Origin: Candidatus Adlerbacteria bacterium RIFOXYC1_FULL_48_26
GTDB taxonomy: Bacteria; Patescibacteriota; Minisyncoccia; Phycocordibacterales; SBAW01
NCBI GenBank assembly: GCA_001773575.1
Contig: MEXB01000004.1
Coordinates: 10,217 to 74,216, forward strand
DNA: 64,000 nt
Direction of reading: 5' to 3'
This document shows positions 1 through 64,000 of this stretch, one piece after another. The translations under genes were made by a program, and so were the position numbers. Below the pieces are notes generated by a model. It was not told where the DNA came from. It saw only the letters and a program-made list of their open reading frames with translations, and searched no databases. Within the stretch, counting starts at the first letter, position 1; the number at the start of each line of letters is the position of its first letter.

Positions 1-201
1 GCAGGCATACTTCGCGATTCCGCAGATGAATTTATCGACATGGGTGAAAATCCTCGCAACTATCTCATCAACTACCGTGGCGGGGGAGGCAAAGGCTTCT
101 CCATCCCAGGTTTTGGCCACCAAACCAAACCTTCGGAAGACGAAGGCGTCGATGTAGGTCAAGAAATCTACGACGACAGCGACCCGGACGAAGATAAATA
201 A
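1..201 (+). CDS. 3' end of an unidentified gene (C-terminus ...NYRGGGGKGFSIPGFGHQ...DDSDPDEDK*); Gly-rich segment then acidic tail
   Basis: Frame 1 is open from the window edge to TAA at 199-201 and is followed by a terminator hairpin. Identity not recognised. Confidence 0.4.
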   Translation, partial: AGILRDSADEFIDMGENPRNYLINYRGGGGKGFSIPGFGHQTKPSEDEGVDVGQEIYDDSDPDEDK

Positions 202-205
202 GCAC

Positions 206-238
206 AAAACACCGACTAGAAATAGTCGGTGTTTTGCA
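206..238 (+). terminator. Rho-independent terminator
   Basis: Hairpin acaccgacta-gaaa-tagtcggtgt followed by TTTTG. Confidence 0.7.
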
Positions 239-339
239 TTACAGTGTCTATATATAAGTAAGCGCGAAGGGCACGGATACGTAGGCCTTCTCTATATAGA
301 AAGGAGACCTAACATTCGTGAACTTCGCATATATAAGGT

Positions 340-2571
340 ATGCAATCAAAGAAGTTCGAAACACAGATAGGCGGCAAAACATTGTCTGCCGAGTTTACTG
401 ACCTAGCAGAAAACGCGAATGGTTCGGTCATTGTCCGTTATGGCAACACAGCGTTGCTCGCAACAGCTGTTATCTCATCACGCACACGCGATGACATCGA
501 CTATTTCCCATTAAGCGTTGAGTTCGAGGAACGCTACTACGCAGCAGGTTCTATCGGCGGCTCTCGCTTTGTTCGCCGCGAAGGCCGCCCATCTGAGGCA
601 GCAATCCTTTCTGGCCGTGTTGTTGACCGAACCATTCGTCCTCTTTTCCCTCAACACCTCCGCAACGAAGTGCAGGTGATTATCACTATGTTGGCTCTCG
701 ATGAAGAAGACCCAGCAGCTGTGGCAGTAAATGCTGCATCACTTGCCCTCGCAACTTCTGACATCCCATGGGGCGGCCCAGTAGCCGCAGTTCGTATCGG
801 CAAAAAGAGCGACGGAGATTTTATCGTCAACCCTACATATATAGAACGCCAAAGCCCTGAAACTGTTTTGGATATTTTGGCCTGCGGTAAGGGCGGCACC
901 ATAAACATGATCGAGGTTGGCGCACAGCAAGTTACTGAAGATGATATTGCCGCGGGGTTTGTACGCGCATCTGCTGAACACGACAAGATCGTGGAGTGGC
1001 AAAACAAGATTGTTGCAGAAATAGGGAAGCAGAAGCGCGACGCTGCAAAACCGGAAATTCCAGCTGCTTTGAGCGAACTCTTTGAAACTGAATTTAAACA
1101 AAAACTAAGCGAGGCAGTGTTCTGCGGCGTGCCTAGCAAAGACGCTATTCACGAAGTACAGGATGCGTGGATGGCCAAAGTTAAACTTTTGGCTGCGCAG
1201 AACCTTTCCAGCGGTTCTGGTGAACCGGGAGAAGCTTCTACTTCGCCGTCACAAATAAATATTGGACAAGCAAAGCGTTTTCTTGAAGATAAAGTGGATG
1301 AAGAAATTCACCGCGGCGCCGTAGAAGAAAACAAGCGTGCGGATAATCGCAAGTTTGACGAAGTGCGCCCTCTGTTTGCAAAAGCAGGTGGCGTTTCTGA
1401 CATCTTGCACGGCTCAGGTATTTTCTATCGCGGAGGCACTCACGTATTTTCAGCGCTCACACTCGGTGGCCCTGGTGACTCACAAGTTATTGATTCAATG
1501 GAAGAACATGATGTTAAAAAACGCTTCATGCACCACTACAACTTTCCTCCATACTCTGCCGGAGAAACTGGACGTGTTGGTGGATTGAACCGCCGCATGA
1601 TTGGCCACGGAGCACTCGCAGAAAAAGCACTCGAAGCAGTGATCCCATCTGTTGAACAATTCCCATACACAATTCGTGTCGTCTCTGAATGTCTTGCAAG
1701 TAACGGTTCTACATCGATGGGTTCTGTCTGCGCATCAACGCTCGCACTTATGGATGGAGGTGTTCCGTTGAAAGCTCCCGTTGCCGGCATCGCGATGGGT
1801 CTCATGCTTTCAATGAACGGCGATGGTCGTTACAAAGTTCTCACAGACATCCAAGGACCTGAAGACGAATTCGGCGACATGGACTTTAAAGTCGCAGGTA
1901 CACGCGCTGGAGTTACTGCAATCCAGATGGACATCAAACTCGATGGAGTACCTGTACCTATTTTGGTTGAAGCACTCGCAGGAGCAAAAGTAGCACGCCT
2001 ACATATCCTCGATGTTATCGAAAAAGAAATTTCTACACCACGCGCAACCATCAACTCTCGAGCTCCAGAAATAATCACGATGAATGTTCACCCTGACCAA
2101 ATTGGTTTGGTTATCGGTGGGGGAGGAAAGACCATCAACGGCATCAAGGACACAACAAAGGTTAGCGATATCACTATCGAAGATGATGGTTCTATTTTCA
2201 TCACTGGCAAAAACGGCACAGCGCAGATGGCAAAGACTATGATCGAAGCGCTCGTAAAAGAATACAAAGCAGGCGAGATGTATGAAGGTGAGGTAACACG
2301 CATGATGGACTTCGGCGCCTTCGTACGCATCGGTCCAGGAAAAGATGCGGAAGGTCTCGTACACGTTTCTGAAGTTGCACCATTCCGTATCGACACAATT
2401 GCTGGCGCACTTTCTGTTGGAGATAAAGTGCGGGTTATGATTAAGGAGATAGACGAGAAAGGCCGTCTGAACCTGTCCATAAAAGCTGCTGACCCTGACT
2501 TCGCAGCGCGCAAAGGTCTAACACCGTCTACCCAACCAAATGGCCCAAGATCCTCAGGACCAAAATTCTAA
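340..2571 (+). CDS. pnp: Polynucleotide phosphorylase (PNPase)
   Basis: 743 aa with two RNase PH-like cores followed by KH and S1 domains (GGGGKTINGI...; EGEVTRMMDFGAFVRI). Typical PNPase N-terminus. Confidence 0.93.
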   Translation: MQSKKFETQIGGKTLSAEFTDLAENANGSVIVRYGNTALLATAVISSRTRDDIDYFPLSVEFEERYYAAGSIGGSRFVRREGRPSEAAILSGRVVDRTIRPLFPQHLRNEVQVIITMLALDEEDPAAVAVNAASLALATSDIPWGGPVAAVRIGKKSDGDFIVNPTYIERQSPETVLDILACGKGGTINMIEVGAQQVTEDDIAAGFVRASAEHDKIVEWQNKIVAEIGKQKRDAAKPEIPAALSELFETEFKQKLSEAVFCGVPSKDAIHEVQDAWMAKVKLLAAQNLSSGSGEPGEASTSPSQINIGQAKRFLEDKVDEEIHRGAVEENKRADNRKFDEVRPLFAKAGGVSDILHGSGIFYRGGTHVFSALTLGGPGDSQVIDSMEEHDVKKRFMHHYNFPPYSAGETGRVGGLNRRMIGHGALAEKALEAVIPSVEQFPYTIRVVSECLASNGSTSMGSVCASTLALMDGGVPLKAPVAGIAMGLMLSMNGDGRYKVLTDIQGPEDEFGDMDFKVAGTRAGVTAIQMDIKLDGVPVPILVEALAGAKVARLHILDVIEKEISTPRATINSRAPEIITMNVHPDQIGLVIGGGGKTINGIKDTTKVSDITIEDDGSIFITGKNGTAQMAKTMIEALVKEYKAGEMYEGEVTRMMDFGAFVRIGPGKDAEGLVHVSEVAPFRIDTIAGALSVGDKVRVMIKEIDEKGRLNLSIKAADPDFAARKGLTPSTQPNGPRSSGPKF

Positions 2572-3760
2572 AAATAGTTTAGACCTCAATAATATTCTGC
2601 TTCCAAAAAAGGACGCTCCTTCTGTCGACTCAGCACAGCGTGTTGATGCAGGAACTCTCATGCAGCAGGAACAAGCGGCGACTCTTCAGCCTCCGGTTTC
2701 TTCCAGTGATTCTGTTTCACGCCCTCCTGTAACCCACTCCCCGCAGGAAGGCATCGCTCCTCTGCAGACGTTTCAGGGTGATATCGCGAGTGCGATTGGG
2801 AATAAAGGCGTGTCCGTAGTCTCAATAGCCGCAGCAGAAGCTAATCGGCGCGGAACATTGCCTGTTTCACAGGACGCTCAAATAACAAACACACCAGCGC
2901 CTCATACGCTTCGTAACATCGTCTTCGCAGTTATCGGTTTGCTATTTGTAGCTGGCGCTGTCGGCGCTCTTACCTACATTGTAATGCTGAACGCACCGCT
3001 TCCGCAACAGCAAGCTGGTGTTGCACCATTCATTGCAATCGACAGCACCAACACAGTTTCTGTGGAACAAACCGTCAAAGCTCCGGGTCTTATGCAACGT
3101 CTCGTTTCAGCAAAAAATTCTGTTTCAATTTCATTGGGATTAGTCGCCCAGCTGTACGTAGAACAGAGCGGCACCAGCACTGAAGCGCAGCCAACATATA
3201 TGAGCGCTCAGACACTGCTCTCTACCCTCGCGTCAGGAGCGCCGGAAACTTTGGTGCGCGACGTTTCACCAATCTATCTTCTTGGGGTGCACTCGTTCGG
3301 AGTCAATCAACCCTTCCTGATTTTGAAAGTTGATTCATACGCGCAAGGATATGCCGGAATGCTTACGTGGGAAAAAACAATGAAGAAAGATCTTGCGCCA
3401 CTCTTCACCTACGTACCTGCTCCAAAGATCGGAATGCCGAAGCAGAACCCGGCTGCGGAGCCGAAGATCGACGCAGAGGGTTCTGCGCAGGCTCTCACGT
3501 CAGCATCCTCAACTGCCACTTCGACTCCGATCGTAGCTACCTCTACTCCGGAAGTACCCCCTCTTCAAACTGGTTTCACGGATGCCATAGTACAAAATCA
3601 TGACGCGCGAGTTACGACAGACAAATATGGAACTATAGATTTCTTGTGGACCTTCCTCGACCGACAGACTCTGGTTATCACAACAAACCCTGACACCTTG
3701 CGTGAAATTATTACCCGCCTTAAGCAGGCACCCATCCTCTATAAGTCAACTTCTCAATAA
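2540..3760 (+). CDS. Hypothetical single-pass membrane protein (Ser/Pro-rich N-terminus, one TM, Ser/Thr-rich tail)
   Basis: Long ORF with a TM helix FAVIGLLFVAGAVGALTYIVML. It contains a 55-58-nt segment nearly identical to one in the ORF at 15981-16640. Confidence 0.5.
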   Translation: MAQDPQDQNSKNSLDLNNILLPKKDAPSVDSAQRVDAGTLMQQEQAATLQPPVSSSDSVSRPPVTHSPQEGIAPLQTFQGDIASAIGNKGVSVVSIAAAEANRRGTLPVSQDAQITNTPAPHTLRNIVFAVIGLLFVAGAVGALTYIVMLNAPLPQQQAGVAPFIAIDSTNTVSVEQTVKAPGLMQRLVSAKNSVSISLGLVAQLYVEQSGTSTEAQPTYMSAQTLLSTLASGAPETLVRDVSPIYLLGVHSFGVNQPFLILKVDSYAQGYAGMLTWEKTMKKDLAPLFTYVPAPKIGMPKQNPAAEPKIDAEGSAQALTSASSTATSTPIVATSTPEVPPLQTGFTDAIVQNHDARVTTDKYGTIDFLWTFLDRQTLVITTNPDTLREIITRLKQAPILYKSTSQ

Positions 3761-3787
3761 CCTGGAGTTTGGTATTATGCTCAGTAT

Positions 3788-4165
3788 ATGAATATCGAAA
3801 ACGTTTCACATTTTAAACAAAAGTTAGAAGACGAGTTGCTCGAGGTTGAAGACCGTTTGAAAGCAGCCGGCATGCAGAACGAAGCAGGTGAGTGGGAAGT
3901 GCGTGATACTGACATCGACGAAACAGCGACTGAGCCTGATGAACTTGCTGACCGCATGGAAGAGTATGGAGAAAAGAAAGCCGAAGTTGGCGAGATAGAA
4001 ATTCACTGGCGCAACATTGAACGCGCGATTGAAAAAATCGAACTTGGTACATACGGCGCATGCGAGGTGTGCGGCGAAACAATCGAAGAAAATCGTCTTG
4101 AAATAAATCCATCTGCGCGCACCTGCCAAACACACATGGACGACGAAGCGACTCTGCCTGCGTAA
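3788..4165 (+). CDS. DksA/TraR-family C4 zinc-finger protein
   Basis: Acidic coiled-coil N-terminus plus CEVCGETIEENRLEINPSARTC (CxxC-N17-C) motif. Own terminator follows. Confidence 0.65.
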   Translation: MNIENVSHFKQKLEDELLEVEDRLKAAGMQNEAGEWEVRDTDIDETATEPDELADRMEEYGEKKAEVGEIEIHWRNIERAIEKIELGTYGACEVCGETIEENRLEINPSARTCQTHMDDEATLPA

Positions 4166-4184
4166 TATAAATTTTATTTTTTCA

Positions 4185-4221
4185 ATACCTCGGGACTAAG
4201 TTTCCCGAGGTATTTGTTTTT
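4185..4221 (+). terminator. Rho-independent terminator
   Basis: Hairpin aatacctcggga-ctaagttt-tcccgaggtatt followed by a T-run. Confidence 0.75.
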
Positions 4222-4234
4222 ATACACTAGGTGC

Positions 4235-5794
4235 ATGCAATATGCGCGCGTATACGGAGCCCAAACTTCGCTCCTAACTCCACATATTGTTTCGGTGGAA
4301 ACTGATCTCTCTAGAGGACTACACTCATTCACTATCGTCGGTCTTCCAGACAAAGCTGTAGAGGAAAGTCGCGACAGGGTAGCGGCGGCTATTAAACATT
4401 CTGGTTTTGATTCTCCCAAAAGCAGAAACCAGAGAATCGTAATTTCACTCGCGCCAGCAGACCTACGTAAAGAAGGGCCAATGTTTGACCTCGCCATCGC
4501 GCTTTCATATCTACTTGCCGCTGATGATATTCGTTTCGATCCAGAACATTATTTGTTTGTTGGAGAACTTTCTCTTGATGGGAACCTTCAGCCGGTGCGA
4601 GGGATTTTGCCGCTTGTCGCCGAAGCAAAGCGGAAGGGGAAGCGCGCCATATTTGTTCCAAAGAAAAACGAGAGGGAAGCGGCACTTGTAAGTGGGATCG
4701 AAGTGTACGGGGCAAATACGTTAGGAGAAGTTGTTGACCATGTAAACGAGAAATCCCGACGCTCCGGAGGAGGTCGGGATCCCGACCAAAGCGTCGGGAA
4801 AAGGCTCGAACCGACTCCACCCACAAAATTAGAGCCTTCCCTCCAAGAATCACAATTCGCGTTCGAAGATATCCGCGGGCAGGAGAGCGCAAAGCGCGCA
4901 GCCATCATTGCTGCAGCGGGCGGACACAACCTAGGGCTTAGTGGGCCACCCGGCACAGGCAAAACAATGTTGGCACGAGCTCTTGCCTCAGTCCTTCCTC
5001 CACTGTCGTTTGATGAAGTGCTTGAAGTAAATAGTATTCATTCCGTTGCGGGCGTATTACATGAAAAACTTTTAACCGTGCCTCCGTTCCGGGCACCCCA
5101 TCACACAGCAAGCTATGTTTCTATCGTAGGAGGAGGCAGTAATGTACGCCCAGGCGAGGTAACACTCGCGCATCGTGGCGTTTTATTTTTGGATGAATTT
5201 CCAGAATTTGATAGGCGGCTTATTGAAGCTCTACGTCAACCACTCGAAGATAGGGTTATTGCTGTTGCACGTGCAAAAGGCACAGCAGTATTTCCAGCAC
5301 GTTTCACCTTAGTCGCGGCAATGAACCCCTGCCCATGCGGCAACTATGGCCACCCGGACGTTGCCTGCACCTGTAGCCCTATGTCGCTTGAACGGTATAG
5401 AAGAAAAATTTCAGGACCTATAGCGGACCGCATAGATCTTTGGATTGTTATGGGGCCAGTAGATTTACCAGAACTTGGAAAAAAATCTGTGCGGGGCACA
5501 GAGACAGAAGCGGCGCGGACACAAGTGCTCGACGCCCGCGCAATGCAGCATGCACGCTATGGCACAGCGAAAACAAATAGTGATCTTTCGCCGCGCGAGT
5601 TAGAAAATTTTGTTCCGCTTACCGCAGGCGCCAGGGCAACATTAGAAAAAGCGGGGCAGAGGCTTTCGCTCTCTCCCCGCGCATTTCACCGTGTTATAAA
5701 AGTCGCTCGCACTATTGCAGACCTCGATGGTTCCCCCGACATTAACGAATCACACATCCTCGAAGCTCTGCAGTATCGACAACGGAAAACCTAG
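4235..5794 (+). CDS. comM: Mg-chelatase-like AAA+ ATPase, YifB/ComM family
   Basis: N-terminal Lon-protease-like domain (TIVGLPDKAVEESRDRV), Walker A GPPGTGKT, ChlI-type AAA+ core, and a C-terminal zinc motif CPCGNYGHPDVACTC. Start placed at the ATG downstream of the TTG at 4214. Confidence 0.9.
   Translation: MQYARVYGAQTSLLTPHIVSVETDLSRGLHSFTIVGLPDKAVEESRDRVAAAIKHSGFDSPKSRNQRIVISLAPADLRKEGPMFDLAIALSYLLAADDIRFDPEHYLFVGELSLDGNLQPVRGILPLVAEAKRKGKRAIFVPKKNEREAALVSGIEVYGANTLGEVVDHVNEKSRRSGGGRDPDQSVGKRLEPTPPTKLEPSLQESQFAFEDIRGQESAKRAAIIAAAGGHNLGLSGPPGTGKTMLARALASVLPPLSFDEVLEVNSIHSVAGVLHEKLLTVPPFRAPHHTASYVSIVGGGSNVRPGEVTLAHRGVLFLDEFPEFDRRLIEALRQPLEDRVIAVARAKGTAVFPARFTLVAAMNPCPCGNYGHPDVACTCSPMSLERYRRKISGPIADRIDLWIVMGPVDLPELGKKSVRGTETEAARTQVLDARAMQHARYGTAKTNSDLSPRELENFVPLTAGARATLEKAGQRLSLSPRAFHRVIKVARTIADLDGSPDINESHILEALQYRQRKT
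4754..4799 (+). repeat. Nested palindromic repeat element (copy 1), in-frame inside the comM linker
   Basis: tcccgacg-N11-gtcgggatcccgac-N5-cgtcggga. A second copy is at 57181-57220. Confidence 0.6.
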
Positions 5795-5795
5795 A

Positions 5796-6884
5796 CTAAT
5801 ACCCTACGCCAACCTTAAGGCTTGCGAATGGGTTTGTAGCACCGCGGACTTCGAAGTGGAGGTGGAAGCCGGTAGATTGACCAGTGGAGCCGACTTTGCC
5901 GATAACTTCACCCTGGTCAACTTGGGCACCAGGCGAGGTGAGCACTTTGCTCATGTGAGCATAGAGAGTTTGAGTTCCGTTTGGATGCTGGATAACTACG
6001 TAGCTTCCGTAACCGCCGTTCCATGCACCATTGCCGTTTGCGACGATGACAGTACCGCCCGCAGCTGCATAAATTGATGTTCCTTTTGGAGCACCAACAT
6101 CAACGCCGTTCCAACCGTGCAGTTTCTGTGTAATGACACCGCCTGCAACTGGCCATACGTAATATCCAGAGATAGATGGGCCAGAACCACCTAGATATGG
6201 TTCTTTTGTTTTACCGCTCGCAATATTTTTTATCTTAGTGGTGTTTGAATTTGATTTTGCAGGAGCTGGGGTCGAGAGCACGCCGTTTGGAATCAACAAT
6301 ACGTCACCAACAGTAAGAGCCTGTCCGTCAGCCAAATCGTTGTAGACCGCAATACCATGTGCGTCAGAGCTGTATTTCTTTGCCAACGACGACATGGTTT
6401 CTCCCTTAACAACTGTGTGTTGAATACCGGTGATAGGCAAAATGATAAGGGTCTGGCCTGGGCGTATCACGCCATTCTTAATATCGTTTGCTCCGATAAT
6501 GGTGTTTATTGAAACCTCGAACATATCGGCAATACCTGAAAGAGTGTCGCCTGGACGTACGGTGTAGACACTGATCTGCTGGTTTGTTGGCAAACTTTCA
6601 ATGTCAGCTGCTGTTCCAGAAGGCCCTTCCTGGGCGATAAGTGCTGAGCCATTAACTACAGTGATACCACCTCCACCAACCGAAGGGCTTGGGTCGAGGT
6701 TAACCGCTGGAGAAAGGAGGGTCATGCGCTGAGAATTGGAAGCTCCACCTGCCGCAACGCTTGTGGCAGCTGAACTATTCAAAAGGGAAGAAAAAATACT
6801 AGCGGAGGCTAGTATGGGCATACAAAACACAAAAGAGGCTGTGCTTAGGGTGAGCACGACCATAACGAACTTTTTAGCCTTCAA
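5796..6884 (-). CDS. Secreted LysM-domain M23 family metallopeptidase
   Basis: Signal peptide, two LysM motifs (YTVRPGDTLSGIA; HTVVKGETMSSLAKKY) and a C-terminal M23 signature (HLHFEVR). Confidence 0.85.
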   Translation of the reverse strand: MKAKKFVMVVLTLSTASFVFCMPILASASIFSSLLNSSAATSVAAGGASNSQRMTLLSPAVNLDPSPSVGGGGITVVNGSALIAQEGPSGTAADIESLPTNQQISVYTVRPGDTLSGIADMFEVSINTIIGANDIKNGVIRPGQTLIILPITGIQHTVVKGETMSSLAKKYSSDAHGIAVYNDLADGQALTVGDVLLIPNGVLSTPAPAKSNSNTTKIKNIASGKTKEPYLGGSGPSISGYYVWPVAGGVITQKLHGWNGVDVGAPKGTSIYAAAGGTVIVANGNGAWNGGYGSYVVIQHPNGTQTLYAHMSKVLTSPGAQVDQGEVIGKVGSTGQSTGFHLHFEVRGATNPFASLKVGVGY

Positions 6885-7187
6885 AGAAGGGGTTGTGGTG
6901 GGTTGCTTTAAGATAAGCCTATTGGGTCCTCGCCCTGCAGTTTCAGCAATTAAATGGCTTCGTTAAGCCACTTCATCTATCATTCATCAAGTACTATCTA
7001 ACTATATAAAAGGAGGGGGGAGGGTCAACTTGACGATTTGGTATCTGTGGACAATGGTTGGGCTGGGCCGGAAATATCCTACCCCGTAAGGGTATATTTA
7101 GATGAAGATACCCTATTTACAGCTGAGCAAAGCTGTATCGTAGTATTAAAGTTAGGGGAATTGTGGGTCTCGGGGTACTTTATAGAG

Positions 7188-9083
7188 ATGTCTGTTCACG
7201 AAGGTCTTAATGATGCTCAAAAGGAGGCTGTTACCTCAACCAATGGTCCAATACTGGTCATTGCGGGTGCTGGAGCTGGGAAAACACGGGTTATCGCTCA
7301 TCGAATTTTAGAAATAGTGAACAAAGGTACGCCACCAGAGCAAATTTTAGCTATCACGTTTACCAACAAAGCTGCCTCAGAGATGCGCGAACGCGTTTTG
7401 GGTCTTGTTGGAGATGCCGGGGTGCCGTTTGTTTCTACATTCCACTCCCTTGGCCTACAGATCATTAAAGAGAATGCCAAGTTGCTTGGGTATAAACGCA
7501 CGCCTGTTATTTATGACAGAGGCGACTCCCTCCGAGAGATAAAAGCTGCTCTTAAGCAGATTGGTACTGAGGAGATTGAGCCTCGCTCGGCCCTAGGCAC
7601 CATCTCAAAACAAAAAGGGCAGGGGGTTACAACTGACACTTTTACCCAAAGTGCTGCAACGCCGCGTGACAGGCTTGTTGCGCAAGTATGGGTGATATAC
7701 GAACAGGCACTTAGAAAAGACGGGGCTGTTGATTTCGACGACCTACTCCTCCGCTCAATGTTGCTACTGCGCACAAACGAAGAGGTTCGCAAGCGATATC
7801 AAACTCGTTGGCGTTTTGTGCATATAGATGAGTACCAGGACACCAACTCAGTTCAAGCTGAGATGGCTGAGATGTTGATTGGGCCCGAACGTAATATTTG
7901 CGCGGTGGGGGACATAGACCAAACTATTTATGGATGGCGCGGCGCTGAGATTGCAAACATGCTTATGTTTGAAAAAAAGTTTCCTGGTGCAAAAATAATT
8001 TTGCTTGAAGAAAACTATCGTTCGACGAAGACGATTCTCGCTGCAGCAAACGAAGTTATTGCAAAAAATGTGTACCGACGCGAGAAAAATCTCTACACAA
8101 AAAATATTGATGGGGAACCACTCGGTATCTACCAAGCCTTCGATGAAACAGACGAGGCTGGTTTTATTGCACGAAAAGTAAAAGAAGGGATTATGGAAGG
8201 CAGGAAGCCAAAAGACTTCTGCGTACTTTACCGTGCAAACTTCCAATCACGCGCCATCGAAGAACAGCTGCTCGCTGCTGATATTCCATACCAAGTGTTG
8301 GGAACACGCTTCTTTGAACGCAAAGAGGTTAAAGACGTTTTGTCGTTTATAAAAACCGCGCTGTTTGAAACACCCGCAGACCTTGCCCGCATTGCAAACG
8401 TTCCACCGCGAGGCATAGGGAAGGTAACCCTGCTCAAACTTCTCAGTGGTAAAGAACAGGAACTTACAGGTGCCGTGCGTGAAAAAATTCATTCACTTCA
8501 TTTGCTTATACAAAAAATAAAAATGGGTGCAGAAGAATTAAAACCATCTGAACTTGTACGCTTTGTCATAACAGAGTCTGGTCTTGAGCGAATGATGCGA
8601 GAAGATAAACTTGAAGGGCCAGAGAGACTCGAGAACCTTCGTGAACTGGTTTCACTCGCAAGCCGCTACGACCACGTAGCAGTTCCTGGTGAAGGGCTCC
8701 AGCAGTTTCTTGAAAACGCAGCACTCCAAAGTGACCAAGATGAACTTAAACAAGATTCAAACGCAGTGCGTCTGATGACCGTCCATGCCTCAAAAGGCCT
8801 TGAGTTTCCGTATGTATTTATCACTGGCCTCGAAGAAGGTTTGTTCCCGTACGAACGTATGGGCGGAGATGGCGAAGATAGAGACGACGAAGAGGAACGC
8901 CGTTTGATGTACGTTGCCATAACTCGCGCAGAGAAAAAAGTATTTCTTACCTTTGCTTCATACCGCACTGTCTTTGGTTCAAAAAATTCCACCATCCCTT
9001 CAAAATTCCTTTCAGATATTTCAGACAGCCTCGTTTCGTGGGAAGCGCCTGAACGTATTGGCAGAACTATATATTTGGATTAG
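7188..9083 (+). CDS. uvrD: ATP-dependent DNA helicase UvrD/PcrA family
   Basis: LNDAQKEAV...GPILVIAGAGAGKTRVIAHRI (motif I), DEYQDTN (motif II) and a C-terminal helicase domain. The ORF is open from 7038; likely start at the ATG at 7188. Confidence 0.9.
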   Translation: MSVHEGLNDAQKEAVTSTNGPILVIAGAGAGKTRVIAHRILEIVNKGTPPEQILAITFTNKAASEMRERVLGLVGDAGVPFVSTFHSLGLQIIKENAKLLGYKRTPVIYDRGDSLREIKAALKQIGTEEIEPRSALGTISKQKGQGVTTDTFTQSAATPRDRLVAQVWVIYEQALRKDGAVDFDDLLLRSMLLLRTNEEVRKRYQTRWRFVHIDEYQDTNSVQAEMAEMLIGPERNICAVGDIDQTIYGWRGAEIANMLMFEKKFPGAKIILLEENYRSTKTILAAANEVIAKNVYRREKNLYTKNIDGEPLGIYQAFDETDEAGFIARKVKEGIMEGRKPKDFCVLYRANFQSRAIEEQLLAADIPYQVLGTRFFERKEVKDVLSFIKTALFETPADLARIANVPPRGIGKVTLLKLLSGKEQELTGAVREKIHSLHLLIQKIKMGAEELKPSELVRFVITESGLERMMREDKLEGPERLENLRELVSLASRYDHVAVPGEGLQQFLENAALQSDQDELKQDSNAVRLMTVHASKGLEFPYVFITGLEEGLFPYERMGGDGEDRDDEEERRLMYVAITRAEKKVFLTFASYRTVFGSKNSTIPSKFLSDISDSLVSWEAPERIGRTIYLD

Positions 9084-9098
9084 TGTGCATACAACGAT

Positions 9099-9875
9099 AT
9101 GTATAAGAAGAAATCACTCGGACAGAATTTTTTGAAAAGCCCGGCATATTTGCAGGCTATTGTTGATGCTGCCGGCGTGCAGAAGGGAGACTTGGTACTT
9201 GAGATTGGACCAGGAGAAGGCGCGCTTACAGAAGAAATCCTTGCGCGCGGAGCGACAGTGGTTGCAGTAGAAAAAGACCACAGGCTTATTCCTATGCTCC
9301 AAGTGACATTCGATAAACAAATTTACAGCAAACAACTTGAACTTATTGAAGCTGATGCGCTAGAACTTGAGGCAGAAAAATTAGTAGGGAAAAAAGAATT
9401 TAAATTAGTCGCAAATATTCCCTACTACATCACAGGAGCACTGCTTAAAAAATTCCTTTCAGAAGAAACTGTTCAACCAAGCACTCTTGTATTTTTAGTT
9501 CAAAAAGAAGTTGCTGAACGAATTGCCAAAAGTAAAAAAGAAAGTATTTTGTCGCTTTCAGTAAAAGTATATGGGGAAGTGGTGTATGTAAAAACTGTTC
9601 CGCGTGGCGCCTTCAGCCCAGCCCCAGACGTTGACTCTGCAATTTTGCTTGTTAAAGATGTTTCAAAAAAGAATTTTCAAAACGAAAAAGAAGAGCAGCG
9701 ATTCTTTACACTCGTACGCGCAGGCTTCTCACAAAAACGAAAGAAATTGAAAAACAACCTTACAGGCGTATTTGGTTCAGAAACTTCTGCACGCATGGAA
9801 GCTGCAGGTATTCCACAAGACGCACGCGCCGAAGACGTAGCGCTGGAGCAATGGCTTACGCTCACTAAGGTCTAG
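9099..9875 (+). CDS. rsmA: 16S rRNA (adenine1518/1519-N6)-dimethyltransferase
   Basis: KSLGQNFL N-terminus, VLEIGPGEGALT SAM motif, NIPYYIT. Confidence 0.9.
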   Translation: MYKKKSLGQNFLKSPAYLQAIVDAAGVQKGDLVLEIGPGEGALTEEILARGATVVAVEKDHRLIPMLQVTFDKQIYSKQLELIEADALELEAEKLVGKKEFKLVANIPYYITGALLKKFLSEETVQPSTLVFLVQKEVAERIAKSKKESILSLSVKVYGEVVYVKTVPRGAFSPAPDVDSAILLVKDVSKKNFQNEKEEQRFFTLVRAGFSQKRKKLKNNLTGVFGSETSARMEAAGIPQDARAEDVALEQWLTLTKV

Positions 9876-10350
9876 GGAGTAGGCTTTGGTTGGCCCACTG
9901 CATGCGCTCACCAAGAAGTGGTGGGACAGGAATCCAAAATGGATACGCTGGTATCTGGCAACTAAACGGTGCTGTTGGGATAGAAGGAGGCGGACAGCAG
10001 AAGTACGGTATATCCGCTATTCCTAGTATTTGTTGCCCTATGACGTATGGAGGAGGGTCAGGATTGGGTGAAGGAGGGTATAAAGGAAGTAGCCCAGGCG
10101 CCGGCACACCTCGTAAAGTCATCGGCGTCCATATATAGAAAGGTTGTTTCGTGGCAGGCGCTGGAACAATTGTTACGAACTGCGCAGGACCCGAATAACT
10201 TAAGCAGGGGACAAACGCTGCCACTTTCCCTCCGAAGGAGAGCCCGCTTACAGCCGCCGACGCTGAGGCTGGTGTAACCAAGAGCGTGAGCGAGAAAATT
10301 GAAGAAATGATGGAGCTTAGAATACCCATATCCATATTATACTGTAGAGA

Positions 10351-11241
10351 ATGGATACGGGCCGATATCTTCCCAGTAAGCAGTTTTCTCTGATAACTAT
10401 CTCTCTGTTTCTTTCAGCTGGTCTTGTATTTGCCGCAGAACATATACATAAGCCTTCTACAGGCTCACTTGCTGTAGATACTACAGGCGCAGCACCCGCA
10501 GGTGCAGGCGACTGGAAGGCCTCTCTTGAGAGTGTGCAGCAAAATTCGGGCATTTCACTTCCTTCTGCACCCGATCAAAATACCGTAGAAGGCCTTTTAC
10601 AAGCCGCTCAAAGCAACAACCTCACGGAAAGCGTGTCACGAAGCCTGTTCGTGAACCTCGTTAATGCCAAAGGGCAAGGGCTTGGTAGTGATATTCCGAC
10701 ACAAGACCAAATAGTTACCCAGGCCCTTTCTCAAGTGCCTGCCTCTATCCGCACAAAGACCTACTTTACAGAAGATCTTACGCTTACTGATACTTCAAAG
10801 ACCTCATTACACGCCTATGGCAATGCGGTAATGACGGTTCTACAGAAAAACTCCAACCAAGAATACGCAAAGACACTGGTTATTATTGACGCTGTTACGA
10901 CAAAAAATGACGCAACCCAGCTTGAACTCCTAAAACCAATTCAAAAAACCTACAAACACATATCCAACGAGCTAATTGCCATACCTGTTCCAAAAATACT
11001 TGCACCGTTCCATCTTCAGCTTGTAAACGATTTTGAAAACATAACCGCAACATACGACAAGTTCGAGGCTCTCGTTGGTGACCCTCTTAACGGAATTGCG
11101 GCAATCCAACAATATCGAACGCTTACGCAGGATGCAGGCCAAATGTTCATAAACATCGCACAAACTTTCCAGAAGAACGATATAATTTTCAATAAGGACG
11201 AGCCGGGGGCGACGTGGGCTTTTCTTCTGCAATCGCAGTAA
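10351..11241 (+). CDS. Hypothetical secreted/membrane-anchored protein (first gene of the T4SS-like cluster)
   Basis: N-terminal hydrophobic segment ITISLFLSAGLVFAA. No recognisable domain. Confidence 0.5.
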   Translation: MDTGRYLPSKQFSLITISLFLSAGLVFAAEHIHKPSTGSLAVDTTGAAPAGAGDWKASLESVQQNSGISLPSAPDQNTVEGLLQAAQSNNLTESVSRSLFVNLVNAKGQGLGSDIPTQDQIVTQALSQVPASIRTKTYFTEDLTLTDTSKTSLHAYGNAVMTVLQKNSNQEYAKTLVIIDAVTTKNDATQLELLKPIQKTYKHISNELIAIPVPKILAPFHLQLVNDFENITATYDKFEALVGDPLNGIAAIQQYRTLTQDAGQMFINIAQTFQKNDIIFNKDEPGATWAFLLQSQ

Positions 11242-11247
11242 ATCACA

Positions 11248-13413
11248 ATGAATAAAAAATTCGTTTATATCATCCTCATCGCCCTCGCAATCTTTCTTTT
11301 AGTTGCGCTGCTATGGTGGTGGTTTTTGCGAAGGGAAGGGAATGCAATTCAAAACACCGGCACCTTCGGCACTGCACAAAACGCACAAAACAATGCGACC
11401 TCTAGCAACGGAACCCCAACTAACATCGGCACTCCATTGGGGCCAGATGTGGATCTGGGCGTAGAACAACCCAATACTCCGCTTGGGAGCATTGGGCAAA
11501 ATACCGCAAATGGCCAAGTACCGAATCAGCCTGGTGGAACTGGAGTAACTACTGTTGGGCCCATTACTGTTGGAACTCCTGTGGTGGTTGGCACAGTGGG
11601 GGTACCAAATGTTGTATGGCTCTCAGGAGATCCCGCGAGCACAACTACCGGAGGCATCACAAACAGTCCAGGTACGGTCTTTAACCCAACTGCTATAAAC
11701 GAGATTGTTTCATCAAACCCGACCGGCAACGGCGGGATTACACCTAACATTGGGTACAACGGGTACGGACAACAACAAGGAAGTGGTAGCGGTTCAGCGC
11801 TTGGCTCCATCGGAATAGCTGCTGGAGTAGGGGTGGTTAGTTGTGCCGTAGTTCCTGCGATGCAGGCAGTAGCACAAGCTCTTGGTTTTGCAGAAGCGAC
11901 CGGCAAACAAGCAGCTGCGCAAGCAACAGCGAGCGGCGCGGCTGCTGCTGTTGCCGCAATGAGCGTCTCAACTGTTGACCTCGGCACAAACACTCGTCTT
12001 GCGCTTGGTCTTCCAGCTCTATCTGGACAAATAGGTCAACTTGGCGGCAATCAAACCAGCCAACAGACTATTGATCAATTCATGGGGTGTATTACGCGCA
12101 ACATAGCAAAAATTATGTTGCAGCAGATCACCAACAGTGTGGTTAACTGGATCAACTCTGGCTTTAATGGCTCCCCAGCATTCGTTCAAAACCCAACACA
12201 GTTTATTCAGAAGACAGCTGATGTTATTGCAGGCCAATATATTCAAAGCAGTGCACTCTCATTCTTGTGTAGCCCATTTCAGCTGCAGGTAAGAATTGCC
12301 ATTGCGCAAAGCTACGCAAACCGCAGTAGCGCTGCCTCCTGCACACTGACACAAGTTTCAAACAATATAACCAACTTTATGCGCGGCTCCTTCAGTACAG
12401 CGGGAGGATGGCCAGCTCTTTTGTCATTCACCTCTATGCCCACCAACAACCCTTATGGTGCGTTTATGTACGCATCCGCAGGGATTTCGTTGGTTACCTC
12501 AAATGCCCAAAGGCAGGTTCAAACAGATTTGCTGCAGGGCAGCGGGTTCCTTTCCTTCCAGCAAAAAGTTGCCGGCAGCTGTGTAACCACTGCCTCACCT
12601 CCAGCGCCAAGCTTGAACAAATCAATAACCCCTAAAGGCGGACCTACCAATTCATCCCAACAACTATACGAGGTCTGCGACTACGTTACTGCAACACCGG
12701 GCAAGGTTATTGCTGACTCTCTAGGCGCAACAGAAAAAAGCACACTCGACCAGCTCACCTTGGCAAAAAGTTTTGATGAAATCATCAGCGCACTCATCAA
12801 CCAGCTGATGACTCGCACACTGCAAGGCGGTCTTTCGAACTTGAGTGGTGCGAACGGCTATGCAAGCAATTTCTATACAGCCGACCAACAGCAGGCGCAA
12901 AATGGACAGCAAGCACTACTTGCCCAAATGCAAAGCGACACAGCAACTGCCGGCCAATACGGTAGTGTCCAGCAGGGAAGTATCCAGGATATTCAAAGCG
13001 CTCAGAACCAACTCAACAACGCATATAACTGCTGGAATAATGTTGCGCAAGCAAGCACCACTGCAACAATAACGCCTTCCACCCAAGCACAAGCTCTCAC
13101 AAACGCAGCAACTGCATCTACAACCTTCAACTCTCTAAACACGACTATCGACTCTTATAACGATAGAATTACGAAGGTGAACGTTGCAATAATTGCGCTC
13201 CAAGAATTGCAGAGCCGTGTGCTTTCAGTTTCATCAGGTTCTGATTTGTCCTCAATTCAAAGCGACTACAACGCCGCAAAAGCGTCTGGCCAATTCCCAA
13301 CAGGAGCCGATGTAACCAATGCGCAACAAAACCGTGTCACGCTACAAAGCCAAATGTCGACAATAAGCCAGCAAGCAAACGACTCTCTCCAACAATGCAA
13401 TGCTATTTTCTAA
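11248..13413 (+). CDS. Large low-complexity (G/T/N/Q/S-rich) membrane-anchored protein
   Basis: N-terminal TM (YIILIALAIFLLVALLWWWF), about 200-aa Gly/Thr/Asn-rich region, Q/N/S/T-rich C-terminal half. Confidence 0.55.
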   Translation: MNKKFVYIILIALAIFLLVALLWWWFLRREGNAIQNTGTFGTAQNAQNNATSSNGTPTNIGTPLGPDVDLGVEQPNTPLGSIGQNTANGQVPNQPGGTGVTTVGPITVGTPVVVGTVGVPNVVWLSGDPASTTTGGITNSPGTVFNPTAINEIVSSNPTGNGGITPNIGYNGYGQQQGSGSGSALGSIGIAAGVGVVSCAVVPAMQAVAQALGFAEATGKQAAAQATASGAAAAVAAMSVSTVDLGTNTRLALGLPALSGQIGQLGGNQTSQQTIDQFMGCITRNIAKIMLQQITNSVVNWINSGFNGSPAFVQNPTQFIQKTADVIAGQYIQSSALSFLCSPFQLQVRIAIAQSYANRSSAASCTLTQVSNNITNFMRGSFSTAGGWPALLSFTSMPTNNPYGAFMYASAGISLVTSNAQRQVQTDLLQGSGFLSFQQKVAGSCVTTASPPAPSLNKSITPKGGPTNSSQQLYEVCDYVTATPGKVIADSLGATEKSTLDQLTLAKSFDEIISALINQLMTRTLQGGLSNLSGANGYASNFYTADQQQAQNGQQALLAQMQSDTATAGQYGSVQQGSIQDIQSAQNQLNNAYNCWNNVAQASTTATITPSTQAQALTNAATASTTFNSLNTTIDSYNDRITKVNVAIIALQELQSRVLSVSSGSDLSSIQSDYNAAKASGQFPTGADVTNAQQNRVTLQSQMSTISQQANDSLQQCNAIF

Positions 13414-15958
13414 ACCCCTGACATACGGCGAAGGGAACACTCTACGACGCATCGTAGCGGGTTTTTTGCTCTTACTCGTATTTTTGCTACCTATTCAAAA
13501 TGTTTTGACTACACCTGTTGTCTCTGTAGCACAAGCTCAAACCACAGGCACAAGCGCGAGTGCCTCGTTCTGTAGCGAGGCAAGTACCTGCCTTACCAGC
13601 ATCGTATATTTGTTCGCGGTCTATATACCAACAAACTTTGCATACGCTGCCGGGTACCTCTTTAATGCCGCCCTGCAACTTGCCTTAAACAGTGCCTCCT
13701 ATGCATTGAACTTTCTTTCTTTGGGATGGACTATTGTGCGCGACATCGCCAACCTGACCTTTATTTTTATCCTTATATACATCGCGTACATCATTATCAT
13801 GCGCGCGGAGAGTTCTGGAACAATGAAGATGTTGGCCTGGGTTATCGCGATGGCCTTGCTCATTAACTTCAGTTTCTTTATAACGCGTATGGTTATCGAC
13901 GCGGGCAATATTCTTTCCGTACAGTTTTATAACGCTATAAACATTCCCAACTCCATACCCTCGCCTCTGAGTGCTCAGCAATGTCCGCCAAACTGTATCA
14001 AAGACCTCACAGGGGGAATTATGGATGCGGTAAAAGTTCAAGGTATTTTGGGTGATAAATCATTCGCTGCCTTTATGGCATCGTCTGGGAATAGTCTTGG
14101 GTCATTTGGTACAAACGTGCTCGTACAAACACTGGTGTTCGTTTCAGTTGGAATATTTTTATCACTACTTGGGTTTGTATTTCTTATCGTTGGTATTAAA
14201 TTTATGGTCCGCATTGTAGTGCTGTGGCTCACGATAGTAGCCTCTCCACTTGCGTTCGCAGCACACGCACTTCCTAACAACAAAAAAGTTATGGGGTATT
14301 ACCAGATGTGGCAGGATAACCTCATACAGTCGGCATTTTTCCCTGCAATATTCTTATTTTTGTTTTTCATAATGAACTTGTTCTTACAGGCGTTGGCTGG
14401 CGGGAAAGGCCTTGTGCCCGATATTTTCAATGCTGTTGCACAAATAAATACATCTGGGGCTGGTAATGTTGAGGCAGGAATAAGTGTTATTGCAAACGTC
14501 GGAGTCCGTATGGGCTTGGTAATAGTGTTGTTGTACTTCGCCATGAAAGCTTCTGATTCCTTCAGTGCAATGGGGAGCGGAATGGCAAACAGTGTTACAA
14601 GCTGGGCAGGAAGCAAGGCTGCAAATATGACCGCCGGAACTTCTTCGTGGCTTGCTCGAAACAGCGCTGGCCGACTCGCAAACACAGCCGCGCGTAGTGC
14701 AACAGTGCGCGATTGGGCGGCTAAAAACCCGCTCTATGGCGGACGTCTAGTGTCCGGTGCTCTTAACAAAGCAGCGACCTCAAGTCTTGATGTGCGCGGT
14801 ATTGGAGGTCTGAAAAGCCTTGTGGGTAAGGCGGGTTTTGATCTGAATGGCCCCGGCGGCAAAGGAGGCTATAGAAAACAAGAAGCTGACAGGGCACATG
14901 ACGCTGAAAAATTTGCAAAGGGCCTTAAGAGTGATGCGGTATATGTAAAGAAAAATGCTTTGACTGCAGGACTATCCGCATATGATAAGGCCAACGGTAA
15001 AGGATCTGTCGCTGAATTGGAAAAAATCCAAGCACAAGGAGCTGCTGCAGCAATTCAACAGTACGCAGCTCAGTATGATGCAAATAGAGCAGCAGGTGAT
15101 ATGTCATTTAAAGAGAAGTTGGATAACCTTGAGAAGGCGCGGGTTTTAGCCACAAAAGATGCAGAGAGTCACAAAACTGCGGGTAATACAGTTGAGGAAG
15201 CGAAAGCTCGAGCTGCTGCCGCGGCTGCTTCTCAGGCATTTGCTTCAGAAGACGCGAAAAGTAAACAGAAATATGCAGATGCCGTTAAAGATCTGAGTGC
15301 AATGCGAAAATTGGGTGAAGTCTCTATTAAAGAGGCGGATAAAAAAAGAATTTATGGAGCTGCAGATTACGAAGAAAGTCGCCGTTTTGGAAACATGTAT
15401 ATGCCTTCGGTTGGGAATATTGAAGGTGCCGATCATATGCGCCATGTAATGCACGAGAAGAGTGATAAAGAGAAACTTAAAGATCTAGCAGCTAAGGTTG
15501 CGTTGGCCGATCAGGCACCTCCTGCACCTGTCGCACAAACACCAACTCCTACAGCTCCTTCCGGTGGAGGATCGAAGCCAACCCCACCACCTTCAGGAGG
15601 GGATCATGGCAACGATCACGGCGCTGGCCACCACATGACCTTTAAAGCCATGAGAACAGAGGCTCAGAAACCTGGAGGGTTGAAAGGAAGCACTGAAGCT
15701 CTCCATAACGAGGTGTTTGGCGAAGATATGTTGAAACGTCTCGACGCTCGAATGAGAAATATACAGGAAAATACATCAGCCCAAGGAGCACAGATGGGAA
15801 ATATCCAGCAATCTATAGACATACTTAGCAGGGCAGCACAGCGTCAAACGCCTTCAACTCCAACAGGACCAACGACATACGGAGATATTGCAGCAGGCAA
15901 AGGTGCGATGCGACCCAAAACACCTGGAGATAATCAACAGAAACCTCCTAGGGCATAG
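13400..15958 (+). CDS. Polytopic membrane protein, VirB6/TrbL-like, with about 450-aa hydrophilic Lys/Ala/Glu-rich C-terminal tail
   Basis: Signal peptide, at least 6 predicted TM helices, then a charged low-complexity tail with PPAP/TPTPT linkers. Topology matches the VirB6/TrbL family; no motif-level proof. Confidence 0.5.
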   Translation: MLFSKPLTYGEGNTLRRIVAGFLLLLVFLLPIQNVLTTPVVSVAQAQTTGTSASASFCSEASTCLTSIVYLFAVYIPTNFAYAAGYLFNAALQLALNSASYALNFLSLGWTIVRDIANLTFIFILIYIAYIIIMRAESSGTMKMLAWVIAMALLINFSFFITRMVIDAGNILSVQFYNAINIPNSIPSPLSAQQCPPNCIKDLTGGIMDAVKVQGILGDKSFAAFMASSGNSLGSFGTNVLVQTLVFVSVGIFLSLLGFVFLIVGIKFMVRIVVLWLTIVASPLAFAAHALPNNKKVMGYYQMWQDNLIQSAFFPAIFLFLFFIMNLFLQALAGGKGLVPDIFNAVAQINTSGAGNVEAGISVIANVGVRMGLVIVLLYFAMKASDSFSAMGSGMANSVTSWAGSKAANMTAGTSSWLARNSAGRLANTAARSATVRDWAAKNPLYGGRLVSGALNKAATSSLDVRGIGGLKSLVGKAGFDLNGPGGKGGYRKQEADRAHDAEKFAKGLKSDAVYVKKNALTAGLSAYDKANGKGSVAELEKIQAQGAAAAIQQYAAQYDANRAAGDMSFKEKLDNLEKARVLATKDAESHKTAGNTVEEAKARAAAAAASQAFASEDAKSKQKYADAVKDLSAMRKLGEVSIKEADKKRIYGAADYEESRRFGNMYMPSVGNIEGADHMRHVMHEKSDKEKLKDLAAKVALADQAPPAPVAQTPTPTAPSGGGSKPTPPPSGGDHGNDHGAGHHMTFKAMRTEAQKPGGLKGSTEALHNEVFGEDMLKRLDARMRNIQENTSAQGAQMGNIQQSIDILSRAAQRQTPSTPTGPTTYGDIAAGKGAMRPKTPGDNQQKPPRA

Positions 15959-15980
15959 AAAAAGAATGTAGAATAGAGGT

Positions 15981-16640
15981 ATGCCAGAGAACTCTGCAGA
16001 CTCAATTCAAAACCAAATAGAGCAGCGTCTTACTGAACTGCCTCAAGATGTACGAGATGTCGTACTCTCTTCACAACTTGGAGAGCGTTTACGCGAGATC
16101 GGCCAAAAACACGGCCTTCATATAGATCAAATTGGTGTATTAGAAGACGAAGTGATGCTCGTGATGCTTGGGTTTTTTGAACCTGAAGACTTTAACAACC
16201 AGATTGCCAACCAGCTTCATCTCTCCACCCTCGACGCAACAGCTATAGCACAGGAGATCAACCAGGTGATATTCCTCCCAATTCGTGAATCTATGATAGC
16301 GTTTGCTGCCTCAAAGCGCGCAGCTAAGCCTGTAACCGAGCCTGCGCAAGACCGTCCGATCGGTTCTGTTGAACCGCGGCCCGATCTTGCTTCGGCACCT
16401 GCCCGTCCGGCAGGCGGGTCCACGTTACCTGTAGCGGTTACGGCACCTAACAACATCCCAATTAGGATTGAAACGCCGCAGCAGAACCCGGCTGTGGAGC
16501 CGAAGACCGACGCAGAGGGTTCTGCGCCGGCAAAACCACCAATGCCTCCGATGCCAAATGCAGAAAAAATGCTGACAGAGACAACTGTTGCAAAACCAAT
16601 CTATAAAACTGATCCATATCGAGAACCTATAGAGCCGTAG
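15981..16640 (+). CDS. Hypothetical protein with Pro-rich C-terminus
   Basis: ORF with an RBS. Shares a near-identical 55-58-nt segment with the ORF at 2540-3760. Confidence 0.5.
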   Translation: MPENSADSIQNQIEQRLTELPQDVRDVVLSSQLGERLREIGQKHGLHIDQIGVLEDEVMLVMLGFFEPEDFNNQIANQLHLSTLDATAIAQEINQVIFLPIRESMIAFAASKRAAKPVTEPAQDRPIGSVEPRPDLASAPARPAGGSTLPVAVTAPNNIPIRIETPQQNPAVEPKTDAEGSAPAKPPMPPMPNAEKMLTETTVAKPIYKTDPYREPIEP

Positions 16641-16671
16641 TTGCAGAAATTTTGATATATACTAAGGGGGA

Positions 16672-17073
16672 ATGCGATATCAAGTTCCTCAATTTATCGA
16701 AGTTGAAGATAAAATATTCGGGCCGCTAACCCTGAAACAATTTGTGTACTTGGCCGGCGGGGGAGGCCTATGCCTCGCGTTTTTTACTCTGCTCCCATTC
16801 TATATATTCGTCACACTCGCTATTCCAGTTATGGCTCTCTCTTTAGCGCTCGCATTTTACCGAGTAAACGATCGTCCATTTTTAACCTCAATTGAGCATG
16901 CGTTCGGTTTCTACACCAACAGCAAGCTCTATTTATGGAAACAACGCCCACCTGAACTCGTACAGAAACAAGCTGCCATACAGCCAATTACCCCAGCAAT
17001 GGTTCCTAAACTTTCAGAAAGCCGCCTCAAAGACCTCGCGTGGTCGTTGAATATAAAGCAGACAAACGAATAA
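16672..17073 (+). CDS. PrgI/VirB3-like small two-TM protein
   Basis: N-terminal VPQFIEVEDKIFGPLTLKQF signature followed by two TM helices. Strong RBS aagggggaATG. Lies immediately upstream of VirB4. Confidence 0.55.
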   Translation: MRYQVPQFIEVEDKIFGPLTLKQFVYLAGGGGLCLAFFTLLPFYIFVTLAIPVMALSLALAFYRVNDRPFLTSIEHAFGFYTNSKLYLWKQRPPELVQKQAAIQPITPAMVPKLSESRLKDLAWSLNIKQTNE

Positions 17074-17076
17074 CAT

Positions 17077-17742
17077 ATGGCTGACGCACCTATAAAAGCA
17101 CAAGCTACTCAAGATTTCGTACCTATAAAAGAAGTGCGGAACGGCGTTGTAATACTAAAAGATGGCTCTATGCGAGCGCTTCTTATGGCATCTTCTATAA
17201 ACTTGGCTCTCAAATCTCAAGACGAACAGAACGCCATCATCGGACAATTTCAAAACTTTCTAAACTCACTTGAATTCACCGTTCAATTTTTCGTTGAAAG
17301 CCGCGACCTCGACATCCGCCCCTATATCGCGATCTTGGAAGAGCGTTATGTCGCAGAACTCGACGACCTGATGAAAATCCAAATCCGAGAATATATAGCC
17401 TTCATCAAAGATTTCACCGCCCGTTCAAACATCATGTCGAAAAACTTTTTTATCGTAGTTCCGTACGATCCGGCGCTTGTTGGGAGAGGGAAGGGAGTTG
17501 CAGGAGCCTTCAATGCACTCGTTCCGTCAAAGAATTCAAGCAATAATGTACTCACTGACGAGCAGTTTGAGCAATACCGAACTCAATTAGAACAGCGTGT
17601 CTCCGTCGTCGAGCAAGGCTTAGTGCGCACAGGTGTACGTATCGCACCACTGGGAACTGAAGAAATTATCGAGTTATTCTATAAACTGTTTAACCCTGGC
17701 GAACTTGAGAAACCTCAACAAGTAACTCAGATGGTTCGCTAA
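17077..17742 (+). CDS. VirB4-family ATPase, N-terminal domain (split gene, part 1)
   Basis: DFVPIKEVRNGVVILKDGSMRALLMASSINLALKSQDEQ resembles the N-terminal domain of Gram-positive-type VirB4 (TcpF/PrgJ). Stop at 17740-17742; next gene starts 4 nt later in the +1 frame. Confidence 0.6.
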   Translation: MADAPIKAQATQDFVPIKEVRNGVVILKDGSMRALLMASSINLALKSQDEQNAIIGQFQNFLNSLEFTVQFFVESRDLDIRPYIAILEERYVAELDDLMKIQIREYIAFIKDFTARSNIMSKNFFIVVPYDPALVGRGKGVAGAFNALVPSKNSSNNVLTDEQFEQYRTQLEQRVSVVEQGLVRTGVRIAPLGTEEIIELFYKLFNPGELEKPQQVTQMVR

Positions 17743-17746
17743 CTAT

Positions 17747-19579
17747 ATGGCACTTTTTGGACTAATAAAATCAAAAGACGAAGGGCAGGTGCCGGCAATG
17801 GCGCCCATAATGCCTGAACAAATTTACCGCCAGGGTGTTTTGGAGTTGCAGGATGTTATCGCGCCCTCAGCGCTCAAAATCACCTCGCGCGAACTTAACT
17901 TGGGCGACAAAATTGCACGAACATTCTTCGTTATGTCATACCCACGCACATTGGTGGACTCGTGGTTTGCCCCAATCATCAACCTGGACCGCGTTCTGGA
18001 TATCTCTGTGTTTATCCACCCAATAGACTCGGCTGAAATCCTCAAAAAATTCCAGAAAAAGGTAGCTGAGGTGCAAAGCCAGATTATTTCCCGCGAAGAC
18101 AAAGGCCTTGTGCGCGACCCTATTTTGGACACGGCATATAGAGATTTGGAGGATTTGCGTGACCAACTCCAGCAAGCAGAGGAACGTATTTTCGACGTTG
18201 GCGTCTATATAACGGTGTATGGCAAGACAATAGAGGAGCTTGATAAAACAGAAAGCGAAATAAAGTCGATGCTTGAAAGCCGTCTTATTTATGTAAAACC
18301 AGCCCTATTCCAGCAAGTACAAGGCTTTAGAAGCACGCTTCCACTGGCGACAGACGAATTGAATGTAAATTCAAAGCTAAATTCTTCGCCGCTCTCCTCT
18401 ATATTTCCATTCGTATCCTTCGACCTTACATCTGATAAAGGAATTCTGTACGGAGTTAACCGACACAACGCCAGCTTGGTGTTGTTTGACCGTTTTAGTT
18501 TGGAAAACTACAACTCAGTTATCTTCGCAAAATCAGGTTCAGGTAAATCCTACGCCACAAAGTTGGAAATTCTCCGTACGCTTATGTTCGATACAGAGGT
18601 GATCGTTATTGACCCAGAACGTGAATACGAATTTTTGAGCCAGACTGTTGGTGGCCGCTACTTCAATATTTCCCTCACATCAGAACACCACATTAACCCT
18701 TTCGACTTGCCTATACCGCGCGAGGACGAAAACCCTGCAGACATTTTGCGCTCGAACATTGTGTCTCTCGTTGGGTTGTTCCGCATTATGTTGGGAGGCC
18801 TTAGCCCTGAAGAGGACGCGATTATCGACAAGGCTATTACTGAAACCTACGCGCTTAAAGACATCACTGTTGACTCTAACTTCGCTGAAATAGAACCACC
18901 GCTCCTTTCTGACTTTGAGACGGTACTTTCTGGTATGGATGGGAGTGAGTCATTGGTTCAGCGCCTCTCTAAGTACACAAAAGGTACATGGTCTGGGTTT
19001 ATCAACCAGGCAACAAACGTCGACATCAATAAAAAATTCGTCGTGTTCTCAGTCCGCGACATGGAAGATGACCTTAAGCCCGTCGCGATGTATATCATTA
19101 CGCACTATATATGGAACGCGGTTCGTAAAAACCTTAAGAAACGCCTCCTTGTTATCGACGAAGCGTGGTGGATGATGAAATCGGAGGACACAGCATCCTT
19201 CCTCTACAGCATGGCAAAGCGCGGCCGTAAGTATTACTTGGGCCTTGCAACTATTACCCAAGACGTTGATGACTTCTTGAAATCTCCTTATGGGTTACCG
19301 ATGATCACCAACTCGTCTATTCAAATATTGCTTAAACAGTCGCCCACAACTATAGATAACCTGCAAAAAACCTTTAACCTCTCAGATGAGGAGAAGTATT
19401 TGTTGCTTGAATCGGATGTAGGGGAGGGCATCTTCTTTGCCGGCCTTAAGCACGTCGCTATAAAAGTCATCGCCTCATATACTGAAGACCAGATAATCAC
19501 CTCTGACCCATCGCAAGTGCTCGCAATCCGTAAACAACAAGCTGAAGTTGCAGAAGGTCGTGCTCCAGCAGCTCAGTAA
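17747..19579 (+). CDS. VirB4-family conjugative/secretion ATPase (split gene, part 2)
   Basis: Walker A FAKSGSGKSY and Walker B LLVIDEAWWMM, with VirB4-like middle and C-terminal domains. Confidence 0.85.
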   Translation: MALFGLIKSKDEGQVPAMAPIMPEQIYRQGVLELQDVIAPSALKITSRELNLGDKIARTFFVMSYPRTLVDSWFAPIINLDRVLDISVFIHPIDSAEILKKFQKKVAEVQSQIISREDKGLVRDPILDTAYRDLEDLRDQLQQAEERIFDVGVYITVYGKTIEELDKTESEIKSMLESRLIYVKPALFQQVQGFRSTLPLATDELNVNSKLNSSPLSSIFPFVSFDLTSDKGILYGVNRHNASLVLFDRFSLENYNSVIFAKSGSGKSYATKLEILRTLMFDTEVIVIDPEREYEFLSQTVGGRYFNISLTSEHHINPFDLPIPREDENPADILRSNIVSLVGLFRIMLGGLSPEEDAIIDKAITETYALKDITVDSNFAEIEPPLLSDFETVLSGMDGSESLVQRLSKYTKGTWSGFINQATNVDINKKFVVFSVRDMEDDLKPVAMYIITHYIWNAVRKNLKKRLLVIDEAWWMMKSEDTASFLYSMAKRGRKYYLGLATITQDVDDFLKSPYGLPMITNSSIQILLKQSPTTIDNLQKTFNLSDEEKYLLLESDVGEGIFFAGLKHVAIKVIASYTEDQIITSDPSQVLAIRKQQAEVAEGRAPAAQ

Positions 19580-19598
19580 ATCAGGTTACAATAGAAAC

Positions 19599-20282
19599 AT
19601 GCACACGGCGCGCAACTCGTTGCTGATTCTCTTTGCAATCCTCCTAGATATCCTGCAGGCAGGTATTTCTGCGGGATTGTTTATGATGGGAGCATTTCCC
19701 GGCACAGTTGGAGGCGCCGCTGGCGGCTGTTTTATAGGTGCGAAAGTCGCAGGCTCCGTCGGTTGTGCGATCGGTGGTACAGTTGCCGGGTTTGCCGGAA
19801 GTGTTGTAAATGTTGCCTCTGCAGCGACTCTTCCTTTTGCAGTTGGGCTTGGGTTTGCTGTTAATTTTTGTATTAGTGCAACCCTCGGGGTCATACTTGT
19901 CGCATGGCTTTGGTCCCTCGGTATGTATAAATTTGGACCTGGTATAACAGGTTTTATAGTTGAACTTACTCCAGGCCTTGCCGTAGTGCCCGGTTGGACC
20001 ATGATGACAATTCTCTGTGTAGTACGCAAAACTGCTGAAGAGAAAAAACTTGTTGGATCTACAGGAAGTCTATTTACCACATTTGCAACGACTGGAATAG
20101 CGGGGGCTGGTGCCTTTGCCGCGTTTGCAATTAACCAAGGCACTGCGCGCAGAGCTCGTGAGGCAGGGGTGTTTACACAAGAAGAACAAGATCAGAATCT
20201 CGCCGAAAAGAAACAATTTGTTTCAACTGAATTAAAAAACATTGATGGTATCCGAGCAAAAAACCAAGCCTATGCAGCATAA
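19599..20282 (+). CDS. Gly/Ala-rich polytopic membrane protein (glycine-zipper helices)
   Basis: Several GxxxG-rich hydrophobic helices. Start placed at the first ATG after the VirB4 stop. Confidence 0.45.
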   Translation: MHTARNSLLILFAILLDILQAGISAGLFMMGAFPGTVGGAAGGCFIGAKVAGSVGCAIGGTVAGFAGSVVNVASAATLPFAVGLGFAVNFCISATLGVILVAWLWSLGMYKFGPGITGFIVELTPGLAVVPGWTMMTILCVVRKTAEEKKLVGSTGSLFTTFATTGIAGAGAFAAFAINQGTARRAREAGVFTQEEQDQNLAEKKQFVSTELKNIDGIRAKNQAYAA

Positions 20283-21291
20283 ATTTTTTATACTTCTTGC
20301 CGTGTTTTTTATGAGTGTGGGGTTTGCTCACGCCCAGACATCTCTACCTGACCCAGTACAATACGTTGTCATACCGGAAACTCCAGGGCCCAACCAACAA
20401 GTGACTATTGAAGTAAGCGGTGTTGGTACATTTTTAGGTAATGCGGCTATTACCTGGCAGATGGATGGAAAAACTGTGGGTGGGGCAACGGGCCGAACAT
20501 TTACCTTTACTACAGGTGGTATCGGTAGCCCAACCAATATTCGTCTGACTATAAACTCAGCAACTCAGGGTATCATTTCTCACAACTTTGCCTTTAACCC
20601 TTCTGTTATTAACTTAGTATGGGAGGCGGACACCTACACACCGCTTTTATATAAGGGTAAGGCTCTCTACAGCGCTGGCTCTAGCCTCCGTGTTGTAGCG
20701 TTTCCAACAGTACTTATTGGAAAAACGCTTATAGCTAGCAACAAACTTTCATTCCAGTGGTCACGAAATGATACCCCGGACCCCTCCTCGTCGGGCTTAG
20801 GGAAAAATGTATTTTCATTCTATGGCGACCAACTAAACACAGAGGAGAATGTTGTGGTTGATGTATATTCCGGCGGAGTCAAAGTAGGGCAGGGCCGCAT
20901 AACAATACCCGCATCAAAACCCACGGTTATTATGTATTCTGTGGACCCACTTCGTGGAACATTGCTTGGCACAGCCTTTCAAACTGGTTTTGCGCTTCCT
21001 CAAACAGAGACAACACTGAAGGCAGAGCCGTATTTCTTTTCAAATATTAGTTTTACGCGCGGACAAATAAAATATAACTGGTCATTGGGTGGGGAAGAGA
21101 CCACAGGCCCTGATGCTGCAAAAGGGTTACTCACGCTTAGACAAACTGGAACGGGGAGCGGCTCTGCGAATATTTCCGTAGATGTGCAGAACAACGAAAA
21201 CGATAAATTGATCCAGGCAGCAAGCGCCAACCTCAACCTTCTTTTTGGACCACAAACCGGCTCATCCATCCTTAACCTTTTTGGTTTATGA
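20272..21291 (+). CDS. Hypothetical secreted protein
   Basis: Signal peptide MQHKFFILLAVFFMSVGFAHA, then a beta-rich sequence. Confidence 0.5.
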   Translation: MQHKFFILLAVFFMSVGFAHAQTSLPDPVQYVVIPETPGPNQQVTIEVSGVGTFLGNAAITWQMDGKTVGGATGRTFTFTTGGIGSPTNIRLTINSATQGIISHNFAFNPSVINLVWEADTYTPLLYKGKALYSAGSSLRVVAFPTVLIGKTLIASNKLSFQWSRNDTPDPSSSGLGKNVFSFYGDQLNTEENVVVDVYSGGVKVGQGRITIPASKPTVIMYSVDPLRGTLLGTAFQTGFALPQTETTLKAEPYFFSNISFTRGQIKYNWSLGGEETTGPDAAKGLLTLRQTGTGSGSANISVDVQNNENDKLIQAASANLNLLFGPQTGSSILNLFGL

Positions 21292-22061
21292 AAAAATACC
21301 TTCTTAATTTCATAGGCATACTCTTCTTCTTTGGTGTGGTTTTTTCACCAGGAACCTCTCAAGTTACTCATGCACAGATAACCACTTCCGGATGCTATAC
21401 CTGCTCTACATCAGCAAGCAACAGTTGTACTAGGGTTGGTACGCCAGATATAAATGGCGTCTGCGCACAAGGGAATCCTATATACGTAAATGGTGAAACT
21501 GGGCAATATGCTCCTGGCACAGGTGTTCAAAATAATCTTTCATATACACCTCTTGAACCAATACCTGGGCAAGCTGGAGTCGCAACAGATTTTTGTGGCC
21601 TATTAAATACATTATTTAAAGTTTTGATCTATCTAGGAGGAATGGTCGCAGTGCTCTTCTTGGTGCTTGGTGGAATTACCTACATGGTTTCAGAGGTAGT
21701 GGACAAGCGTTCCATGGCACGTGAGCGTATAAAGTCTTCTATAATTGGGTTGATCATACTTCTAAGTACCTATCTGATTCTCTTCACCATAAACCCCACC
21801 TTGGTGAACGCATGTAATGTGCTTAATGGAAACACGGGCGGAGTTGTTCAATCTCAATCGAGCGTTGCTGCAGAAAATGCACAGAAAATTGCTGCGGCTA
21901 AAGCGCAGTGTGAAAGAAATTCGGGCTCAAAATTTTGTATAGTGCCAAATAATGGTACGTGCCAAACAATTACTCCATACCAGGCGGCGATATGCGAAAA
22001 CATAACGCCCGGGCAAATCTGTGTTACACGCACACTCTGGTTCGGAGGGGGATGTCAGTAA
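21288..22061 (+). CDS. Putative T4SS pilin (VirB2/TrbC-like topology) with Cys-rich N-domain
   Basis: Signal peptide, Cys-rich about 60-aa segment, then two hydrophobic helices separated by a short basic loop (LIYLGGMVAVLFLVLGGITYM...KRSMARERIKSS...IIGLIILLSTYLILF), plus a C-terminal Cys-rich tail. Confidence 0.45.
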   Translation: MKKYLLNFIGILFFFGVVFSPGTSQVTHAQITTSGCYTCSTSASNSCTRVGTPDINGVCAQGNPIYVNGETGQYAPGTGVQNNLSYTPLEPIPGQAGVATDFCGLLNTLFKVLIYLGGMVAVLFLVLGGITYMVSEVVDKRSMARERIKSSIIGLIILLSTYLILFTINPTLVNACNVLNGNTGGVVQSQSSVAAENAQKIAAAKAQCERNSGSKFCIVPNNGTCQTITPYQAAICENITPGQICVTRTLWFGGGCQ

Positions 22062-22064
22062 AAA

Positions 22065-23279
22065 ATGAAAAATACTATTTACATAATCTCAGTAATCCTT
22101 GTCTTAGGCCTAGCCCTAGGAGGAGCATTTCTCTTTTTCCGACCCTCTTCAACTCCAGGACAAACCTCTTCCGGCGGACTCTTTGGGTTTGGAAGCACCG
22201 CGACGAATGTGCCAAGCACAGGCGATGACACAAACACTCCCCAAGTAGGAATTTCAACACTACAGAGTATCTTCAAGCTCGCAGACGGGCCTATTGCTGG
22301 AGCAGCTTTTACACAAACATTTAAACCAACAACAACAGTCGCACGCTACACCCGTGCCGATAACGGCCACGTGCTTGATATACCTATAGGCGTATCTGGG
22401 GCTGTGGCACGCGCTGTGTCGAACGTTACTGTTCCAGGCATTACATCCTCAGTCTGGACAACCTTCGGTAGCTCAACGGTTATGCAGTATGTGGACTCAG
22501 GTATTGTTAAAACCATGTATGTGGCCTTTAGTGTCGCTAGCTCAACCGTTGCCAACTCTCCTGTAACTCCATCCCGCATACGTTTCCTCCCTAACGGCAT
22601 TGTTTCGTTTGCCCTAGATCCAAAAGACACTCGCGTTGCGTACCTACTCCTTAACAGCAGTGGGGGCGTGGATGGGTATATTTCGAATCTCGACGGAACG
22701 AGTGTAAAAAATGTATTCTCACTACCGTTATCTCAAGCAATAGTGTCTTGGCCATCAGCAAATACATTACTCGTACAAACAAAGAGCGCGTTTGGTGTCC
22801 CTGGAGTTGCATATTCAGTGAACGCGACCACAGGCGCCTTATCACCCCTTCTATACGCACCAGGCCTCTCTACATCAGCAAATAAAAACTTTACAAAAGT
22901 TGTATATCAAACAAATGCAGATAATAACGCGACAACCTATTCGCATGACATGGCGACAGGGAAGGACGCGCCTCTCGTAAATAACCCTCTACCTGAAAAG
23001 TGTGTATGGAGTATTCTTCCTGCCACCGATGCGTACTGTGCAGTACCACTTGAGGTAGTGCCATCAAACTACATGGATCTTTGGCATCAAGGATTAGTTC
23101 AGACTGCAGATGCCATCGTTAATCTTGATACAAACACAGGTATAGGAAGTGTTGTCACCTTGCCGGGGGACGGGGGAGTGAATAGCAGTATAGAGCAGCT
23201 AGTACTTTCTCCAGACGGAAATTATCTAATGTTTATCACACGCGGAGACCAAGCGCTTTGGGGAGTAAAGCTGCGCTAA
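22065..23279 (+). CDS. Hypothetical membrane-anchored extracellular protein
   Basis: N-terminal TM IYIISVILVLGLALGGAFLFF followed by a Ser/Thr/Val-rich beta-type sequence. Confidence 0.5.
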   Translation: MKNTIYIISVILVLGLALGGAFLFFRPSSTPGQTSSGGLFGFGSTATNVPSTGDDTNTPQVGISTLQSIFKLADGPIAGAAFTQTFKPTTTVARYTRADNGHVLDIPIGVSGAVARAVSNVTVPGITSSVWTTFGSSTVMQYVDSGIVKTMYVAFSVASSTVANSPVTPSRIRFLPNGIVSFALDPKDTRVAYLLLNSSGGVDGYISNLDGTSVKNVFSLPLSQAIVSWPSANTLLVQTKSAFGVPGVAYSVNATTGALSPLLYAPGLSTSANKNFTKVVYQTNADNNATTYSHDMATGKDAPLVNNPLPEKCVWSILPATDAYCAVPLEVVPSNYMDLWHQGLVQTADAIVNLDTNTGIGSVVTLPGDGGVNSSIEQLVLSPDGNYLMFITRGDQALWGVKLR

Positions 23280-23280
23280 A

Positions 23281-23772
23281 TTATTTCTTACGAAAGGCGA
23301 GGACTATGTGACGGAATTTTCCTTCACCCTCTGAACGAGTTTCAATTTCAGCGTCATTTGCAAACAGTTCGTGCACTACGAGGCGTTCGTATGAACTCAT
23401 AGGCTCCATCTCTACTTCGTGCTTAAAAAGACGCACGCGTTGTGCGAGTGTACGTGCATTAGCACGCACCTGCTCCATCTGTTGTTCGTGATAGTTATTG
23501 AGGTCTATAAGAAATTGCCCCGCATCCTCTCCATGTTGTTTTTCAATAATACGGCGTGCAAGAATTTGGAGTGAGCGCAACCCTTCTGCTTGGTTGTTTA
23601 AAAGATGTTCAGCTTCCGTTGAGGTAACTGAAACAACTGTGCGCGCGCCTTGCGACACAGAGATATCGCTGTATGAGAAGCCGAGATGGCCGAGGAAGGT
23701 TCCAATAAAGGATTTGAGTTCTTCGGCTTGCATAGAGCCACAATACTCTAAATGCCCCTCGCTATGCAACAA
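23281..23772 (-). CDS. jag: Jag/KhpB-like RNA-binding protein (KH plus R3H)
   Basis: C-terminal R3H-like segment ERLVVHELFANDAEIETRSEGEGKFRHIVL. Located downstream of yidC as in the canonical rnpA-yidC-jag operon. Confidence 0.7.
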   Translation of the reverse strand: MLHSEGHLEYCGSMQAEELKSFIGTFLGHLGFSYSDISVSQGARTVVSVTSTEAEHLLNNQAEGLRSLQILARRIIEKQHGEDAGQFLIDLNNYHEQQMEQVRANARTLAQRVRLFKHEVEMEPMSSYERLVVHELFANDAEIETRSEGEGKFRHIVLAFRKK

Positions 23773-23792
23773 CTACCAGGCTGCTGGCTATA

Positions 23793-24521
23793 TTATGCTG
23801 CCTTTTCCGCCAGCATTTGGCGCTGGATAAGCCATTCTTGAGCAAGAGAGATGACGCTGCCCGCAATGAAGTAAACACCGACAGCGGCAGGGACTGAGTA
23901 TGAGACAACACCCATAAGGGCAGGAAGGAAGTACAACATTATCTTGCGCTGCATACCCATCATGCGCTCTTTGTCCGTTTGTTTCGCTGAAGATTTCGGA
24001 GTATCCATACGTGCAAACGAGTAAAGAACAACGGCATATTGAAGAACGGCCACAAGAATAGCTATAACGAAGTTGTGGGTTGCTAACAAATCTACAAGTC
24101 CAAAGAAGTTTGTTGAGATAACGGAAGGAACATGCACGAATGAGTAGAGAAGGTCTGTTGCGATAGGGTTAAGGCCTTCGTTAAAGAATGCGTAGTACAG
24201 CGCGATAAACACTGGTATTTGTACGAGAAGTGAGAGGAACGCGCTGATTGGACGTACTTTATGCTTGCGAAACAACGCCATTGTGAGCTCTCCGCGTTTT
24301 TGCGCATCGTCTTTGTGTTTAGTATTGATCTCATCGAGCTCGCCCTGCAGTGCCTGCATACCCATCTGAGTGCGAATATTTGAAGCAAACAAAGGATAAA
24401 ATATGATACGGATGATGAGCGTTACTGCAATAATCGCAAGACCGACATCACCAGCTGGCATTATGCCAATCAAGAAAATAAATGTGTTGTAGAACGGATC
24501 GATAAGAAGTGTGTGGAACAT
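23793..24521 (-). CDS. yidC: Membrane protein insertase YidC/Oxa1 (short form)
   Basis: LIIRIIFYPLF...ELTMALFRKHKVRP motifs and five TM helices. Adjacent to rnpA. Confidence 0.9.
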   Translation of the reverse strand: MFHTLLIDPFYNTFIFLIGIMPAGDVGLAIIAVTLIIRIIFYPLFASNIRTQMGMQALQGELDEINTKHKDDAQKRGELTMALFRKHKVRPISAFLSLLVQIPVFIALYYAFFNEGLNPIATDLLYSFVHVPSVISTNFFGLVDLLATHNFVIAILVAVLQYAVVLYSFARMDTPKSSAKQTDKERMMGMQRKIMLYFLPALMGVVSYSVPAAVGVYFIAGSVISLAQEWLIQRQMLAEKAA

Positions 24522-24524
24522 AGT

Positions 24525-24833
24525 TTAATTTTTTAACAATACCACTAAATCATTTAGGAATGCTGGTGTGAGGGGACCCGCAGGAACTTTCTGAATAAAG
24601 ATTACCGCAGTGCCTGTCCCTTTGTATGCGGTGAGCGCTCGGTACAATGCCCGACGCAATCTATTACGCTCAACTGCTTTTTTAGCAACCTTCTTAGATA
24701 CTACAGCAGAAGCGCGTAAAACATTGCTCCCTGTTACATATTTTGCAGAAAGTAGGGAAGCGCGGCGTGAACGCCCCGCCGCCAGTACATCTTTCACTTC
24801 CCGAGCAGACAAACGTCTACGTTTTGGGAGCAT
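24525..24833 (-). CDS. rnpA: RNase P protein component
   Basis: Basic 102-aa protein MLPKRRRLSAREVKDV.. next to rpmH. Confidence 0.85.
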   Translation of the reverse strand: MLPKRRRLSAREVKDVLAAGRSRRASLLSAKYVTGSNVLRASAVVSKKVAKKAVERNRLRRALYRALTAYKGTGTAVIFIQKVPAGPLTPAFLNDLVVLLKN

Positions 24834-24844
24834 AGGAGTTTAGT

Positions 24845-24979
24845 TTAGACCGAAACCTTTGAGCGGCCCTTGCGGCGGCGGCGCTGCATGGTCTTAACGC
24901 CTCCCGGAGTAGCCGAGCGCTTTAGGAAACCGTGCGAACGTGCGCGTTTGCGCTTTTTTGGTTGATAGGTTTGTGACAT
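24845..24979 (-). CDS. rpmH: 50S ribosomal protein L34
   Basis: 44-aa ORF MSQTYQPKKRKRARSHGFLKRSATPGGVKTMQRRRRKGRSKVSV, not in the ORF track because it is under 60 aa. Canonical position upstream of rnpA. Confidence 0.85.
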   Translation of the reverse strand: MSQTYQPKKRKRARSHGFLKRSATPGGVKTMQRRRRKGRSKVSV

Positions 24980-25137
24980 AGGTAATTAGGACAATACCAC
25001 AACTGATTTGATAAGGAAACCCCGCCAAGGTCGGACCTTGTCAAACTGAGTTTATACACAGTTACTCCACAATGTTCTGCACATGTGGTTTTTTTGACGG
25101 CAAGGGTTTGAGCGCGTATCCTTACACCACTACCGCC

Positions 25138-26484
25138 ATGACAACCACTAAAGAACTTTGGGAAAATGCACTGGTTGAACTAGAACTCACCATTTCAAAA
25201 CCAAATTTCAACACCTGGTTTAAGGATACTCATATAGTTAAGGTCGAAGAGGGAACAGTATACCTAGGAGTTCCAAGCCAATTTGCTCGAGACTGGCTCT
25301 CTACTAAGTTTCATAAGGATATTTTACGCTCATTGCGCAGCCTTTCAGATACGGTTCGTTCTGTTGAATACATTATTTCGCGCGGCCCAAAGAAAAATAC
25401 TACTGAGGAGGCTCGTACGGTTCCACCACCTCCATCAGAGCTGCCTCTTGAGAGTATTCACCAGAAAACTAATCTTAACCCTCGTTTTACCTTCTCTTCC
25501 CTTGTGGTTGGGCCGTTTAATGAGCTTGCACATGCTGCAGCACAGGCTGTTATACGAAAACCGGGTATTGCATACAACCCACTTCTTATATATGGACCTA
25601 CAGGACTTGGAAAAACCCACCTTATACAGTCTATAGGTAACCATTTCCGCGTCACCACCCCAGACCGAAAGGTTCAATATATGACCTCGGAGAAATTCTC
25701 TATGGACTACGTTTCTGCGATTCAAGCAGGAAAAGTCCAATCTTTTAAGGAGAAATACCGCCAATATGACCTACTCATCATGGACGATGTGCAGTTTTTG
25801 GCCAAAATGGAGAAGACCAAAGAGGAGTTCTTCCACCTATTCAACTTCCTCCACGACGGTAATAAGCAGCTTATTTTCACCTCTGACCAGCATCCAAACG
25901 TCATTCAAGGTCTTGAAGACCGTATGCGTTCTCGCCTTAACGCGGGAATGATCGTCTCAGTAACTCCACCAGACCATGAGTCTCGTCTTGCTATAGTTCG
26001 CGCAAAAGCGACTGCCCACAACGTTATAATGCCCGACGAGGTCTTGGAGTACCTTGCCACTACAGTTGAGGGTAATGTGCGCGAGTTGGAAGGAGCGCTT
26101 AACCTACTTTTGATACAGTTTGAACTTCGAAATAACGAAACTCTTACCTTAAATGATGCGAAAACTCTTCTTCGTGGAGCAGCAAGCGCAACAAAGAAGG
26201 CAGTTTCCGTCCAGGAGGTTGTGCGCACTATATCTGGCTTCTATGGAGTTGAGGAGCATAGTATTTACGAAAAAACTCGCAGAAAAGAGGTTGTTCGCCC
26301 ACGCCAGGTCATTATGTTCTTACTCCGCGAGGATTTTAAGATCTCATTCCCAACTATTGGGGAGAAACTAGGGGGTAGAGACCACACTACTGTTATTCAC
26401 TCGTGCGAAAAAATCAAAAACGACCTCCGCAGCGACAGTATTCTGAGCCAAGAGCTCAGTCAGATCCGCCTCATGTTGAAATGA
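25138..26484 (+). CDS. dnaA: Chromosomal replication initiator DnaA
   Basis: Walker A GPTGLGKTHL, AAA+ core, and C-terminal HTH (RPRQVIMFLLRE...GGRDHTTVIH). The ORF is open from 25072; probable start at MTTTKELWENAL at 25138. Confidence 0.95.
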   Translation: MTTTKELWENALVELELTISKPNFNTWFKDTHIVKVEEGTVYLGVPSQFARDWLSTKFHKDILRSLRSLSDTVRSVEYIISRGPKKNTTEEARTVPPPPSELPLESIHQKTNLNPRFTFSSLVVGPFNELAHAAAQAVIRKPGIAYNPLLIYGPTGLGKTHLIQSIGNHFRVTTPDRKVQYMTSEKFSMDYVSAIQAGKVQSFKEKYRQYDLLIMDDVQFLAKMEKTKEEFFHLFNFLHDGNKQLIFTSDQHPNVIQGLEDRMRSRLNAGMIVSVTPPDHESRLAIVRAKATAHNVIMPDEVLEYLATTVEGNVRELEGALNLLLIQFELRNNETLTLNDAKTLLRGAASATKKAVSVQEVVRTISGFYGVEEHSIYEKTRRKEVVRPRQVIMFLLREDFKISFPTIGEKLGGRDHTTVIHSCEKIKNDLRSDSILSQELSQIRLMLK

Positions 26485-26693
26485 TGTGGATATGTGGTTG
26501 TATAGGGGTGGGGAGAACAGCTGAATATCGTATGAAGAAGTCCTCGAAGAAGTAGTTGTCCACAAAAGAAGTCCTTTCATACCAACAGGTAAACAGAAAC
26601 GTATGTTCCTTGCGGAGCTTATGAAATAACGCTAATTTTGAGTTATCCAGATATACACAGCTATAGTAGTAATAAGGTTTTATTAAAGAAAAA
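26485..26693. promoter_or_regulatory. Putative oriC (dnaA-dnaN intergenic): DnaA-box-like 9-mers plus AT-rich DUE
   Basis: tgtggatat (26485-93), ttgtccaca (26556-64) and ttatccaga (26643-51) each differ by 1 mismatch from TTATCCACA or its complement. A 33-nt AT-rich stretch ctatagtagtaataaggttttattaaagaaaaaa sits immediately before dnaN. Confidence 0.6.
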
Positions 26694-27791
26694 ATGAAAT
26701 TTGAGACCAGTACAACAGAATTTCTCTCCGCGGTGGGGACAGCAACACGTTTTGTTGAACGTCGTGCAAACCTTCCAGTACTCGCTGGAATTTTGATGGT
26801 TGCAGAAGGTGGTCGTCTTACCTTGCGCGCTACTAACCTTGAGTGTGGGGTTGAGATAACTGTTCCGGCAAAAATTACAACTGAAGGTATGGTTGTGGTC
26901 CCTGCTGCAGTGCTTTCAGGATTTTTAAATACAGCACGAGGTAAAACAGTTTCGATCTCTCTTGTAGGAGAAGTTTGTAAGGTGGAGACAGAACGTGCCT
27001 CAGCATCGATTAAAACGCTTCCACACGAAGATTTCCCAGTGCTTCCACGTGTATCCGCAGAACGCTCATTTACTGCTAAGAGCGCGGATCTGGCGCGTGC
27101 AATACGCAGTGTTGCGTACTGTGCATCACTTTCTGCTACAAAACCTGAACTTCAGAGTGTATTGCTTAGTGCTGATGGGGGTAAGCTCACAGCAGCAGCA
27201 ACGGACTCATTCCGTCTTGCGGAGAAGGTGGTACCTCTTCGTGGCGGAGCCTCAACCCCTCAACTTCTTGTTCCTGCGCGTAATGCAGCAGAGCTTATGC
27301 GTATTCTCGATACAGCAGGAGGTGAAGCAGAGATCTACTTCAATGAAAACCAGCTTTCAACCCATGTAGGAACTATTTACTACACAAGCCGTGTTATTGA
27401 TGCCGCATTTCCTAACTACAAACAAATTATTCCAAAGACCTTTGCAACAGAAGCGCTCGTACTACGCGAAGATCTCTCTGTAGCTCTTAAATCAATCAGT
27501 ATTTTTGCAGATAAGTTCTCGCATGTATCTGTGGCCCTCGACCCAGCTAAAAAAATAGTTACGCTTACATCCCGCAACCCAGATGTGGGGGAGCAAGTGT
27601 GCACACTTAAAGCGACTATAACTGGTGAACCTTTCACTATGTCCTTTAACGGCCGTTACCTTGCCGACAGCCTCCAGTCTGCCCAAGGAGAAAGCATTAA
27701 AATCCAGGCTAATGGCCCCGGTAAGGCTATTCTCATCCGCGATGCAGGTGATGACTCATTCTTCTACCTTGCGATGCCAATGAACCGCTAA
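26694..27791 (+). CDS. dnaN: DNA polymerase III beta sliding clamp
   Basis: 365 aa, three-domain clamp sequence, directly downstream of dnaA. Confidence 0.9.
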   Translation: MKFETSTTEFLSAVGTATRFVERRANLPVLAGILMVAEGGRLTLRATNLECGVEITVPAKITTEGMVVVPAAVLSGFLNTARGKTVSISLVGEVCKVETERASASIKTLPHEDFPVLPRVSAERSFTAKSADLARAIRSVAYCASLSATKPELQSVLLSADGGKLTAAATDSFRLAEKVVPLRGGASTPQLLVPARNAAELMRILDTAGGEAEIYFNENQLSTHVGTIYYTSRVIDAAFPNYKQIIPKTFATEALVLREDLSVALKSISIFADKFSHVSVALDPAKKIVTLTSRNPDVGEQVCTLKATITGEPFTMSFNGRYLADSLQSAQGESIKIQANGPGKAILIRDAGDDSFFYLAMPMNR

Positions 27792-28327
27792 TGGCCCTCT
27801 ACTTCATTACAGGAAGTAAAAACAAAGTAGCTGAGGTTCAGTCAGTGCTTCCTGAAATCGAACAGCTTGAAATTCATCTCCCAGAGATTCAAGAGCTGGA
27901 TGCTCATAAAGTAGTTTCTGCAAAACTAGCTGAAGCTCGCCATCATCATAGTGGTGAATGTATAGTCGAAGACACCTCGATATATTTTGAGGGGATGAAC
28001 GGGTTACCAGGACCATTTATTAAATGGTTTTTGGAGGCGTTGGGTTTGGAAAAACTCGCAGAGCTCGGGCAATTCTACGGCGGTAGGGCAGTTGCAAAGG
28101 TTTTGATCGGTTACGCCGATGACAAGGGAACGGTGAAGTTTTTTGAAGGGGAGATGCCTGGAACTATTGTTCCACCACGGACCCAAGCGGGGTTTGGCTG
28201 GGACGCGATTTTTATGCCAGAGGGGTACGACAAAACATTTGGAGAGCTTGGAGTAGAAATAAAAAACACTATGAGTATGCGCGTCCAAGCCGCACGAAAG
28301 CTCAAAGAGTATTTAGATAGTAAGTAA
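27791..28327 (+). CDS. rdgB: Non-canonical purine NTP pyrophosphatase (Ham1/RdgB family)
   Basis: N-terminal ITGSKNKVAE and a DTS..FE motif. Confidence 0.85.
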   Translation: MALYFITGSKNKVAEVQSVLPEIEQLEIHLPEIQELDAHKVVSAKLAEARHHHSGECIVEDTSIYFEGMNGLPGPFIKWFLEALGLEKLAELGQFYGGRAVAKVLIGYADDKGTVKFFEGEMPGTIVPPRTQAGFGWDAIFMPEGYDKTFGELGVEIKNTMSMRVQAARKLKEYLDSK

Positions 28328-28329
28328 CC

Positions 28330-30477
28330 CTACTGCGTAGGGGCAGCAGCACCGCCGTTAGAGGTGAGCCACTGTTGGACTGAGTAGTCCCAACGAGTGA
28401 ACTGGGGGTCGTTTGCCGGGTTTGAAGGCTGTGGACCGTTTGGATTGTCTTTATCTACCCAGTAGAGGATTTCGTGGATCTGGCCATCACTGCCAGGTAT
28501 ATACCATTGTCCGCGAAGGGCAGGCTTAAGCCCACTATTATCAACTTCTGTTCGAGTGAAAGATGCAGTGGGGAGTTTATTCAATGCATAGGCCATAAAT
28601 TCATTCCACATAGGGCCGACGATAAAGCCGGATACTTTACGCACCATCGGCTTGTTGTCGTTGTTGCCCACCCACATACCAACCACTAGGTTCGGTGTAT
28701 ACCCGATGGTCCATGCGTCTTTGTAGTCGTTTGTGGTACCTGTTTTAACTGCAACGTCGTGGCCAGGGAAGGTAAAGAGAGTGTTCTCTCCAAGAGGTGC
28801 TCGTGCAACAGGGTCTGAAAGAATATCGTTTATTTCTCGAGCAACAGTTGGGGGAAGTATCTGAGTCCCTGCAGTTTGTGTATTGTCTTCAATTACATTT
28901 CCATTAGCGTCTTCGATTTTAATAACGCTTAGTGGTTGGTACTTCACACCGTCAGTGGCAAATACGCCATATGCGCTCGACATATCAAGGAGAGTCACTT
29001 CGCCGCCGCCGAGTACCAATGTAAGTCCGTACTGGTTAGCATTGGTGAGAGTTGAAATACCCATAGATTTTGCCAACTCCAAACTGCTGTTAATACCTGC
29101 CAAATAAAGGGCTTTAATAGCAGGTACGTTGATTGACTGTGCAAGTGCGTCACGCAAGGTCATAGGGCCGCGGAACTTGCCGTCATAGTTGTCAGGGGAA
29201 TAGCACGGCGCAACTTTATTTGTGACGTCGTAGGCAGAGCACGATGTTGAGAATTGGGTCTGTGTGTCGAAGACCACAGTGTCTGGTGTGTATCCTTCTT
29301 CAAACGCTTTGGCATATACGAAAGGTTTAAACGAAGAACCTGGCTGGCGTTCGGCCAATGTTACGTTAAAGTTGCCACCAATCTCTGTATCGAAGTAGTT
29401 ACGAGACCCAACCATCACAAGTATCTGTCCGTTGGTGGGGTCGAGTGCGATCATACCGGCATTCGAGGCGTTGAAGTTGGCTTGTTGTGACGCTGCACGC
29501 GCCATCACAATCTCCTGAGCTTTCGCTTGCAGGTCTGCGTCAAGCGTAGTTGTTACTTTCCAGCCGCCTTGCTCCGCTGCCTCAGGACCGTATTTTTGTT
29601 CAAGATATTGCTGAACATAGAAGACAAAGTGAGGGGCTGTTATTGATGATGTGCGCTGGGGAACAAAGGTCACGACCTCGTTTTCTGCTGCAATTCGCTG
29701 TTCTTCTGTCAGGTACCCATGCTCCTCCATTTTTTTAAGCACAAGATTCTTTCGTGCGTCCAACTGATCTTTACGGTTTCCGTATGGTGAATAGCGTGAT
29801 GGGGCAGGCAAGACCGCGGCTAAATATGCAGCTTCAGCAACATTGACCTCGCTCGCATGTTTTCCGAAGAACGTTTGTGCTGCTTGTTCAACACCGTAGA
29901 TATTTCCACCGTATGGAGCGTGGTTGAGATAGAGTTCTAGAATCTGTGATTTTGTAAGCGACTGTTCCACCTTAAGTGAGAGTAGCCACTCTTCGATTTT
30001 ACGAATAGGGCTCTTAGCGCCCGTAAGCAACGTAAGCTTAACCACTTGTTGGGTGATAGTTGAGCCGCCTTGGGAGGCAGAGAGAGTAAGAATGTCCACT
30101 AGTATGGCGCGGAGTATTGCCCTAGGTTTAATTCCGTAATGCTCGTAGAAGGTTGGGTCTTCAATAGCAAGAGTGGCATTCTGAATGTTCTGGCTTACAG
30201 AAGAAAGGGGAATAACGGTTCGGTTAGTGTCGTTGTTTAGGCTATATAGCAGTACGTCCCCTGTACGGTCGTAGATTTTGGTCGACTGTTCAACTTTGCG
30301 CGACTCAAGAGAGGCGAGGTCGGGCACCTTAAGGCTAGAAGCCCATAGAAAAATAAGGCCAAGGAAAAGAAACCCTAAACCGAAGAGCCAGACGAGGGTT
30401 ACACGCCAATGCTTTCGCAAATAACGCCACATTGGTGTTAGTATAGCAGGTATAGATTTATATGGGACTGTTTTCAA
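28330..30477 (-). CDS. mrcA: Class A penicillin-binding protein (transglycosylase plus transpeptidase)
   Basis: GT51 motifs (AIEDPTFYEHYG; GGSTITQQVVK), transpeptidase SxxK (SSFKPF), SxN and KTG. Its N-terminus overlaps the divergent tyrS start, so the real start is probably the internal MWRYLRKHW. Confidence 0.9.
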   Translation of the reverse strand: MKTVPYKSIPAILTPMWRYLRKHWRVTLVWLFGLGFLFLGLIFLWASSLKVPDLASLESRKVEQSTKIYDRTGDVLLYSLNNDTNRTVIPLSSVSQNIQNATLAIEDPTFYEHYGIKPRAILRAILVDILTLSASQGGSTITQQVVKLTLLTGAKSPIRKIEEWLLSLKVEQSLTKSQILELYLNHAPYGGNIYGVEQAAQTFFGKHASEVNVAEAAYLAAVLPAPSRYSPYGNRKDQLDARKNLVLKKMEEHGYLTEEQRIAAENEVVTFVPQRTSSITAPHFVFYVQQYLEQKYGPEAAEQGGWKVTTTLDADLQAKAQEIVMARAASQQANFNASNAGMIALDPTNGQILVMVGSRNYFDTEIGGNFNVTLAERQPGSSFKPFVYAKAFEEGYTPDTVVFDTQTQFSTSCSAYDVTNKVAPCYSPDNYDGKFRGPMTLRDALAQSINVPAIKALYLAGINSSLELAKSMGISTLTNANQYGLTLVLGGGEVTLLDMSSAYGVFATDGVKYQPLSVIKIEDANGNVIEDNTQTAGTQILPPTVAREINDILSDPVARAPLGENTLFTFPGHDVAVKTGTTNDYKDAWTIGYTPNLVVGMWVGNNDNKPMVRKVSGFIVGPMWNEFMAYALNKLPTASFTRTEVDNSGLKPALRGQWYIPGSDGQIHEILYWVDKDNPNGPQPSNPANDPQFTRWDYSVQQWLTSNGGAAAPTQ

Positions 30478-31634
30478 AGAAACCGGCCGTTATAACTGAC
30501 GAAGCAAAAGTAAACGAACTTTTAACGCGCGGCGTTGAAAATCTCGTACCTAAAGAGCTCGCCTTTAAAAAACTTCGCTCGGGCGACCGTCTGCGTGTGT
30601 ACTGGGGGATAGACCCAACAGGTACGCAGATTCATCTTGGGCACACACTCTCGCTCCGAAAGCTCAAAGCCTTTAGTGACCTTGGTCATGAAGTCATTTT
30701 GGTCATTGGAAGTTTTACAGCGATGATAGGCGACCCAACTGGTCGTGATGCCCAGCGCGCACCGCTTACGAAAGAGCAGGTAGAAGAAAATTTCCAAGAC
30801 TACAAACGCCAGGCACAGAAGGTCCTCGATTTTTCTAAAATAGAAATTCGCAAAAATGGCGATTGGCTTTCACCTCTCAATTTTTCAGAGATCATCAAGC
30901 TCGCAAGCAACTTTACGGTTCAGCAGATGTTGAAGCGTGATATGTTCCAGCGCCGTATAGAAGAAGACAAGCCAATTTCGCTCCACGAGTTTCTCTACCC
31001 GTTGATGGTGGGGTACGACTCTGTTGTGCTTGATGTGGATTGTGAGCTTGGCGGCAGTGACCAGGAATTCAATATGCTTGCAGGGCGCCACTTACAGCAG
31101 GCGATGGGTAAGCGCGATAAGTTTGTGCTCACAACCAAGCTTTTGGAGGGCACTGATGGCCGCAAGATGAGTAAGTCTTTCAATAACTGCGTCTACCTCG
31201 ATGACGCCCCTTCAGATATGTACGGCAAACTCATGTCAGTAAAAGATGAATTGCTACCGGTCTATTTTGAATCTGCTACAGATATGCCAATGGAAGAAGC
31301 GGCAGAAATTCTCAAAGGTCATCCTAAAGATGCAAAGATGCGTCTCGCGCGTGAAATCGTAACTATGTACCACAGTAAGGCTGCTGCAGAAAAAGCAGAA
31401 GCAGATTGGACGAATACATTTAGTGAAGGGGGAGTGCCAGAAAATATTCCTACGGTCCCTGCTGGGAAACTGCGCGACCTTGTTGAAGGTGTCTCTATGA
31501 GTGAACTTCGTCGTTTGGTAGAACAAGGCGCAGTCTCTTCCGTTATCTCTGGAAACAAAATAGAAAGCATTGAGGTAGAAATCAAAAACGATACCCTCCG
31601 TATTGGAAAGCATCGTTTTCTAAAAGTAGAATAA
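30462..31634 (+). CDS. tyrS: Tyrosyl-tRNA synthetase
   Basis: GIDPTG..IHLGH (HIGH) and KMSKS motifs. C-terminal S4-like RNA-binding domain. Confidence 0.85.
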   Translation: MGLFSKKPAVITDEAKVNELLTRGVENLVPKELAFKKLRSGDRLRVYWGIDPTGTQIHLGHTLSLRKLKAFSDLGHEVILVIGSFTAMIGDPTGRDAQRAPLTKEQVEENFQDYKRQAQKVLDFSKIEIRKNGDWLSPLNFSEIIKLASNFTVQQMLKRDMFQRRIEEDKPISLHEFLYPLMVGYDSVVLDVDCELGGSDQEFNMLAGRHLQQAMGKRDKFVLTTKLLEGTDGRKMSKSFNNCVYLDDAPSDMYGKLMSVKDELLPVYFESATDMPMEEAAEILKGHPKDAKMRLAREIVTMYHSKAAAEKAEADWTNTFSEGGVPENIPTVPAGKLRDLVEGVSMSELRRLVEQGAVSSVISGNKIESIEVEIKNDTLRIGKHRFLKVE

Positions 31635-31638
31635 GTTT

Positions 31639-31854
31639 TTATTCTTCAGGTTCTTCGCCGAAGCCAGCGGAGAAATCATCATCGTCATCTCCTTCTGCAT
31701 CTTCGTCGTCCTCAGACTCTGCGTCCTCGGTGGCGGTTTCTTCCTCCTCTTCTTCGTCTAGCAAAAACTCTTCTGCAAACTCCTCACTCATATCTTCGTT
31801 TCTTAACTTAATAATTTTAAGCAATGGAATAACTAACAATGAGATTTGTATCAA
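31639..31854 (-). CDS. Small extremely acidic protein (hypothetical)
   Basis: ORF downstream of ruvC. The likely product starts at the internal Met: MSEEFAEEFLLDEEEEEETATEDAESEDDEDAEGDDDDDFSAGFGEEPEE. Weak RBS. Confidence 0.3.
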   Translation of the reverse strand: MIQISLLVIPLLKIIKLRNEDMSEEFAEEFLLDEEEEEETATEDAESEDDEDAEGDDDDDFSAGFGEEPEE

Positions 31855-32327
31855 ATAAACTTATTTGATGCAAGGCATGTCAAGCCAACAGCAATAGCGT
31901 CCATCTCATCGTCTAGACGTTTCTTTTCAGGGATGGTTACAAGGCGGGGGATCATTGCCGCAATAGCGGCCTTGTCGCTCTTGCCGTAGCCCGTAATAGC
32001 CACTTTGACCTGCAGAGGCGTGTATTCGTGCGCTGGAAGCCCCACAGAGCTCGCTATATAAAGGAGCATGCCTCGGACAGCGGCTACATCCATGGCGGTT
32101 TTGGCGTTCTTTTCAAAGAAGACGCTTTCTACTGCAACGCAGCCTGGTTGCCAGGCATCAATAGTTGCCTGCACTGCAACACCAAGCTCTGCTAAACGTT
32201 GAGGGAAGGTGAGTTTTGCTGATGTCCGTACACACTCAGAGTGCAGCAATACTTCTTTGCCGCCGACTTTCTCTACAATAGCAATACCCAAACGTTCAAA
32301 GCCAGGGTCGAAGGCGAGCACTCTCAT
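31851..32327 (-). CDS. ruvC: Holliday junction resolvase RuvC
   Basis: MRVLAFDPGFERLGIAIVE.. RNase H-fold with catalytic Asp/Glu. Confidence 0.9.
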   Translation of the reverse strand: MRVLAFDPGFERLGIAIVEKVGGKEVLLHSECVRTSAKLTFPQRLAELGVAVQATIDAWQPGCVAVESVFFEKNAKTAMDVAAVRGMLLYIASSVGLPAHEYTPLQVKVAITGYGKSDKAAIAAMIPRLVTIPEKKRLDDEMDAIAVGLTCLASNKFI

Positions 32328-32339
32328 AGCACAATTGTA

Positions 32340-32864
32340 CTACGCAGCACTTGTGTAGATTTCACTGACGTCATCGTGTTCTTCTAGTGCGTCAGAGAGG
32401 TCTGCCATTTTTTGGGCATCTTCGTCGGAGAGCTCAATAGGGGAAAGGGGTTCTAGTACGCCCTCAGCATTTTTTTGGAATGCCCACATAGCAGCACCTG
32501 GCGTTGCGATACTCCCACCATGCTGGCTCAAAAGGTGTTTGAGTTCCTGCACTGTGCGGTTGCGTGAGTCTGTGTAGCCTTCAATAATTACCGCACATCC
32601 GCCGGGACCATATGCTTCGTAGACAACTTTTTCAAGTTCTTTTTCTTCAGACTTAGCGAGTGCGCGGTCAATATTGTCGTTAGGCATGTTTGCAGCCTTT
32701 GCCTTTTCAATAGCGGTGCGTACGCCAGGTGCAGTTTTGTCACCCTTCGCTGCTTTCAGTTCAATACTTATAATCTTTACCAACTTACTAAAAAGCTTCG
32801 ACTTCTGTGTGTCGGTTTTACCTTTAGTGTGTTTTAGTTTTGCCCATTTACTATGTCCTGCCAT
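32340..32864 (-). CDS. yebC: YebC/PmpR-family transcriptional regulator (short, 174 aa)
   Basis: MAGHSKWAKLKH.. N-terminus and C-terminal EEHDDVSEIYTSA. Shorter than the typical about 240 aa. Confidence 0.8.
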   Translation of the reverse strand: MAGHSKWAKLKHTKGKTDTQKSKLFSKLVKIISIELKAAKGDKTAPGVRTAIEKAKAANMPNDNIDRALAKSEEKELEKVVYEAYGPGGCAVIIEGYTDSRNRTVQELKHLLSQHGGSIATPGAAMWAFQKNAEGVLEPLSPIELSDEDAQKMADLSDALEEHDDVSEIYTSAA

Positions 32865-32873
32865 ACGAGGATT

Positions 32874-33896
32874 TTACAAAAGTTTTTCGTTTAAGTCAGC
32901 TGGAGGAGTTCTGCCGACATGTCTGTATGCGGCGGCTGTTGCAACGCGGCCGCGAGGGGTGCGCTCTATAAGACCAAGTTGTAGAAGAAATGGTTCGTGG
33001 ACTTCTGCGATGGTTGAAGGCTCTTCAGAAAGAGCTGCGCCAAGCGCGCCAACGCCGGCAGGGCCTCCATTAAAACGATCCATAAGTGCGATAAGAAGTT
33101 TTCTGTCGATCGGTGTAAGACCGAGCTCATCTACCTCAAGCAAGTTCAATGCTGCTGTAACCATCTCTGCTGAGAGGGGAGAACGTTTAAGTTGGGCGTA
33201 GTCGCGGGCGCGTTTCAAAAGGTAATTTGCAGTGCGAGGGGTTGAGCGGCTGCGGCGGGCGATTTCTTTAACGCCGCTTTCTTCAACCTCTGCCCCCAGG
33301 ATATCTGCTGAGCGGCGAACAATATCCGCGATGTTATCTTCTGAGTAAAATTCCAAACGATACACGCCGCCAGAGAAACGTGAACGAAGAGGTGCGGATA
33401 GGTCCGCTACGCGTGTCGTCGCAGCTATCAATGTGAAAGGGGGAAGGGGTAAATCCAACGTGCGCGCTGAAGGTCCTTTGCCAATAATGATATTGAGAGA
33501 GCCAGACTCCATGGCGGGGTAGAGGACTTCTTCAATAGAGCGAGAAAGGCGGTGAATTTCGTCGATAAACAAAATATCACCAGGGGCTAGGTTTGTAAGA
33601 AGCGCTGCTAAATCGCCAACGCGTTCAATAGCAGGGCCTGAGGTTGAGCGAAGCGTTCCGCCAAGCTCGTTTGCGATCAAGTGTGCAAGAGTTGTCTTGC
33701 CTAGGCCTGGTGGGCCATAAAAAAGGATATGTTCAGGAGGGTTTTGGCGCTCTTTTGCAGCACCTAAAAGGATCTTTAAGTTGTTTTTTATTGTTTCCTG
33801 CCCGATATATTCATCAAACGTAGAAGGGCGGAGGGCGGTGTCCAAAAAGGCGTCATTCCGGGGCTGGACAATTGGTTCCTCAGATGTGCTTGACAT
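32874..33896 (-). CDS. ruvB: Holliday junction branch-migration ATPase RuvB
   Basis: Walker [13 protein letters not shown], Walker B FIDEIHR, and a winged-helix C-terminus. Confidence 0.95.
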
Positions 33897-34098
33897 GCAA
33901 TATTTACTATGCTAGGATATTCTCAGTTCGGGCTACAGAGATCTCTAAGCAATCTCGGCGTCACACTAAGGACGTTTCGGCATTTACTTTATGTAAATTG
34001 CGGAGGCTATCCTCATGAGTGACACGCTTTTCGACTTGATTGAAATGTTGCTTAGAGATCTCTTGGCCTGAACCTACTCCAACTCTACTCCTCCCTAC

Positions 34099-34137
34099 AA
34101 AACCCGCAACGTTGACCGTTGCGGGTTTTGTGTTTTT
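34099..34137. terminator. Bidirectional rho-independent terminator
   Basis: Perfect hairpin aaacccgcaacg-ttgac-cgttgcgggttt flanked by T-runs on both strands. Confidence 0.7.
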
Positions 34138-34195
34138 GGAGAACTGGCTTTTTATATAAAAGATTGTACAGTGTCACGCAGATTGGAGGTGCACT

Positions 34196-34519
34196 ATGCA
34201 AGTTCCTGCGACGGATTTTGCGACCAGAATCACATGCAACTACTGCAATCAAGTTGTTGCGGAAGGGGACATGGATGTTCATCTGTGTCACGAGATGCCG
34301 AGGCGTATCTGGAATTTCCAGAACATAGAAGTCGTGCATCGGCGTAAGGTCCGAAAGGAGAAAAGGTGCAGGGTTATTTTTCGGACTCTCTACCTTCTTG
34401 TGGCGCTTGTAAGCGTACTTGGCGCAGTATGTACCCACGAGTACGAAAAATATCTTCTGTTTGGAGCGTTGGTGACCGCGGTCACCATGCTTGTTCATCT
34501 TCTTGTGCTGGAGGATTAA
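34196..34519 (+). CDS. Hypothetical small protein: N-terminal Cys/His zinc-ribbon-like motif plus C-terminal TM helix
   Basis: GGAGG RBS 7 nt upstream of the ATG. CNYC...HLCH cluster. Own terminator at 34533-34566. Confidence 0.4.
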   Translation: MQVPATDFATRITCNYCNQVVAEGDMDVHLCHEMPRRIWNFQNIEVVHRRKVRKEKRCRVIFRTLYLLVALVSVLGAVCTHEYEKYLLFGALVTAVTMLVHLLVLED

Positions 34520-34532
34520 GGAAACTATAAAA

Positions 34533-34566
34533 GGCCGCTCACCGAAAAGTGACGGCTTTTTCTTTT
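34533..34566. terminator. Bidirectional terminator (ends pilB and the 34196 ORF)
   Basis: Hairpin gccgctcac-cgaaaa-gtgacggc with T-runs on both strands. Confidence 0.65.
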
Positions 34567-36299
34567 TATATACCTGTATTCAAATCGACCACACGCCCTA
34601 ATTCTTCAAGAGAGGTGACGCCACGAAGAACTTTAAGGATGCCGTCTTCCTGCATAGTAGGAATAGCTTGTGCGCGAGCGGCCATAGCAACTTCGCGTTC
34701 AGATGGTTTGCTGCGCAAGATTTCTTCAACAGGCCCATCCATAAAGATTGCTTCAAACACACCAATGCGGCCTTTGTAGCCGCGGTTATGGCAGACCTCA
34801 CATCCTTGCTCGTTTGCTACTGAAATCGTTGAGTGGTTTTGTGGAATGAGAGATTTATCCAAGATGCCGTTCAAATACGTATCAATTATTTTTTGTTCAT
34901 CAGGAGTTGCTTGGCGGACTTGCTTACACTTTACGCACAACTTTCTAAGAAGACGTTGTGCCATCGCAACGCTCACCGCAGAACTCAAAACTTTTTCGCT
35001 AATACCTAGGTCAATGAGGCGGGGGAATGAACCTGCTGCATCGTTTGTGTGCAATGTAGAAAACACCAAGTGTCCTGTCAGTGCGGCGTTGATAGCCACC
35101 TCAGCCACTTCGCCGTCGCGGATTTCTCCCACCATGATAATGTCGGGGTCTTGGCGGAGTGCGCTGCGAAGGCCGGCAGCGAAACTATAATTTTTCTTAT
35201 CAACCTGTGTTTGAACAATACCGTTCAAGTGATATTCCACAGGGTCTTCAATCGTAATGATTTTTGTTTGCGGAGAATTTACCTTACGCAAAAAGGCATA
35301 GAGCGTAGTGGTTTTACCGGAGCCAGTAGGGCCGGTGGTCAAAATCATACCGTTTGGTTTTGCTACCTCGCGTTCAATACGTGCCAAAAGTTTTGGTTCA
35401 ATACCAAGCTCTTCAAGCGGAACTGAAATTGCTGATGGATTCAAAATACGCATCACCATCGTCTCTGAGTAGTTACCAGGCAACACGGATGAGCGGATTT
35501 CTATTTCCTCACCTTTGATTTTTATACTGAAGCGTCCGTCCTGTGCATCTGCAATGATGTTGAGTTTTAAGCCAGACAAAAGCTTTAAGCGGGAAAGCAA
35601 CAAACGATATGTTTCGTTATCAAGCGCGAGAACGTCAATAAGTACGCCGTCGAGACGGTAACGCAAGCGAACTTGTGTTTCTTCAGGTTCAAAGTGGATG
35701 TCAGACGCACCTGTTGCCATCGCTCCGGCCAAGATAACTTCCAGAATGCGGGTAATGCGGTAGGTGTGCTTTGTTGATTTCACTGCCTCTTGTATGAGGT
35801 TGCCTACGTCTGCCAAGCTCGTGACCTCGGTAAGAAGTTTTTCAAGCTCCTCATTAGAGAGGTTGAATACGCCGGCTTTTGTCTCTGTTGCGTAGGAAAG
35901 TTCTGCGTAACGGTCATACGCACGCTTCAAACTTTCCCCCGATGCCATAAAGAGAACAGGGCTATAGCCAGCTTCGGTAAGGCGCTGAATCTCCATTTTT
36001 ACTTTAGGGTTTTCAGGTGAACGCACTGCAACGCTGATACGTTTGCCAACTTGGCCAAACACAGCCATCTCCGCTTCGCGGGCCATAACTTCAGGAATAA
36101 TACGAAGCGCGTCGGCGCTTACGGCAACAAGAGATAGGTCTATATACTCCACGCCGTATTTTTGCGAGAGCATTTGTGCAAGTTCTTCCTCCTCGCGCTT
36201 TCTGAGGAAATCCAAACGCTTATTTTGTTCTGCGTCTGCAAAGACAACCATGTCTATATAATACAACGCATTTCTGTAAAAATTTGTTAGACTGGCCAA
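34566..36299 (-). CDS. pilB: Type IV pilus assembly / type II secretion ATPase (PilB/GspE family)
   Basis: N-terminal GSPII_E_N-like region, Walker A GPTGSGKTTT, and a C-terminal tetracysteine motif CEVCHNRGYKGR. Confidence 0.85.
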   Translation of the reverse strand: MASLTNFYRNALYYIDMVVFADAEQNKRLDFLRKREEEELAQMLSQKYGVEYIDLSLVAVSADALRIIPEVMAREAEMAVFGQVGKRISVAVRSPENPKVKMEIQRLTEAGYSPVLFMASGESLKRAYDRYAELSYATETKAGVFNLSNEELEKLLTEVTSLADVGNLIQEAVKSTKHTYRITRILEVILAGAMATGASDIHFEPEETQVRLRYRLDGVLIDVLALDNETYRLLLSRLKLLSGLKLNIIADAQDGRFSIKIKGEEIEIRSSVLPGNYSETMVMRILNPSAISVPLEELGIEPKLLARIEREVAKPNGMILTTGPTGSGKTTTLYAFLRKVNSPQTKIITIEDPVEYHLNGIVQTQVDKKNYSFAAGLRSALRQDPDIIMVGEIRDGEVAEVAINAALTGHLVFSTLHTNDAAGSFPRLIDLGISEKVLSSAVSVAMAQRLLRKLCVKCKQVRQATPDEQKIIDTYLNGILDKSLIPQNHSTISVANEQGCEVCHNRGYKGRIGVFEAIFMDGPVEEILRSKPSEREVAMAARAQAIPTMQEDGILKVLRGVTSLEELGRVVDLNTGI

Positions 36300-36300
36300 T

Positions 36301-36729
36301 ATGAAAGTGAAGAAGGAAGGGCTCGGGGAATTAGTGAGGGAAGTGCTTGCTTCAGTAAAGCTCGCTTCAGCATCCGCGACAGTTGTTGCCTTGAAGGGTG
36401 ACCTTGGCGCGGGTAAGACAACCTTTACTCAAGAGTTAGCAAAACAGCTTGGCATTACTGACGCAGTGCAAAGCCCAACATACGTTTTGATGAAGTCGTA
36501 CCCGATCAACTTCAACGGTTTTACAAAACTCATCCATATAGATGCGTACCGTTTGGAAAAACCAGAAGAATTTTCTGCTCTTCAACCAGAAACATTTTTA
36601 CATAATCCAGAAAACCTTGTTGTTATTGAGTGGCCTGAGAGGGTGGAGGGAGTCCTTCCGACCCGAGATTTGCTCATAAACTTCACCCATACGGATTCTG
36701 AGGAAGAGCGGTATATTGAAGTGGTATGA
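36301..36729 (+). CDS. tsaE: tRNA t6A37 biosynthesis protein TsaE (YjeE)
   Basis: VVALKGDLGAGKTTFTQ P-loop and SPTY motif. Confidence 0.8.
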   Translation: MKVKKEGLGELVREVLASVKLASASATVVALKGDLGAGKTTFTQELAKQLGITDAVQSPTYVLMKSYPINFNGFTKLIHIDAYRLEKPEEFSALQPETFLHNPENLVVIEWPERVEGVLPTRDLLINFTHTDSEEERYIEVV

Positions 36730-39092
36730 CGGATCGAAAAAGACTGGTTTTGTTGGACACGCACGCGATTTTGCATCGGGCGTACCACGCGTTGCCAGAC
36801 TTTGCCTCTAAAAAAGGGGAGCCAACAGGTGCGCTCTACGGCGTTGTCTCTATGCTTCTAAAAATTATCGCGGACTTTAAGCCCGACTATATTATTGCGG
36901 CGGGGGATTTGCCCGGGCCAACTCTCCGCCATGCGGCGTTTGAAAACTACAAAGCGCAGCGTAAGGAAACAGATGATGCGCTTGTTTCGCAGATTGTTCG
37001 TTCACGCGATCTATTGGAGGCGTTCGGCATTCCCCTCTATGAAATGGCAGGGTACGAAGCTGACGACATCATCGGCACTGTAGCGAAAGAACTAAAGAAA
37101 GAAGTCGATGTTGTTATCGCATCAGGCGACATGGACATGCTCCAGCTTGTTGATGACGACAAGGTAACTGTCTTTACGTTTAAGAAAGGAATCAACGACA
37201 CGATTGTATATAACGAAGCGGCGGTACAAGAACGTTTTGGTTTTGGCCCTTCGCGTATTCCAGACTATAAAGGTTTGCGCGGTGACCCGTCTGACAATAT
37301 TCCTGGAGTAAAAGGAATTGGTGAAAAGACCGCGAGCACGCTGATACAACAGTTCGGCAGTGTTGAAGATATATATAAGGCCCTTAAGAAAGATCCAGAA
37401 AAACTTGGAGAGGCTGGAATAAAAGAGGGAATGATAAAGAAGTTGCAGGAACAGGAAGAAGAAGCTCTGTTTTCTAAGGAGCTGGCAACAATACACACCT
37501 CAGTGCCTATTCGTTTTTCATTGCCAAAAGAAGAATTCCGCAGCAACCTTTCAGAAAAGAAAGTTACTGCAATGCTCGAGGAGTTTGATTTCCGTTCGCT
37601 CGTTCCGCGCATGAGAAAACTGCTCGACTCGTCTATCCGAAATGAAGAGTTGTTTGCAGAAGTGCCTGCAGAGGAAAAACCTCTACCGGAAGATTTCCAT
37701 GAAGTTGCGCTTGCGGTCTCTGTGCTCGACGCAACAAACAGTGAACCAACGCTTGAAGACATTTACCGCATGGGGAATAGCGAGGATTTTGCTACAGCAA
37801 AAAAGAATATTCTTGCAGAGATACAGAAAGAGAATCTTGATTTTATATATAACAAAATGGAGATGCCTCTTTCTCCAGTGCTCCGCCGCATGGAGGCGCG
37901 TGGGGTGCTCGTAGACAAAGATTTTCTAGCAAAGCTTTCAACGGAGTACCACGAAGAGCTGGAGAAAATTGCTGCACGTATTTACGAAGCAGCGGGAGGG
38001 GAGTTCAATATTAATTCCCCAAAACAATTAGGAGACATACTTTTCGACAAACTTGGACTTGCGGTAAAGAATCAGAAAAAAACAGCAGGTGGGCAGCGTT
38101 CAACGCGCGAGTCTGAACTTGAGAAGATGCGCGAACTGCATCCTATCGTGGATGATATTTTAAAACACCGCGAATTGCAGAAACTTCTTTCTACGTATAT
38201 CGACAGTATTCCAACCTTGCTGGATAACGAGAATCGCCTCCACACTTCATATATACAAATAGGTGCGGGAACTGGCCGTATGGCATCGAAGAACCCTAAC
38301 TTGCAAAACATTCCTATTAAGAGTGACCTTGGTCGTGCTATTCGCAATGCGTTTATCGCAAGCCCTGGTATGGAGCTTGTGACCTTCGACTATTCGCAGA
38401 TCGAACTTCGCGTTGCAGCATTTCTTTCTAAAGACCCAACACTTACAGAGATCTTTAAAACTGGGGGAGATGTCCATACAGAAGTAGCAACGCGCGTCTT
38501 CCACGTTAAACCAGAAGATGTGACGTATGAAATGCGTCGACGCGCCAAGGTTATTAACTTCGGCATTATCTACGGCATGGGTGTGAATGCGCTTCGTGAG
38601 TCTCTCGGCACAACGCGTGGAGAGGCTCAGGAGTTTTATGATCAATATTTTGCAGCCTTTCCACGACTCGCAAAATATCTAGAAGAAATAAAAGCCGATG
38701 CGACACGAACAGGGTACACGCAGACACACTTCGGCCGCATTCGATACTTCGAAGGGTTAAAGTCGCCAATTCCATACATCAAAGCAGCGGCTGAACGTGC
38801 CGCAGTAAATGCACCGTTCCAGGGAACCGCAGCCGACTTGCTCAAACTCGCGATGATAGAGATTGGCGCATGGGTAGAAAAAGAGAATCTGGGAGACGAT
38901 GTGCACATGCTTCTCCAGGTACACGACGAATTGGTATTTGAAATTAAGAAATCAGAAGTTGAATCTGCCGCACAACAAATCAAGAAACGTATGGAGGGGG
39001 TTATGTCTGAAAAAGAGAGTGGGGGTATTCCATTTCTTGCTGAAGGAAAGATTGGAAAAAACTGGGGTGAGATGAAACCGCTAAAAGTATGA
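36726..39092 (+). CDS. polA: DNA polymerase I (5'-3' exonuclease plus polymerase)
   Basis: N-terminal FEN-like domain (LVLLDTHAILHRAYHA), polymerase motifs A (DYSQIELR) and C (QVHDE). Confidence 0.95.
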   Translation: MTDRKRLVLLDTHAILHRAYHALPDFASKKGEPTGALYGVVSMLLKIIADFKPDYIIAAGDLPGPTLRHAAFENYKAQRKETDDALVSQIVRSRDLLEAFGIPLYEMAGYEADDIIGTVAKELKKEVDVVIASGDMDMLQLVDDDKVTVFTFKKGINDTIVYNEAAVQERFGFGPSRIPDYKGLRGDPSDNIPGVKGIGEKTASTLIQQFGSVEDIYKALKKDPEKLGEAGIKEGMIKKLQEQEEEALFSKELATIHTSVPIRFSLPKEEFRSNLSEKKVTAMLEEFDFRSLVPRMRKLLDSSIRNEELFAEVPAEEKPLPEDFHEVALAVSVLDATNSEPTLEDIYRMGNSEDFATAKKNILAEIQKENLDFIYNKMEMPLSPVLRRMEARGVLVDKDFLAKLSTEYHEELEKIAARIYEAAGGEFNINSPKQLGDILFDKLGLAVKNQKKTAGGQRSTRESELEKMRELHPIVDDILKHRELQKLLSTYIDSIPTLLDNENRLHTSYIQIGAGTGRMASKNPNLQNIPIKSDLGRAIRNAFIASPGMELVTFDYSQIELRVAAFLSKDPTLTEIFKTGGDVHTEVATRVFHVKPEDVTYEMRRRAKVINFGIIYGMGVNALRESLGTTRGEAQEFYDQYFAAFPRLAKYLEEIKADATRTGYTQTHFGRIRYFEGLKSPIPYIKAAAERAAVNAPFQGTAADLLKLAMIEIGAWVEKENLGDDVHMLLQVHDELVFEIKKSEVESAAQQIKKRMEGVMSEKESGGIPFLAEGKIGKNWGEMKPLKV

Positions 39093-39733
39093 TTCATGTA
39101 ATTGTTGGAAACGCGCCGCAGCAAAAATTCTCCGGAGCGAGCCGCGAAAGAGGCGCAAGCGAGCGAGGAGAAGTTTTTGCGCAGGCGATGGATCTCAAAT
39201 GGGAAACAATCACCATTGAAGAGTTGGCGGACATCGCATCAACTCCAACTCTGTTTGGTGGTTCACAAACCTATAAACTCGCTGGTGCTATTGCAGGTGA
39301 GAGGGGAGAAGAGTTCCTAGAGTTGGCGGACGGTTTGGTGGAGTCGCCACACACCTTCATTTTTGAAGAAGAAAAACTTCTTAAGAAACCAACCGATATT
39401 CTCAAAAAAGCTGGAGCAAAATTAGAGATCCACGAGCCAAAGAAAAAAGAGGAGACGTTTAACATGTTTGCATTGGCAACAGTGTTTGGCACCCGCGATC
39501 GCAAGAAACTCTGGCTTATGCTCAATAAAGCCTCTCGTGCAGGCGCGGCCCCTGAAGCTGTTGCCGGCATGATGCACTGGAAAGTCCGCGACATGATGGC
39601 TAAAGGCAGCTCTACATACAAAAAAGAAGAATTGCAAAAGATATCGCGCACGTTGGTGACCCTGTACCACGACTCCCACCGCGGAGCAGGGGACCTCGAG
39701 CTTCTTCTTGAGCGCTTCGCGCTCAAGCTATAA
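39089..39733 (+). CDS. Hypothetical protein, possibly DNA polymerase III delta (HolA)-like
   Basis: Translationally coupled to polA by a 4-nt overlap. Weak resemblance to the HolA N- and C-terminal regions. Confidence 0.35.
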   Translation: MIHVIVGNAPQQKFSGASRERGASERGEVFAQAMDLKWETITIEELADIASTPTLFGGSQTYKLAGAIAGERGEEFLELADGLVESPHTFIFEEEKLLKKPTDILKKAGAKLEIHEPKKKEETFNMFALATVFGTRDRKKLWLMLNKASRAGAAPEAVAGMMHWKVRDMMAKGSSTYKKEELQKISRTLVTLYHDSHRGAGDLELLLERFALKL

Positions 39734-40420
39734 TTGCAGGTAATGGCAAAAGGCTTTTTTCTAGGACTGCTCGGACTCTTTTTTGCGACAGTTCTTATGT
39801 TGTTTGCATATCAACTCAATATGCTACCTGCGTCTGTGTATCCTTTTGCATACAAAATCATGCAGGCATTCTCATTTATTGCACCTGTCCCTCCAGCGCT
39901 TGAGAAGTTTGAAGGTACATGGGTTGTGACGTTTACTCCTACGCGGCCGCAGTCGGACCTTGGTACCTGCGCAATCCCAAGCGGCTTATTGCGTACGCAC
40001 GCAGGTGCATTTACTGGTAATGTCGGATCTTCAGTGCCTATTAAGGCAAGTACAACTGACGACGGCAGGCTTACGGGTGTTATTGGAAACGGTTCGACAC
40101 TGCGAAAAGGAACGCTTGTCGCCTACATAGAGAAGGGGGCAGGCCAAGGAACATGGAAAGATGATTTTGAATGTGAGGGCAGCGTGCTGTTAACAAAACA
40201 ACAACTGGTAACGGACCCTATACAAGGGAAGGTGGTGTCATCTGGGGACGACAGCATACTGGTGCGCAGCGGCGAGCTTCGTTCATTGCGGCCGGGTATG
40301 CCGCTGTATCGTGGAGATATAATCGAAGCTCACAGTGGCACAGTGTTGCTTGGCATGGGGGCTGCGTTTGAGACAGCAGTAAACCTCACTCCTTCTATGA
40401 CCTACAAAGTCGGGCAGTGA
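39734..40420 (+). CDS. Hypothetical membrane-anchored protein
   Basis: N-terminal TM FFLGLLGLFFATVLMLFAY, then a soluble domain. Confidence 0.5.
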   Translation: MQVMAKGFFLGLLGLFFATVLMLFAYQLNMLPASVYPFAYKIMQAFSFIAPVPPALEKFEGTWVVTFTPTRPQSDLGTCAIPSGLLRTHAGAFTGNVGSSVPIKASTTDDGRLTGVIGNGSTLRKGTLVAYIEKGAGQGTWKDDFECEGSVLLTKQQLVTDPIQGKVVSSGDDSILVRSGELRSLRPGMPLYRGDIIEAHSGTVLLGMGAAFETAVNLTPSMTYKVGQ

Positions 40421-40445
40421 TGTGATAGAGTGCACAAGTAAAAAT

Positions 40446-40518
40446 GCGCCCATAGCTCAGTCGGTAGAGCGGCTCCCTTTTAAGGAGATGGTCCCAGGTT
40501 CGAATCCTGGTGGGCGCA
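40446..40518 (+). tRNA. tRNA-Lys (anticodon UUU)
   Basis: Cloverleaf GCGCCCA/TGGGCGC acceptor, D-arm TAGCTCAGTCGGTAGAGC, anticodon loop CUUUUAA, T-loop GGTTCGAATCC. CCA not encoded. Confidence 0.85.
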
Positions 40519-40611
40519 CTAAAGTAAGTTTTGTTACCTTTTTTGAAACCCGCAGTTCTAATGGGTGTCTAGAACTAACTAAACAAAAAGTATGAAAAAT
40601 AAGGTGCTGGG

Positions 40612-40657
40612 ATTAGCCGGGGAGGCCGCTCCGATGGAGTAAGGCCTCCCCGGCGTA
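40612..40657. terminator. GC-rich hairpin terminator downstream of the TrmH-family methyltransferase
   Basis: gccggggaggcc-N15-ggcctccccggc, a 12-bp perfect stem. Confidence 0.5.
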
Positions 40658-40658
40658 T

Positions 40659-41129
40659 TTATTTAAGAAGGGTGAACATTGCGACACCAGCCGCCACGGA
40701 AACATTCAACGACTCCTTTTTGCCACGCATAGGTATCTGGGCAATGACATCGCACTGCTTGAGGGTTGGTTTTGATACCCCCTCCACCTCATTGCCTAAT
40801 ATAAGTGCAAGTTTCTCGCCTTTCTTTGGTTTGTACTTGAATAGGTTTACCGACTTTTTATCGAGCTCTATCGCGACAATAGTAAAACCCTCTTTCTTTA
40901 GTTGTTTGATAGCCGCCCCAATTGTCTTGAGTTGAGTCCAAGGCACCATGTTTTCCGCGCCAAGAGACACCTTTGCAAAGTCTTTACGGGGCTGCCCAAG
41001 GTGGTCGATAGGCGAAGGGGAGTAGCCTGTGAGGATTATTTTAGAAACGCCAGCGCCATCCGCCGTGCGAAATATTGAACCAACGTTATGAACGCTGCGG
41101 ATATTATGAAGTATGACGGCTGATTCCAT
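40659..41129 (-). CDS. SpoU/TrmH-family RNA 2'-O-methyltransferase
   Basis: NVGSIFRTADGAGV motif and SPOUT fold. Confidence 0.8.
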   Translation of the reverse strand: MESAVILHNIRSVHNVGSIFRTADGAGVSKIILTGYSPSPIDHLGQPRKDFAKVSLGAENMVPWTQLKTIGAAIKQLKKEGFTIVAIELDKKSVNLFKYKPKKGEKLALILGNEVEGVSKPTLKQCDVIAQIPMRGKKESLNVSVAAGVAMFTLLK

Positions 41130-41146
41130 TTTGCCACTCTAACAAA

Positions 41147-41551
41147 CTAGAGCGGTAAATCCATCGCGAATGCGCCTCCGCCAGTGACAAGCAATGAGAG
41201 ACAGATAACAAATACGAGTACGTATGTTCCGCGTGAGAGGGGAACGAGGTGTTGAATGCGGTTAGGAAGAAACAGGCCGTACTTCAACGCGATAGCTCCA
41301 CCGAGGATGGCTGCGCCTTGTGTCCCGTACCCGAAGAACAATGCAAACGCTGTAAGCATTGTGATGCTGGTGGCAATCCAAACGAGCGCCAGGCCAGGCT
41401 TACCGATAATAGGAAGCTCTGTCTGCATAGCAACGCGGCGGTTTTTCAATATGTAATATGCGCTGTAGCCAAGGCAAAACGCTGCAGCTATGCGTAAAAG
41501 TGTTGGAGCGAGATGGCCAAGAAACAAAATTTCTGGAAATGGATTAAGCAT
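41147..41551 (-). CDS. Small polytopic membrane protein (DoxX-like)
   Basis: Four predicted TM helices; LLRIAAAFCLGYSAYYIL resembles DoxX. Confidence 0.4.
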   Translation of the reverse strand: MLNPFPEILFLGHLAPTLLRIAAAFCLGYSAYYILKNRRVAMQTELPIIGKPGLALVWIATSITMLTAFALFFGYGTQGAAILGGAIALKYGLFLPNRIQHLVPLSRGTYVLVFVICLSLLVTGGGAFAMDLPL

Positions 41552-41555
41552 ATAT

Positions 41556-42854
41556 TTATACTACCGCGTTTAAAAGTTTCTGCAGTTCTTCTTCTGCAAC
41601 CTTTCTGTCACTCCACTCTTGTTTAGATTTACGAGGTCCCATGATGTAGGGGTCTGTGCCTTTGCCAGTGATAAGAACAACAGAACCTTTGTGTGCAAGG
41701 CGTAGAGCCGCTGCGATAGCCTCGCGGCGGTCGAGGATAACTTGAGGTTTATGAACTACAAAACCTGATGCAATTTCATTCACAATCTTATTTGGGTCCT
41801 CATCATACGGATCTTCATTAGTAAGTATTGCTGCAGAAGCACGTTCATCGGCAATCTTTCCCATCTGGGGGCGCTTCCATTGGTCGCGACCGCCACCTGT
41901 TGAGCCCATAACGCAGATAATGTCTTTACCTTTGTATGCTTCGAGCAACGCTTCAAGTGAGTCTGGGGTGTGAGCGTAGTCCACGACAACGCGGAAATCC
42001 TGGCCGCACTCAACACTTTCTGCACGGCCAGCAACGGCAGGCACATGTTCAAGGGCCTTACGCATAACGTTCTGCGGAACGCCAAGTGCGTCACAGAGAG
42101 TTATTGCTGCAAGAATATTTCTTAGATTGAAAAGCCCTGGCATTGGAGCAGTAAAAAGTGTCCCGCCTTTGTATACAAAACGAACACTGGTGTCATCGAC
42201 GGTATACGGCTGTGCGTCCTGGAGTGAGAAGGGGAGATGATGCTCAACATCTATGTTAAGGAAAGTTTCTCCATATCTGTCGTCTACGTTTGCAACAATG
42301 TAGCGTGGGCGCTTCTTCGATTCTTCCAAATGCTGTGCAAGTTTTAGTTTCGCAGCGACATACGCTTCCATGCTTCCATGAGATTCAATATGTTCTGGTT
42401 GAAGGTTGGTGAAAATAAGTGCATCCAACTCGATTCCTTTGTGGCGGAACTGGCGAGCACCTTCAGAAGTCATTTCAATAACTGCGTGGGTGCAGCCGGC
42501 ATCAACTGCTTTGCGCAAAAACTTTTGCAAGTATGCGCGGCCAGGCATTGTCATCTTGAACAAGTTCGGCTCGCTCTGGTCGCCGATTTTAAATTGCACC
42601 GTAGATGCAAGCGCTACTTTATGCCCATTAGCTGCAAGTAAGGTGCGAACAAGTTCTGATGTTGTAGATTTTCCTTTTGTTCCTGTTACTCCAATGACAA
42701 AGAGTTTTTTAGAAGGGAAGCGGCACACTACCGCGCCCGCGTAGGCGAAGAGAAGGTGATACCAACCGATAACGCGTTTTGGAATTAAATCGCGGATCAT
42801 ATTATGCGTGTTTTGCGGTGCCAAGGTATTTAAGGGCTGCGGCAAGCCTCTCAT
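41556..42854 (-). CDS. Mur ligase family protein (MurE/MurF-like UDP-N-acetylmuramoyl-peptide ligase)
   Basis: GVTGTKGKSTTS P-loop plus Mur ligase middle and C-terminal domains. Short N-terminal domain, so exact paralogue uncertain. Confidence 0.65.
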   Translation of the reverse strand: MRGLPQPLNTLAPQNTHNMIRDLIPKRVIGWYHLLFAYAGAVVCRFPSKKLFVIGVTGTKGKSTTSELVRTLLAANGHKVALASTVQFKIGDQSEPNLFKMTMPGRAYLQKFLRKAVDAGCTHAVIEMTSEGARQFRHKGIELDALIFTNLQPEHIESHGSMEAYVAAKLKLAQHLEESKKRPRYIVANVDDRYGETFLNIDVEHHLPFSLQDAQPYTVDDTSVRFVYKGGTLFTAPMPGLFNLRNILAAITLCDALGVPQNVMRKALEHVPAVAGRAESVECGQDFRVVVDYAHTPDSLEALLEAYKGKDIICVMGSTGGGRDQWKRPQMGKIADERASAAILTNEDPYDEDPNKIVNEIASGFVVHKPQVILDRREAIAAALRLAHKGSVVLITGKGTDPYIMGPRKSKQEWSDRKVAEEELQKLLNAVV

Positions 42855-43413
42855 TTACTGACGAGCTAATGATCCCTTCACTTACCGAACCCGCTTCTTT
42901 AAGTGCGTGGCGTGCTTCGTCGGCGCGGTAGCCTAGGGCCATCAAGGCTTCAATAACTTCGGCGTCATCAGACGAGCCTGCAAGAGGGGAACCAGATATA
43001 CCAGAGAGAAATGTTATTTTGTCGCGGAGCTCAACAACAAGACGTTCTGCGCTTTTCTTGCCAATGCCAAATACCTTAACGAGCATAACTGAGTCGCCTG
43101 CAGCGATGGCGCGTTTGAGGGAGACAACATCCGCAACATTTAATATTCCAAGGGCAGTCTTAGGGCCAATACCAGATACACTCATCAACTGCTTAAAGAA
43201 GGCGAGCTCCTCTTCTGTAGGGAAGCCGTAGAGGTCGAGAGCGTCCTCGGCGACCCGCGTATATATAAAGAGAGAAACTTCAGAGCCGGTATTTTTGAGT
43301 ATATCGAGAGCAAGAAGAGGGGTGCGGACGCAATATCCAACACCACCAACCTCAATAAGTATCTCGCCCGGCGTGGCGGTGCTGCTTAGTCGCCCCGTCA
43401 ATTTGCCAATCAT
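42802..43413 (-). CDS. ruvA: Holliday junction DNA helicase RuvA
   Basis: MIGKLTGRL.. OB-fold and HhH motif GIGPKTALGIL. Confidence 0.9.
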   Translation of the reverse strand: MIGKLTGRLSSTATPGEILIEVGGVGYCVRTPLLALDILKNTGSEVSLFIYTRVAEDALDLYGFPTEEELAFFKQLMSVSGIGPKTALGILNVADVVSLKRAIAAGDSVMLVKVFGIGKKSAERLVVELRDKITFLSGISGSPLAGSSDDAEVIEALMALGYRADEARHALKEAGSVSEGIISSSVNERLAAALKYLGTAKHA

Positions 43414-43487
43414 TCAATAATCATACTCTAGGTCGGCAGCCTTCAGGAAGTTGCTTTTTTAGGAATTAATGCGTAATATCTTCACAT

Positions 43488-43730
43488 ATGGCAATTACCA
43501 AAGGAGCAAAGAAGGCCCTCCGCCAGTCTGCACGTAAGCAGGCTATGAACCGCACCCGCAAGGATGCGATGCGTGAGGCTACGAAGGCAGTACGTACGGC
43601 GCCGAAAGGTGACAAGGCAGCACTCGCTGCAGCGTACAAGGCGATAGACAAAGCACTTAAGCGCGGCATCTTGAAGAAGAACACCGCAGCTCGCCGTAAG
43701 GCAAAGGTTGCTAAAGCTCTCGCGAAATAA
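43488..43730 (+). CDS. rpsT: 30S ribosomal protein S20
   Basis: Basic 80-aa protein MAITKGAKKALRQSARKQAMNRTRK... Confidence 0.9.
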   Translation: MAITKGAKKALRQSARKQAMNRTRKDAMREATKAVRTAPKGDKAALAAAYKAIDKALKRGILKKNTAARRKAKVAKALAK

Positions 43731-43731
43731 T

Positions 43732-43764
43732 AAAAACCCCGCCCACAAGGCGGGATTTTTGTTT
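43732..43764 (+). terminator. Rho-independent terminator
   Basis: aaaaaccccgcc-caca-aggcgggattttt. Confidence 0.75.
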
Positions 43765-43778
43765 ATAGTCCGTGTAGA

Positions 43779-44624
43779 ATGGGCGCAATGACCGATATCG
43801 AGCAGGATTTTATAGAGTTCGTTGCAGACAGAAATAATGAAACTGTTGAAGCTACTCGCGTTCGATACGAAGCTTCAAAGGCGTATCTAAACTTCGGATC
43901 AAAAGAATTTTCTGCGCATGGAAGCGCGAACAGCCAGATACTCCAGGTATTTTTTAACGACCAAAGCGAGAAGTCGCTTTTTGAATCATATAGACACCAT
44001 GCCTACGAGGACATGCTTCGAATGTTGTCGTACTCCTTTGAGAAGCCAGCAACCATAAAAGGGTATGTAAAAACTTTAGTGAAGGCAGTAAAGAAAGGGG
44101 ATTGGGCAAAAATAACTTCTTTTTTGAGTCGTTTTAAGAAGCGACATGTAAACGGAGAGAAAAAAATCTCTAAAGCAGAATGGTTGCTTGGTGCATACTC
44201 AGCTCCAACAGTTCTCGACTATGGATGCGGCATAGCCTCGCTGTCTTTTGAAATGGCGAAGCACTCGCCTCAATCGAAAATAATTCTTGTTGACCTGGAT
44301 ACAGTAAAGCTCGACTTCGTTGAATTTAGATTTAAAAAGCATGGGATTAGCTACGAGATAGTACGTATACAGGAACATAATCAGTATCCAGAACTGCCAC
44401 GCCATACCATCTGTATAGCTACAGACGTTCTAGAACATCTCCACGAGCCGCTTGTGGCATACGCGCATATTCGAGACAGTATGGAACAAGGGGGAGTGCT
44501 ATACGGAAACTTCGAGAACCACAAAGAAGAGATGTTCCATGTACATGCTGATATGAAAGATGTGCGTGAGGCTGTAGCTAAAGACTATGACGAAGTGGAT
44601 AGAGGCCTTTACCAAAAACGTTAA
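43779..44624 (+). CDS. Class I SAM-dependent methyltransferase
   Basis: VLDYGCGIASLS motif I and ILVDLD motif II. Confidence 0.7.
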   Translation: MGAMTDIEQDFIEFVADRNNETVEATRVRYEASKAYLNFGSKEFSAHGSANSQILQVFFNDQSEKSLFESYRHHAYEDMLRMLSYSFEKPATIKGYVKTLVKAVKKGDWAKITSFLSRFKKRHVNGEKKISKAEWLLGAYSAPTVLDYGCGIASLSFEMAKHSPQSKIILVDLDTVKLDFVEFRFKKHGISYEIVRIQEHNQYPELPRHTICIATDVLEHLHEPLVAYAHIRDSMEQGGVLYGNFENHKEEMFHVHADMKDVREAVAKDYDEVDRGLYQKR

Positions 44625-44629
44625 AAAAG

Positions 44630-44662
44630 AAAAACCACCCGATAAGGGTGGTTTTTTATTTC
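44630..44662. terminator. Bidirectional terminator
   Basis: aaaccaccc-gataa-gggtggttttttat. Confidence 0.7.
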
Positions 44663-45030
44663 TTCACTGGGAAGAATTGTATAGGGAAGGAAACTTCCTT
44701 CACGAAGACCCAGAACGAAACTCTGCCTGAAAGATTCTCCCCGCTACGTCGTAGGGCAAATCTGTAGGTGACGCCAGTTTCTTGGTCAGTGTGCTTGATG
44801 GTGAGTGTCCCATCATTCAGGAGCGCCACGCCTGTAGCGGCTCTTCCTCGAGCTTTAATCGTGTAGTTGCACTGGTCGCTGAAGTCCAGGTCGAGCGGTT
44901 CGTCGTAAGGGTTATGCCGTTGTCCGACAATTTCAGCGCACGAGCTGATGGGGGTCGTCGGGGCTGTTTGCGCATACGCGGTGTTTCCGAGAAAGAGAAC
45001 CGCGGACAGCGTCAGTACAAACGTACGCAT
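44656..45030 (-). CDS. Hypothetical small secreted protein
   Basis: Signal peptide MRTFVLTLSAVLFLGNTAYA. Confidence 0.5.
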   Translation of the reverse strand: MRTFVLTLSAVLFLGNTAYAQTAPTTPISSCAEIVGQRHNPYDEPLDLDFSDQCNYTIKARGRAATGVALLNDGTLTIKHTDQETGVTYRFALRRSGENLSGRVSFWVFVKEVSFPIQFFPVKK

Positions 45031-45075
45031 AAGGGTCTCCCTTCAAAGAGGTTCAACTGACTATAGTTATAACGC

Positions 45076-45109
45076 AAAACGCGCCCGAAGGCGCGTTTTT
45101 GCTTTTTTT
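45076..45109. terminator. Bidirectional terminator downstream of the tRNA-Arg on the minus strand
   Basis: aaacgcgcc-cgaa-ggcgcgttt with T-runs. Confidence 0.65.
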
Positions 45110-45110
45110 G

Positions 45111-45182
45111 TGCTCCCGGTAGGAATCGAACCTACATTACAAACTCCGCAAGCTTGCGTCCTATCCATTGAACGACGGGAGC
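45111..45182 (-). tRNA. tRNA-Arg (anticodon reads GCG by my manual fold)
   Basis: Acceptor GCTCCCG/CGGGAGC, T-arm GTAGGTTCGATTCCTAC, anticodon stem CAAGC/GTTTG with loop UUGCGGA. Confidence 0.7.
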
Positions 45183-45214
45183 GATTAACACACACTACGG
45201 TAAAACAAGCGATT

Positions 45215-45733
45215 TTACAACCCGAAAATTTCTGAGATATGTTCGATTAGGAAAGGTTTTCTGTCTTCCTCTTCGGCTTCTTTTGCGTATTTCAAACACA
45301 ACGTGCGAACTTGTTCGCTGTGGTCGGCGCTGTCGAGCGGGATTATGATGCGCGGCATAAGGAGGGAGTGGGTGGTGAGGTAGAGACGAGGTTCTTCTTT
45401 TGCTTGGTCTACATGTATCCAGAACGCATCTACAGATTTCCACGCGTACAGAGTGCCGTCGAGTGTTGCTCCGCGTGCATCAAGCTTCACCTGATGTTCT
45501 CGCGGGCCGCGAACATTGAGCGTGCCTATAGAAATGCCACCGATAAGCAGAATAAGACCCAACAATATATTTCCAAAAAGTATTGAGGCGCCTGTGCCAA
45601 CTACAGTTAAGAGGCCGAGCGCCCAGTACCAGTCGGTTGAATGATCTTTATGTTCGTGCGTAAGCACGTGCCAAACGATTTCCTCCGGCTGGGGCATGCG
45701 TAAAGTATACACCGGTGTATTAAACTGCTTCAT
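45215..45733 (-). CDS. Hypothetical membrane protein (2 TM)
   Basis: ORF with hydrophobic helices WALGLLTVVGTGASILFGNILLGLILLIGGISI. Confidence 0.5.
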   Translation of the reverse strand: MKQFNTPVYTLRMPQPEEIVWHVLTHEHKDHSTDWYWALGLLTVVGTGASILFGNILLGLILLIGGISIGTLNVRGPREHQVKLDARGATLDGTLYAWKSVDAFWIHVDQAKEEPRLYLTTHSLLMPRIIIPLDSADHSEQVRTLCLKYAKEAEEEDRKPFLIEHISEIFGL

Positions 45734-45809
45734 AAAATCTTTGTAATCAAGGTATTACTATGAACGTCTTCATACTGTGATTACTCGAACTAACTAAACT
45801 CATACATAT

Positions 45810-46487
45810 ATGCACTTACTTATAGTTGAGGACGAAGAAAAGTTAGCAAAAGCCCTTAAGAAGGGGCTTGAGATGCGCGGGTATGCCGTAGATTGGCTTC
45901 CTGATTCTGAAAAAGCACGTTCGCGCATCATTATGTATCGCAACGAATACGATCTTGTGTTGATGGATTTGATGATGCCGACGCTGGATGGCGCGGCGCT
46001 TACTCAAGCAGTGCGCGCAGAGGGAGTTACTACACCAATTATTATCCTGACCGCGCGTGATGAGACAGAACATAAGGTGGACCTGCTCAACAAGGGCGCT
46101 GACGACTATATCGTTAAGCCATTCTCATTTGAAGAACTTATTGCCCGTATAAATTCTGTGCTCCGCCGCCCTGCAGAGTCTAAGCCCGTAGTGCTCCAGG
46201 TTGGGGCTATCGAGATGGATCCTGCAACGCGCACAGTAAAGGTCGATAAAGGAGAAGTAGATCTCACACTCAAAGAGTTCTCGTTGCTCGAATGTTTTAT
46301 GCGCGAGCCTAATGTCGTGCTCACCCGTGAGAAACTCTTCGACCATGTGTGGGACTTCAATCTTCTCTCGTGGTCTAACGTGTTGGATGTACACATGAAA
46401 AACCTACGCAAGAAACTCAGCACCAAACACAACGACACGTACTTCGAAACCGTTCGCGGGGTAGGGTATAAGCTAGTCACAGCGTAA
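45810..46487 (+). CDS. OmpR-family two-component response regulator (orphan)
   Basis: Receiver domain (LLIVEDEE...DLVLMDLMMP) plus winged-helix C-terminus. No histidine kinase adjacent. Confidence 0.85.
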   Translation: MHLLIVEDEEKLAKALKKGLEMRGYAVDWLPDSEKARSRIIMYRNEYDLVLMDLMMPTLDGAALTQAVRAEGVTTPIIILTARDETEHKVDLLNKGADDYIVKPFSFEELIARINSVLRRPAESKPVVLQVGAIEMDPATRTVKVDKGEVDLTLKEFSLLECFMREPNVVLTREKLFDHVWDFNLLSWSNVLDVHMKNLRKKLSTKHNDTYFETVRGVGYKLVTA

Positions 46488-46494
46488 ATATGTA

Positions 46495-46532
46495 GGCACG
46501 CAAAACCCCGCATGAATGGATGCGGGGTTAGC
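46495..46532 (-). terminator. Terminator for the minus-strand gene 46550-47275
   Basis: aaaccccgcat-gaatgg-atgcggggtt, followed by a T-run on the minus strand. Confidence 0.6.
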
Positions 46533-46549
46533 GTTACTTCAGCTCGAGG

Positions 46550-47275
46550 CTAGTGGAAGAGGGCGTGTTTGAAGAATCCAAAACCACGAGAGAAGATTCC
46601 AACTATGGTTGCGGCAATACTCGTGTCAGAGTTTGTATTGCCTGCAAGAACTACGTTCGAGCCAACTGCTATTGCTGCCGATGTCGTTGCCTCACCGTTT
46701 ACGCGATATACGGTTGAGCTGTCAGCTGTAACGGTAGTAGTTGCTTTTGTGCCGTATGGCTTGATGGTGAATGTTGAACCGTTAACCGATGTCACAACGC
46801 CTGCACCTACTGCGCCATTGGCTGCAAGTACTGCGCGGACACGGAGTGCTGAGTTAGAAACCTTTTCTGCGGTTATAACAGAGCCGTTAACTGTGCCCTT
46901 AACCGTTACAGTGTCGCCGACTTTCATCTGGCCGATGGTGGCATTTGTGTCACCTTCGCCCTTAATCTCTGCGTTAGCGGCATTAACTGTATAGGTTGTG
47001 TTGTTCTTTGCAGTTACCGTCAATGTAGAGCCATTGATTGCAGTAACAGTCGCGCTGATGCGGATGTCGCCGCTGGTAGGGGCTGCTGGTGGCTGTGGAG
47101 CTGTTCCACCGTGGAGCAAGAAGTTAATACTATTTTTCCAAGACAACTCTGTCTTTGCGTTGTCCCCAGACTTCCATGACTTGTCTCCGTCATTGTGTGC
47201 GCTCGCAAGCATAGGTGATGCTACGAGAAGCAACGCTGCTGCACTGCTTGCAAGAAAGTAATTTAATTTTTTCAT
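46550..47275 (-). CDS. Secreted protein with two internal beta-rich repeats of about 70 aa
   Basis: Signal peptide. Repeats ...TVTAINGSTLTVTAKNNTTYTVNAANAEI... and ...VVTSVNGSTFTIKPYGTKATTTVTADSSTVYRVNG... Confidence 0.6.
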   Translation of the reverse strand: MKKLNYFLASSAAALLLVASPMLASAHNDGDKSWKSGDNAKTELSWKNSINFLLHGGTAPQPPAAPTSGDIRISATVTAINGSTLTVTAKNNTTYTVNAANAEIKGEGDTNATIGQMKVGDTVTVKGTVNGSVITAEKVSNSALRVRAVLAANGAVGAGVVTSVNGSTFTIKPYGTKATTTVTADSSTVYRVNGEATTSAAIAVGSNVVLAGNTNSDTSIAATIVGIFSRGFGFFKHALFH

Positions 47276-47413
47276 GAGTTTTTATGTACGAGTAGTTTAT
47301 CTACTAATATCAGCCTTATTAGGCCGACCTATGTGAAGACGTACTACCTCATGAGCTATTTACACGAAATTCGAATTACGACACGAAACTATAAAAAAGA
47401 AAACGCCAGCTTT

Positions 47414-48190
47414 TCAGCTAGCGTTTGTGTTTCCAAAGGGATTTTTCCCCTTAGCTGTCGCTTTCTCTTCCGGCCAATGGGCGGAAAGGGGAAGCGGTTT
47501 TCCGTAATGTTCGCAGAGTTTCCTGAGCCCAACAAGCATCTGTCGCTCGACTTCGTCCGTGGGCCCGAATTCGAGAAGAGATTCCATCCGGTCCCGGGCA
47601 TGGTTGACACTGCTGTAGCCTCGGAAATTCAAGGCCTTCGCAACTGCTTCAATAGTGCAGTGTGCGTACCGTGTCATAAAGTAGGCTACCACTTGGCGAG
47701 GCCGGGAAATTTCTTGCGCACGGCTTTTGCTGAGAAGCTCGGAGGGCTTCATCTCAAAAATCGTCGCAGCCGTCTCCACGATCTCCTTGAGAGGCAGCCT
47801 CTTTAATATATCCACCTCCGCCACGGACGATGGAAGGGGGAAGCTTGTCCTGATGGCGGGGTGGCTCGTGCGTGGAGCGCTGTCTCGCAGCTGTAGATTT
47901 TTCTGCCGAGCCTCCGCCTCGGCCTTCTCCTTGGCTATCCGCTCAGCGCGAACGTTCGGGTTTTCGTGCCCGCCGCCAACATATGGCGGCATAACAGCCT
48001 GCGGCCGCAGAGACCGCAGAAGATCCAAACCCGTCACGCCCTTAGTGTCTTTCGACTTATCTTGCGGTGAGGACATGAGAAGTCTCCCAAGTTGTACCAA
48101 CTGACACCACAATACTGTCGCGCCCCAATTTTGCAATAGGGGATTTGTCTTGGAAAAAAATTCCAACATGCTATGGTGAACCACGGACAA
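47414..48190 (-). CDS. DnaA C-terminal-domain (HTH) containing protein
   Basis: C-terminal SRAQEISRPRQVVAYFMTRYAHCTIEAVAKALNFRGYSSVNHARDRM matches DnaA domain IV. High-GC region. The real start is probably an internal Met around 48076. Confidence 0.5.
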   Translation of the reverse strand: MSVVHHSMLEFFSKTNPLLQNWGATVLWCQLVQLGRLLMSSPQDKSKDTKGVTGLDLLRSLRPQAVMPPYVGGGHENPNVRAERIAKEKAEAEARQKNLQLRDSAPRTSHPAIRTSFPLPSSVAEVDILKRLPLKEIVETAATIFEMKPSELLSKSRAQEISRPRQVVAYFMTRYAHCTIEAVAKALNFRGYSSVNHARDRMESLLEFGPTDEVERQMLVGLRKLCEHYGKPLPLSAHWPEEKATAKGKNPFGNTNAS

Positions 48191-48204
48191 CGTTGAGGTG
48201 CAGA

Positions 48205-48492
48205 ATGCAGATACTAGCAGGAGACCGCTTCTTCGAGATTCTCATGGACCTCGCCCGTGAGCGGCAAGAGTCCGACATGCTCGAAGGTCTGGAAAAGGAG
48301 GGCTTTGAACATAAGCTCTTCCAGTCCAAACGCATGGACTCGCTCGGTTCCGTACAGTTTGTGATGGCGCTCGAAGATCGGCTCGAGAAGGAGCTTGGGC
48401 GAAGGATTGAGTTTTCCATGACGAACCTGTCCTATGAGCAGTCCGTTCTGGAACTTTACGCGGCAACCAACCAATTGCTGGGGCAGACATAA
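48205..48492 (+). CDS. Stand-alone acyl/peptidyl carrier protein-like
   Basis: KRMDSLGSVQFVMALEDRLEKELG resembles the phosphopantetheine-attachment DSL motif. RBS gaggtg before the ATG at 48205; the track ORF begins at 48145. Confidence 0.45.
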   Translation: MQILAGDRFFEILMDLARERQESDMLEGLEKEGFEHKLFQSKRMDSLGSVQFVMALEDRLEKELGRRIEFSMTNLSYEQSVLELYAATNQLLGQT

Positions 48493-48610
48493 AGAGGCTT
48501 AACCGCCTCTTTTCTTTTTCCCTAAAAATATGTGGATTTGTTTTCGCGGAATCCTCAGTTATAGTTTTGGAAGATAGCGTAGAGTACCGCAGCAACTCCC
48601 ACGGAGGGTA

Positions 48611-49015
48611 GTGATGCCGTTTGAAAATATGCCATCTCCGAATTTGCCGAACAAAGCATTTTTTCTCTTGAGAGAGGTCGTCCGAGGAGGAACAATCTGC
48701 TTCGATTCTTCCGACGAGACCTGCACCAAGAAGGAGGAGAGGACAGAAGGTCTGACGCGCACACGCAAGAAGGTGCTCGGGCTTACCGTTAACCGGACCG
48801 TATTCGGCCGCGAAGCCTTCAATGAACTGCTTGTGCGCGGAATCGTCACTGAAGAAGGCGACCTCGCCGACGGCATGCTCGAAGTCTATAAGGGCATCGC
48901 CAACGCTCCTTCGCCTGGAAGTAAGTGCCGTCTCGTCGACGTTTCAAGGTTCATTTACCTCGACACAGGCGTCTCTGAGGCATTCGCAGCAGCTCCGGCA
49001 CTTGCCGCCGACTAG
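48611..49015 (+). CDS. Hypothetical protein
   Basis: ORF with its own rho-independent terminator at 49036-49066. Confidence 0.45.
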   Translation: MMPFENMPSPNLPNKAFFLLREVVRGGTICFDSSDETCTKKEERTEGLTRTRKKVLGLTVNRTVFGREAFNELLVRGIVTEEGDLADGMLEVYKGIANAPSPGSKCRLVDVSRFIYLDTGVSEAFAAAPALAAD

Positions 49016-49035
49016 GCATCGGCAGGACACTACAC

Positions 49036-49066
49036 TAAACGCGGCCACAAGCCGCGTTTTTCTTTT
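49036..49066 (+). terminator. Rho-independent terminator
   Basis: aaacgcggc-cacaa-gccgcgtttttctttt. Confidence 0.7.
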
Positions 49067-49092
49067 CCCATTTATTTATGCGAACCTTACTG

Positions 49093-49177
49093 CGGAGGAG
49101 GTGAGATTCGAACTCACGGTACCTTGCGGCACTCCTGTTTTCAAGACAGGTGCGATAGACCACTCTGCCACTCCTCC
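49093..49177 (-). tRNA. tRNA-Ser (anticodon UGA)
   Basis: Acceptor GGAGGAG/CTCCTCC plus G73, anticodon loop CUUGAAA, long variable arm GTGCCGCAAGGTAC, T-loop GTTCGAATC. Confidence 0.8.
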
Positions 49178-49348
49178 AATGCAGAACACAATACACTTTT
49201 TCTGGTTATTGCGCTAGAAAAGGTTCCTGACACCATACCACTTGACGGATACAGTCCGTTTTGTGTGAAGTCTTAAAGATGTTGGTAAGTTGGCCTAAAA
49301 CTAGCTGCTTTTTTAAAGGCCCACTGCTATACTGACCTTAGCGATATT

Positions 49349-50368
49349 ATGGACAAAAAAACTTATCGAACATTGGACTTATTTGCAGGTATAGGAGGAG
49401 TAAGGATGGGTTTTGAACGTGCTGGGTTTGAGACAATCTTTGGAAATGATTTTGATGCATACTGCAAGGTAACCTACGATTTAAACTTTAAAGACACTCC
49501 ACTGGTGGTCGCTGATATAGCGAAAATTAAAAGCGCGGATCTCCCAGACTTCGACATATTGCTCGGTGGGTTTCCATGCCAACCATTTTCAGTTGCTGGG
49601 TATAGAAGAGGTTTCCTAGATACAGGACGAGGGGATCTGTTTTTTGAAATCATAAGAATTTTACGCGACAAGAAACCACGCGCTGTCTTCTTGGAAAATG
49701 TAAAGAATTTGAGTTCGCATGATAAAGGAAGGACCTTCAATATCATTTCCGAGGCATTAGAGGATCTTGGTTATCATGTAACAACAAAAGTTCTTAACAG
49801 CATGAAGTATGGAAATGTTCCTCAGAATAGGGAGCGTGTATATATTGTCGGATTCAAGTCGAAGAAAGCGCTAGAAGCTTTTGAATTTCCAAAACCTGTT
49901 GAATTAACGAAAACTGTTAACGCTCTACTCGAGAAAGAAGTTGAAGAGAAATACTACTACAACAAATCCCCACTCTATAAAGTACTAAAGGAGTCAATGA
50001 CATCTAAGGAGGTTGTCTACCAGTGGCGTAGGAAATATGTTCGTGCAAACAAGAGCGGGGTGTGCCCAACCTTGACTGCAAACATGGGAATGGGTGGACA
50101 TAACGTCCCACTGATCAAAGATCATAAGGGTATTCGAAAACTAACTCCAAGAGAATGTGCAAGAATTCAAGGATTTCCTGAGAATTACAAGCTTCCTAAG
50201 AATCTTCCCGATACCAAGCTTTACAAACAGTTTGGAAACTCGGTTACCGTCACTGTTATCGAGCGCGTTGCCAAACAGATAAAGAAAGCGCTAGACTCAG
50301 GGAACAACGATGTTGTTTCTAGAGCACCAGCCAAAAGAGCAGGTAGAGTGCTACAACCGACTGCTTAA
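49349..50368 (+). CDS. DNA (cytosine-5)-methyltransferase, HaeIII/NgoPII-like
   Basis: m5C motifs I (LDLFAGIGG), IV (GFPCQPFS), VI (ENVKNL), VIII (QNRERVYIVG) and X (GNSV). The C-terminus RKLTPRECARIQGFPENY...GNSV closely resembles M.HaeIII. Low GC, about 37-40% by eye. Confidence 0.9.
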   Translation: MDKKTYRTLDLFAGIGGVRMGFERAGFETIFGNDFDAYCKVTYDLNFKDTPLVVADIAKIKSADLPDFDILLGGFPCQPFSVAGYRRGFLDTGRGDLFFEIIRILRDKKPRAVFLENVKNLSSHDKGRTFNIISEALEDLGYHVTTKVLNSMKYGNVPQNRERVYIVGFKSKKALEAFEFPKPVELTKTVNALLEKEVEEKYYYNKSPLYKVLKESMTSKEVVYQWRRKYVRANKSGVCPTLTANMGMGGHNVPLIKDHKGIRKLTPRECARIQGFPENYKLPKNLPDTKLYKQFGNSVTVTVIERVAKQIKKALDSGNNDVVSRAPAKRAGRVLQPTA

Positions 50369-51491
50369 GGCTGTCGGGTCTTTGTCCAAGCTATTTTCTG
50401 AGGCGCCAGAACCATATTTGGCTTATAGGGCGGCTGAAAATTTATTTTGTAAGGCTTTTATAGCCGAGAATCTTTCTCGTTCTGATGCCTCAGCTGACGC
50501 CTCCAAAGACAGGGTGGGGATTGGTCTCAAGACCTTTCTTAATGGGAATGGTCGTAGTCTGCAAAAAGTGGCAGAATTTAACAACGATTTAAATCTTTTT
50601 AGATCACTCGGACCTGAAGACATGGTCAGGAAAGTGGCCGAGTTGCGAAATGAACGCTTGGAGACAACGAAACGCATCTACAATCTTGATAAAATAATAT
50701 ATCACTGTGTCACTCGTACAGTTGGGAAGATGCTCGTGTACGAGACTCCGGCACATCCGATAGATATCGAGACTATAAAAAACGTAGAGGTTTCGCCTAG
50801 AGGAAATACCATCACATTTTCAGACTCTCTCGAGGAATATTCCTTCAGTATTTCCAAGAGCACGCTTTCTAAGCGTTTTGTGACTCCAGAAAAGGTGCTT
50901 CTTGAGCTTCCGGTGAGGATTGTTTCAGATCCTTTCGAAGAAGTGGAAAAGTTGATCACGGAAGCTGGGCCTATTTTCGCACCAATAAAAGTTCAGCCTC
51001 ATGTTTTCCTCCCTCTCTATTCTATGAGAGGAGAGAAGCGTGTTCCGGAAAGTAGTGGCTTGAACCAATGGAATGCTCGTGGACGGAAGAGAAATCCTGA
51101 TGAGGTATATATTCCAATCCCTGCCTGGGTCCACAAAAAATTTTCAAAGTTCTTTCCTGCGACCAACGATGAGGTATTTAATCTGACCTTACCAGATAGA
51201 ACTGTGTTGAGCGCTAGTATGTGCCAAGAAAACAGGAAGGCTTTGATGAGTAACCCCAACACCGTCCTTGGAAAATGGATTTTGCGCGATGTTATGAATC
51301 TCGGAGAAGGGGAGCTCGCTACCTACGAAAAATTGCAAACGATGGGCGTAGACAGTGTGGTCGTTTATAAAGTGGATAGTGAAAATTACGATATAGATTT
51401 TGCTCCCGTAGGTTCTTACGAGAAATTTCTAGAGGAAAACAATAAACCTACTGAAGGGGCGGAAGATTATCTGGACGAAGAGGGGGAATAA
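50310..51491 (+). CDS. Putative type II restriction endonuclease (partner of the m5C methyltransferase)
   Basis: Overlaps the methyltransferase 3' end by 59 nt and shares its low GC. No motif recognised; call is by operon context only. Confidence 0.45.
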   Translation: MLFLEHQPKEQVECYNRLLKAVGSLSKLFSEAPEPYLAYRAAENLFCKAFIAENLSRSDASADASKDRVGIGLKTFLNGNGRSLQKVAEFNNDLNLFRSLGPEDMVRKVAELRNERLETTKRIYNLDKIIYHCVTRTVGKMLVYETPAHPIDIETIKNVEVSPRGNTITFSDSLEEYSFSISKSTLSKRFVTPEKVLLELPVRIVSDPFEEVEKLITEAGPIFAPIKVQPHVFLPLYSMRGEKRVPESSGLNQWNARGRKRNPDEVYIPIPAWVHKKFSKFFPATNDEVFNLTLPDRTVLSASMCQENRKALMSNPNTVLGKWILRDVMNLGEGELATYEKLQTMGVDSVVVYKVDSENYDIDFAPVGSYEKFLEENNKPTEGAEDYLDEEGE

Positions 51492-51539
51492 GAAAGTTTG
51501 TACATACTGAGCTTTGCGCTATGCTCAAGGCAACCCACT

Positions 51540-53030
51540 ATGGTTATCTCCAAGACGGTCTTCCAACACTACCTTCAGTGTCCAAAGAATACTTGGCTGA
51601 AAATACATAAGCCCGAATTGAAAGAGGAGTTTGTGTTCTCGGAGTTCGACCTGCATCTCATGGAGCAGGGGAATGAAGTAGAGTCGTATGCGCGGTATTT
51701 ATTTCCCAAAGGGATAGAAGTTTCAAGTGTGGGTGAACATGCAGTCGAAGACACTCTTCGTCTTATGGCTGAGCGCACGCCTGTGCTTTTCCAAGCAACG
51801 TTTATAGCTGAAGATTTTATTGTTCGTAACGACATGTTGAAATGGAACCCAGAAACTAGCCTCTGGGATCTCTACGAAGTTAAGGGAACGAACTCCCTAA
51901 AGCTTGATCAGAAGGAACGTGATCACGTCACAGATGTTGCCTTCCAGGTTTCGGTGATGCGTCGTGCTCATGTGCCACTAGGGAAGTGCTATCTGGTTCA
52001 TTTAAATAAAGAATATATACGCGCTGGAGAGTTAGATACAGAAGCATTGTTTACAGTAGATGATGTGACTGATGCTGTTGAAGGGCGTATACCTGAAATA
52101 GAGCCAAAAATGGCAGCCGCAATGGAGTATTTAAATCGTGAATCAGAACCATCTGGTGGATGCGACTGTGTATATGCAACGCGCCGTAATCACTGCTCCA
52201 CTTTTCAGTATTCCAACGCGCACATACCTGAATATTCAGTTCACGATATTTCGCGGATTCATAAAACTAAACTCGAGAATCTGGTTGAACAGAAGATCTA
52301 TGCGATTGATGATGTCGACCCAGAATTTCACAAGCTCTCTGAAAAACAGACAAGCCAAGTACGTGCACATCAGCTGCAAAAATCAGTTATCGATACTAAC
52401 GCTATAAAAAATGAACTAAGCGAGTTGAAATTTCCACTGTATTTCTTCGACTATGAGGCATATGCGCCAGCGATACCTGCATTCAATGGGTATGGTCCAT
52501 ATAAGTTCATTCCATTTCAGTTTTCTATACATATTCTGCGTGAACCTGATGGAAAGCTTGAGCATGTAGAGTTTTTACATACAGAATTTTCAGACCCATC
52601 TGAAGCTGTTGCTCAAAAGTTACAAGAGGTATATTCCGGCGGGTCGGTAATTGTTTGGCATGAGACATTTGAAAAGACGTTTATAAATGAAAATATTGCA
52701 AAACGCTTACCTCATCACGCAGGTTTTTTTAAGGAATTTAACAGCGCAATGTTTGATCTTGAGAAGATCTTTTTAGCTCAGCACTACATTCACCATGGTT
52801 TTAGAGGCCGTACTTCTATAAAGAAAGTTTTGCCAGTAATAGCTCCTGAATTCTCATACGCAGATCTTAATATTCATGAAGGTGGCCAAGCATCAAATGA
52901 ATGGTGGAGGATGGTTGGTCCTACAAGTCTCCCAGAAGAGAGAAAAGAAATTGCTAAAAATTTGAAAGAATACTGCGGCTTAGATACTGAAGCCATGTAC
53001 GTTATCTGGAAACATTTGATGGAACTTTAA
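51540..53030 (+). CDS. DUF2779-family protein: N-terminal PD-(D/E)xK (Cas4/RecB-like, Cys cluster) nuclease plus C-terminal DEDD-like exonuclease domain
   Basis: N-terminal signature ISKTVFQHYLQCPKNTWL. D..YEVK motif, Cys cluster GGCDCVYATRRNHC, and C-terminal FFDYEAY ... CGLDTEAMYVIW. Start at the internal ATG; the track ORF begins at 51498. Confidence 0.55.
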   Translation: MVISKTVFQHYLQCPKNTWLKIHKPELKEEFVFSEFDLHLMEQGNEVESYARYLFPKGIEVSSVGEHAVEDTLRLMAERTPVLFQATFIAEDFIVRNDMLKWNPETSLWDLYEVKGTNSLKLDQKERDHVTDVAFQVSVMRRAHVPLGKCYLVHLNKEYIRAGELDTEALFTVDDVTDAVEGRIPEIEPKMAAAMEYLNRESEPSGGCDCVYATRRNHCSTFQYSNAHIPEYSVHDISRIHKTKLENLVEQKIYAIDDVDPEFHKLSEKQTSQVRAHQLQKSVIDTNAIKNELSELKFPLYFFDYEAYAPAIPAFNGYGPYKFIPFQFSIHILREPDGKLEHVEFLHTEFSDPSEAVAQKLQEVYSGGSVIVWHETFEKTFINENIAKRLPHHAGFFKEFNSAMFDLEKIFLAQHYIHHGFRGRTSIKKVLPVIAPEFSYADLNIHEGGQASNEWWRMVGPTSLPEERKEIAKNLKEYCGLDTEAMYVIWKHLMEL

Positions 53031-53068
53031 AAGTTTTCCTTCCTATCTAAATACGCTATATTCAACCT

Positions 53069-53509
53069 ATGAAGTATTTGGGTATTGATTATGGAACCAG
53101 GCGCATAGGGGTGGCGGTGTCGGATGAGTCGGCGACGCTTGCTTTTCCTTTGGGGGTGGTTGGAAATAGCCCCTCGACTGCGCTCGGGGCACTTAAAGAG
53201 GTCTGTGATATCGCGAAGGAGAATGCGGTGGTGCAGGTGGTGATGGGGGAGTCGAAGGATTATAGCGGCGTGGCGAACCCTGTTATGAAAGAAGTTGAGA
53301 AATTTAAAGCAGCACTTGAAGCAGAAGGGTTAGATGTGGTGTACGAGCCAGAATATATGAGCAGTATGGCTGCGGCCCGCCAGTTTGCTCCGGAGGAAAA
53401 GTCTCGCAAGGCGAACCCAAACCAGGAACTGTTGGACGCATCGGCTGCAGCACTTATCCTCCAAAACTTTTTGGATCGAAACAGAAAACGCGAATTTGAA
53501 GTAGAGTAG
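53069..53509 (+). CDS. ruvX: Holliday junction resolvase-like RuvX/YqgF
   Basis: MKYLGIDYGTRRIGVAVSD.. RNase H-like fold. Confidence 0.85.
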   Translation: MKYLGIDYGTRRIGVAVSDESATLAFPLGVVGNSPSTALGALKEVCDIAKENAVVQVVMGESKDYSGVANPVMKEVEKFKAALEAEGLDVVYEPEYMSSMAAARQFAPEEKSRKANPNQELLDASAAALILQNFLDRNRKREFEVE

Positions 53510-53546
53510 AAGTACCAAAAGAACTAAAAGTATTTAAAGAAAATGT

Positions 53547-53879
53547 ATGCCAGAAATTTCAATTGATGATTTTAAGAAAGTAGAAATCCGCGTCGGCGAG
53601 ATTTTGAGTGTCGAGAGAGTTGAAGGAAGCGACAAGCTTTTGAAGTTGAAAGTGAACTTTGGTGCTGAGCTTGGCGAACGCCAAGTGCTTTCAGGCATCG
53701 CCGCATATTTCCCAGACGAACAAGTGTTGGTAGGGAAGCGATATCCTTTTGTTACAAACTTGGCCCCACGCAAAATGATGGGCATGGAAAGCCAAGCCAT
53801 GATTATGGCAACAGGCGGCGGTGATGAACCCCTCCATCTTTTTCCAAGCGACGCGACTCCAGGTTCAATAATTCGTTAG
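53547..53879 (+). CDS. csaA: tRNA-binding protein (CsaA/Trbp111, EMAP-like OB fold)
   Basis: DFKKVEIRVGEILSVERVEGSDKLLKLKVNFG signature. Confidence 0.8.
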   Translation: MPEISIDDFKKVEIRVGEILSVERVEGSDKLLKLKVNFGAELGERQVLSGIAAYFPDEQVLVGKRYPFVTNLAPRKMMGMESQAMIMATGGGDEPLHLFPSDATPGSIIR

Positions 53880-54475
53880 TTCTGCTTCGACTTACGCCAC
53901 TCCCAGATAACTGGAAGGAACGAAACGATGATGACTACTGCGACGATCGGAACAATATAAAGTTCGAGGTTGGGAATCATGCGGCCCAGGAAGTAGCCCG
54001 CAAGGAGGAATATGTCGGCCCAGAGAAAGCCGCCTACGATGTTGTAGATGAGGAACTTTGAATATTTCATTTCGCCCACGCCGGCGATGATTGGTATAAA
54101 TGTGCGCACTATTGGTATAAAGCGTGCGATGACGATAGCTCGTGCGCCGTGTTTTTCATAAAAGTCTCGCGAGCGTTGAATGTGTTTTTTGTTGAACCAG
54201 AAAGAATCTTCTTTCGTAAACAAGCGTGGGCCAATATAGCGGCCAAAAGAATACCCAACACTGTCGCCGATGATTGCGCCGATAGGTACGATAAGAAGCA
54301 ATATCCATATAGAAAGTGTGCCCTGTGTCGCAAGCAAACCTGCAGTTAAGAGCAGAGAGTCGCCCGGCAAAAAGAATCCAACAAATATGCCCGACTCAGC
54401 GAGCACTATAAGAAAGATCCCCACGTAACCGAGGGTTTGAATTATTGCGAGTGGGTCAATGTGTAAGAAACTCAT
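53876..54475 (-). CDS. dedA: DedA-family membrane protein
   Basis: FLPGDSLLLTAGLLA motif and multi-TM topology. Confidence 0.85.
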   Translation of the reverse strand: MSFLHIDPLAIIQTLGYVGIFLIVLAESGIFVGFFLPGDSLLLTAGLLATQGTLSIWILLLIVPIGAIIGDSVGYSFGRYIGPRLFTKEDSFWFNKKHIQRSRDFYEKHGARAIVIARFIPIVRTFIPIIAGVGEMKYSKFLIYNIVGGFLWADIFLLAGYFLGRMIPNLELYIVPIVAVVIIVSFLPVIWEWRKSKQN

Positions 54476-54963
54476 GATGTGTGGCGCTTATGTAATTGAT
54501 ATTTGTATTCATGCCATGTGAGATAGATGAAGGCGATATCAAATATAGTTACACACAGAAGGATAAGTGAGTGGGTGTGGAAAAGTCGGTAACTTTGGTA
54601 TACGAGAAAGAGGGAAGTGATGCCTATTGAAACTGGGTAGGCCCACAGACGGTTTCTATATAAGTTATATGAAAGAAACATGTTTAGAAGTCCGTGGAAG
54701 AGTAGGTATAACCCAACAAAGTTTTTTGTGCTGAGAGAGAGCTGGTTGAGATGGTTGGAAATATATTGAAAGATAAACTCATCTCGGCCCCCAAGAAATT
54801 CTTCTTTGGTAAAAAAGACAAACCAGCCACGCAACGTAGGGTGCACACTAGAAAGCAGGTATAAACCCACAGATGTCTCCCACAAGCTGTTTACAGCTTT
54901 AAGAAACACTCCTGCCTCAAAGAGCTCGTGCCAAAAACGTTGAGTAAATAGGCGGTGTACCAT
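54472..54963 (-). CDS. Hypothetical polytopic membrane protein
   Basis: Overlaps dedA by 4 nt. Four hydrophobic helices. Confidence 0.5.
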   Translation of the reverse strand: MVHRLFTQRFWHELFEAGVFLKAVNSLWETSVGLYLLSSVHPTLRGWFVFFTKEEFLGGRDEFIFQYISNHLNQLSLSTKNFVGLYLLFHGLLNMFLSYNLYRNRLWAYPVSIGITSLFLVYQSYRLFHTHSLILLCVTIFDIAFIYLTWHEYKYQLHKRHTS

Positions 54964-54993
54964 CTGTGCTCTGTAGTATAGACTACTCGTATC

Positions 54994-55065
54994 GCCCCTG
55001 TAGTTAAACGGATATAACTGCGGACTTCTAAGCCGCTATTCGAGGTTCGATTCCTCGCGGGGGCA
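54994..55065 (+). tRNA. tRNA-Arg (anticodon UCU)
   Basis: Acceptor GCCCCTG/CGGGGGC, anticodon loop CUUCUAA, T-arm CGAGGTTCGATTCCTCG. There is an A31-G39 mismatch in the anticodon stem. Confidence 0.7.
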
Positions 55066-55082
55066 CAACAAATTTAGATGCT

Positions 55083-55553
55083 TTATCGGCAGGGAGGATA
55101 GTTTGTGCCGTTGGAATAATTCCAAGCCGAATATCCTGGCATTACGCCAGAAGCCGCATCACCCCGGCTCGCGCTGCACCATGTGCTATTTTTTTCTAAA
55201 TTTACCAAAATCGTATAGGACTGGTACCCTGCTGGCGCGCGGTAGCGGTAGCCATTGCTTCCTGTATTGGTTGGGTCGGCAGGTATTGGGTTTATATACG
55301 GTGTTATGTCGGTTGTGCCGGTGTTCATGTTGGCGACAACATAACTTGCGGGGTTGGTAGGGAATCTGTTGTTGTCGTCGTAATACAGGTCAAGAGCTAT
55401 CTGTATTTGGCGTATGTCAGAAAGTCTTTTTGCATCACGGCTTTTCTCGCGCGCTGCAGTGAGGTTTGCCAAAACAACAGAAGCAAGCACGCCGATAATC
55501 GCAATAACCACTAGGAGTTCGATGAGGGTAAAGCCTCGTCGCCAAGATCTCAT
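55083..55553 (-). CDS. Type IV pilin / pseudopilin (prepilin-type N-terminal cleavage/methylation domain)
   Basis: MRSWRRGFTLIELLVVIAIIGVLASVV class-III signal. The track ORF extends to 55739, but the real start is this Met. Confidence 0.75.
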   Translation of the reverse strand: MRSWRRGFTLIELLVVIAIIGVLASVVLANLTAAREKSRDAKRLSDIRQIQIALDLYYDDNNRFPTNPASYVVANMNTGTTDITPYINPIPADPTNTGSNGYRYRAPAGYQSYTILVNLEKNSTWCSASRGDAASGVMPGYSAWNYSNGTNYPPCR

Positions 55554-55654
55554 ATTCTTAAAGAAACATATATGTATAGATGAAGCAACGTTGCCTGTAC
55601 ACACCCCAAGGCTGGGTAGGGTAAAGAAAAACCGCGCTTGAGGCGCGGCTTTGT

Positions 55655-56035
55655 TTACGGTTCCACCCAGGCGGGCAGGGCGATGATGATGAATCCGTGT
55701 GGGCCTACGGCTTTGCGGATCTCCCAACCCTTGTTCCACTTAACTCGATGTTCAGCAGGTGCTGGGTACTGAACTGTGGGGATGCTCTCGAGTAGCTTCT
55801 TAGCAACATCGAGGCTTGTCTGCGGCTGTGAGTAGTGGAACTCGAACGCAGCGAAGGCGGTCGCGGTGTAGTGCACGCTTCCGCCCGGCTGGCCGTCTCC
55901 CATCTCGATCGGCTCACATGCGTAAAAGTACATGGTCCGACTCTCTTTTGCCCCCGTCAGGTGTATGGCGAGAAGTGCAAGATCTGCAGTAGCGTTTCCA
56001 ACGAGTTCCGACCGCGGCAGTCTGTTGTAGTGCAT
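55655..56035 (-). CDS. Hypothetical protein
   Basis: 126-aa ORF with no recognised domain. Confidence 0.4.
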   Translation of the reverse strand: MHYNRLPRSELVGNATADLALLAIHLTGAKESRTMYFYACEPIEMGDGQPGGSVHYTATAFAAFEFHYSQPQTSLDVAKKLLESIPTVQYPAPAEHRVKWNKGWEIRKAVGPHGFIIIALPAWVEP

Positions 56036-56097
56036 GAGGCACCTCCTTCTGCCGCCATCCTAACCAGGTACTAAATTTTTGTCCATATACTAGGAGG

Positions 56098-57150
56098 ATG
56101 CGTCAGAAAATATTTATTTTTGTAGGGAGCCTTCTTTTACTGGTTGCCTTCGGCGCCACTATCTCCGGCGACTTTTTTGCGCATTACGGGTATGAGGTCC
56201 AGAAAGAAAATCCCGCGGCGACTATCTACGCAGAGGTAGAGCCAAGTTACTTCTCACTTATCGTTGAGCCTGACGCTGGGATTACTCCCGTCTTGTCTCG
56301 CATAGAGCGCGCAGAGAAATCTATTGACCTGGTGATGTACAAACTCAGCGACACTCAAGTGGTGGAGGCACTCGGTGCCGCAGTGGCACGTGGAGTTTCT
56401 GTACGAGTACTTTTAAACGGCGGGTATTACAGTAAAAAAGAATCAGCCAACGATGCAGCCTATGCCGCACTTCAAAAAGTAAACGTGCCCGTACAATGGA
56501 CGCCAACTAATTTCGCACTGACACATCAAAAGACTTTTGTGTTTGATGGAACAGAAGCGCTTGTAATGACATTTAACTTGCAGTCGAAGTATTACAAAAC
56601 TGGTCGCGACTTCGCTGTCGCTGTTACCAATCCAAACGATATCGCAGCGATTCAAAAAACATTTAACGCCGATTGGAACGGGGAGTATATTGTTGCACCA
56701 AAGGGAGACACACTTTTGTGGAGCCCAGGCTCAGAAGATGAACTTCTACATCTAATTAACTCTGCATCTTCAACACTCGATATATATAACGAAGAGATGG
56801 CGGACGCTGACATAACAAAGGCGCTCGTTGCGGCGGCACAGCGCGGCGTTGATGTGCGTCTTAATATGACCTATGCAACAAACTGGAAGGAAGCATTCTT
56901 TACACTGCGAGATGCGGGTGTTTCCGTGCGCACATTCCCATCATCATCGAAAATTATCTACATACACGCGAAGATGATTATCGCGGATGGTAAAACCGCA
57001 TTCGTAGGTTCGGAGAATTTCTCCAATAATTCCCTTAATAAGAATAGGGAACTAGGGCTGATACTCTCAGCTCCGCAGATATTGGAAGGTCTGCAGTCCA
57101 CCTTCGACACAGACTGGGCAAAATCTCGCCCATTTACGACGATTCAATGA
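56098..57150 (+). CDS. Secreted phospholipase D-family protein (two HKD motifs; PLD/nuclease-like)
   Basis: Signal peptide. HxKx4D motifs LTHQKTFVFDG and IHAKMIIADGKTAFVGSENFS. Confidence 0.8.
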   Translation: MRQKIFIFVGSLLLLVAFGATISGDFFAHYGYEVQKENPAATIYAEVEPSYFSLIVEPDAGITPVLSRIERAEKSIDLVMYKLSDTQVVEALGAAVARGVSVRVLLNGGYYSKKESANDAAYAALQKVNVPVQWTPTNFALTHQKTFVFDGTEALVMTFNLQSKYYKTGRDFAVAVTNPNDIAAIQKTFNADWNGEYIVAPKGDTLLWSPGSEDELLHLINSASSTLDIYNEEMADADITKALVAAAQRGVDVRLNMTYATNWKEAFFTLRDAGVSVRTFPSSSKIIYIHAKMIIADGKTAFVGSENFSNNSLNKNRELGLILSAPQILEGLQSTFDTDWAKSRPFTTIQ

Positions 57151-57170
57151 TGCGGTATTGTGTGTTCATC

Positions 57171-57237
57171 GCGCGCTTAGTCCCGACGCCTTGGTCGGGA
57201 TCCCGACAGAATCGTCGGGACTCAGTTGGTAGCCGCG
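57171..57237 (+). pseudogene. Degenerate 5' fragment of tRNA-Val interrupted by a 40-nt palindromic element
   Basis: GCGCGCTTAG + [41-nt insert] + TCAGTTGGTAG reproduces 21 of the first 22 nt of the intact tRNA-Val 11 nt downstream. Confidence 0.5.
57181..57220 (+). repeat. Nested palindromic repeat element (copy 2)
   Basis: tcccgacg-N5-gtcgggatcccgac-N5-cgtcggga, same architecture as 4754-4799. Confidence 0.6.
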
Positions 57238-57247
57238 TCATATATCT

Positions 57248-57320
57248 GCGCGCTTAGCTCAGTTGGTAGAGCAACTCATTTACACTGAGAAGGTCGGGGG
57301 TTCAAGTCCCTCAGCGCGCA
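57248..57320 (+). tRNA. tRNA-Val (anticodon UAC)
   Basis: Acceptor GCGCGCT/AGCGCGC, D-arm TAGCTCAGTTGGTAGAGC, anticodon loop UUUACAC, T-arm GGGGGTTCAAGTCCCTC. Confidence 0.85.
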
Positions 57321-57392
57321 CACAAATAGACCTTCTAATTAATATATTGGCGCTGCACTATTCTCCAGCAGAGCCCACAAGAAACAAGGTTT

Positions 57393-58730
57393 TTGTTTAT
57401 GACACATATCAATTTATTGTTCAGACGGGGTTGGGGTAGCGGCCAAGACGACGGTAGAGAAGGCCATCGTTCTATTAAGATCCCGCGGGGCGGGCACTGG
57501 TTCTGGAAGCTTCTCGCATTCTCAGGTCCCGGCTACATGGTGGCCGTGGGGTATATGGACCCGGGCAATTGGGCAACCGACCTGGTCGGCGGCTCGGCTT
57601 TTGGCTACTCACTCCTTTCTATTATTTTGCTTTCGAGCCTCTCGGCAATCTTGCTGCAATATCTTGCTGCAAAGCTGGGCATTGTAACGGGCCGCGACTT
57701 GGCGGAGATGACAAAGCAGAGCGTTTCTAAACCCGTCGCCCTCTTTTTGTGGGTGATGGCAGAAATAATGATCATCGCCTGTGACTTGGCAGAAATTATC
57801 GGCACAGCCGTCGCGCTTTTGCTTCTCTTCCACATCCCAATTGTGTGGGGCGTATGTATTACCGCGCTCGACGTCTTCTTGCTTCTCTACTTGCAGAAGA
57901 AGGGGATGCGCATACTCGAGTCGCTCGTCATCTGCCTTATCGCTATCATCGGCGTATGTTTGGGTATTGATGTATTGATGGCAAACCCATCACTCGCCGG
58001 CATATTTGCAGGGCTCGTTCCAACTCCTGCAATCTTTGCAAGCACAGACATGCTCTATGTTGCTATCGGCATCATCGGCGCAACAGTTATGCCGCACAAC
58101 CTCTACCTACACTCATCTCTCTCTCAAACTCGTGCGTACGAAGAGACTGAAGTAGGGAAGAAGGAGGCTATCAAATACAGCGGTATTGATTCTGGCATCG
58201 CACTTTCGTTCGCGTTCTTCATTAACGCAGCAATTCTTATTCTTGCGGCTGCGGCATTCCATTCCAACGGTCTCAACGATGTTGCGGATATTGACCAGGC
58301 ATACTTGCTGCTCTCACCGCTTCTTGGTGCAGGGTTCGCTTCCATATTGTTTGGTGTCGCACTTCTCGCAGCAGGCCAGAACTCTACGCTTACAGGCACA
58401 ATGGCTGGGCAGATAATTATGGAAGGGTTCTTGAATATCCGCCTTGCTCCATGGCTGCGCCGCATTATTACGCGCGGCCTCGCTATCATCCCGGCACTCC
58501 TCTTCGTTATCTATGTTGGCGGTGATGAGGTTACAAAACTCTTGGTGTTCTCGCAGGTGGTGCTCTCTATACAGCTTCCATTCGCGATGATTCCACTCGT
58601 GTACTTCACCAGCAACAAAAAATTAATGGGTGTGTTCACAAACTCATGGCCTATCAAGGCGCTCGCTATACTTATCGCAACGGTTATCACTGGTCTTAAC
58701 GTATGGTTGGTTTGGCAGGTTTTCGTGTAA
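57393..58730 (+). CDS. mntH: NRAMP-family divalent metal (Mn2+/Fe2+) transporter
   Basis: GPGYMVAVGYMDPGNWATDL motif and 11 TM helices. Confidence 0.9.
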   Translation: MFMTHINLLFRRGWGSGQDDGREGHRSIKIPRGGHWFWKLLAFSGPGYMVAVGYMDPGNWATDLVGGSAFGYSLLSIILLSSLSAILLQYLAAKLGIVTGRDLAEMTKQSVSKPVALFLWVMAEIMIIACDLAEIIGTAVALLLLFHIPIVWGVCITALDVFLLLYLQKKGMRILESLVICLIAIIGVCLGIDVLMANPSLAGIFAGLVPTPAIFASTDMLYVAIGIIGATVMPHNLYLHSSLSQTRAYEETEVGKKEAIKYSGIDSGIALSFAFFINAAILILAAAAFHSNGLNDVADIDQAYLLLSPLLGAGFASILFGVALLAAGQNSTLTGTMAGQIIMEGFLNIRLAPWLRRIITRGLAIIPALLFVIYVGGDEVTKLLVFSQVVLSIQLPFAMIPLVYFTSNKKLMGVFTNSWPIKALAILIATVITGLNVWLVWQVFV

Positions 58731-58739
58731 AGTAAAAAT

Positions 58740-59408
58740 ATGAAGGAACCGGTAGTGATATATGAAGACGAGGACATCATTGTTGTCGACAAACCGTCGG
58801 GGATGATTGTGTACCCAGATGGTATCCACGACTACCCGGCTCTGGACGCATGGCTTGTCACGAAATACGGGGAAGGGAACTTCCACTTCGTGCACCGCCT
58901 CGACAGAGAAACATCGGGCGTACTTCTCCTTGCCCGCACACCTGAGGTGTATGAGTTCTTGAAAGAACAATTCCAAGAGAGAGAAGTGCGAAAGGTGTAT
59001 CGCGCCTTTGTGCACGGCAATATCCGCGACGACCGTGGCATCATAGACAAGCCGATAGGGAACTCACGTGGCGGCAAAGGGCCACGCTCTGTAAAAAGCC
59101 CTCACGGAACTCTGCGCGATGCGCTTACGGCATACCGTGTTATCAAGCGAAGTAAGGATGCGACCTACGTTGAGGTGTTTCCTAAGACGGGCCGTACACA
59201 CCAGATCCGCGTGCATTTCTCTTCTATCCAGCGCCCTGTTATCTGCGACCAGCTCTATGGCCCAGACCGCCCTGATGTTCTTGGTCTTGGTCGCCTCGCC
59301 TTGCACGCGTATACCCTTACAATCCAGCACCCAAATGGTAAAGAAATGACCTTTGCCTCACCACTTCCGGAAGAATTCGTTACAGCAGAAGGAAAATTGC
59401 GCGAGTAG
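58740..59408 (+). CDS. RluA-family pseudouridine synthase
   Basis: IIVVDKPSGMIVYP, HRLDRETSGVLLLAR (catalytic Asp). Confidence 0.85.
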   Translation: MKEPVVIYEDEDIIVVDKPSGMIVYPDGIHDYPALDAWLVTKYGEGNFHFVHRLDRETSGVLLLARTPEVYEFLKEQFQEREVRKVYRAFVHGNIRDDRGIIDKPIGNSRGGKGPRSVKSPHGTLRDALTAYRVIKRSKDATYVEVFPKTGRTHQIRVHFSSIQRPVICDQLYGPDRPDVLGLGRLALHAYTLTIQHPNGKEMTFASPLPEEFVTAEGKLRE

Positions 59409-59433
59409 AAACAATGTGTTAAAGTCTCCAGAC

Positions 59434-59919
59434 ATGAAATCGGCAGTCAAAGTAAGCCCAGTCAATATGAAACAGCGCGCAGCGCTCGGTATTCGTTCTG
59501 GCGATACAGTCCGTGTTTGGCAAAACATCGTCGAACTCAAAAAGGGTAAGGCAGCCAACAAAAAAGAGGTAACGACGAAGAACGTTCGTCGCCAGGCTTT
59601 TGAAGGTATCGTTATCGCAGTGAAGCACGGCAATGAAACAGGCGGTACTTTTACCGTTCGTAAGGTTGCTTCAGGCGTGGGTGTTGAAAGAATCTTCCCA
59701 ATCTACGCTCCAATGATTGATGAAATTGAAGTGCTCCGCCGCGCACGTACTCGCCGCGCGAAGCTCTACTTCATCCGCCGCAAGGCAACATCTGAGATTA
59801 AGCGTGCAATGCGTAAGCAGATCCGCTTCACTCCAAAGGGCACCACTGAAGACGAGGCTCCAGTAGAAGCAGAAGAGCCAGTCGTTGACTCAACTCCAGA
59901 AGAAGTCGCAGCAGAATAA
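59434..59919 (+). CDS. rplS: 50S ribosomal protein L19 with acidic C-terminal extension
   Basis: GDTVRVWQNIVE...FEGIVIAVKHGNETGGTFTVRKVASGVGVERIFPIYAPMIDEIEVLRR matches L19. The track ORF starts at 59353, overlapping rluA; start placed at MKSAVKV. Confidence 0.85.
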   Translation: MKSAVKVSPVNMKQRAALGIRSGDTVRVWQNIVELKKGKAANKKEVTTKNVRRQAFEGIVIAVKHGNETGGTFTVRKVASGVGVERIFPIYAPMIDEIEVLRRARTRRAKLYFIRRKATSEIKRAMRKQIRFTPKGTTEDEAPVEAEEPVVDSTPEEVAAE

Positions 59920-59980
59920 GCTGCGCTTTTTCTTTTGCTAAAAGGGCAATGTTTCGCTATAGTGCACGGGTACGCCTGAT

Positions 59981-60064
59981 GCCCAGGTGGCGAAATTGGT
60001 AGACGCACTACCTTGAGGTGGTAGCTCCCGCAAGGGATTGGAGGTTCGAGTCCTCTCTTGGGCA
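59981..60064 (+). tRNA. tRNA-Leu (anticodon GAG)
   Basis: Acceptor GCCCAGG/CTTGGGC plus A73, anticodon loop UUGAGGU, long variable arm, T-arm GGAGGTTCGAGTCCTCT. Confidence 0.85.
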
Positions 60065-60097
60065 CAACGTTTTTTGGTCGCGCTATAATCACAACGT

Positions 60098-61087
60098 ATG
60101 CAAACGCTTAAGTTTTTCATTGCGCCAATTACTGTTTCTGTAATAGCCCTCGCGATTGTTGGGTGGTGGGGTGGCCTCGGTGCATTTTTATTGGCAACAA
60201 TGCTCGCAGTTCTTGAAGTTACCCTTTCGTTCGACAACGCAGTAGTTAATGCCAAAGTTCTCAAAGAGATGTCTGCTGTATGGCAGCGCCGCTTTTTGAC
60301 CTGGGGTATTTTGCTTTCAGTAGTAGGCACGCGCCTTATACTCCCAATAATTATTGTGAGCATCGTGGCGTTTATGTCTCCGTTTGCCATCACGATGTTG
60401 GCATTTACTGACCCAGCAGAATACACACGCCTCTTGCTTGGCGCCGATGGATCAATCAAAGCATTCGGCGGAGCCTTCTTGCTTATGGTTGCCCTTAAGT
60501 TTTTCGTAGACGCTGGAAAAACAGTTCACTGGATAGCGGCTATAGAAAAGCGCATAGCGAAGTGGGGGAATATAGAAGCTATAGAAGCGGCACTTGTAAT
60601 GCTTGTACTCGTTGTGCTGTCTTTCTTCTCTCACGACTCAGCAGCGACTATCTTGCGCAGCGGTATCGTCGGTATCGTACTCTTTACAGTAACGGAAGGA
60701 GTCGCTAACGGACTTAATATTGAATCAAAGCATGTCGTCCGTTCGGGCGGAGTGCTCTTCTTGTACTTGAACTTGTTGGATACAGCCTTTTCTCTCGACG
60801 GCGTTATCGGAGCCTTCGCACTTACAACCTCGCTTCCTATCATCGTCGTAGGTCTTGGTATCGGCGCATACTTCGTACGTTCTCTTACGGTATATCTTGT
60901 CCGCGCAAAGACACTCGATACGCTTATCTACTTGGAGCACGGTGCGCACTGGGCAATCCTCGGGTTGGCAGGGGCAATGTTCGCTGGTCTTGTTGTCCAT
61001 GTCCCTGAAATCTTTACCGCCTCTATCGGCATTGCCTTTATCCTTCTCTCGTACTACTCATCGCGCCGCGAAATTAAGGCACACTAA
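60098..61087 (+). CDS. DUF475-type integral membrane protein (TerC-related), paralogue 1
   Basis: LEVTLSFDNAVVNAKVL signature and multi-TM topology. Confidence 0.6.
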   Translation: MQTLKFFIAPITVSVIALAIVGWWGGLGAFLLATMLAVLEVTLSFDNAVVNAKVLKEMSAVWQRRFLTWGILLSVVGTRLILPIIIVSIVAFMSPFAITMLAFTDPAEYTRLLLGADGSIKAFGGAFLLMVALKFFVDAGKTVHWIAAIEKRIAKWGNIEAIEAALVMLVLVVLSFFSHDSAATILRSGIVGIVLFTVTEGVANGLNIESKHVVRSGGVLFLYLNLLDTAFSLDGVIGAFALTTSLPIIVVGLGIGAYFVRSLTVYLVRAKTLDTLIYLEHGAHWAILGLAGAMFAGLVVHVPEIFTASIGIAFILLSYYSSRREIKAH

Positions 61088-61092
61088 AGCCA

Positions 61093-62103
61093 ATGCTGAA
61101 ATTTTTTATCGGCCCTGTCCTGGTAACAACCATTGCGCTAGGTGCTGCGTATTATTGGGGAGGTTTGGCAACATTTGGCCTCGTGGTGTTCCTCGCCGTT
61201 CTTGAGATATCTCTGTCGTTCGACAATGCTGTCGTAAACGCAAAGGCGTTGGTGCGAATGGAAACAAAATGGCGTCGCCGCTTTTTGACCTGGGGTATGT
61301 TTGCGGCGGTATTCGGCGCACGTCTTGTGTTCCCGGTGTTATTTGTATCGTTTGCGCTTGATCTTGCCCCGCTCAAGGTTATCTTCCTGTCGTTTATGAA
61401 CCCGGCAGAATACTCTCATTTGGTTGAATCTGCAGCACCCGTCATCCAAGCGTTAGGCGGCTCATTCCTGGGCATGGTCGCGCTTAAATATTTCTTTGAC
61501 GAAGCAAAACGAGTCCACTGGATACACATTGTTGAGAAGCGTTTGGCGAGCTGGGGTAGGGTACAGGCTATCGAAGTTGGCATCATCCTTTCAATCTTGC
61601 TTGTGTGTACATGGATAGTTCCAGAACATGGAGCTGAAATTCTAGGCGCCGGAGCGATAGGTATTGTGCTCTTTATCCTGATGGAAGGCATGGTGGATCT
61701 TTTGGGCGCATCTGCGGCGCGAGGCGCTAAACAAGGCTTCGTGTTGTTTATGTACCTAAACTTAATCGATGCAGCATTCTCCTTCGACGGTGTTATCGGC
61801 GCCTTTACTCTTACCACTGACATCTTGGCCATCGTTGTGGGTCTTGGTATCGGTGCATACTTCGTGAGAACTTTCACCCTCGTTCTTGTAGAGCGCAAAA
61901 CATTGACCTCGCTCGTCTATTTGGAGCACGGTGCGTACTGGGCTATTGCTGCACTTTCGATTTGTATGTTCACGACGCTGTTTTACAACGTCCCAGAGGC
62001 TATTGCAGGTACTGTCAGTGCAGTGTTTATCGGCGCGTCGTATCTTTCCTCACTTCGCCACAACAAAGCAAACAGACATCATCTGACTAGCTCCGAAGCC
62101 TAG
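61093..62103 (+). CDS. DUF475-type integral membrane protein, paralogue 2 (tandem duplicate)
   Basis: LEISLSFDNAVVNAKAL. Collinear with the preceding gene at roughly 50-60% amino-acid identity by eye. Confidence 0.6.
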   Translation: MLKFFIGPVLVTTIALGAAYYWGGLATFGLVVFLAVLEISLSFDNAVVNAKALVRMETKWRRRFLTWGMFAAVFGARLVFPVLFVSFALDLAPLKVIFLSFMNPAEYSHLVESAAPVIQALGGSFLGMVALKYFFDEAKRVHWIHIVEKRLASWGRVQAIEVGIILSILLVCTWIVPEHGAEILGAGAIGIVLFILMEGMVDLLGASAARGAKQGFVLFMYLNLIDAAFSFDGVIGAFTLTTDILAIVVGLGIGAYFVRTFTLVLVERKTLTSLVYLEHGAYWAIAALSICMFTTLFYNVPEAIAGTVSAVFIGASYLSSLRHNKANRHHLTSSEA

Positions 62104-62147
62104 TTTGATATATAAAGAGGGAGTTCGCATATATGGGGCGCAGACAT

Positions 62148-62223
62148 GGTGCCTATGGTGTAACGGTTAACACTCGAGTTTGTGGAACTCGCAATCTGGG
62201 TTCGATTCCCAGTAGGCACCCCA
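62148..62223 (+). tRNA. tRNA-His (anticodon GUG) with genome-encoded G-1 and 3' CCA
   Basis: G-1 plus acceptor GTGCCTA/TAGGCAC, C73, then CCA. Anticodon loop UUGUGGA. T-arm CTGGGTTCGATTCCCAG. Confidence 0.85.
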
Positions 62224-62229
62224 AGAGTT

Positions 62230-62994
62230 ATGAAAAAGAAATCGCATACAACCTCGTGGGGCGGGGTAGCTGACTGGTATAGCTCGTACTTGGAAACAAC
62301 CGAGGATTCATATCAGAAGCAGGTAATTCTGCCCAACCTTCTTCGTGTTCTGGGCCTCAAGCCGGGAATGAAGATTATTGATATTGCCTGCGGGCAGGGG
62401 TTTTTCTCGCGTGAATTTGCGGCCGCGGGTGCCGAGGTTGTCGCGAGCGACATCGCCCAACCTCTTATTGCGCAGGCCAAAAAACTTTCAGGTAAGGCGG
62501 TGCAATACTATGTTGCACCGGCAGACAATTTAAATTTCACAAAGAGCGAGGTCTTTGATGCGGCAACTATTGTTCTCGCAATCCAGAATATTAAAAACAT
62601 CGACGGCACTTTTAAAGAAGCGCGTCGTGTACTTAAACCAGGAGGGAAGTTGGTGATGGTGTTAATGCATCCAGCCTTTCGTATTCCAGGGCATTCGAGC
62701 TGGGGTTTTGACGAAGAAGCCCAGGAACAGTACCGTCGAATAGATTCGTATCTGTCCGCGCACACAGCTGAGCTTCTCGTACACCCAGGTAAAAAGGAAA
62801 GTCCAAAAACGACTTCGTACCATCGCTCACTCCAAGATTTTTCAAAGGCACTGTTCAAAGCAGGCTTTTCTATCACACGTCTTGAAGAGTGGATTTCGCA
62901 CAAACAAAGCCAGAGTGGTCCGCGCCAGAAAACAGAAGATACTGCTCGCAAAGAAATCCCAATGTTCCTGATGTTAGAATGCAAGAGTAACTAG
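62230..62994 (+). CDS. Class I SAM-dependent methyltransferase
   Basis: KIIDIACGQGFFS motif I. The track ORF starts at 62182 inside tRNA-His; start placed at MKKKSHTT. Confidence 0.7.
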   Translation: MKKKSHTTSWGGVADWYSSYLETTEDSYQKQVILPNLLRVLGLKPGMKIIDIACGQGFFSREFAAAGAEVVASDIAQPLIAQAKKLSGKAVQYYVAPADNLNFTKSEVFDAATIVLAIQNIKNIDGTFKEARRVLKPGGKLVMVLMHPAFRIPGHSSWGFDEEAQEQYRRIDSYLSAHTAELLVHPGKKESPKTTSYHRSLQDFSKALFKAGFSITRLEEWISHKQSQSGPRQKTEDTARKEIPMFLMLECKSN

Positions 62995-62995
62995 T

Positions 62996-63448
62996 ATGGC
63001 AAAGAAACCAAAAGAAAAACTAGAAGAATTCGCCTTTATGGTGACGCGCTCAGTAGGCTCTATTGGGTCTATTATTGTGCACAGCGTCCTTTTTTTGTCG
63101 GCATTTACATCCGTATGGTTAGGGCTTGTTCCGTTCGAGAGTATGCTGCTGTTCCTTACAACCATCGTGTCACTTGAGGCAATCTACCTTTCTATTTTTA
63201 TTCAGATGACCATCAACTATCAGGCAGAGGACATTGATGAGATTCAGGAAGACATCGACGAAATCCAAGAGGACGTGGATGAAATTCAAGAAGACGTTGA
63301 TGAGATCCAAGAGGACGTCGACGAAATCCAGGAAGATGTCGAGGAAATGACAGAGGAAGAAAAGGAAGGTAAGCAAGACAAAACGCTCGAAGAAATTCAA
63401 AAAGACCTACACAAACTTATCGGTGATATTGGTAAGCTACAAAAATAA
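62996..63448 (+). CDS. Two-TM membrane protein (DUF1003-like) with C-terminal E-D-[IV]-D-E-I-Q heptad repeats
   Basis: Two TM helices, then six 21-nt tandem repeats encoding EDIDEIQ-like heptads. Confidence 0.5.
   Translation: MAKKPKEKLEEFAFMVTRSVGSIGSIIVHSVLFLSAFTSVWLGLVPFESMLLFLTTIVSLEAIYLSIFIQMTINYQAEDIDEIQEDIDEIQEDVDEIQEDVDEIQEDVDEIQEDVEEMTEEEKEGKQDKTLEEIQKDLHKLIGDIGKLQK
63227..63352 (+). repeat. Six imperfect 21-nt tandem repeats (gaRgaYRtYgaYgaRatYcaR)
   Basis: Units begin at 63227, 63248, 63269, 63290, 63311 and 63332. Variation is almost entirely at synonymous positions. Confidence 0.8.
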
Positions 63449-63451
63449 TAT

Positions 63452-63823
63452 ATGAAAGGATTTAGAAATTTTATCTTACGAGGAAATGTCGTCGACCTAG
63501 CGGTGGGCGTTATGGTTGGCGCTGCCTTCAGCTCGGTTGTTAACTCGCTTGTGAAGGATCTTTTCACCCCACTTATATCCGCGCTTGTACGCCAGCCGGA
63601 TTTCTCTAAATTTGCTTTTACCTTCCGTGGAGTTGAATTTCCGTACGGAGATTTCCTCAACTCATTGGTCTCATTCCTTATTATAGCGGTAACGATTTAT
63701 TTCTTTGTCGTGCTGCCAGTAAACAAGCTCACCACTCATTGGAAAGGCTCTCCGGAGGCTCCAAAAAAGACAAACGAAGAGAAGCTTCTTGAAGAAATCC
63801 GCGATCTGCTCAAAACGAAGTAA
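63452..63823 (+). CDS. mscL: Large-conductance mechanosensitive channel
   Basis: MKGFRNFILRGNVVDLAVGVMVGAAF signature. Confidence 0.9.
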   Translation: MKGFRNFILRGNVVDLAVGVMVGAAFSSVVNSLVKDLFTPLISALVRQPDFSKFAFTFRGVEFPYGDFLNSLVSFLIIAVTIYFFVVLPVNKLTTHWKGSPEAPKKTNEEKLLEEIRDLLKTK

Positions 63824-63839
63824 TGATATAATTCGGGAA

Positions 63840-64000
63840 TGTCTGAAGAAAAAGGTTTCAAATTGTCTGCACCAGTAGCAATACTCCTTGCAGGTATTAT
63901 CATTGCAGCAGCCGTAGTTTTTACTAGCAAGCCTGCAGCTCCAGCTGAGGGTGCTGGACTTACGCCCCCTACAGTTTCTGTTAAAGATATCCGTCCACCA
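63840..64000 (+). CDS. 5' part of a gene for a membrane-anchored protein (partial; continues beyond the window)
   Basis: ATG at 63840 and TM helice VAILLAGIIIAAAVVF. Open to the window end. Confidence 0.4.

What the first reader, a model, noticed from the sequence alone, without database searches (positions are those of the whole stretch)
3434..3491. Near-identical 55-58-nt segment shared by two otherwise unrelated genes 13 kb apart (3434-3491 and 16481-16538)
...AGCAGAACCCGGCTG[c/t]GGAGCCGAAGA[t/c]CGACGCAGAGGGTTCTGCGC... is shared with only about 3-5 mismatches over about 55 nt. It encodes PKQNPAAEPKIDAEGSAQA in the membrane protein 2540-3760 and PQQNPAVEPKTDAEGSAPA in the cytoplasmic-looking protein 15981-16640 inside the T4SS-like cluster. 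The surrounding protein sequences are not detectably homologous. Nucleotide-level conservation this high in non-homologous contexts suggests recent gene conversion or a shared peptide module. The module could be an interaction epitope linking the membrane protein to the secretion cluster, or an RNA-level element.
Basis: seen in the sequence. Interest (0 to 1): 0.6.

Follow-up and report, generated by a model that had tools for sequence, protein, structure and literature searches.

The report
In-frame hairpin repeat family in Adlerbacteria
The stretch shared by the two genes is one copy each of a small, dispersed hairpin-forming DNA repeat that sits in-frame inside many unrelated genes of this tiny-genome (CPR) bacterium, much like the palindromic elements of Rickettsia. 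It is not a private link between the membrane protein and the secretion cluster.

Summary
The repeat is real. Window 3434-3492 and 16473-16531 are 54/59 identical (59/66 with flanks), in the same codon phase; shuffles expect 0 matches.

It is not specific to these two genes. It is a ~59-nt hairpin element, ATGCCG[A/C]A-GCAGAACC-N29-GGTTCTGC-GCAGGC. The window (Candidatus Adlerbacteria, Patescibacteria) has five copies:
- PNPase
- gene A
- gene B, twice, in opposite orientations
- ORF 39089-39733

Related genomes carry further copies in a cysteine desulfurase, a protease, a methyltransferase, two membrane proteins and one intergenic spacer.

Main evidence:
- PNPase orthologues in two relatives have an empty site.
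- Copies at non-orthologous sites in different species are 58/59 identical, while orthologous genes are 80-86% identical.
- The hairpin is kept through compensatory changes (0/500 shuffles reach the observed covariation).
- One strand folds better in 19/19 copies, whatever the host gene's orientation.
- Every coding copy uses the one frame per orientation that reads QN...GSA, and lies in a linker or loop.

Best reading: a selfish, probably mobile, RPE/REPIN-like palindromic element that is tolerated when translated. No mobilising enzyme, target duplication or whole-genome census was obtained. The epitope or A-B link interpretation is not supported.

The parts
3434..3492 (+). Element copy, subfamily V1, forward (F) orientation, in-frame in gene A; encodes MPKQNPAAEPKIDAEGSAQA
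   Evidence: CM score 78.3 bits. 58/59 identical to copies in other species: L024 at a non-orthologous site and L059 at the orthologous site. RNA fold -32 kcal/mol, z = -4.0.
16473..16531 (+). Element copy, subfamily V1, F orientation, in-frame in gene B; encodes TPQQNPAVEPKTDAEGSAPA
   Evidence: CM score 75.8 bits. Fold -32.3 kcal/mol, z = -4.9. 54/59 identical to the gene A copy.
16340..16398 (-). Second copy in gene B, with the element's F strand on the minus strand (reverse relative to the gene); encodes PAQDRPIGSVEPRPDLASA. Arms are GCAAGATC/GGTCTTGC, a compensated variant of GCAGAACC/GGTTCTGC
   Evidence: CM score 78.8 bits. F-strand fold -33.5 kcal/mol, z = -4.0, against -26.6 for the gene's sense strand.
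1191..1249 (-). Copy of subfamily V2, reverse relative to the gene, in-frame in the PNPase gene; encodes AAQNLSSGSGEPGEASTSP. The 5' arm is partly decayed
   Evidence: CM score 71.3 bits. PNPase orthologues in L056 and L058 lack it, giving an empty site and a net +51 nt. Its core is close to the copy shared by the A and B orthologues of another lineage (L007/L008).
39113..39186 (+). Longer variant copy (about 74 nt) with arms GCAAAAATTCTCC/GGAGAAGTTTTTGC and the usual flanks GCCGCA...GCGCAGGC. It is in-frame near the N-terminus of ORF 39089-39733; encodes APQQKFSGASRERGASERGEVFAQA
   Evidence: CM score 29.7 bits, E = 5.6e-6. Fold -34.6 kcal/mol, z = -2.85. Found independently by the flank pattern.
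2540..3760 (+). Host gene A: conserved Paceibacteria membrane protein, 406 aa, no Pfam hit. The element lies in a coil/low-confidence linker, residues 296-354
   Evidence: AlphaFold pLDDT is below 50 for residues 296-354.
15981..16640 (+). Host gene B: conserved 219-aa protein encoded just upstream of the PrgI / TraC-like / VirB4-like / T4SS-pilin genes. It has a helical N-terminal domain (residues 1-114), a variable linker and a conserved C-terminal motif; both element copies lie in the linker
   Evidence: pLDDT is below 50 for most of residues 119-184.
340..2571 (+). Host gene PNPase (pnp). The element lies in the variable all-alpha region, about residues 285-303
39089..39733 (+). Host ORF of 214 aa with no Pfam hit, downstream of polA

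Best explanation
The shared segment is a copy of a dispersed family of short (59 to about 95 nt) hairpin-forming repeat elements found in one sub-clade of Candidatus Adlerbacteria (Patescibacteria/CPR).

Anatomy. The element has conserved termini, ATGCCG[A/C]A-GCAGAACC ... GGTTCTGC-GCAGGC. These form an 8-9-bp stem, plus an outer GCC/GGC stem across a 3x3 internal loop. The interior is variable and itself a hairpin, and it defines subfamilies.

Shown:
- Copies lie in unrelated genes, in both orientations, and once in a spacer.
- At least one copy is an insertion relative to orthologues.
- Copies at non-orthologous sites in different species are nearly identical.
- The hairpin is maintained by compensatory substitutions.
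- All coding copies are in-frame, stop-free, in one particular frame per orientation, and in linkers or loops.

Inferred:
- The element is selfish DNA that spreads. It either moves as a non-autonomous element recognised as a single-stranded hairpin by an enzyme supplied in trans (an HUH/Y1-type transposase, as for IS200/IS605 or REPIN-RAYT), or it spreads by recombination between copies.
- In a gene-dense, roughly 1-Mb genome it survives almost only where its translation is harmless: the hydrophilic QN...GSA frame, in disordered linkers and surface loops.
- Genes A and B look alike here only because both carry subfamily V1.
- The elements also drive linker turnover, seen as interior replacement at fixed sites and as deletions between element termini.
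For: Dispersal. CM R1 finds 5 copies in the window, in 4 genes. Related genomes have copies in a membrane protein (L024), a trypsin-like protease (L039), a SAM methyltransferase (L039:5159-5253), a cysteine desulfurase (L021/L047), another membrane protein (L048) and an intergenic spacer between an MGMT-like gene and rlmH (L029).

Insertion.
- PNPase of L056 and L058 reads ...KEKLKEETYAEINPGVAKRF. The window PNPase reads ...AKVKLLA[AQNLSSGSGEPGEASTSPS]QINIGQAKRF.
- The cysteine desulfurase carries about 15 extra residues relative to PDB 9wep.

Recent spread or constraint.
- The window gene A copy is 58/59 identical to the L024 copy, which is in another gene of another species.
- Orthologous genes of those two genomes are only 80-86% identical at the nucleotide level, and 55% at third codon positions.
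- At the orthologous A site, window vs L059 is 58/59 within a gene that is 85% identical.

Hairpin.
- z-scores are -3.6 to -7.6.
- 88-89% of cells are paired; 8-9 pairs change on both sides; 0/500 shuffles reach the observed value; slid controls give 25-44% paired.
- Compensatory examples: GGCT/AGCC to GGTT/AACC (L021); CGGTTC/GAACCG to CGATTC/GAATCG (L029); GCCGC/GCGGC to GCCGT/ACGGC (L060 vs L010); arms GCAGAACC/GGTTCTGC to GCAAGATC/GGTCTTGC and CAAAACTCT/AGAGTTTTG.

Polarity. The F strand is more stable in 19/19 copies, by a mean of 3.8 kcal/mol. In those copies it is the sense strand in 9, the antisense strand in 9 and intergenic in 1.

Frame. Every coding copy reads Q-N/K...S-A in either orientation, although all six frames of V1 are open.

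Location. The copies lie in low-pLDDT coil in A (residues 296-354) and B (119-184).

The peptide is not what is conserved. Reverse copies encode different peptides, and one copy is intergenic.

Plasticity. L061 B has a precise deletion between the termini of the two B copies, giving GAGCCTGCGCAGGCAAAACCA. L056 A retains only a scar, ACGCCTGCGCAGGCTCTCACC. The interior differs at orthologous sites in PNPase, A and both B sites.
Against: - No transposase, integrase or reverse transcriptase was found in any window ORF of 140 aa or more. No autonomous relative was found.
- There is no target-site duplication.
- At the PNPase site the net gain is 51 nt, not 59, so the insertion is not a clean cut-and-paste event, or it was followed by further change.
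- Copy number appears modest. Exact-architecture scans found only a handful of true copies in 596 Gb of genomes and in the JGI metagenome set.
- The window's own genome was not available for a census.
- Copies recur at the same few genes (A, B), which could mean recombination or conversion rather than transposition.
- Strong compensatory maintenance of the stem, and higher conservation than the flanking coding DNA, would equally fit a host function for the hairpin.
- The 19 copies are not phylogenetically independent, so the 19/19 strand asymmetry is only suggestive.
Confidence: 0.7

Rival explanations
1. The hairpin is a host-beneficial structured nucleic-acid signal: for example an mRNA stabiliser or processing site, a translation-pausing hairpin placed at domain boundaries, or a binding site for a DNA/RNA-binding protein. 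On this reading it has been recruited into several genes and is kept by selection on structure.
For: - Strong covariation and stem maintenance.
- The element is more conserved than the flanking coding DNA at the orthologous A site: 58/59 against 85%.
- The B reverse copy is 89-91% identical between window and K2Q00, inside a linker that is otherwise 36-60% identical.
- Copies sit at domain boundaries or linkers.
Against: - The better-folding strand is antisense to the host gene in half of the copies. A single mRNA-level role therefore does not fit all copies.
- The host genes are functionally unrelated: PNPase, cysteine desulfurase, protease, methyltransferase and a T4SS-associated protein.
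- Close orthologues do well without the element, as shown by the empty PNPase sites, the scar in L056 A and the deletion in L061 B.
- Interiors are swapped freely at the same site.
- There is no Rfam match.
Confidence: 0.15
2. There is no mobility. The segments are quasi-palindromic low-complexity linker DNA that arises and is homogenised locally. The proposed mechanisms are replication slippage, intramolecular template switching (which copies one arm onto the other and so mimics compensatory change) and occasional ectopic gene conversion between linkers.
For: - No TSD and no transposase.
- Messy junctions at the PNPase site.
- Deletions exactly between short direct repeats at element termini.
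- L024 and B share a 175-nt block that includes both copies, which looks like segmental transfer.
Against: - The same 59-nt unit, with the same termini, occurs in at least 10 unrelated sites, in both orientations and in a spacer.
- 58/59 identity between non-orthologous sites of genomes that differ by 15-20% needs transfer of a discrete unit.
- The conserved termini are too short (about 14 nt) for efficient homologous conversion.
Confidence: 0.1
3. One reading: a shared peptide module or docking epitope, or a recent gene conversion specific to A and B, that functionally links the membrane protein to the T4SS-like cluster.
For: - Both copies are in-frame and encode a similar hydrophilic 19-20-aa peptide.
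- In another lineage the A and B orthologues again share one sequence, a different one (56/59).
Against: - The same DNA occurs in PNPase, ORF 39089-39733 and other genes of related genomes.
- The L007/L008 shared version is the element in reverse orientation and encodes an unrelated peptide.
- Close A orthologues (P0123, P0124, P0125) and a close B orthologue (P0003) lack it.
- Conservation follows base-pairing, not amino acids.
Confidence: 0.03

Closest known systems
Rickettsia palindromic elements (RPE; Ogata et al. 2000, as summarised in PMC10969869 and PMC3184786)
   Same: A palindromic, hairpin-forming dispersed repeat in a reduced genome. It is inserted in-frame inside unrelated housekeeping genes without breaking them. 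The encoded peptide is placed where the fold tolerates it. There are several subfamilies, and no known mobilising enzyme.
   Different: The size is 59 to about 95 nt, against about 105-150 bp. There is no sequence relationship. The phylum is different (Patescibacteria vs Alphaproteobacteria). Both orientations are translated, each in one fixed frame. The interior is replaced at fixed sites while the termini are kept. The copy number seen so far is modest.
REP/REPIN elements mobilised by RAYT (IS200/IS605-like Y1/HUH transposases)
   Same: A short imperfect palindrome with conserved unpaired bases at the foot of the stem. There is no target-site duplication. Strand polarity is intrinsic (one strand folds better). 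Stem integrity is kept by compensatory change, as expected if an enzyme recognises a single-stranded hairpin. Inverted doublets occur (the two copies in gene B).
   Different: REPs are extragenic, whereas these are almost always intragenic and translated. No RAYT or TnpA gene could be looked for genome-wide. The REP-type 5' GTAG signature was not seen. No orientation bias relative to the replication fork appears among the five window copies.
Bacterial MITEs found fused to ORFs (ERIC, BRE, RUP/BOX/SPRITE, QMITE; PMC3184786, PMC10969869)
   Same: Small non-autonomous repeats with terminal inverted repeats, sometimes in-frame inside genes.
   Different: No TSD and no parent IS with matching TIRs was found. 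The element is much shorter than most MITEs. Intragenic location is the rule here rather than the exception.

Membership tests
Rickettsia palindromic elements (RPE) | Repeated sequence able to form a long hairpin | tested here: met
   z = -3.6 to -7.6 for individual copies. 88-89% of cells are paired across 14-17 copies.
Rickettsia palindromic elements (RPE) | Multiple copies inserted in-frame in unrelated protein-coding genes that remain intact | tested here: met
   Five copies in four window genes. Further copies in a cysteine desulfurase, a protease, a methyltransferase and membrane proteins. Empty PNPase site in L056/L058.
Rickettsia palindromic elements (RPE) | Sequence and size of the RPE families (about 105-150 bp, Rickettsia lineage) | tested here: not met
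   The element is 59 to about 95 nt and comes from Candidatus Adlerbacteria. There is no Rfam family at gathering threshold. RPE size is taken from PMC3184786 and PMC10969869. It therefore works like an RPE but is not a member.
REP/REPIN-RAYT | Short imperfect palindrome with a conserved single-stranded foot and strand polarity | tested here: met
   Conserved GAA/GCA internal loop and GCC/GGC outer stem. F strand more stable in 19/19 copies.
REP/REPIN-RAYT | Extragenic location | tested here: not met
   Only 1 of about 11 independent sites is intergenic (L029).
REP/REPIN-RAYT | A cognate RAYT/TnpA (Y1 HUH) gene in the genome | not testable with these tools
   None is present in the 64-kb window.
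MITE | Terminal inverted repeats | tested here: met
   GCC-nnn-GCAGAACC ... GGTTCTGC-nnn-GGC.
MITE | Target-site duplication flanking each copy | tested here: not met
   No direct repeat longer than 2 nt at the boundaries of 11 copies.
MITE | Autonomous IS with the same termini | not tested
   Not found in the window or in fetched loci; no genome-wide search was possible.
Diversity-generating retroelement TR/VR pair | Mismatches confined to template adenines, with a reverse transcriptase nearby | tested here: not met
   The mismatches between the two copies are T/C, A/C, C/T, T/C and A/C. No RT domain is present in the window.
   Reverse copies encode other peptides, one copy is intergenic, the hosts are unrelated enzymes, and conservation tracks base pairs.
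DNA uptake sequence (DUS/USS) | A short motif strongly over-represented throughout the genome | tested here: not met
   GCAGAACC and GGTTCTGC occur only inside element copies: 3 and 2 times against about 0.9 expected.

The most novel reading that the evidence does not exclude
The hairpins are not just passive junk. They may be substrates of a strand-specific, hairpin-recognising DNA enzyme of these CPR bacteria that swaps hairpin interiors between copies while leaving the roughly 14-nt termini in place. That would make them a cassette-exchange process that keeps rewriting disordered linkers and surface loops of housekeeping, envelope and T4SS-associated proteins. The reading is supported by three observations: different interiors at the same orthologous sites (PNPase, A, both B sites), near-identical interiors at unrelated sites, and one consistently better-folding strand irrespective of gene orientation.
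Probability: 0.1. Interest if true: 0.8.

Novelty: new variant of a known kind. Interest (0 to 1): 0.55.

Why it matters
Translated, in-frame palindromic repeats are best known from Rickettsia. Finding an unrelated and much smaller family doing the same thing in a CPR/Patescibacteria lineage suggests this is a convergent fate of selfish hairpin DNA in very compact genomes, where intergenic space is scarce.

There are practical consequences too:
- These elements create spurious local similarity between unrelated proteins.
- They create hypervariable islands in otherwise conserved genes such as PNPase.
- They promote linker deletions.
- They could mislead homology, domain and recombination analyses of CPR metagenome-assembled genomes.

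The clear covariation and strand polarity give a concrete handle for finding the enzyme that moves or maintains them.

Tried and rejected
They were corrected using the 13039-nt offset.
- DGR template/variable repeat: rejected, because the mismatches are not adenine-specific and there is no RT.
- DNA-uptake sequence: rejected, because the arms are not over-represented outside the copies.
- Flank-pattern hits at window 10432-10502 and 39946-40005, at L047:11614-11683, and the weak CM hit at L024:20-55: rejected, because they do not fold better than shuffles.
- The viral-contig scan gave one hit without the flanks or an interior hairpin, so it is a chance match.
- 31 of 35 genome-contig hits and 6 of 8 metagenome hits are chance matches in unrelated phyla, about the number expected.
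- The third protein-database search, with concatenated element peptides, returned only two B-family proteins and no census.
- I first took L048 to be the orthologue of the L039 protease because they share 8 extra flank bases. Its ORF is a different membrane protein, so it is not counted as an interior swap at an orthologous site.
- No orientation bias relative to the replication origin was seen. The GC-skew minimum lies near dnaA at about 25 kb, and the copies left of it are split 2:2.
- Rfam at gathering threshold found only tRNAs.

Full report
**Observation.** The two stretches exist, but the true register is an offset of 13039 nt. Window 3434-3492 pairs with 16473-16531 (54/59 identical), and the longest ungapped extension is 3427-3492 vs 16466-16531 (59/66). 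The 45-nt core with up to 3 mismatches occurs twice, against 0.00 expected in 100 dinucleotide shuffles. BLASTP of the two proteins finds nothing else in common. The segment is also a strong hairpin: a 9-bp perfect stem GCAGAACCC/GGGTTCTGC, -32 kcal/mol, z = -4.0 and -4.9.

**Organism and hosts.** The window comes from Candidatus Adlerbacteria, per the source name of the identical protein P0121 and the Rifle/ANAN16 contigs.
- Gene A (2540-3760) is a conserved Paceibacteria membrane protein with no Pfam domain.
- Gene B (15981-16640) is a conserved 219-aa protein just upstream of PrgI-, TraC-like, VirB4-like and T4SS-pilin genes.
- In both families the segment lies in a variable linker between conserved parts. 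AlphaFold models give coil with pLDDT below 50 there: A residues 296-354, and most of B residues 119-184.

**It is a dispersed family, not an A-B link.** In another Adlerbacteria lineage the A orthologue (L007) and a B orthologue (L008) share a different 59-nt stretch (56/59). It has the same architecture, GCAGAACC-N29-GGTTCTGC.

Searching the window for that architecture finds a third copy inside the PNPase gene, core 1197-1241. Aligning all copies in one orientation gives an ungapped 67-column alignment with conserved termini, ATGCCG[A/C]A-GCAGAACC ... GGTTCTGC-GCAGGC, and variable interiors that define subfamilies. The 'different' L007/L008/PNPase sequence is simply the element in reverse orientation.

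A covariance model built on 14 copies, run without filters, finds in the window:
- four strong copies of 71-79 bits: 1187-1253(-), 3430-3496(+), 16336-16402(-) and 16469-16535(+);
- a fifth, longer variant at 39109-39190(+), E = 5.6e-6.

Gene B thus carries two copies in opposite orientations.

Exact-architecture scans of public collections gave mostly chance hits in other phyla, about the number expected. The true hits are all Patescibacteria. Their contexts are:
- two more copies in GCA_019752125.1, in a membrane protein (L024) and in a trypsin-like protease (L039);
- a 95-nt variant in a SAM methyltransferase (L039:5159-5253);
- a copy in a cysteine desulfurase (L021/L047);
- a copy in another membrane protein (L048);
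- an intergenic copy between an MGMT-like gene and rlmH (L029).

**Evidence that copies are insertions and are young.**
- PNPase orthologues in two relatives (L056, L058) read ...KEKLKEETYAEINPGVAKRF. The window PNPase has ...AKVKLLA[AQNLSSGSGEPGEASTSPS]QINIGQAKRF, a net gain of 51 nt.
- The GCA_019752125.1 PNPase, 92% identical overall, has at the same site a different palindrome, CAAAACTCT...AGAGTTTTG.
- The cysteine desulfurase has about 15 extra residues relative to solved homologues, exactly at the element.
- Window and GCA_019752125.1 genes are 80-86% identical at the nucleotide level (55% at third positions in B). Yet the window gene A copy and the L024 copy, in different genes, are 58/59 identical.
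- At the orthologous A site the element is 58/59 identical between window and L059, in a gene that is 85% identical.
- The elements are absent from 30 kb of the more distant L056/L058 lineages, apart from a scar in L056 A.

**Structure.** For the outer stems plus one interior stem:
- 88-89% of cells pair;
- 8-9 pairs show changes on both sides;
- none of 500 shuffles reaches the observed values;
- sliding the partner by 1-3 columns drops pairing to 25-44%.

Column 21-49 alone shows C-G, U-A and G-C. Each subfamily's own interior stem also shows compensatory pairs (L021, L029; L060 vs L010), and whole arms are replaced by complementary variants.

One strand (F) folds better than its complement in 19 of 19 copies, by a mean of 3.8 kcal/mol. 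It is the sense strand of the host gene in 9 copies, the antisense strand in 9, and intergenic in 1. The copies share ancestry, so this result is suggestive only. It argues against a role tied to the host mRNA and for a DNA-level or element-level polarity.

**Coding behaviour.** All six frames of subfamily V1 are open. Even so, every intragenic copy, in either orientation, is read in the frame that begins Q-N/K and ends S-A. That frame gives P/A/E/G/S-rich peptides; the other frames would give Arg/Cys-rich peptides. This is what a selection filter on tolerable insertions would leave.

**Plasticity.**
- L061 B has lost both copies and the spacer by a deletion exactly between the two termini, leaving GAGCCTGCGCAGGCAAAACCA.
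- L056 A retains only ACGCCTGCGCAGGCTCTCACC, with the 45-nt core absent.
- L007 A has a left-end remnant followed by a full reverse copy.
- L024 shares a 175-nt block containing both B copies.
- Interiors differ between lineages at the PNPase, A and both B sites, while the termini persist.

**Mechanism.** Shown: a dispersed, structured, insertion-polymorphic repeat that is translated in-frame. Inferred: it is selfish DNA spreading as a discrete hairpin unit. Three features resemble REP/REPIN or IS200/IS605-type substrates handled as single-stranded hairpins: the absence of target duplications, the conserved unpaired foot, and the strand polarity. However, no such enzyme was found in the window, and genomes could not be scanned. 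The junctions at the PNPase site are not clean, so recombination between copies may contribute.

The rivals, with my probability for each:
- a host-useful hairpin signal, about 0.15;
- purely local quasi-palindrome dynamics, about 0.1;

**Comparison and novelty.** The closest analogue in behaviour is the Rickettsia palindromic element, which is in-frame, palindromic, sits in unrelated genes and occurs in a reduced genome (PMC10969869, PMC3184786). This family is unrelated in sequence, two to three times shorter, from another phylum, and used in both orientations. It fails the REP criterion of extragenic location and the MITE criterion of a TSD. Rfam has no matching family. Full-text searches found no description of such elements in Patescibacteria, though absence from that library is not proof. 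I rate it a new variant of a known kind and moderately interesting.

Noticed in passing
window 4755-4830 (inside the comM-like gene 4214-5794) and 57160-57240 (just upstream of the tRNA at 57248): A second, different hairpin repeat built on GTCGGGA/TCCCGAC (repeat finder I1 and I3). The comM copy is in-frame (…SRRSGGGRDPDQSVGKRLEPTPP…) in the linker before the AAA domain; the other copy is intergenic. Folds have z = -2.3 and -3.3. This genome may therefore host more than one family of translated palindromic repeats.
   Followed up: partly
L024:2832-3812 vs L010:10352-10525 and window 16332-16539: A 326-aa membrane protein of GCA_019752125.1 shares a 175-nt block (77% identity) with the gene B linker. 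The block contains both element copies and the spacer. This looks like segmental transfer of a double-copy block between unrelated genes.
   Followed up: partly
L061:1187-1675 (B orthologue P0003): The B linker is shortened by a precise deletion between the termini of the two inverted element copies (…EPAQ|AKP…). This shows that the roughly 60-aa linker is dispensable and that the elements promote deletions.
   Followed up: yes
window 63226-63372: Five tandem 21-nt repeats encoding EDIDEIQ-type heptads, inside ORF 62996-63448 (weak DUF948/DUF1003 hits).
   Followed up: no
window 60098-61087 and 61093-62103: Tandem paralogous DUF475/TerC-family membrane protein genes (repeat families D3-D5, spacing 989 nt).
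   Followed up: no
window about 23.3-27.8 kb: Replication-origin neighbourhood: jag/R3H, yidC, (rnpA), dnaA 25072-26484 and dnaN 26694-27791. The cumulative GC-skew minimum is at about 24-28 kb. The T4SS-like cluster (about 10.3-23.3 kb) runs head-on towards it, and this arrangement is conserved in several relatives (L001, L005, L008, L010).
   Followed up: partly
window 49349-51491: A Dcm-type cytosine methylase followed by an overlapping NgoFVII-like restriction endonuclease (C-terminal B3-like domain), apparently a type II restriction-modification pair. A DUF2779 protein lies next to it.
   Followed up: no
window 2540-2571: Gene A starts 32 nt before the PNPase stop codon. The overlapping gene pair is conserved in L007, L011, L056, L058 and L059.
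   Followed up: no
right flanks of element copies: The 5-6 nt after GCAGGC fall into recurrent classes: AAAAC in five copies, TCTCA in two and TCGGTT in two. Either the element extends a few bases further in subfamily-specific ways, or there is a target preference.
   Followed up: no

Follow-up and report, generated by a model that had tools for sequence, protein, structure and literature searches.

The small palindromic element that lies in the comM gene and again near a tRNA-Val gene of the window, by which we mean the whole 64-kb stretch of DNA that was analysed, belongs to a dispersed and apparently undescribed repeat family, and it is probably (at roughly 60%) a non-autonomous palindromic repeat of the REP/RPE kind. 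Members of the family occur in many classes of Patescibacteria as well as in Omnitrophota, two groups whose genomes are small, streamlined and usually called repeat-poor. For annotation, the repeat matters in that it decorates essential proteins, litters tRNA loci and creates tRNA pseudo-fragments. It can also serve as a marker for horizontal exchange between Patescibacteria and Omnitrophota, and it is an unusually clean example of nucleotide-level constraint within coding sequence. The layout of an interrupted tRNA fragment followed by an intact tRNA gives a handle on the movement of palindromic elements without a known transposase, such as the CGTC-type REPs and the Rickettsia RPEs. A small mobile or structured repeat resembling these had been proposed in a sequence-only reading of the window, and the proposal was supported by the dispersal of the element, the 3n length bias of its intragenic copies and an empty site. 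The features concerned are the following.

4214..5794, plus strand: comM/yifB-type gene, host of copy 1; likely start ATG 4235, giving a 519-aa product identical to P0001
4754..4799, no strand assigned: element copy 1; arm 1 4754-4760 TCCCGAC, arm 2 4773-4779 GTCGGGA
4761-4772: loop 1 of copy 1, GCTCCGGAGGAG; lengthens the stem by CTCC/GGAG
4780-4799: 3' half of copy 1; arm 3 4780-4786 TCCCGAC, loop 2 4787-4792 CAAAGC, arm 4 4793-4799 GTCGGGA
57171..57180, plus strand: duplicate of tRNA-Val nt 1-10 (GCGCGCTTAG), directly 5' of copy 2
57181..57220, no strand assigned: element copy 2; arms 57181-57187, 57194-57200, 57201-57207 and 57214-57220; loops GCCTTG and AGAATC
57221..57232, plus strand: duplicate of tRNA-Val nt 11-22 (CTCAGTTGGTAG), directly 3' of copy 2
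57233..57247, plus strand: 15-nt spacer (CCGCGTCATATATCT) from the interrupted fragment to the intact gene
57248..57321, plus strand: intact tRNA-Val(TAC), 70.3 bits; its first 22 nt are duplicated upstream

Both window copies consist of four heptamers, TCCCGAC, GTCGGGA, TCCCGAC and GTCGGGA, and two variable loops, in the order TCCCGAC-loop-GTCGGGATCCCGAC-loop-GTCGGGA, arms 2 and 3 abutting with zero spacer. In copy 1 the first loop has 12 nt, the second 6 nt and the central perfect palindrome 16 nt; in copy 2 both loops have 6 nt and the palindrome 14 nt. The palindrome includes the 12-mer noticed earlier, and the core contains GGATCC. The outer arms, TCCCGAC(G) and (C)GTCGGGA, form terminal inverted repeats, and all six reading frames of the element are free of stop codons. 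The sequence-only reading had described the element correctly at both 4754-4799 and 57181-57220. At up to 2 mismatches, GTCGGGATCCCGAC was found exactly twice in the window (0.07 expected), and none of 100 shuffles gave two or more; all eight TCCCGAC/GTCGGGA heptamers of the window fall within the two copies, leaving no free ones. A relaxed scan of the window, allowing up to 5 arm mismatches, recovered these two copies only and nothing in 20 Markov shuffles. A chance origin was therefore excluded on the shuffle and relaxed-scan statistics. The density in the window is 2 per 64 kb, or about 1 per 30 kb. Across the family the element ranges from 34 to 77 nt, with the 39-nt consensus TCCCGACGCTTCGGTCGGGATCCCGACTTTACGTCGGGA, and no Rfam family matched it at the gathering threshold or at E-values up to 10.

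The single-stranded element folds into two adjacent 7-bp hairpins, arm 1 with arm 2 and arm 3 with arm 4, forming a dumbbell at whose foot both flanks meet. The RNA fold predicted for copy 1 (-32.1 kcal/mol, z -3.4) has this shape. Independent compensatory arm variants preserve the 1:2 and 3:4 pairings and break 1:4 and 2:3; CCCCGAC/GTCGGGG is combined with CTCCGAC/GTCGGAG in L028, L064 and L053, and other compensatory arms are TCCCGAT/ATCGGGA (L019, L063), TTCCGAC/GTCGGAA (L110) and CCCCGAC/GTCGGGG (L010). Stem extensions in loop 1 also covary among ComM orthologues, as CTCC/GGAG, CTCCG/CGGAG and CCCC/GGGG. A single long hairpin with arms paired 1:4 and 2:3 was disfavoured by the compensatory variants; the long imperfect RNA hairpin that had been expected gave way, on covariation and fold, to two adjacent ones. 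The modal loop size is 4-6 nt, and loops reach 33 nt. As to the bases bordering the arms, arm 1 is followed by a conserved G and arm 4 preceded by a conserved C, which together would lengthen a 1:4 stem; C almost never precedes arm 2 and G almost never follows arm 3.

The family was scanned for with the pattern TCCCGACN{3,20}GTCGGGATCCCGAC, using one genome per species. At least 117 loci were found; among the matches listed, nearly all belong to Patescibacteria or Omnitrophota, and 3 loci lie on the closed chromosome of Velamenicoccus archaeovorus. The matches listed include 110 full copies at unrelated loci, so that the copy count suggested earlier as a check revealed a dispersed family with more than 100 copies in other genomes. 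Element density varies widely among genomes. A phage-borne origin was rejected, as 2.9 million viral contigs contained no match. The 14-mer was found in no paper, and keyword searches of the literature on repeats of CPR bacteria or Omnitrophota gave nothing relevant.

The flanks of the copies show preferences for G at -1 (54%), C at +1 (55%) and A/T at +/-2. They contain no conserved target tetranucleotide of the IS200/IS605 kind, no GTAG tag and no conserved CCA-like tail (+1 being C in 55% and +2 A/T). CGTC does occur in about 70% of outer arms, where it consists of one loop base and the first three stem bases and hence is paired. Direct repeats of 2, 4, 5, 6 and 8 nt were found flanking the copies at permutation level only; those of 3 nt were seen 8 times against 2.9 expected, which was attributed to A-rich flanks. 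The copies were inserted without target-site duplication.

Open frames of at least 600 nt contain 44 of the 110 listed full copies (about 40%). The arm-to-arm length is a multiple of three in 32 of these 44 (binomial p = 1e-7), compared with 24 of the 66 copies elsewhere (Fisher p = 2e-4). This 3n bias indicates that the intragenic copies are translated, rules out mRNA splicing or translational bypass, and supports the earlier suggestion that the element is tolerated within coding sequence. Host genes encode ComM, SMC, SecA, UvrA, UvrC, GyrB, a PIF1-like helicase, IF-2, GatB, NusA and ComEC. The intragenic copies occupy linkers or termini of these housekeeping proteins, the ribosome reads through them, and 12-25 residues are added to the host, e.g. 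VPT.VGIPT.VGK or SRR..GSGSRP..ASG. Since coding copies use all three frames on both strands, the element is not a peptide motif.

In the ComM protein, copy 1 encodes S181-G195 (SRRSGGGRDPDQSVG) of the 526-aa frame. On the same numbering ChlI covers aa 28-152 and the AAA+ Mg_chelatase domain aa 217-415, with the linker at aa 153-216 between them. This confirmed the siting of copy 1 in the inter-domain linker by the sequence-only reading; about 15 residues are thereby added between the ChlI/Lon-like and AAA+ domains. An insertion into this linker was borne out by the closest ComM orthologues (91-94% aa identity), which have no intact element. Its recent, lineage-specific origin was not, as copy 1 is shared by orthologues at 78-92% aa identity. 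The closest ComM relatives, L118 and L119, carry a decayed remnant only, and L118 has no heptamer in 21.5 kb. Between the window and the element-bearing orthologues, the arms are identical at 25-27 of 28 positions and 4-fold sites at 33-44%, and translation passes through the central arms in different frames (GRDPD vs VGIPT). These sequence comparisons show the ComM copy to be old and under nucleotide-level constraint. In the AlphaFold model of ComM (mean pLDDT 62.8, with the AAA+ domain modelled poorly), residues 178-187 within the insert may be disordered.

Copy 2 lies where it was noted earlier, upstream of tRNA-Val(TAC), with 27 nt between its end and the gene. It is not simply upstream, however: a 22-nt duplicate of the 5' end of the tRNA is split by it. 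The locus thus reads A-[element]-B-spacer-A-B. In L134, which is syntenic at 78-82% nt identity, the site is empty and nothing separates the leader from tRNA-Val. The window is longer here by about 78 nt, namely the element, the 22-nt tRNA 5'-end duplicate and about 16 nt more. These ~78 nt were gained in a lineage-specific manner, and the empty site supports the mobility proposed earlier. The fragment agrees with the tRNA at all 22 of its 22 positions, which shows the event to be recent. No consensus match for a promoter or terminator was found at copy 2. Similarly, about 20 of the 110 listed full copies lie in partial tRNA-gene copies adjoining an intact tRNA, the interruption falling at positions 10-15, 27-28, about 40, or in the T arm. 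In L099, L001 and L106, duplicates of the tRNA 3' end occur 150-220 nt downstream. An origin of this layout by duplication first was examined through partial duplicates that lack the element (L088 and L115), and these adjoin other hairpin-rich inserts. A tRNA intron was ruled out, as none of the 110 in-silico deletions (25 boundary variants each, with shifts of up to 2 nt either side) gave an ARAGORN tRNA spanning the junction.

Among known systems, the CGTC-tagged REP super-family includes Rickettsia RPE-4 and RPE-6 and Neisseria dRS3 (Di Nocera et al. 2013, PMC3733652). Like the REP/REP dimers (BIME/REPIN), the element is a short, G+C-rich, non-coding stem-loop that is dispersed and usually paired. 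REP dimers inside genes add 20-30 residues, often to uvrA, uvrB or recB, and the present element likewise enters repair and replication genes. CGTC REP families also have no dedicated transposase nearby, and some of them insert into pre-existing palindromes. In its stem core, TCCCG/CGGGA, the element is also similar to the dRS3 motif ATTCCC...GGGAAT. The element differs from REPs in lacking the unpaired GTAG/CGTC tag and the CCA tail, in its hairpins, which abut with zero spacer and share one stem sequence, and in its location, since REPs are predominantly extragenic, downstream of ORFs, whereas here about 40% of listed copies are intragenic and about 20 of 110 lie in tRNA fragments. With the Rickettsia RPEs it shares insertion as in-frame, translated palindromes in housekeeping ORFs, tolerated in loops and linkers, as well as hosts that are small-genome, host-dependent bacteria. 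RPE-1, however, is about 100-150 bp long and restricted to Rickettsia, and the element, at 34-77 nt and in Patescibacteria and Omnitrophota, is unrelated to it in sequence; no sequence relationship to other Rickettsia RPE families was seen.

The IS200/IS605-derived PATEs also have two similar hairpins on one strand and no target duplication, and a single-stranded intermediate, as in their Y1 'peel-and-paste' movement, is plausible for the element. In contrast to PATEs, it has no target tetranucleotide, no guide sequences beside the hairpins and no TnpA in the flanks of its copies, is much shorter and has nothing between the hairpins. Neisseria Correia elements and DDE-type MITEs are likewise small and non-coding with terminal inverted repeats. 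Correia elements are 100-155 bp long with a TA target duplication, whereas no flanking duplication of 2-8 nt beyond chance accompanies the present copies. Of the systems named in the sequence-only reading, RPE and REP therefore remain apt, and Correia/MITE was ruled out by the absent target-site duplication.

Under the REP/RPE-like reading, the folded single strand would be copied to new sites by a trans-acting, hairpin-recognising enzyme, our best guess being a Y1/HUH enzyme of the RAYT/IS200-IS605 kind. No such enzyme was found: about 1 Mb of 8-kb flanks, searched with an approximate query sequence, contained no IS200-like match or TnpA. Preferred targets would themselves form hairpins, such as the D, anticodon and T arms of tRNA and the loops of older elements; this preference is suggested because about 20 of the 110 listed copies lie in tRNA fragments and because elements are nested within elements (L023 and L089). 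L148, in addition, has a second palindromic family nested in the remnant loop of an element. Insertions into tRNA genes would persist only where a short local duplication spares one intact copy, and conservation of the arms may reflect continued recognition by the mobilising factor or by some other factor.

Several observations fit this reading poorly. REP families usually co-evolve with a transposase and are species- or genus-specific, whereas here the same heptamers occur in two phyla. This is unexpected of a purely selfish element, and so is its persistence at a single orthologous position while synonymous sites diverged almost to saturation. The A-[element]-B-spacer-A-B layout fits no standard transposition or integration chemistry considered. 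An autonomous parent was rejected: single hairpins, the possible flanks of an autonomous element, are rare, no IS200-like ORF was found in the ~1 Mb of flanks, and the gene families recurring in the flanks (ribosomal proteins, EF-Ts, RF-1, LepA, ATP synthase and ComEC) are housekeeping. It is conceivable, although doubtful, that the element represents not a decaying selfish repeat but a selection-maintained nucleic-acid signal common to two unrelated ultra-small phyla, and that a putative conserved, hairpin-specific enzyme recognises it and targets structured DNA, for instance the arms of tRNA genes, generating or requiring short local duplications of the A-[element]-B-spacer-A-B form. If true, this would be a transposition or repair pathway undescribed for REP, MITE or IS200/IS605 elements.

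The same observations could be explained by a functional site maintained by the host, a possibility to be taken seriously even if the odds are against it. The site would be a structured DNA or RNA signal whose spread is secondary. Patescibacteria and Omnitrophota would both have kept the factor that reads it, which might be a protein that binds hairpins or cruciforms and takes part in replication, supercoiling, recombination or RNA processing. Arms identical across two phyla, compensatory changes that maintain pairing, the perfection of both window copies and the empty transposase search of the flanks (~1 Mb) all speak for such a site, as does the ComM copy, with its arms kept at 25-27/28 and its loop stems covarying, despite shifts of frame and 33-44% identity at 4-fold sites. 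However, the copies are scattered, some in linkers or at termini of proteins unrelated to one another, others between genes or in defunct tRNA fragments; the density differs widely among genomes, and close relatives lose the element without obvious consequence (decayed in L118 and L119, empty in L134); nor did copy 2 show a promoter- or terminator-like signal, or the element an Rfam match.

Less weight attaches to a recombinase footprint, which we regard as improbable. Here the hairpin, with its 7-bp inverted arms around a 4-7-nt spacer, would be the core site of a tyrosine or serine recombinase, and the doublet the abutted attL/attR of a tRNA-targeting integrative element. The arm-spacer-arm geometry, the modal loops of 4-6 nt and the tRNA association, with partial duplicates that include the 3'-end ones in L099, L001 and L106, agree with it, but loops of up to 33 nt do not, and the covariation reflects intrastrand pairing rather than duplex binding. 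Moreover, the element sits inside the duplicated tRNA segment and not between the copies, an arrangement that attP x attB cannot yield, most copies are in ORFs distant from any tRNA, and no integrase recurs in the flanks. Removal at the RNA level, as an intervening sequence cut from mRNA or pre-tRNA with ligation of the ends, is very improbable. Although the dumbbell joins the flanks and several copies lie in tRNA-like sequence, deletion in silico never restored a tRNA recognised by ARAGORN, and splicing would need neither the 3n bias nor the open ORFs.

Equally little credence can be given to a DNA-uptake signal, a restriction-modification site, or chance or ancestral coding sequence. Chance and a peptide motif were excluded above, by the window statistics and by the use of all frames. 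The hosts do include competence and repair genes (ComM, ComEC, UvrA, UvrC, SMC), and the GGATCC of the core could suit a restriction-modification or uptake site. Uptake signals occur roughly once per kb in Neisseria and Haemophilus, far more often than the element does in the window (about 1 per 30 kb). Outside elements the heptamer was observed 71 times against 54 expected, i.e. without the depletion that restriction-site avoidance would leave.

Two copies of the element are present in the window, each made of four heptamers of alternating orientation (arms 1-4, with loop 1 between arms 1 and 2 and loop 2 between arms 3 and 4), and arms 2 and 3 abut to give a perfect palindrome of 14-16 nt.

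Features in the window
4754-4799: copy 1, TCCCGAC-GCTCCGGAGGAG-GTCGGGA-TCCCGAC-CAAAGC-GTCGGGA, in the comM (YifB/ComM-type) gene
57181-57220: copy 2, TCCCGAC-GCCTTG-GTCGGGA-TCCCGAC-AGAATC-GTCGGGA, near tRNA-Val(TAC)
ComM aa 28-152: ChlI domain (Pfam)
ComM aa 217-415: AAA+ Mg_chelatase domain (Pfam)

The arms, core palindrome and differing loops described in the sequence-only reading were all re-read at these two sites. All 8 of the TCCCGAC/GTCGGGA heptamers in the window lie within the two copies, the central 14-mer with up to 2 mismatches has 2 matches against 0.07 expected, and no decayed copy turned up when the window was scanned with relaxed criteria. Copy 1 codes for S181-G195, which falls within the linker between the ChlI and Mg_chelatase domains of a ComM whose best homologues are from the Patescibacteria group, Adlerbacteria and Paceibacterota. 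Directly after it (4800-4840) the linker sequence is RLEPTPPT-KLEPSLQE, in which LEPT/LEPS could reflect a short internal duplication; with a DNA similarity of only 7/15, this may be due to chance.

The earlier claim of a repeat element was borne out by a family scan (pattern TCCCGACN{3,20}GTCGGGATCCCGAC, one genome per species), which gave at least 117 loci. Sources among the loci listed are many Patescibacteria lineages (among them Saccharibacteria, Nomura-, Vogel-, Jorgensen-, Terry-, Taylor-, Zambryski-, Kerfeld-, Falkow-, Doudna-, Gottesman- and Roizmanbacteria) and Omnitrophota, including three loci from the closed Velamenicoccus archaeovorus chromosome, together with a few chance matches with three arms from high-G+C genomes; some loci lie in third-party (TPA) MAGs, where Gammaproteobacteria or Planctomycetales are record labels only. 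All four arms are present in 110 copies among the matches listed. The copies listed measure 34-77 nt from arm to arm, most commonly with loops of 4-6 nt; long loops fold into hairpins of their own, and the loop pair GCTTCG and TTTAC (GTAAA and CGAAGC on the other strand) was found repeatedly across different classes. The motif had no match in 2.9 million viral contigs and was not found in the searchable literature, and the element appears to be undescribed so far. At one V. archaeovorus locus (L100:4481-4539) the four arms were consistently altered to TCCCGCC/GGCGGGA twice, and CCGCC...GGCGG-type hairpins recur in loops and beside tRNA fragments (loci L001, L088, L015).

A strong fold was predicted for both window copies on either strand (-28 to -34 kcal/mol, z-scores -3.4 to -4.2). 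In variant copies (loci L028, L064, L053, L093, L019, L063, L110 and L010) both partners were altered within arms 1:2 or arms 3:4, so that the alternative pairings 1:4 and 2:3 are mismatched, and the loop 1 stem extension covaries among orthologous ComM copies. Hence the element forms two hairpins side by side, in a dumbbell shape with the flanks meeting at the centre; the structured repeat proposed earlier stands, but not the single long hairpin expected with it. Three base preferences are not accounted for by this fold: G is the first base of loop 1 in 69% of the copies listed, C is the last base of loop 2 in 73%, and C before arm 2 and G after arm 3 are almost absent.

The flanks of copy 2 (GCGCGCTTAG on the left, CTCAGTTGGTAG on the right), when joined, give the first 22 nt of tRNA-Val(TAC), and the intact gene starts 15 nt beyond CTCAGTTGGTAG. 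In the syntenic relative L134 (flanking genes 78-82% identical in nucleotides) the leader directly abuts the tRNA, and the window has ~78 nt extra: 22 nt of tRNA duplicate, 40 nt of element and ~16 nt more. This empty site confirms insertion rather than ancestral sequence at tRNA-Val, and the event is recent, since the duplicate equals the tRNA at 22/22 positions. No target-site duplication was found flanking the elements; this disfavours DDE-type MITEs like Correia and agrees with single-strand peel-and-paste chemistry.

Among the loci listed, a tRNA gene lies within 300 nt of 22/121 element cores, and incomplete copies of tRNA genes surround ~20 elements, the tRNA copy being broken at positions 10-15, 27-28, ~40 or in the T arm, usually 14-270 nt from the matching intact tRNA. 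tRNA introns were rejected because removal of the element in silico never restores a tRNA. The duplication is placed at the DNA level by L001, L035 and L053, where some of the leader was duplicated along with the tRNA fragment. Neither a simple duplication of the target nor an attP x attB product would have the arrangement A-[element]-B-spacer-A-B. We infer that tRNA arms, being hairpin-forming DNA, would be preferred insertion targets, and that the survivors would be only events with a short duplication keeping one intact tRNA, or insertions into a pre-existing duplicate. Hairpin targeting is supported by a second palindromic family (AAGGTTCGACCTT...AAGGTCGAACCTT) nested in the element's remnant loop at L148, and by elements nested within elements at L023 and L089.

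Some tRNA leaders carry two successive interrupted fragments, as judged from diverged double hairpins in tRNA 5' fragments at L053 (~6079-6122, CTCCGAC..GTCGGGG / AGCCGAC..GTCGGCT) and at L102 upstream of tRNA-Met (4187-4260; CTCCGAC..GTCGGAG / CCCCGG..CGGGG). At L099 (tRNA-Ile), L001 (tRNA-Thr) and L106 (tRNA-Glu) a second copy of the last 17-22 nt of the tRNA lies downstream, 150-220 nt from the intact gene, with hairpin-rich sequence between; these 3'-end duplicates mirror the 5' fragments and resemble att-site scars. At L015 (~1470-1830) a ~290-nt insert, possibly a group I intron, interrupts the anticodon loop of a tRNA gene (GCCGTTGTAGCTCAGTTGGTAGAGCAACTCCATGGT ... AAGGAGTAGGTCGTCGGTTCAATTCCGTCCAACGGCTC), next to which lies a fragment of that tRNA with an element in it.

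The proposed tolerance inside coding sequence was upheld. Among the copies listed, 44/110 lie within open frames 600 nt or longer, in core genes (ComM, SMC, SecA, UvrA, UvrC, GyrB, a PIF1-like helicase, IF-2, GatB twice, NusA twice, ComEC, a P-type ATPase, leucyl aminopeptidase), and their length is divisible by 3 in 32/44 cases (binomial p = 1e-7) versus 24/66 elsewhere. They are read in all three frames and on both strands (central peptide VGIPT in 28 copies, GSGSR in 14, GRDPD in 2), the heptamers hold no stop codon in any frame, and the copies fall in linkers or close to termini; from these features the in-gene copies are predicted to be translated. This agrees with reports on intragenic REP dimers and Rickettsia RPEs, in which repair genes are likewise prominent (PMC3733652). 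A LepA-type GTPase at L117:3752-6139 carries a PD-(D/E)XK nuclease domain (PF13366, aa 89-202) within its GTPase domain.

In 10 of 120 ComM orthologues (P0001, the window's product, and P0003, P0007, P0017, P0029, P0039, P0084, P0085, P0112 and P0115) the element directly follows an N-(E/T)-K codon, and the DNA of five of them has related loops (loop 1 GCTCC..GGAG-type, loop 2 CRRAGC). In the closest relatives, at L118 and L119 (92-94% aa identity), the linker is shorter, and its DNA, gagTCGGGGAaaCGcCag, looks like an element partly deleted and decayed. Compared with the element-bearing orthologues, the window has the same base at 25-27/28 arm positions but at only 33-44% of 4-fold degenerate sites; at L121 loop 1 is longer by 2 nt and 5 nt fewer follow arm 4, so that the central arms read VGIPT and not GRDPD. 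Conservation despite this divergence and frame change implies constraint on nucleic acid rather than peptide, and the alignments argue for an old ComM copy under constraint. This constraint is the least ordinary result of the analysis; it could reflect ongoing recognition by a trans-acting factor, repeated re-insertion where hairpins form a hotspot, or some function for the host. The second palindromic family also occurs in frame at this linker site (...CCAAGGTTCGACCTT-N15-AAGGTCGAACCTT..., translated QGSTL...GSSRSNL) at L148 (ComM of P0052) and L149 (P0111) and, by protein alignment, in P0028, P0046, P0081, P0105 and P0107. At L148 it is placed inside a TCCCGAC-element remnant (aagTCCCGCTCC|caaggttcgacctt), an arrangement that resembles nested insertion within the loop of a hairpin.

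Taken as a whole, this double-hairpin repeat of Patescibacteria and Omnitrophota is best read as a non-autonomous element of REP/RPE-like kind. An approximate query found no IS200-like ORF in ~1 Mb of element flanks, no recurrent transposase or integrase was seen near the copies, and free single hairpins are rare. In these negative results the element resembles CGTC-type REPs, which occur without a dedicated transposase (PMC3733652). The element has no unpaired tag and so differs from GTAG/CGTC REPs as defined; from Rickettsia RPEs it differs in size, sequence and taxon, and from MITEs in having no target duplication. The sequence-only reading thus holds overall as to observation and palindromic repeat, its RPE/REP likeness being kept, and is corrected in the fold and in the Correia likeness. 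Three things set it apart from an ordinary repeat: its arms are identical in two phyla, an orthologous coding site is constrained at the nucleotide level, and tRNA duplicates are interrupted. At L049:3680-3715 (ACTTTAGttgaCTAAAGTACTTTAGtttgCTAAAGT) four arms with zero spacer are built from a wholly different heptamer, so a broader class of elements may share this architecture.

Follow-up and report, generated by a model that had tools for sequence, protein, structure and literature searches.

The eleven-gene cluster at positions 10351-23279 of the window, a 64,000-nucleotide stretch of the genome of Candidatus Adlerbacteria bacterium RIFOXYC1_FULL_48_26, is very probably the typical chromosomal type IV secretion system (T4SS) of Patescibacteria in its Paceibacteria/Adlerbacteria form; its most likely function is that of a VirB4-powered pilus or conduit for host contact. 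Almost all Patescibacteria (CPR bacteria) carry a relaxase-free, origin-adjacent T4SS, described between 2023 and 2025. The finding is thus not new: the window holds this published system, including its position beside dnaA, ksgA, rnpA and rpmH. The initial annotation had called it incompletely described, a label that is still fair though the Patescibacteria T4SS is already in print.

The open reading frames and their translations place eleven tightly packed genes, all on the + strand, exactly where the initial annotation had put them. They fill the interval, with intergenic gaps of -14 to +31 nt. The cluster and its flanks comprise the following features.

7038-9875, + strand: upstream flank, outside the machine; a uvrD/pcrA-type helicase gene (7038-9083, + strand; Pfam UvrD-helicase and UvrD_C), then ksgA (9099-9875, + strand; the record of the 258-aa gene in L081 names RrnaAD)
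10351-11241, + strand: g1, protein of 296 aa whose N terminus is a membrane anchor or signal
11248-13413, + strand: g2, 721-aa protein with an N-terminal transmembrane (TM) segment, a G/T/N/Q-rich linker, a conserved domain and a C-terminal helical bundle
13400-15958, + strand: g3, extended polytopic membrane protein of VirB6/TrbL-like type (852 aa), with a hydrophilic tail of 450 aa
15981-16640, + strand: g4, 219-aa soluble protein
16672-17073, + strand: g5, 133-aa PrgI/VirB3-like membrane protein
17077-17742, + strand: g6, TrsD/TraD-like protein of 221 aa that corresponds to a detached VirB4 N terminus
17747-19579, + strand: g7, VirB4 ATPase of 610 aa that powers the system
19599-20282, + strand: g8, Gly/Ala-rich, glycine-zipper-like multi-TM protein of about 227 aa, a variable accessory
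20272-21291, + strand: g9, 339-aa secreted protein
21288-22061, + strand: g10, 257-aa extended VirB2-like pilin
22065-23279, + strand: g11, 404-aa membrane-anchored protein with one N-terminal TM segment
23281-27791: origin-side flank, outside the machine, from open reading frames, translations and synteny in 80 loci; jag, yidC, rnpA and rpmH (24845-24979) on the - strand, dnaA (25072-26484) and dnaN (26694-27791) on the + strand

The cluster had been placed about 2 kb from jag; in fact g11 ends at 23279 and the stop codon of the convergent jag gene ends at 23281, with the start of dnaA 1.8 kb beyond this junction. The cumulative GC skew reaches its minimum at about 24-26 kb of the window, and three DnaA-box-like sites, with one mismatch, occur at 26485-26651.

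Tested against VirB4 models, g7 matched the VirB4-like CD1110 family (NF045971; E = 3e-116, 389 bits, cut-off 325), and its VirB4 identity stands. Further matches were to TraC, VirB4_CagE and P-loop_TraG (PF19044, E = 1e-27), and the Walker A (AKSGSGKS) and Walker B (LLVIDE) motifs are intact in the translation. The preceding protein, g6, matches TrsD (NF041427, E = 6.4e-10) and aligns to N-terminal positions of VirB4 models, namely 2-116 of CD1110, on which g7 covers 185-733, and 101-233 of VirB4_plasma. This division of VirB4 into two reading frames is kept in relatives, with median lengths of 216 and 610 aa and a separate g6 in 78 loci. Upstream, g5 exceeds the curated cut-off for PrgI (PF12666; E = 2.3e-9, 38.1 bits, cut-off 27), with a hydrophobic stretch at about residues 24-51 and a median identity of 51% over 75 loci. 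The large membrane protein g3 has about six TM segments in residues 1-400, followed by a 452-aa tail of which 25% is charged. It has no direct Pfam match of its own, and its putative VirB6 identity is reached via homologues, 2 of 37 syntenic and 11 of 119 database sequences matching TrbL/VirB6 (PF04610). Among 80 pairs compared by hhalign, the best match for g3 was PrgH of pCF10, a weak one (E = 0.002, probability 14%); g3 lies directly upstream of the PrgI-VirB4 genes, as do its counterparts in pCF10 and Southlakia.

The pilin candidate, g10, has a signal peptide and two Cys-rich segments, one N-terminal and one C-terminal, on either side of a two-helix pilin hairpin (residues ~105-170), with 12 cysteines in all. 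It matches T4SS_pilin (PF18895; E = 1.1e-10, 41.8 bits, cut-off 26.6) and, weakly, pilin-like and TM proteins of Mycoplasma ICEs. Among proteins at the same position in relatives, 52 of 58 match PF18895 and seven TrbC/VirB2 (PF04956). Since g10 is two to three times longer than classical VirB2, and the hairpin is sometimes fused to enzymes in relatives (S8 peptidase, SLT, CHAP), it might act only as a membrane anchor, an alternative that we count against the pilus reading. The PrgI/VirB3-like protein, the split VirB4, the VirB6/TrbL-like protein with a charged tail of about 450 aa and the Cys-rich VirB2-like pilin had all been proposed in the initial annotation, and these searches bear them out.

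Six further proteins make up the rest of the cluster. The first, g1, is probably surface-exposed: one TM-like segment spans residues 11-29, and although the window protein has no Pfam or NCBIfam match, 14 of 36 syntenic homologues carry the calcium-binding repeat TSP3_bac (PF18884, best E = 2.8e-10); g1 is present in 34-37 loci at about 25% identity. In g2, residues ~270-540 form a strongly conserved, Cys-containing domain with the motif WINSGFxGSPxFV ... NNPYGA, which defines a large family lacking a Pfam model; adhesion and glycan-binding modules occur in family members. Between VirB6 and PrgI in 55-57 loci sits g4, probably cytoplasmic, with no TM segment and no family match in 39 homologues; its alignment reveals conservation in an N-terminal part of about 100 aa and in a C-terminal DPYREP motif, with a Pro-rich linker between them. 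The sequence of g8, with three to four TM-like segments (A 16%, G 14%) and no pilin match in Pfam, is recognisable in just nine close loci; its position holds a small protein of two to five TM segments in 31 loci and nothing in about 25.

Present in 73-76 of 80 loci, g9 is predicted to consist of three tandem Ig-like β-sandwich domains. Its AF2 model (pLDDT 84, pTM 0.71) contains three β domains, and the Foldseek matches are Ig-domain arrays, including Hoc (1e-8), Sidekick, SiiE and fibronectin III. In relatives g8 is fused to g9 (P0163, P0158) and g9 to the pilin (P0182), which argues that g8, g9 and the pilin are functionally tied. Lastly, g11, found in 64-65 loci, is probably a TolB/PD40-like β-propeller, as suggested by weak matches of its family profile to 12 TolB chains (E = 4e-4 to 3e-3) and by PD40 in four and DPPIV_N in one of 40 homologues.

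Synteny was assessed in the best 80 of at least 564 relatives, all Paceibacteria species genomes. The order uvrD-ksgA-[g1..g11]-jag-yidC-rnpA-rpmH-dnaA-dnaN recurs in these 80, pointing to vertical inheritance rather than a mobile element; the cluster is chromosomal, vertically inherited and intact. Identity is 75-91% for VirB4 (g7) over the 80 species, against 52-84% for DnaA and 22-57% for the secreted parts. A VirB4 constrained above DnaA and fast-diverging surface parts fit an indispensable motor and a surface that tracks different hosts.

These data bear on whether the cluster is an integrative conjugative element (ICE), or a decayed remnant of one, with its relaxase, coupling protein and integrase outside the cluster. 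Its core parts are homologous to the conjugation machinery of Gram-positive plasmids and ICEs, a UvrD/PcrA-type helicase is encoded two genes upstream, and L081 7524-8432, about 2.5 kb to the left of where the window begins, encodes a tyrosine recombinase. However, this 302-aa recombinase is of the XerC/D type in its architecture, and about 12 kb of housekeeping genes (rpsO, pnp, comM, uvrD, ksgA) lie between it and the cluster; the cluster has the same position and the same flanks in the 80 best-matching species genomes, and the constraint on VirB4 is unlike that of a decaying element. We found no G+C shift across the locus, no direct repeats flanking the cluster and no tRNA within 17 kb of it. 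As the initial annotation had reported, the window yielded no relaxase, T4CP, VirB11 or integrase, and tblastn with the pCF10 T4CP, relaxase and integrase prototypes returned nothing in the window or the 80 loci; the only T2SSE-family ATPase in the window is PilB (577 aa, MshEN domain, 34566-36299). An ICE is thus largely refuted and highly improbable, and the earlier reading of a chromosomal, non-conjugative system centred on VirB4 and VirB6 holds. Two points weigh against the preferred reading: Pfam, NCBIfam and hhalign found no VirB8-like or VirB1-like protein in the cluster, and VirD4-like genes are reported to lie far from virB4 in most Patescibacteria (PMC12102498), so that this genome may have a coupling-protein gene outside the window.

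By homology, a platform of VirB6-like g3 and PrgI/VirB3-like g5 would dock the two-piece VirB4 (g6 and g7), with g10 as the VirB2-like pilin. The machine probably descends from the MPF-FATA conjugation machinery of single-membrane bacteria, its coupling to DNA processing having been lost. We propose that VirB4 pulls g10 out of the membrane and builds from it a pilus or tube that crosses the cell wall. The fast-evolving g9, g11, g1, g2 and g8 would decorate this structure, anchor it or form its tip, and would touch the envelope of the host cell; the whole would act as a conduit for attachment and translocation on which epibiotic growth depends. A review describes the Patescibacteria T4SS as pilus-bearing and essential (PMC12857230), and a cultured RNA-feeding relative forms tubular structures reaching into its host (bioRxiv 10.64898/2026.06.21.733656). 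The initial annotation had also suggested that the cluster could serve in taking up DNA or in contact with the host instead of in conjugation, and the same roles are proposed in PMC12102498, PMC10633639 and PMC12857230.

As to what might be transported, we tentatively favour import of host material, for example nucleic acids, over export of effectors, and hold it as a possibility. ComB of Helicobacter pylori and the archaeal Ced system are VirB4-centred and use neither a coupling protein nor a relaxase. Of the T4SSs known to have no coupling protein, ComB and Ced are importers and Ptl is a Sec-dependent exporter. The VirB2/B3/B4/B6-like set found here without coupling protein or relaxase, as in ComB, the weak VirB4-level matches to CedB and CedD, and comM 4.5 kb upstream of the cluster could suggest a dedicated DNA-uptake (competence) machine like ComB or the Sulfolobales Ced, feeding ComEC. 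Import of DNA or other macromolecules is also what Quinonero-Coronel 2025 (PMC12102498) propose. However, the CedB match (39.8 bits, cut-off 700) reflects general VirB4 similarity only. In Southlakia, transformation is credited to type IV pili and ComEC, and cells deleted for comEC still grow though they can no longer be transformed; the T4SS, by contrast, is essential (PMC12857230). What makes it essential is therefore something other than DNA uptake through ComEC, and we regard a dedicated competence machine as improbable. A translocator whose effector proteins, once injected or released, would manipulate the host cell or harm it ranks below import, and we consider it rather unlikely. Wang 2023 (PMC10633639) suggest that the system may export proteins because coupling protein and relaxase are missing, and the pilin hairpins that relatives fuse with domains of proteases and cell-wall hydrolases, together with the modules of the g2 family, agree with it; against it, no coupling protein that could recruit cytoplasmic substrates was found in the cluster, which encodes no candidate effector, and each secreted product carries its own signal peptide or anchor, so that exit by the Sec pathway is possible.

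Among known systems, ComB and Ced offer a functional analogy for import; the outer-membrane parts of ComB (B7-B10) and the CedA proteins of Ced differ from the window. The transfer module of Mycoplasma ICEs likewise combines VirB4 with a pilin-like protein, in a further wall-less or single-membrane lineage: on the Mbov_0397 VirB4 model g7 reaches 270 bits (cut-off 590), and g10 weakly matches the Mbov_0395 pilin-like and Mbov_0396 membrane-protein models, below their cut-offs of 70 and 40. Unlike the window cluster, these are parts of mobile ICEs. With MPF-FATA systems (prgH-prgI-prgJ of pCF10; trsC-trsD-trsE of pGO1/pIP501) the window shares gene order, a CD1110-family VirB4 above cut-off, PrgI and a separate TrsD-type N-terminal protein. 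It differs in its fixed chromosomal locus and in lacking a relaxase, a PcfC-type coupling protein, a PrgK-type hydrolase, a PrgL-type VirB8-like protein and an LPXTG adhesin, and it has a VirB2-like pilin, which Gram-positive systems lack (PMC12857230). The T4SS of Southlakia epibionticum ML1 (SEML1_0006-0019) has, in SEML1_0013 to 0008, the same core order VirB6-x-PrgI-TrsD-VirB4, including a VirB6-like protein, PrgI, a protein of about 290 aa at the TrsD position and a 612-aa VirB4, with PF18895 pilins and no relaxase or coupling protein in the cluster; its low locus-tag numbers suggest that it probably lies near the origin too. Its genes are essential, most of SEML1_0013 to 0008 by Tn-seq, as shown in this one Saccharimonadia species only (Wang 2023, PMC10633639). 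Southlakia has an array of six short pilins, two VirB6-like proteins and an NTF2-like (VirB8-like) protein; in the window, a single long Cys-rich pilin and a single VirB6-like protein occur together with the Ig-like and β-propeller proteins, and there is no NTF2-like protein. From the T4SS of Quinonero-Coronel 2025 (PMC12102498) there is no essential difference: it has the same parts (VirB4, TrsD, PrgI/VirB3, VirB6 and a VirB2-like pilin), no relaxase or coupling protein beside virB4, and, in Paceibacteria, a locus adjoining dnaA, dnaN, rnpA, ksgA and rpmH. That study leaves the other neighbouring genes unannotated; to the published system we add tentative fold or domain labels for g1, g9 and g11, the fusions of g9 to g8 or the pilin, the g2 domain family and the contrast between a VirB4 more conserved than DnaA and the fast-diverging surface parts.

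The cluster (10351-23279) comprises 11 ORFs, g1 to g11, all on the forward strand, with inter-ORF distances of -14 to +31 nt. Its assigned genes, together with the conserved domain of g2, are as follows.

Assigned features of the cluster encoding a type IV secretion system (T4SS)
12055-12867, forward strand: conserved domain of g2 (aa 270-540), Cys-containing, from a family without a Pfam model
13400-15958, forward strand: g3, VirB6-like, with about six transmembrane (TM) segments and, after them, a tail of 452 aa with 25% charged residues
16672-17073, forward strand: g5, PrgI/VirB3-like; PF12666, E 2e-9, exceeding the gathering score
17077-17742, forward strand: g6, TrsD/TraD-like; NF041427, E 6e-10; ends 4 nt upstream of g7
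17747-19579, forward strand: g7, VirB4 ATPase; NCBIfam CD1110 family, 389 bits against a cut-off of 325, with TraC and VirB4_CagE matches as well
21288-22061, forward strand: g10, T4SS pilin hairpin; PF18895, 41.8 bits against a cut-off of 26.6

One genome per species was scanned for VirB4 relatives; at least 564 were found, and the best 80, all from Paceibacteria/Parcubacteria and 75-91% identical to g7, were compared. The CD1110 score of g7 bears out the identification of this 610-aa ATPase as VirB4 in the initial annotation, and its Walker A (AKSGSGKS, read off the translation) and Walker B (LLVIDE) motifs are intact. On the CD1110 family model of VirB4, g6 covers positions 2-116 and g7 positions 185-733; jointly the two ORFs make up a full-length VirB4, and the split is retained in relatives. 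PrgJ, the VirB4 query from pCF10, gave a tblastn match in 81 of 81 sequences (the window and the 80 related loci).

At the position of g10, 52 of 58 proteins in relatives are pilins (PF18895), and the median length at this position is about 280 aa. These proteins were drawn from L007, L036, L060 and other loci, and single cases of the hairpin are fused to a subtilase, an SLT lysozyme-like or a CHAP domain. No direct family match was obtained for g3 itself in the curated-model search. We count it as VirB6-like on the basis of TrbL/VirB6 matches (PF04610) in its homologues (2 of 37 syntenic and 11 of 119 database sequences), a fitting topology, and PrgH of pCF10 as its best partner in hhalign. 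The hhalign comparison set eight family profiles against ten pCF10 proteins, and among the 80 profile-sequence pairs g3-PrgH scored best, yet weakly; counterparts of PrgK, PrgL, PrgD, PrgF, PrgG and PrgC were not found among the eight cluster family profiles. Curated-model matches and the homologues of g3 thus uphold the initial inventory of a PrgI/VirB3-like protein, a split VirB4, a VirB6-like protein and a VirB2-like pilin, with g5, g6, g7 and g10 matched directly by HMM and the VirB6 assignment of g3 reached through homologues only.

In the g2 protein, a TM anchor and a low-complexity linker are joined to a Cys-containing domain with strong conservation (about aa 270-540) and to a C-terminal helical bundle, the last being the sole part for which the AF2 model is confident. 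Sequence and fold searches yielded no assignment, and a profile search against PDB sequences gave no relevant match. The domain belongs to a large family, with 4233 clusters at E<=1e-3 and 3058 at E<=1e-10, whose members carry extra peptidoglycan-binding, Ig-like, discoidin, PKD and fn3 modules; these modules point to a location at the cell surface. A glycosidase was not called: the aa 270-540 domain has no invariant acidic residue except D241, at its C-terminal edge. By Pfam, DUF4141, the domain of TraI from Bacteroides conjugative transposons, matches 2 of 72 full-length g2 relatives, a match that was not reproduced with nine domain-only g2 sequences, consensus included; a relation between the two families would be a lead only. 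Genes of the g2 domain family always lie immediately upstream of the VirB6 gene. In Bacteroides conjugative transposons, traI adjoins traJ, whose product is VirB6-like. Speculatively, g2 could be likened to VirB5, as it sits upstream of VirB6 in the way virB5 does, and as traI adjoins traJ.

Among the accessory genes, g9 gave an AF2 model (pLDDT 84, pTM 0.71) with three beta-sandwich domains in tandem after a signal peptide. In structure comparison the model resembles Ig-domain arrays such as Hoc, Sidekick, SiiE and fibronectin III, and we tentatively label g9 a putative triple Ig-like protein. It was found in 73-76 of the 80 loci, and Candidatus Adlerbacteria bacterium RIFOXYC1_FULL_48_26 (Parcubacteria group, Patescibacteria) has a hypothetical protein that matches it with 100% identity. 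Database relatives of g9 show two kinds of fusion, one with the g8-type membrane protein upstream (P0163, P0158) and one with the pilin downstream (P0182), and these link g8, g9 and g10 functionally. The g8 protein is Gly/Ala-rich, multi-TM and variable; a small protein with 2-5 TM segments occupies its position in 31 loci, and none does in about 25. A second pilin at this position was ruled out, as PF18895 matches 0 of 32 proteins there by Pfam. The g11 protein has an N-terminal anchor, and its family profile matches TolB beta-propellers (E 4e-4), with sporadic PD40 and DPPIV_N matches, which tentatively suggests a TolB-like beta-propeller. A bacterial TSP3 calcium-binding repeat occurs in 14 of 36 relatives of g1. 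Lastly, g4, which has no TM segment and no family match, is conserved in its N-terminal part and carries the motif DPYREP C-terminally.

The initial annotation had placed the cluster about 2 kb from jag; in fact, g11 ends one base from the convergent jag gene, with the start of dnaA 1.8 kb beyond and rpmH at 24845-24979. The order uvrD-ksgA-[g1..g11]-jag-yidC-rnpA-dnaA-dnaN recurs in the best 80 of at least 564 loci wherever the contig is long enough. Cumulative GC skew turns at about 24-26 kb, and three DnaA-box-like sites occur in the dnaA-dnaN spacer (26485-26651), a local trio without enrichment of DnaA boxes across the whole window; the skew turn and the trio agree with a site next to the replication origin. 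Viewed over 10351-27791, all 13 kb of the cluster are transcribed toward the presumed origin, as are the genes upstream, and this is head-on to the leftward fork; the same holds in all related loci. A promoter and terminator scan was uninformative, with promoter-like sites fewer than in shuffled sequence. Divergent from g1 and overlapping the end of ksgA is a 156-aa Pro-rich ORF (9865-10335, reverse strand) with a signal-like N-terminus, which is conserved in the three closest loci only and which public assemblies annotate as a gene.

Across the 80 Paceibacteria species, VirB4 (75-91% identity) is the most conserved gene of the neighborhood, followed by TrsD (58-81%) and PrgI (49-64%); DnaA ranges over 52-84% and DnaN over 37-71%. 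The secreted or surface-exposed g1, g2, g3, g9, g10 and g11 reach only 22-57%. A frozen motor with fast-changing outer parts is expected of an indispensable machine that touches varying partners.

We accounted for every ORF of at least 250 aa in the window, most of them assigned to housekeeping families by Pfam and two being restriction-modification genes. No relaxase, coupling protein, VirB11, VirB9/10 or integrase was present among these ORFs, and tblastn with the pCF10 coupling protein (PcfC), relaxase (PcfG), integrase and PrgK was negative in the window and the 80 related loci, in agreement with the absences listed in the initial annotation. The window has a single T2SSE-family ATPase, PilB (577 aa, with an MshEN domain), which lies 11 kb from the cluster. 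No VirB1-like hydrolase or NTF2-like (VirB8-like) protein was matched among g1-g11, and hhalign against PrgK and PrgL was negative. The role of the absent VirB1-like wall hydrolase might be filled by an M23 peptidase with two LysM domains (5796-6884, reverse strand), encoded 3.5 kb upstream of the cluster and found in synteny in several relatives.

A mobile element was considered and rejected: there is no tRNA within 17 kb of the cluster, no meaningful repeat at its borders and no shift in G+C, besides the missing integrase, relaxase and coupling protein. Outside the window, some 2.5 kb to the left of its start and beside rpsO, locus L081 carries (at 7524-8432) a 302-aa XerC/D-like tyrosine recombinase (Phage_int_SAM_1 and Phage_integrase); this nearest recombinase is 12 kb from the T4SS cluster and not adjacent to it. 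Since the same gene order recurs across the best 80 of at least 564 relatives, the cluster is a fixed chromosomal locus, inherited vertically, and no mobile element, and this fixed site, together with the lack of repeats, tRNA and integrase, sustains the earlier reading of the cluster as chromosomal.

The housekeeping ORFs of at least 250 aa include PNPase, ComM, the M23/LysM peptidase, UvrD, KsgA, DnaA, DnaN, PBP1 and TyrS, along with RuvB, PilB, PolA, a Mur ligase, methyltransferases, a PLD-family protein, Nramp and TerC-like proteins; some calls (e.g., RuvB and TerC-like) come from reading translations and not from Pfam. A 406-aa ORF (2540-3760) had no family match. An apparent restriction-modification region (49349-53030) beside tRNA-Ser comprises a Dcm-type C5 methylase, an NgoFVII-like restriction enzyme and a DUF2779 protein. 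A 258-aa protein (47414-48190, reverse strand), encoded some 22 kb from dnaA, has as its only recognizable feature the DnaA C-terminal helix-turn-helix domain and is possibly a DnaA-box-binding regulator. Two stretches of about 0.85-1 kb each (48242-49090 and 55083-56097) hold implausible ORFs only and have no Rfam match; across the window, the Rfam search returned tRNAs only.

A large part of bacterial diversity belongs to the Patescibacteria, which live in attachment to other microbes and are unable to synthesize nucleotides, lipids or amino acids themselves. Their T4SS is nearly universal and is essential in the single species tested, which, with this host-dependent lifestyle, makes it a prime candidate for the device by which they exploit hosts. 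By homology, the cluster combines a membrane platform (VirB6/VirB3) and a VirB4 motor in two pieces with a VirB2-like pilin. VirB4 would drive pilin extraction and assembly of a pilus or tube across the wall; the variable surface proteins may decorate or tip this structure and bind the host envelope, and the structure could support attachment and material transfer. The T4SSs that are known to operate without a coupling protein either import (ComB, Ced) or export in a Sec-dependent way (Ptl). Because of this, and because Patescibacteria are unable to make nucleotides, we favor the import of host macromolecules, a distinct if tentative possibility, over effector export, which we consider rather unlikely. 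In Southlakia, ComEC is dispensable and the T4SS is not, so that the essential T4SS role is independent of ComEC (PMC12857230); for this reason, ComEC-mediated DNA uptake is an improbable candidate for the essential role.

A 2026 preprint (bioRxiv 10.64898/2026.06.21.733656) describes a cultured relative that feeds on host RNA and whose tubular structures, which may be T4SS pili, reach the host; it also ties PNPase and VirB4 to host-RNA feeding in Patescibacteria. PNPase is encoded at 340-2571, about 8 kb upstream of the cluster, a proximity that may be coincidental. We speculate, while regarding it as quite improbable, that g2 is a previously unrecognized VirB5-analogous stalk or tip, and that a lineage-specific outer set, made up of the long Cys-rich pilin g10, the triple-Ig g9, the beta-propeller g11, g1 and above all g2, forms a host-recognition and penetration apparatus on a VirB4-built tube by which Paceibacteria import nucleic acids (RNA) of the host. 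The large unannotated domain family of g2 is a target for structural and genetic work.

The T4SS of the window is an already described system; the observation is confirmed and its chromosomal reading supported. Wang et al. 2023 (PMC10633639) reported an unusual T4SS in Southlakia epibionticum (SEML1_0006-0019) with PF18895 pilins and without coupling protein or relaxase, most genes of which score as essential for epibiotic growth; its VirB6-like protein, PrgI, TrsD-position protein and VirB4 follow the order seen in the window. Quinonero-Coronel et al. 2025 (PMC12102498) found VirB4 in 2,417 of 3,035 genomes, most falling in a Patescibacteria clade nested in MPF-FATA and accompanied by TrsD, PrgI/VirB3, VirB6 and VirB2-like pilins, almost never by a relaxase; in Paceibacteria and Microgenomatia, the T4SS adjoins dnaA, dnaN, rnpA, ksgA and rpmH. 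The arrangement in the window is identical gene for gene: TrsD, PrgI/VirB3, VirB6 and a VirB2-like pilin lie near virB4, no relaxase or coupling protein accompanies the cluster in the window or the 80 loci, and the site is near dnaA, rnpA, rpmH and ksgA. The identity of g7 as VirB4 is firm (389 bits on the CD1110 family), and its closest relatives, judged by identity only among the best 80 of at least 564, are all Patescibacteria. A 2025 review (PMC12857230) classes it as a T4SS of a new type, one that possibly assembles a pilus in a bacterium with a single membrane.

Conjugative MPF-FATA systems of the pCF10/pIP501 type differ in having a relaxase/oriT module, a VirD4/TcpA coupling protein, a VirB1-like hydrolase and a VirB8-like protein, all of which the cluster lacks, and integrative conjugative elements differ in their integrase, attachment repeats at the borders and patchy distribution. 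Nor is the ATPase orthologous to ComB4 or CedB of the ComB/Ced DNA importers, with g7 scoring 39.8 bits on CedB against a cut-off of 700, and family models detected no ComB7-10 or CedA partner homologues among the cluster proteins. The window therefore holds no new kind of system, being a clean, intact Paceibacteria example, and the comparison separates frozen parts (VirB4, TrsD and PrgI) from fast-changing surface proteins. To the known system our analysis makes a modest addition: g1, g9 and g11 receive tentative fold or domain labels, fusions connect g8, g9 and g10, the domain of g2 is recognized as a large unannotated family, and conservation is seen to follow a gradient.
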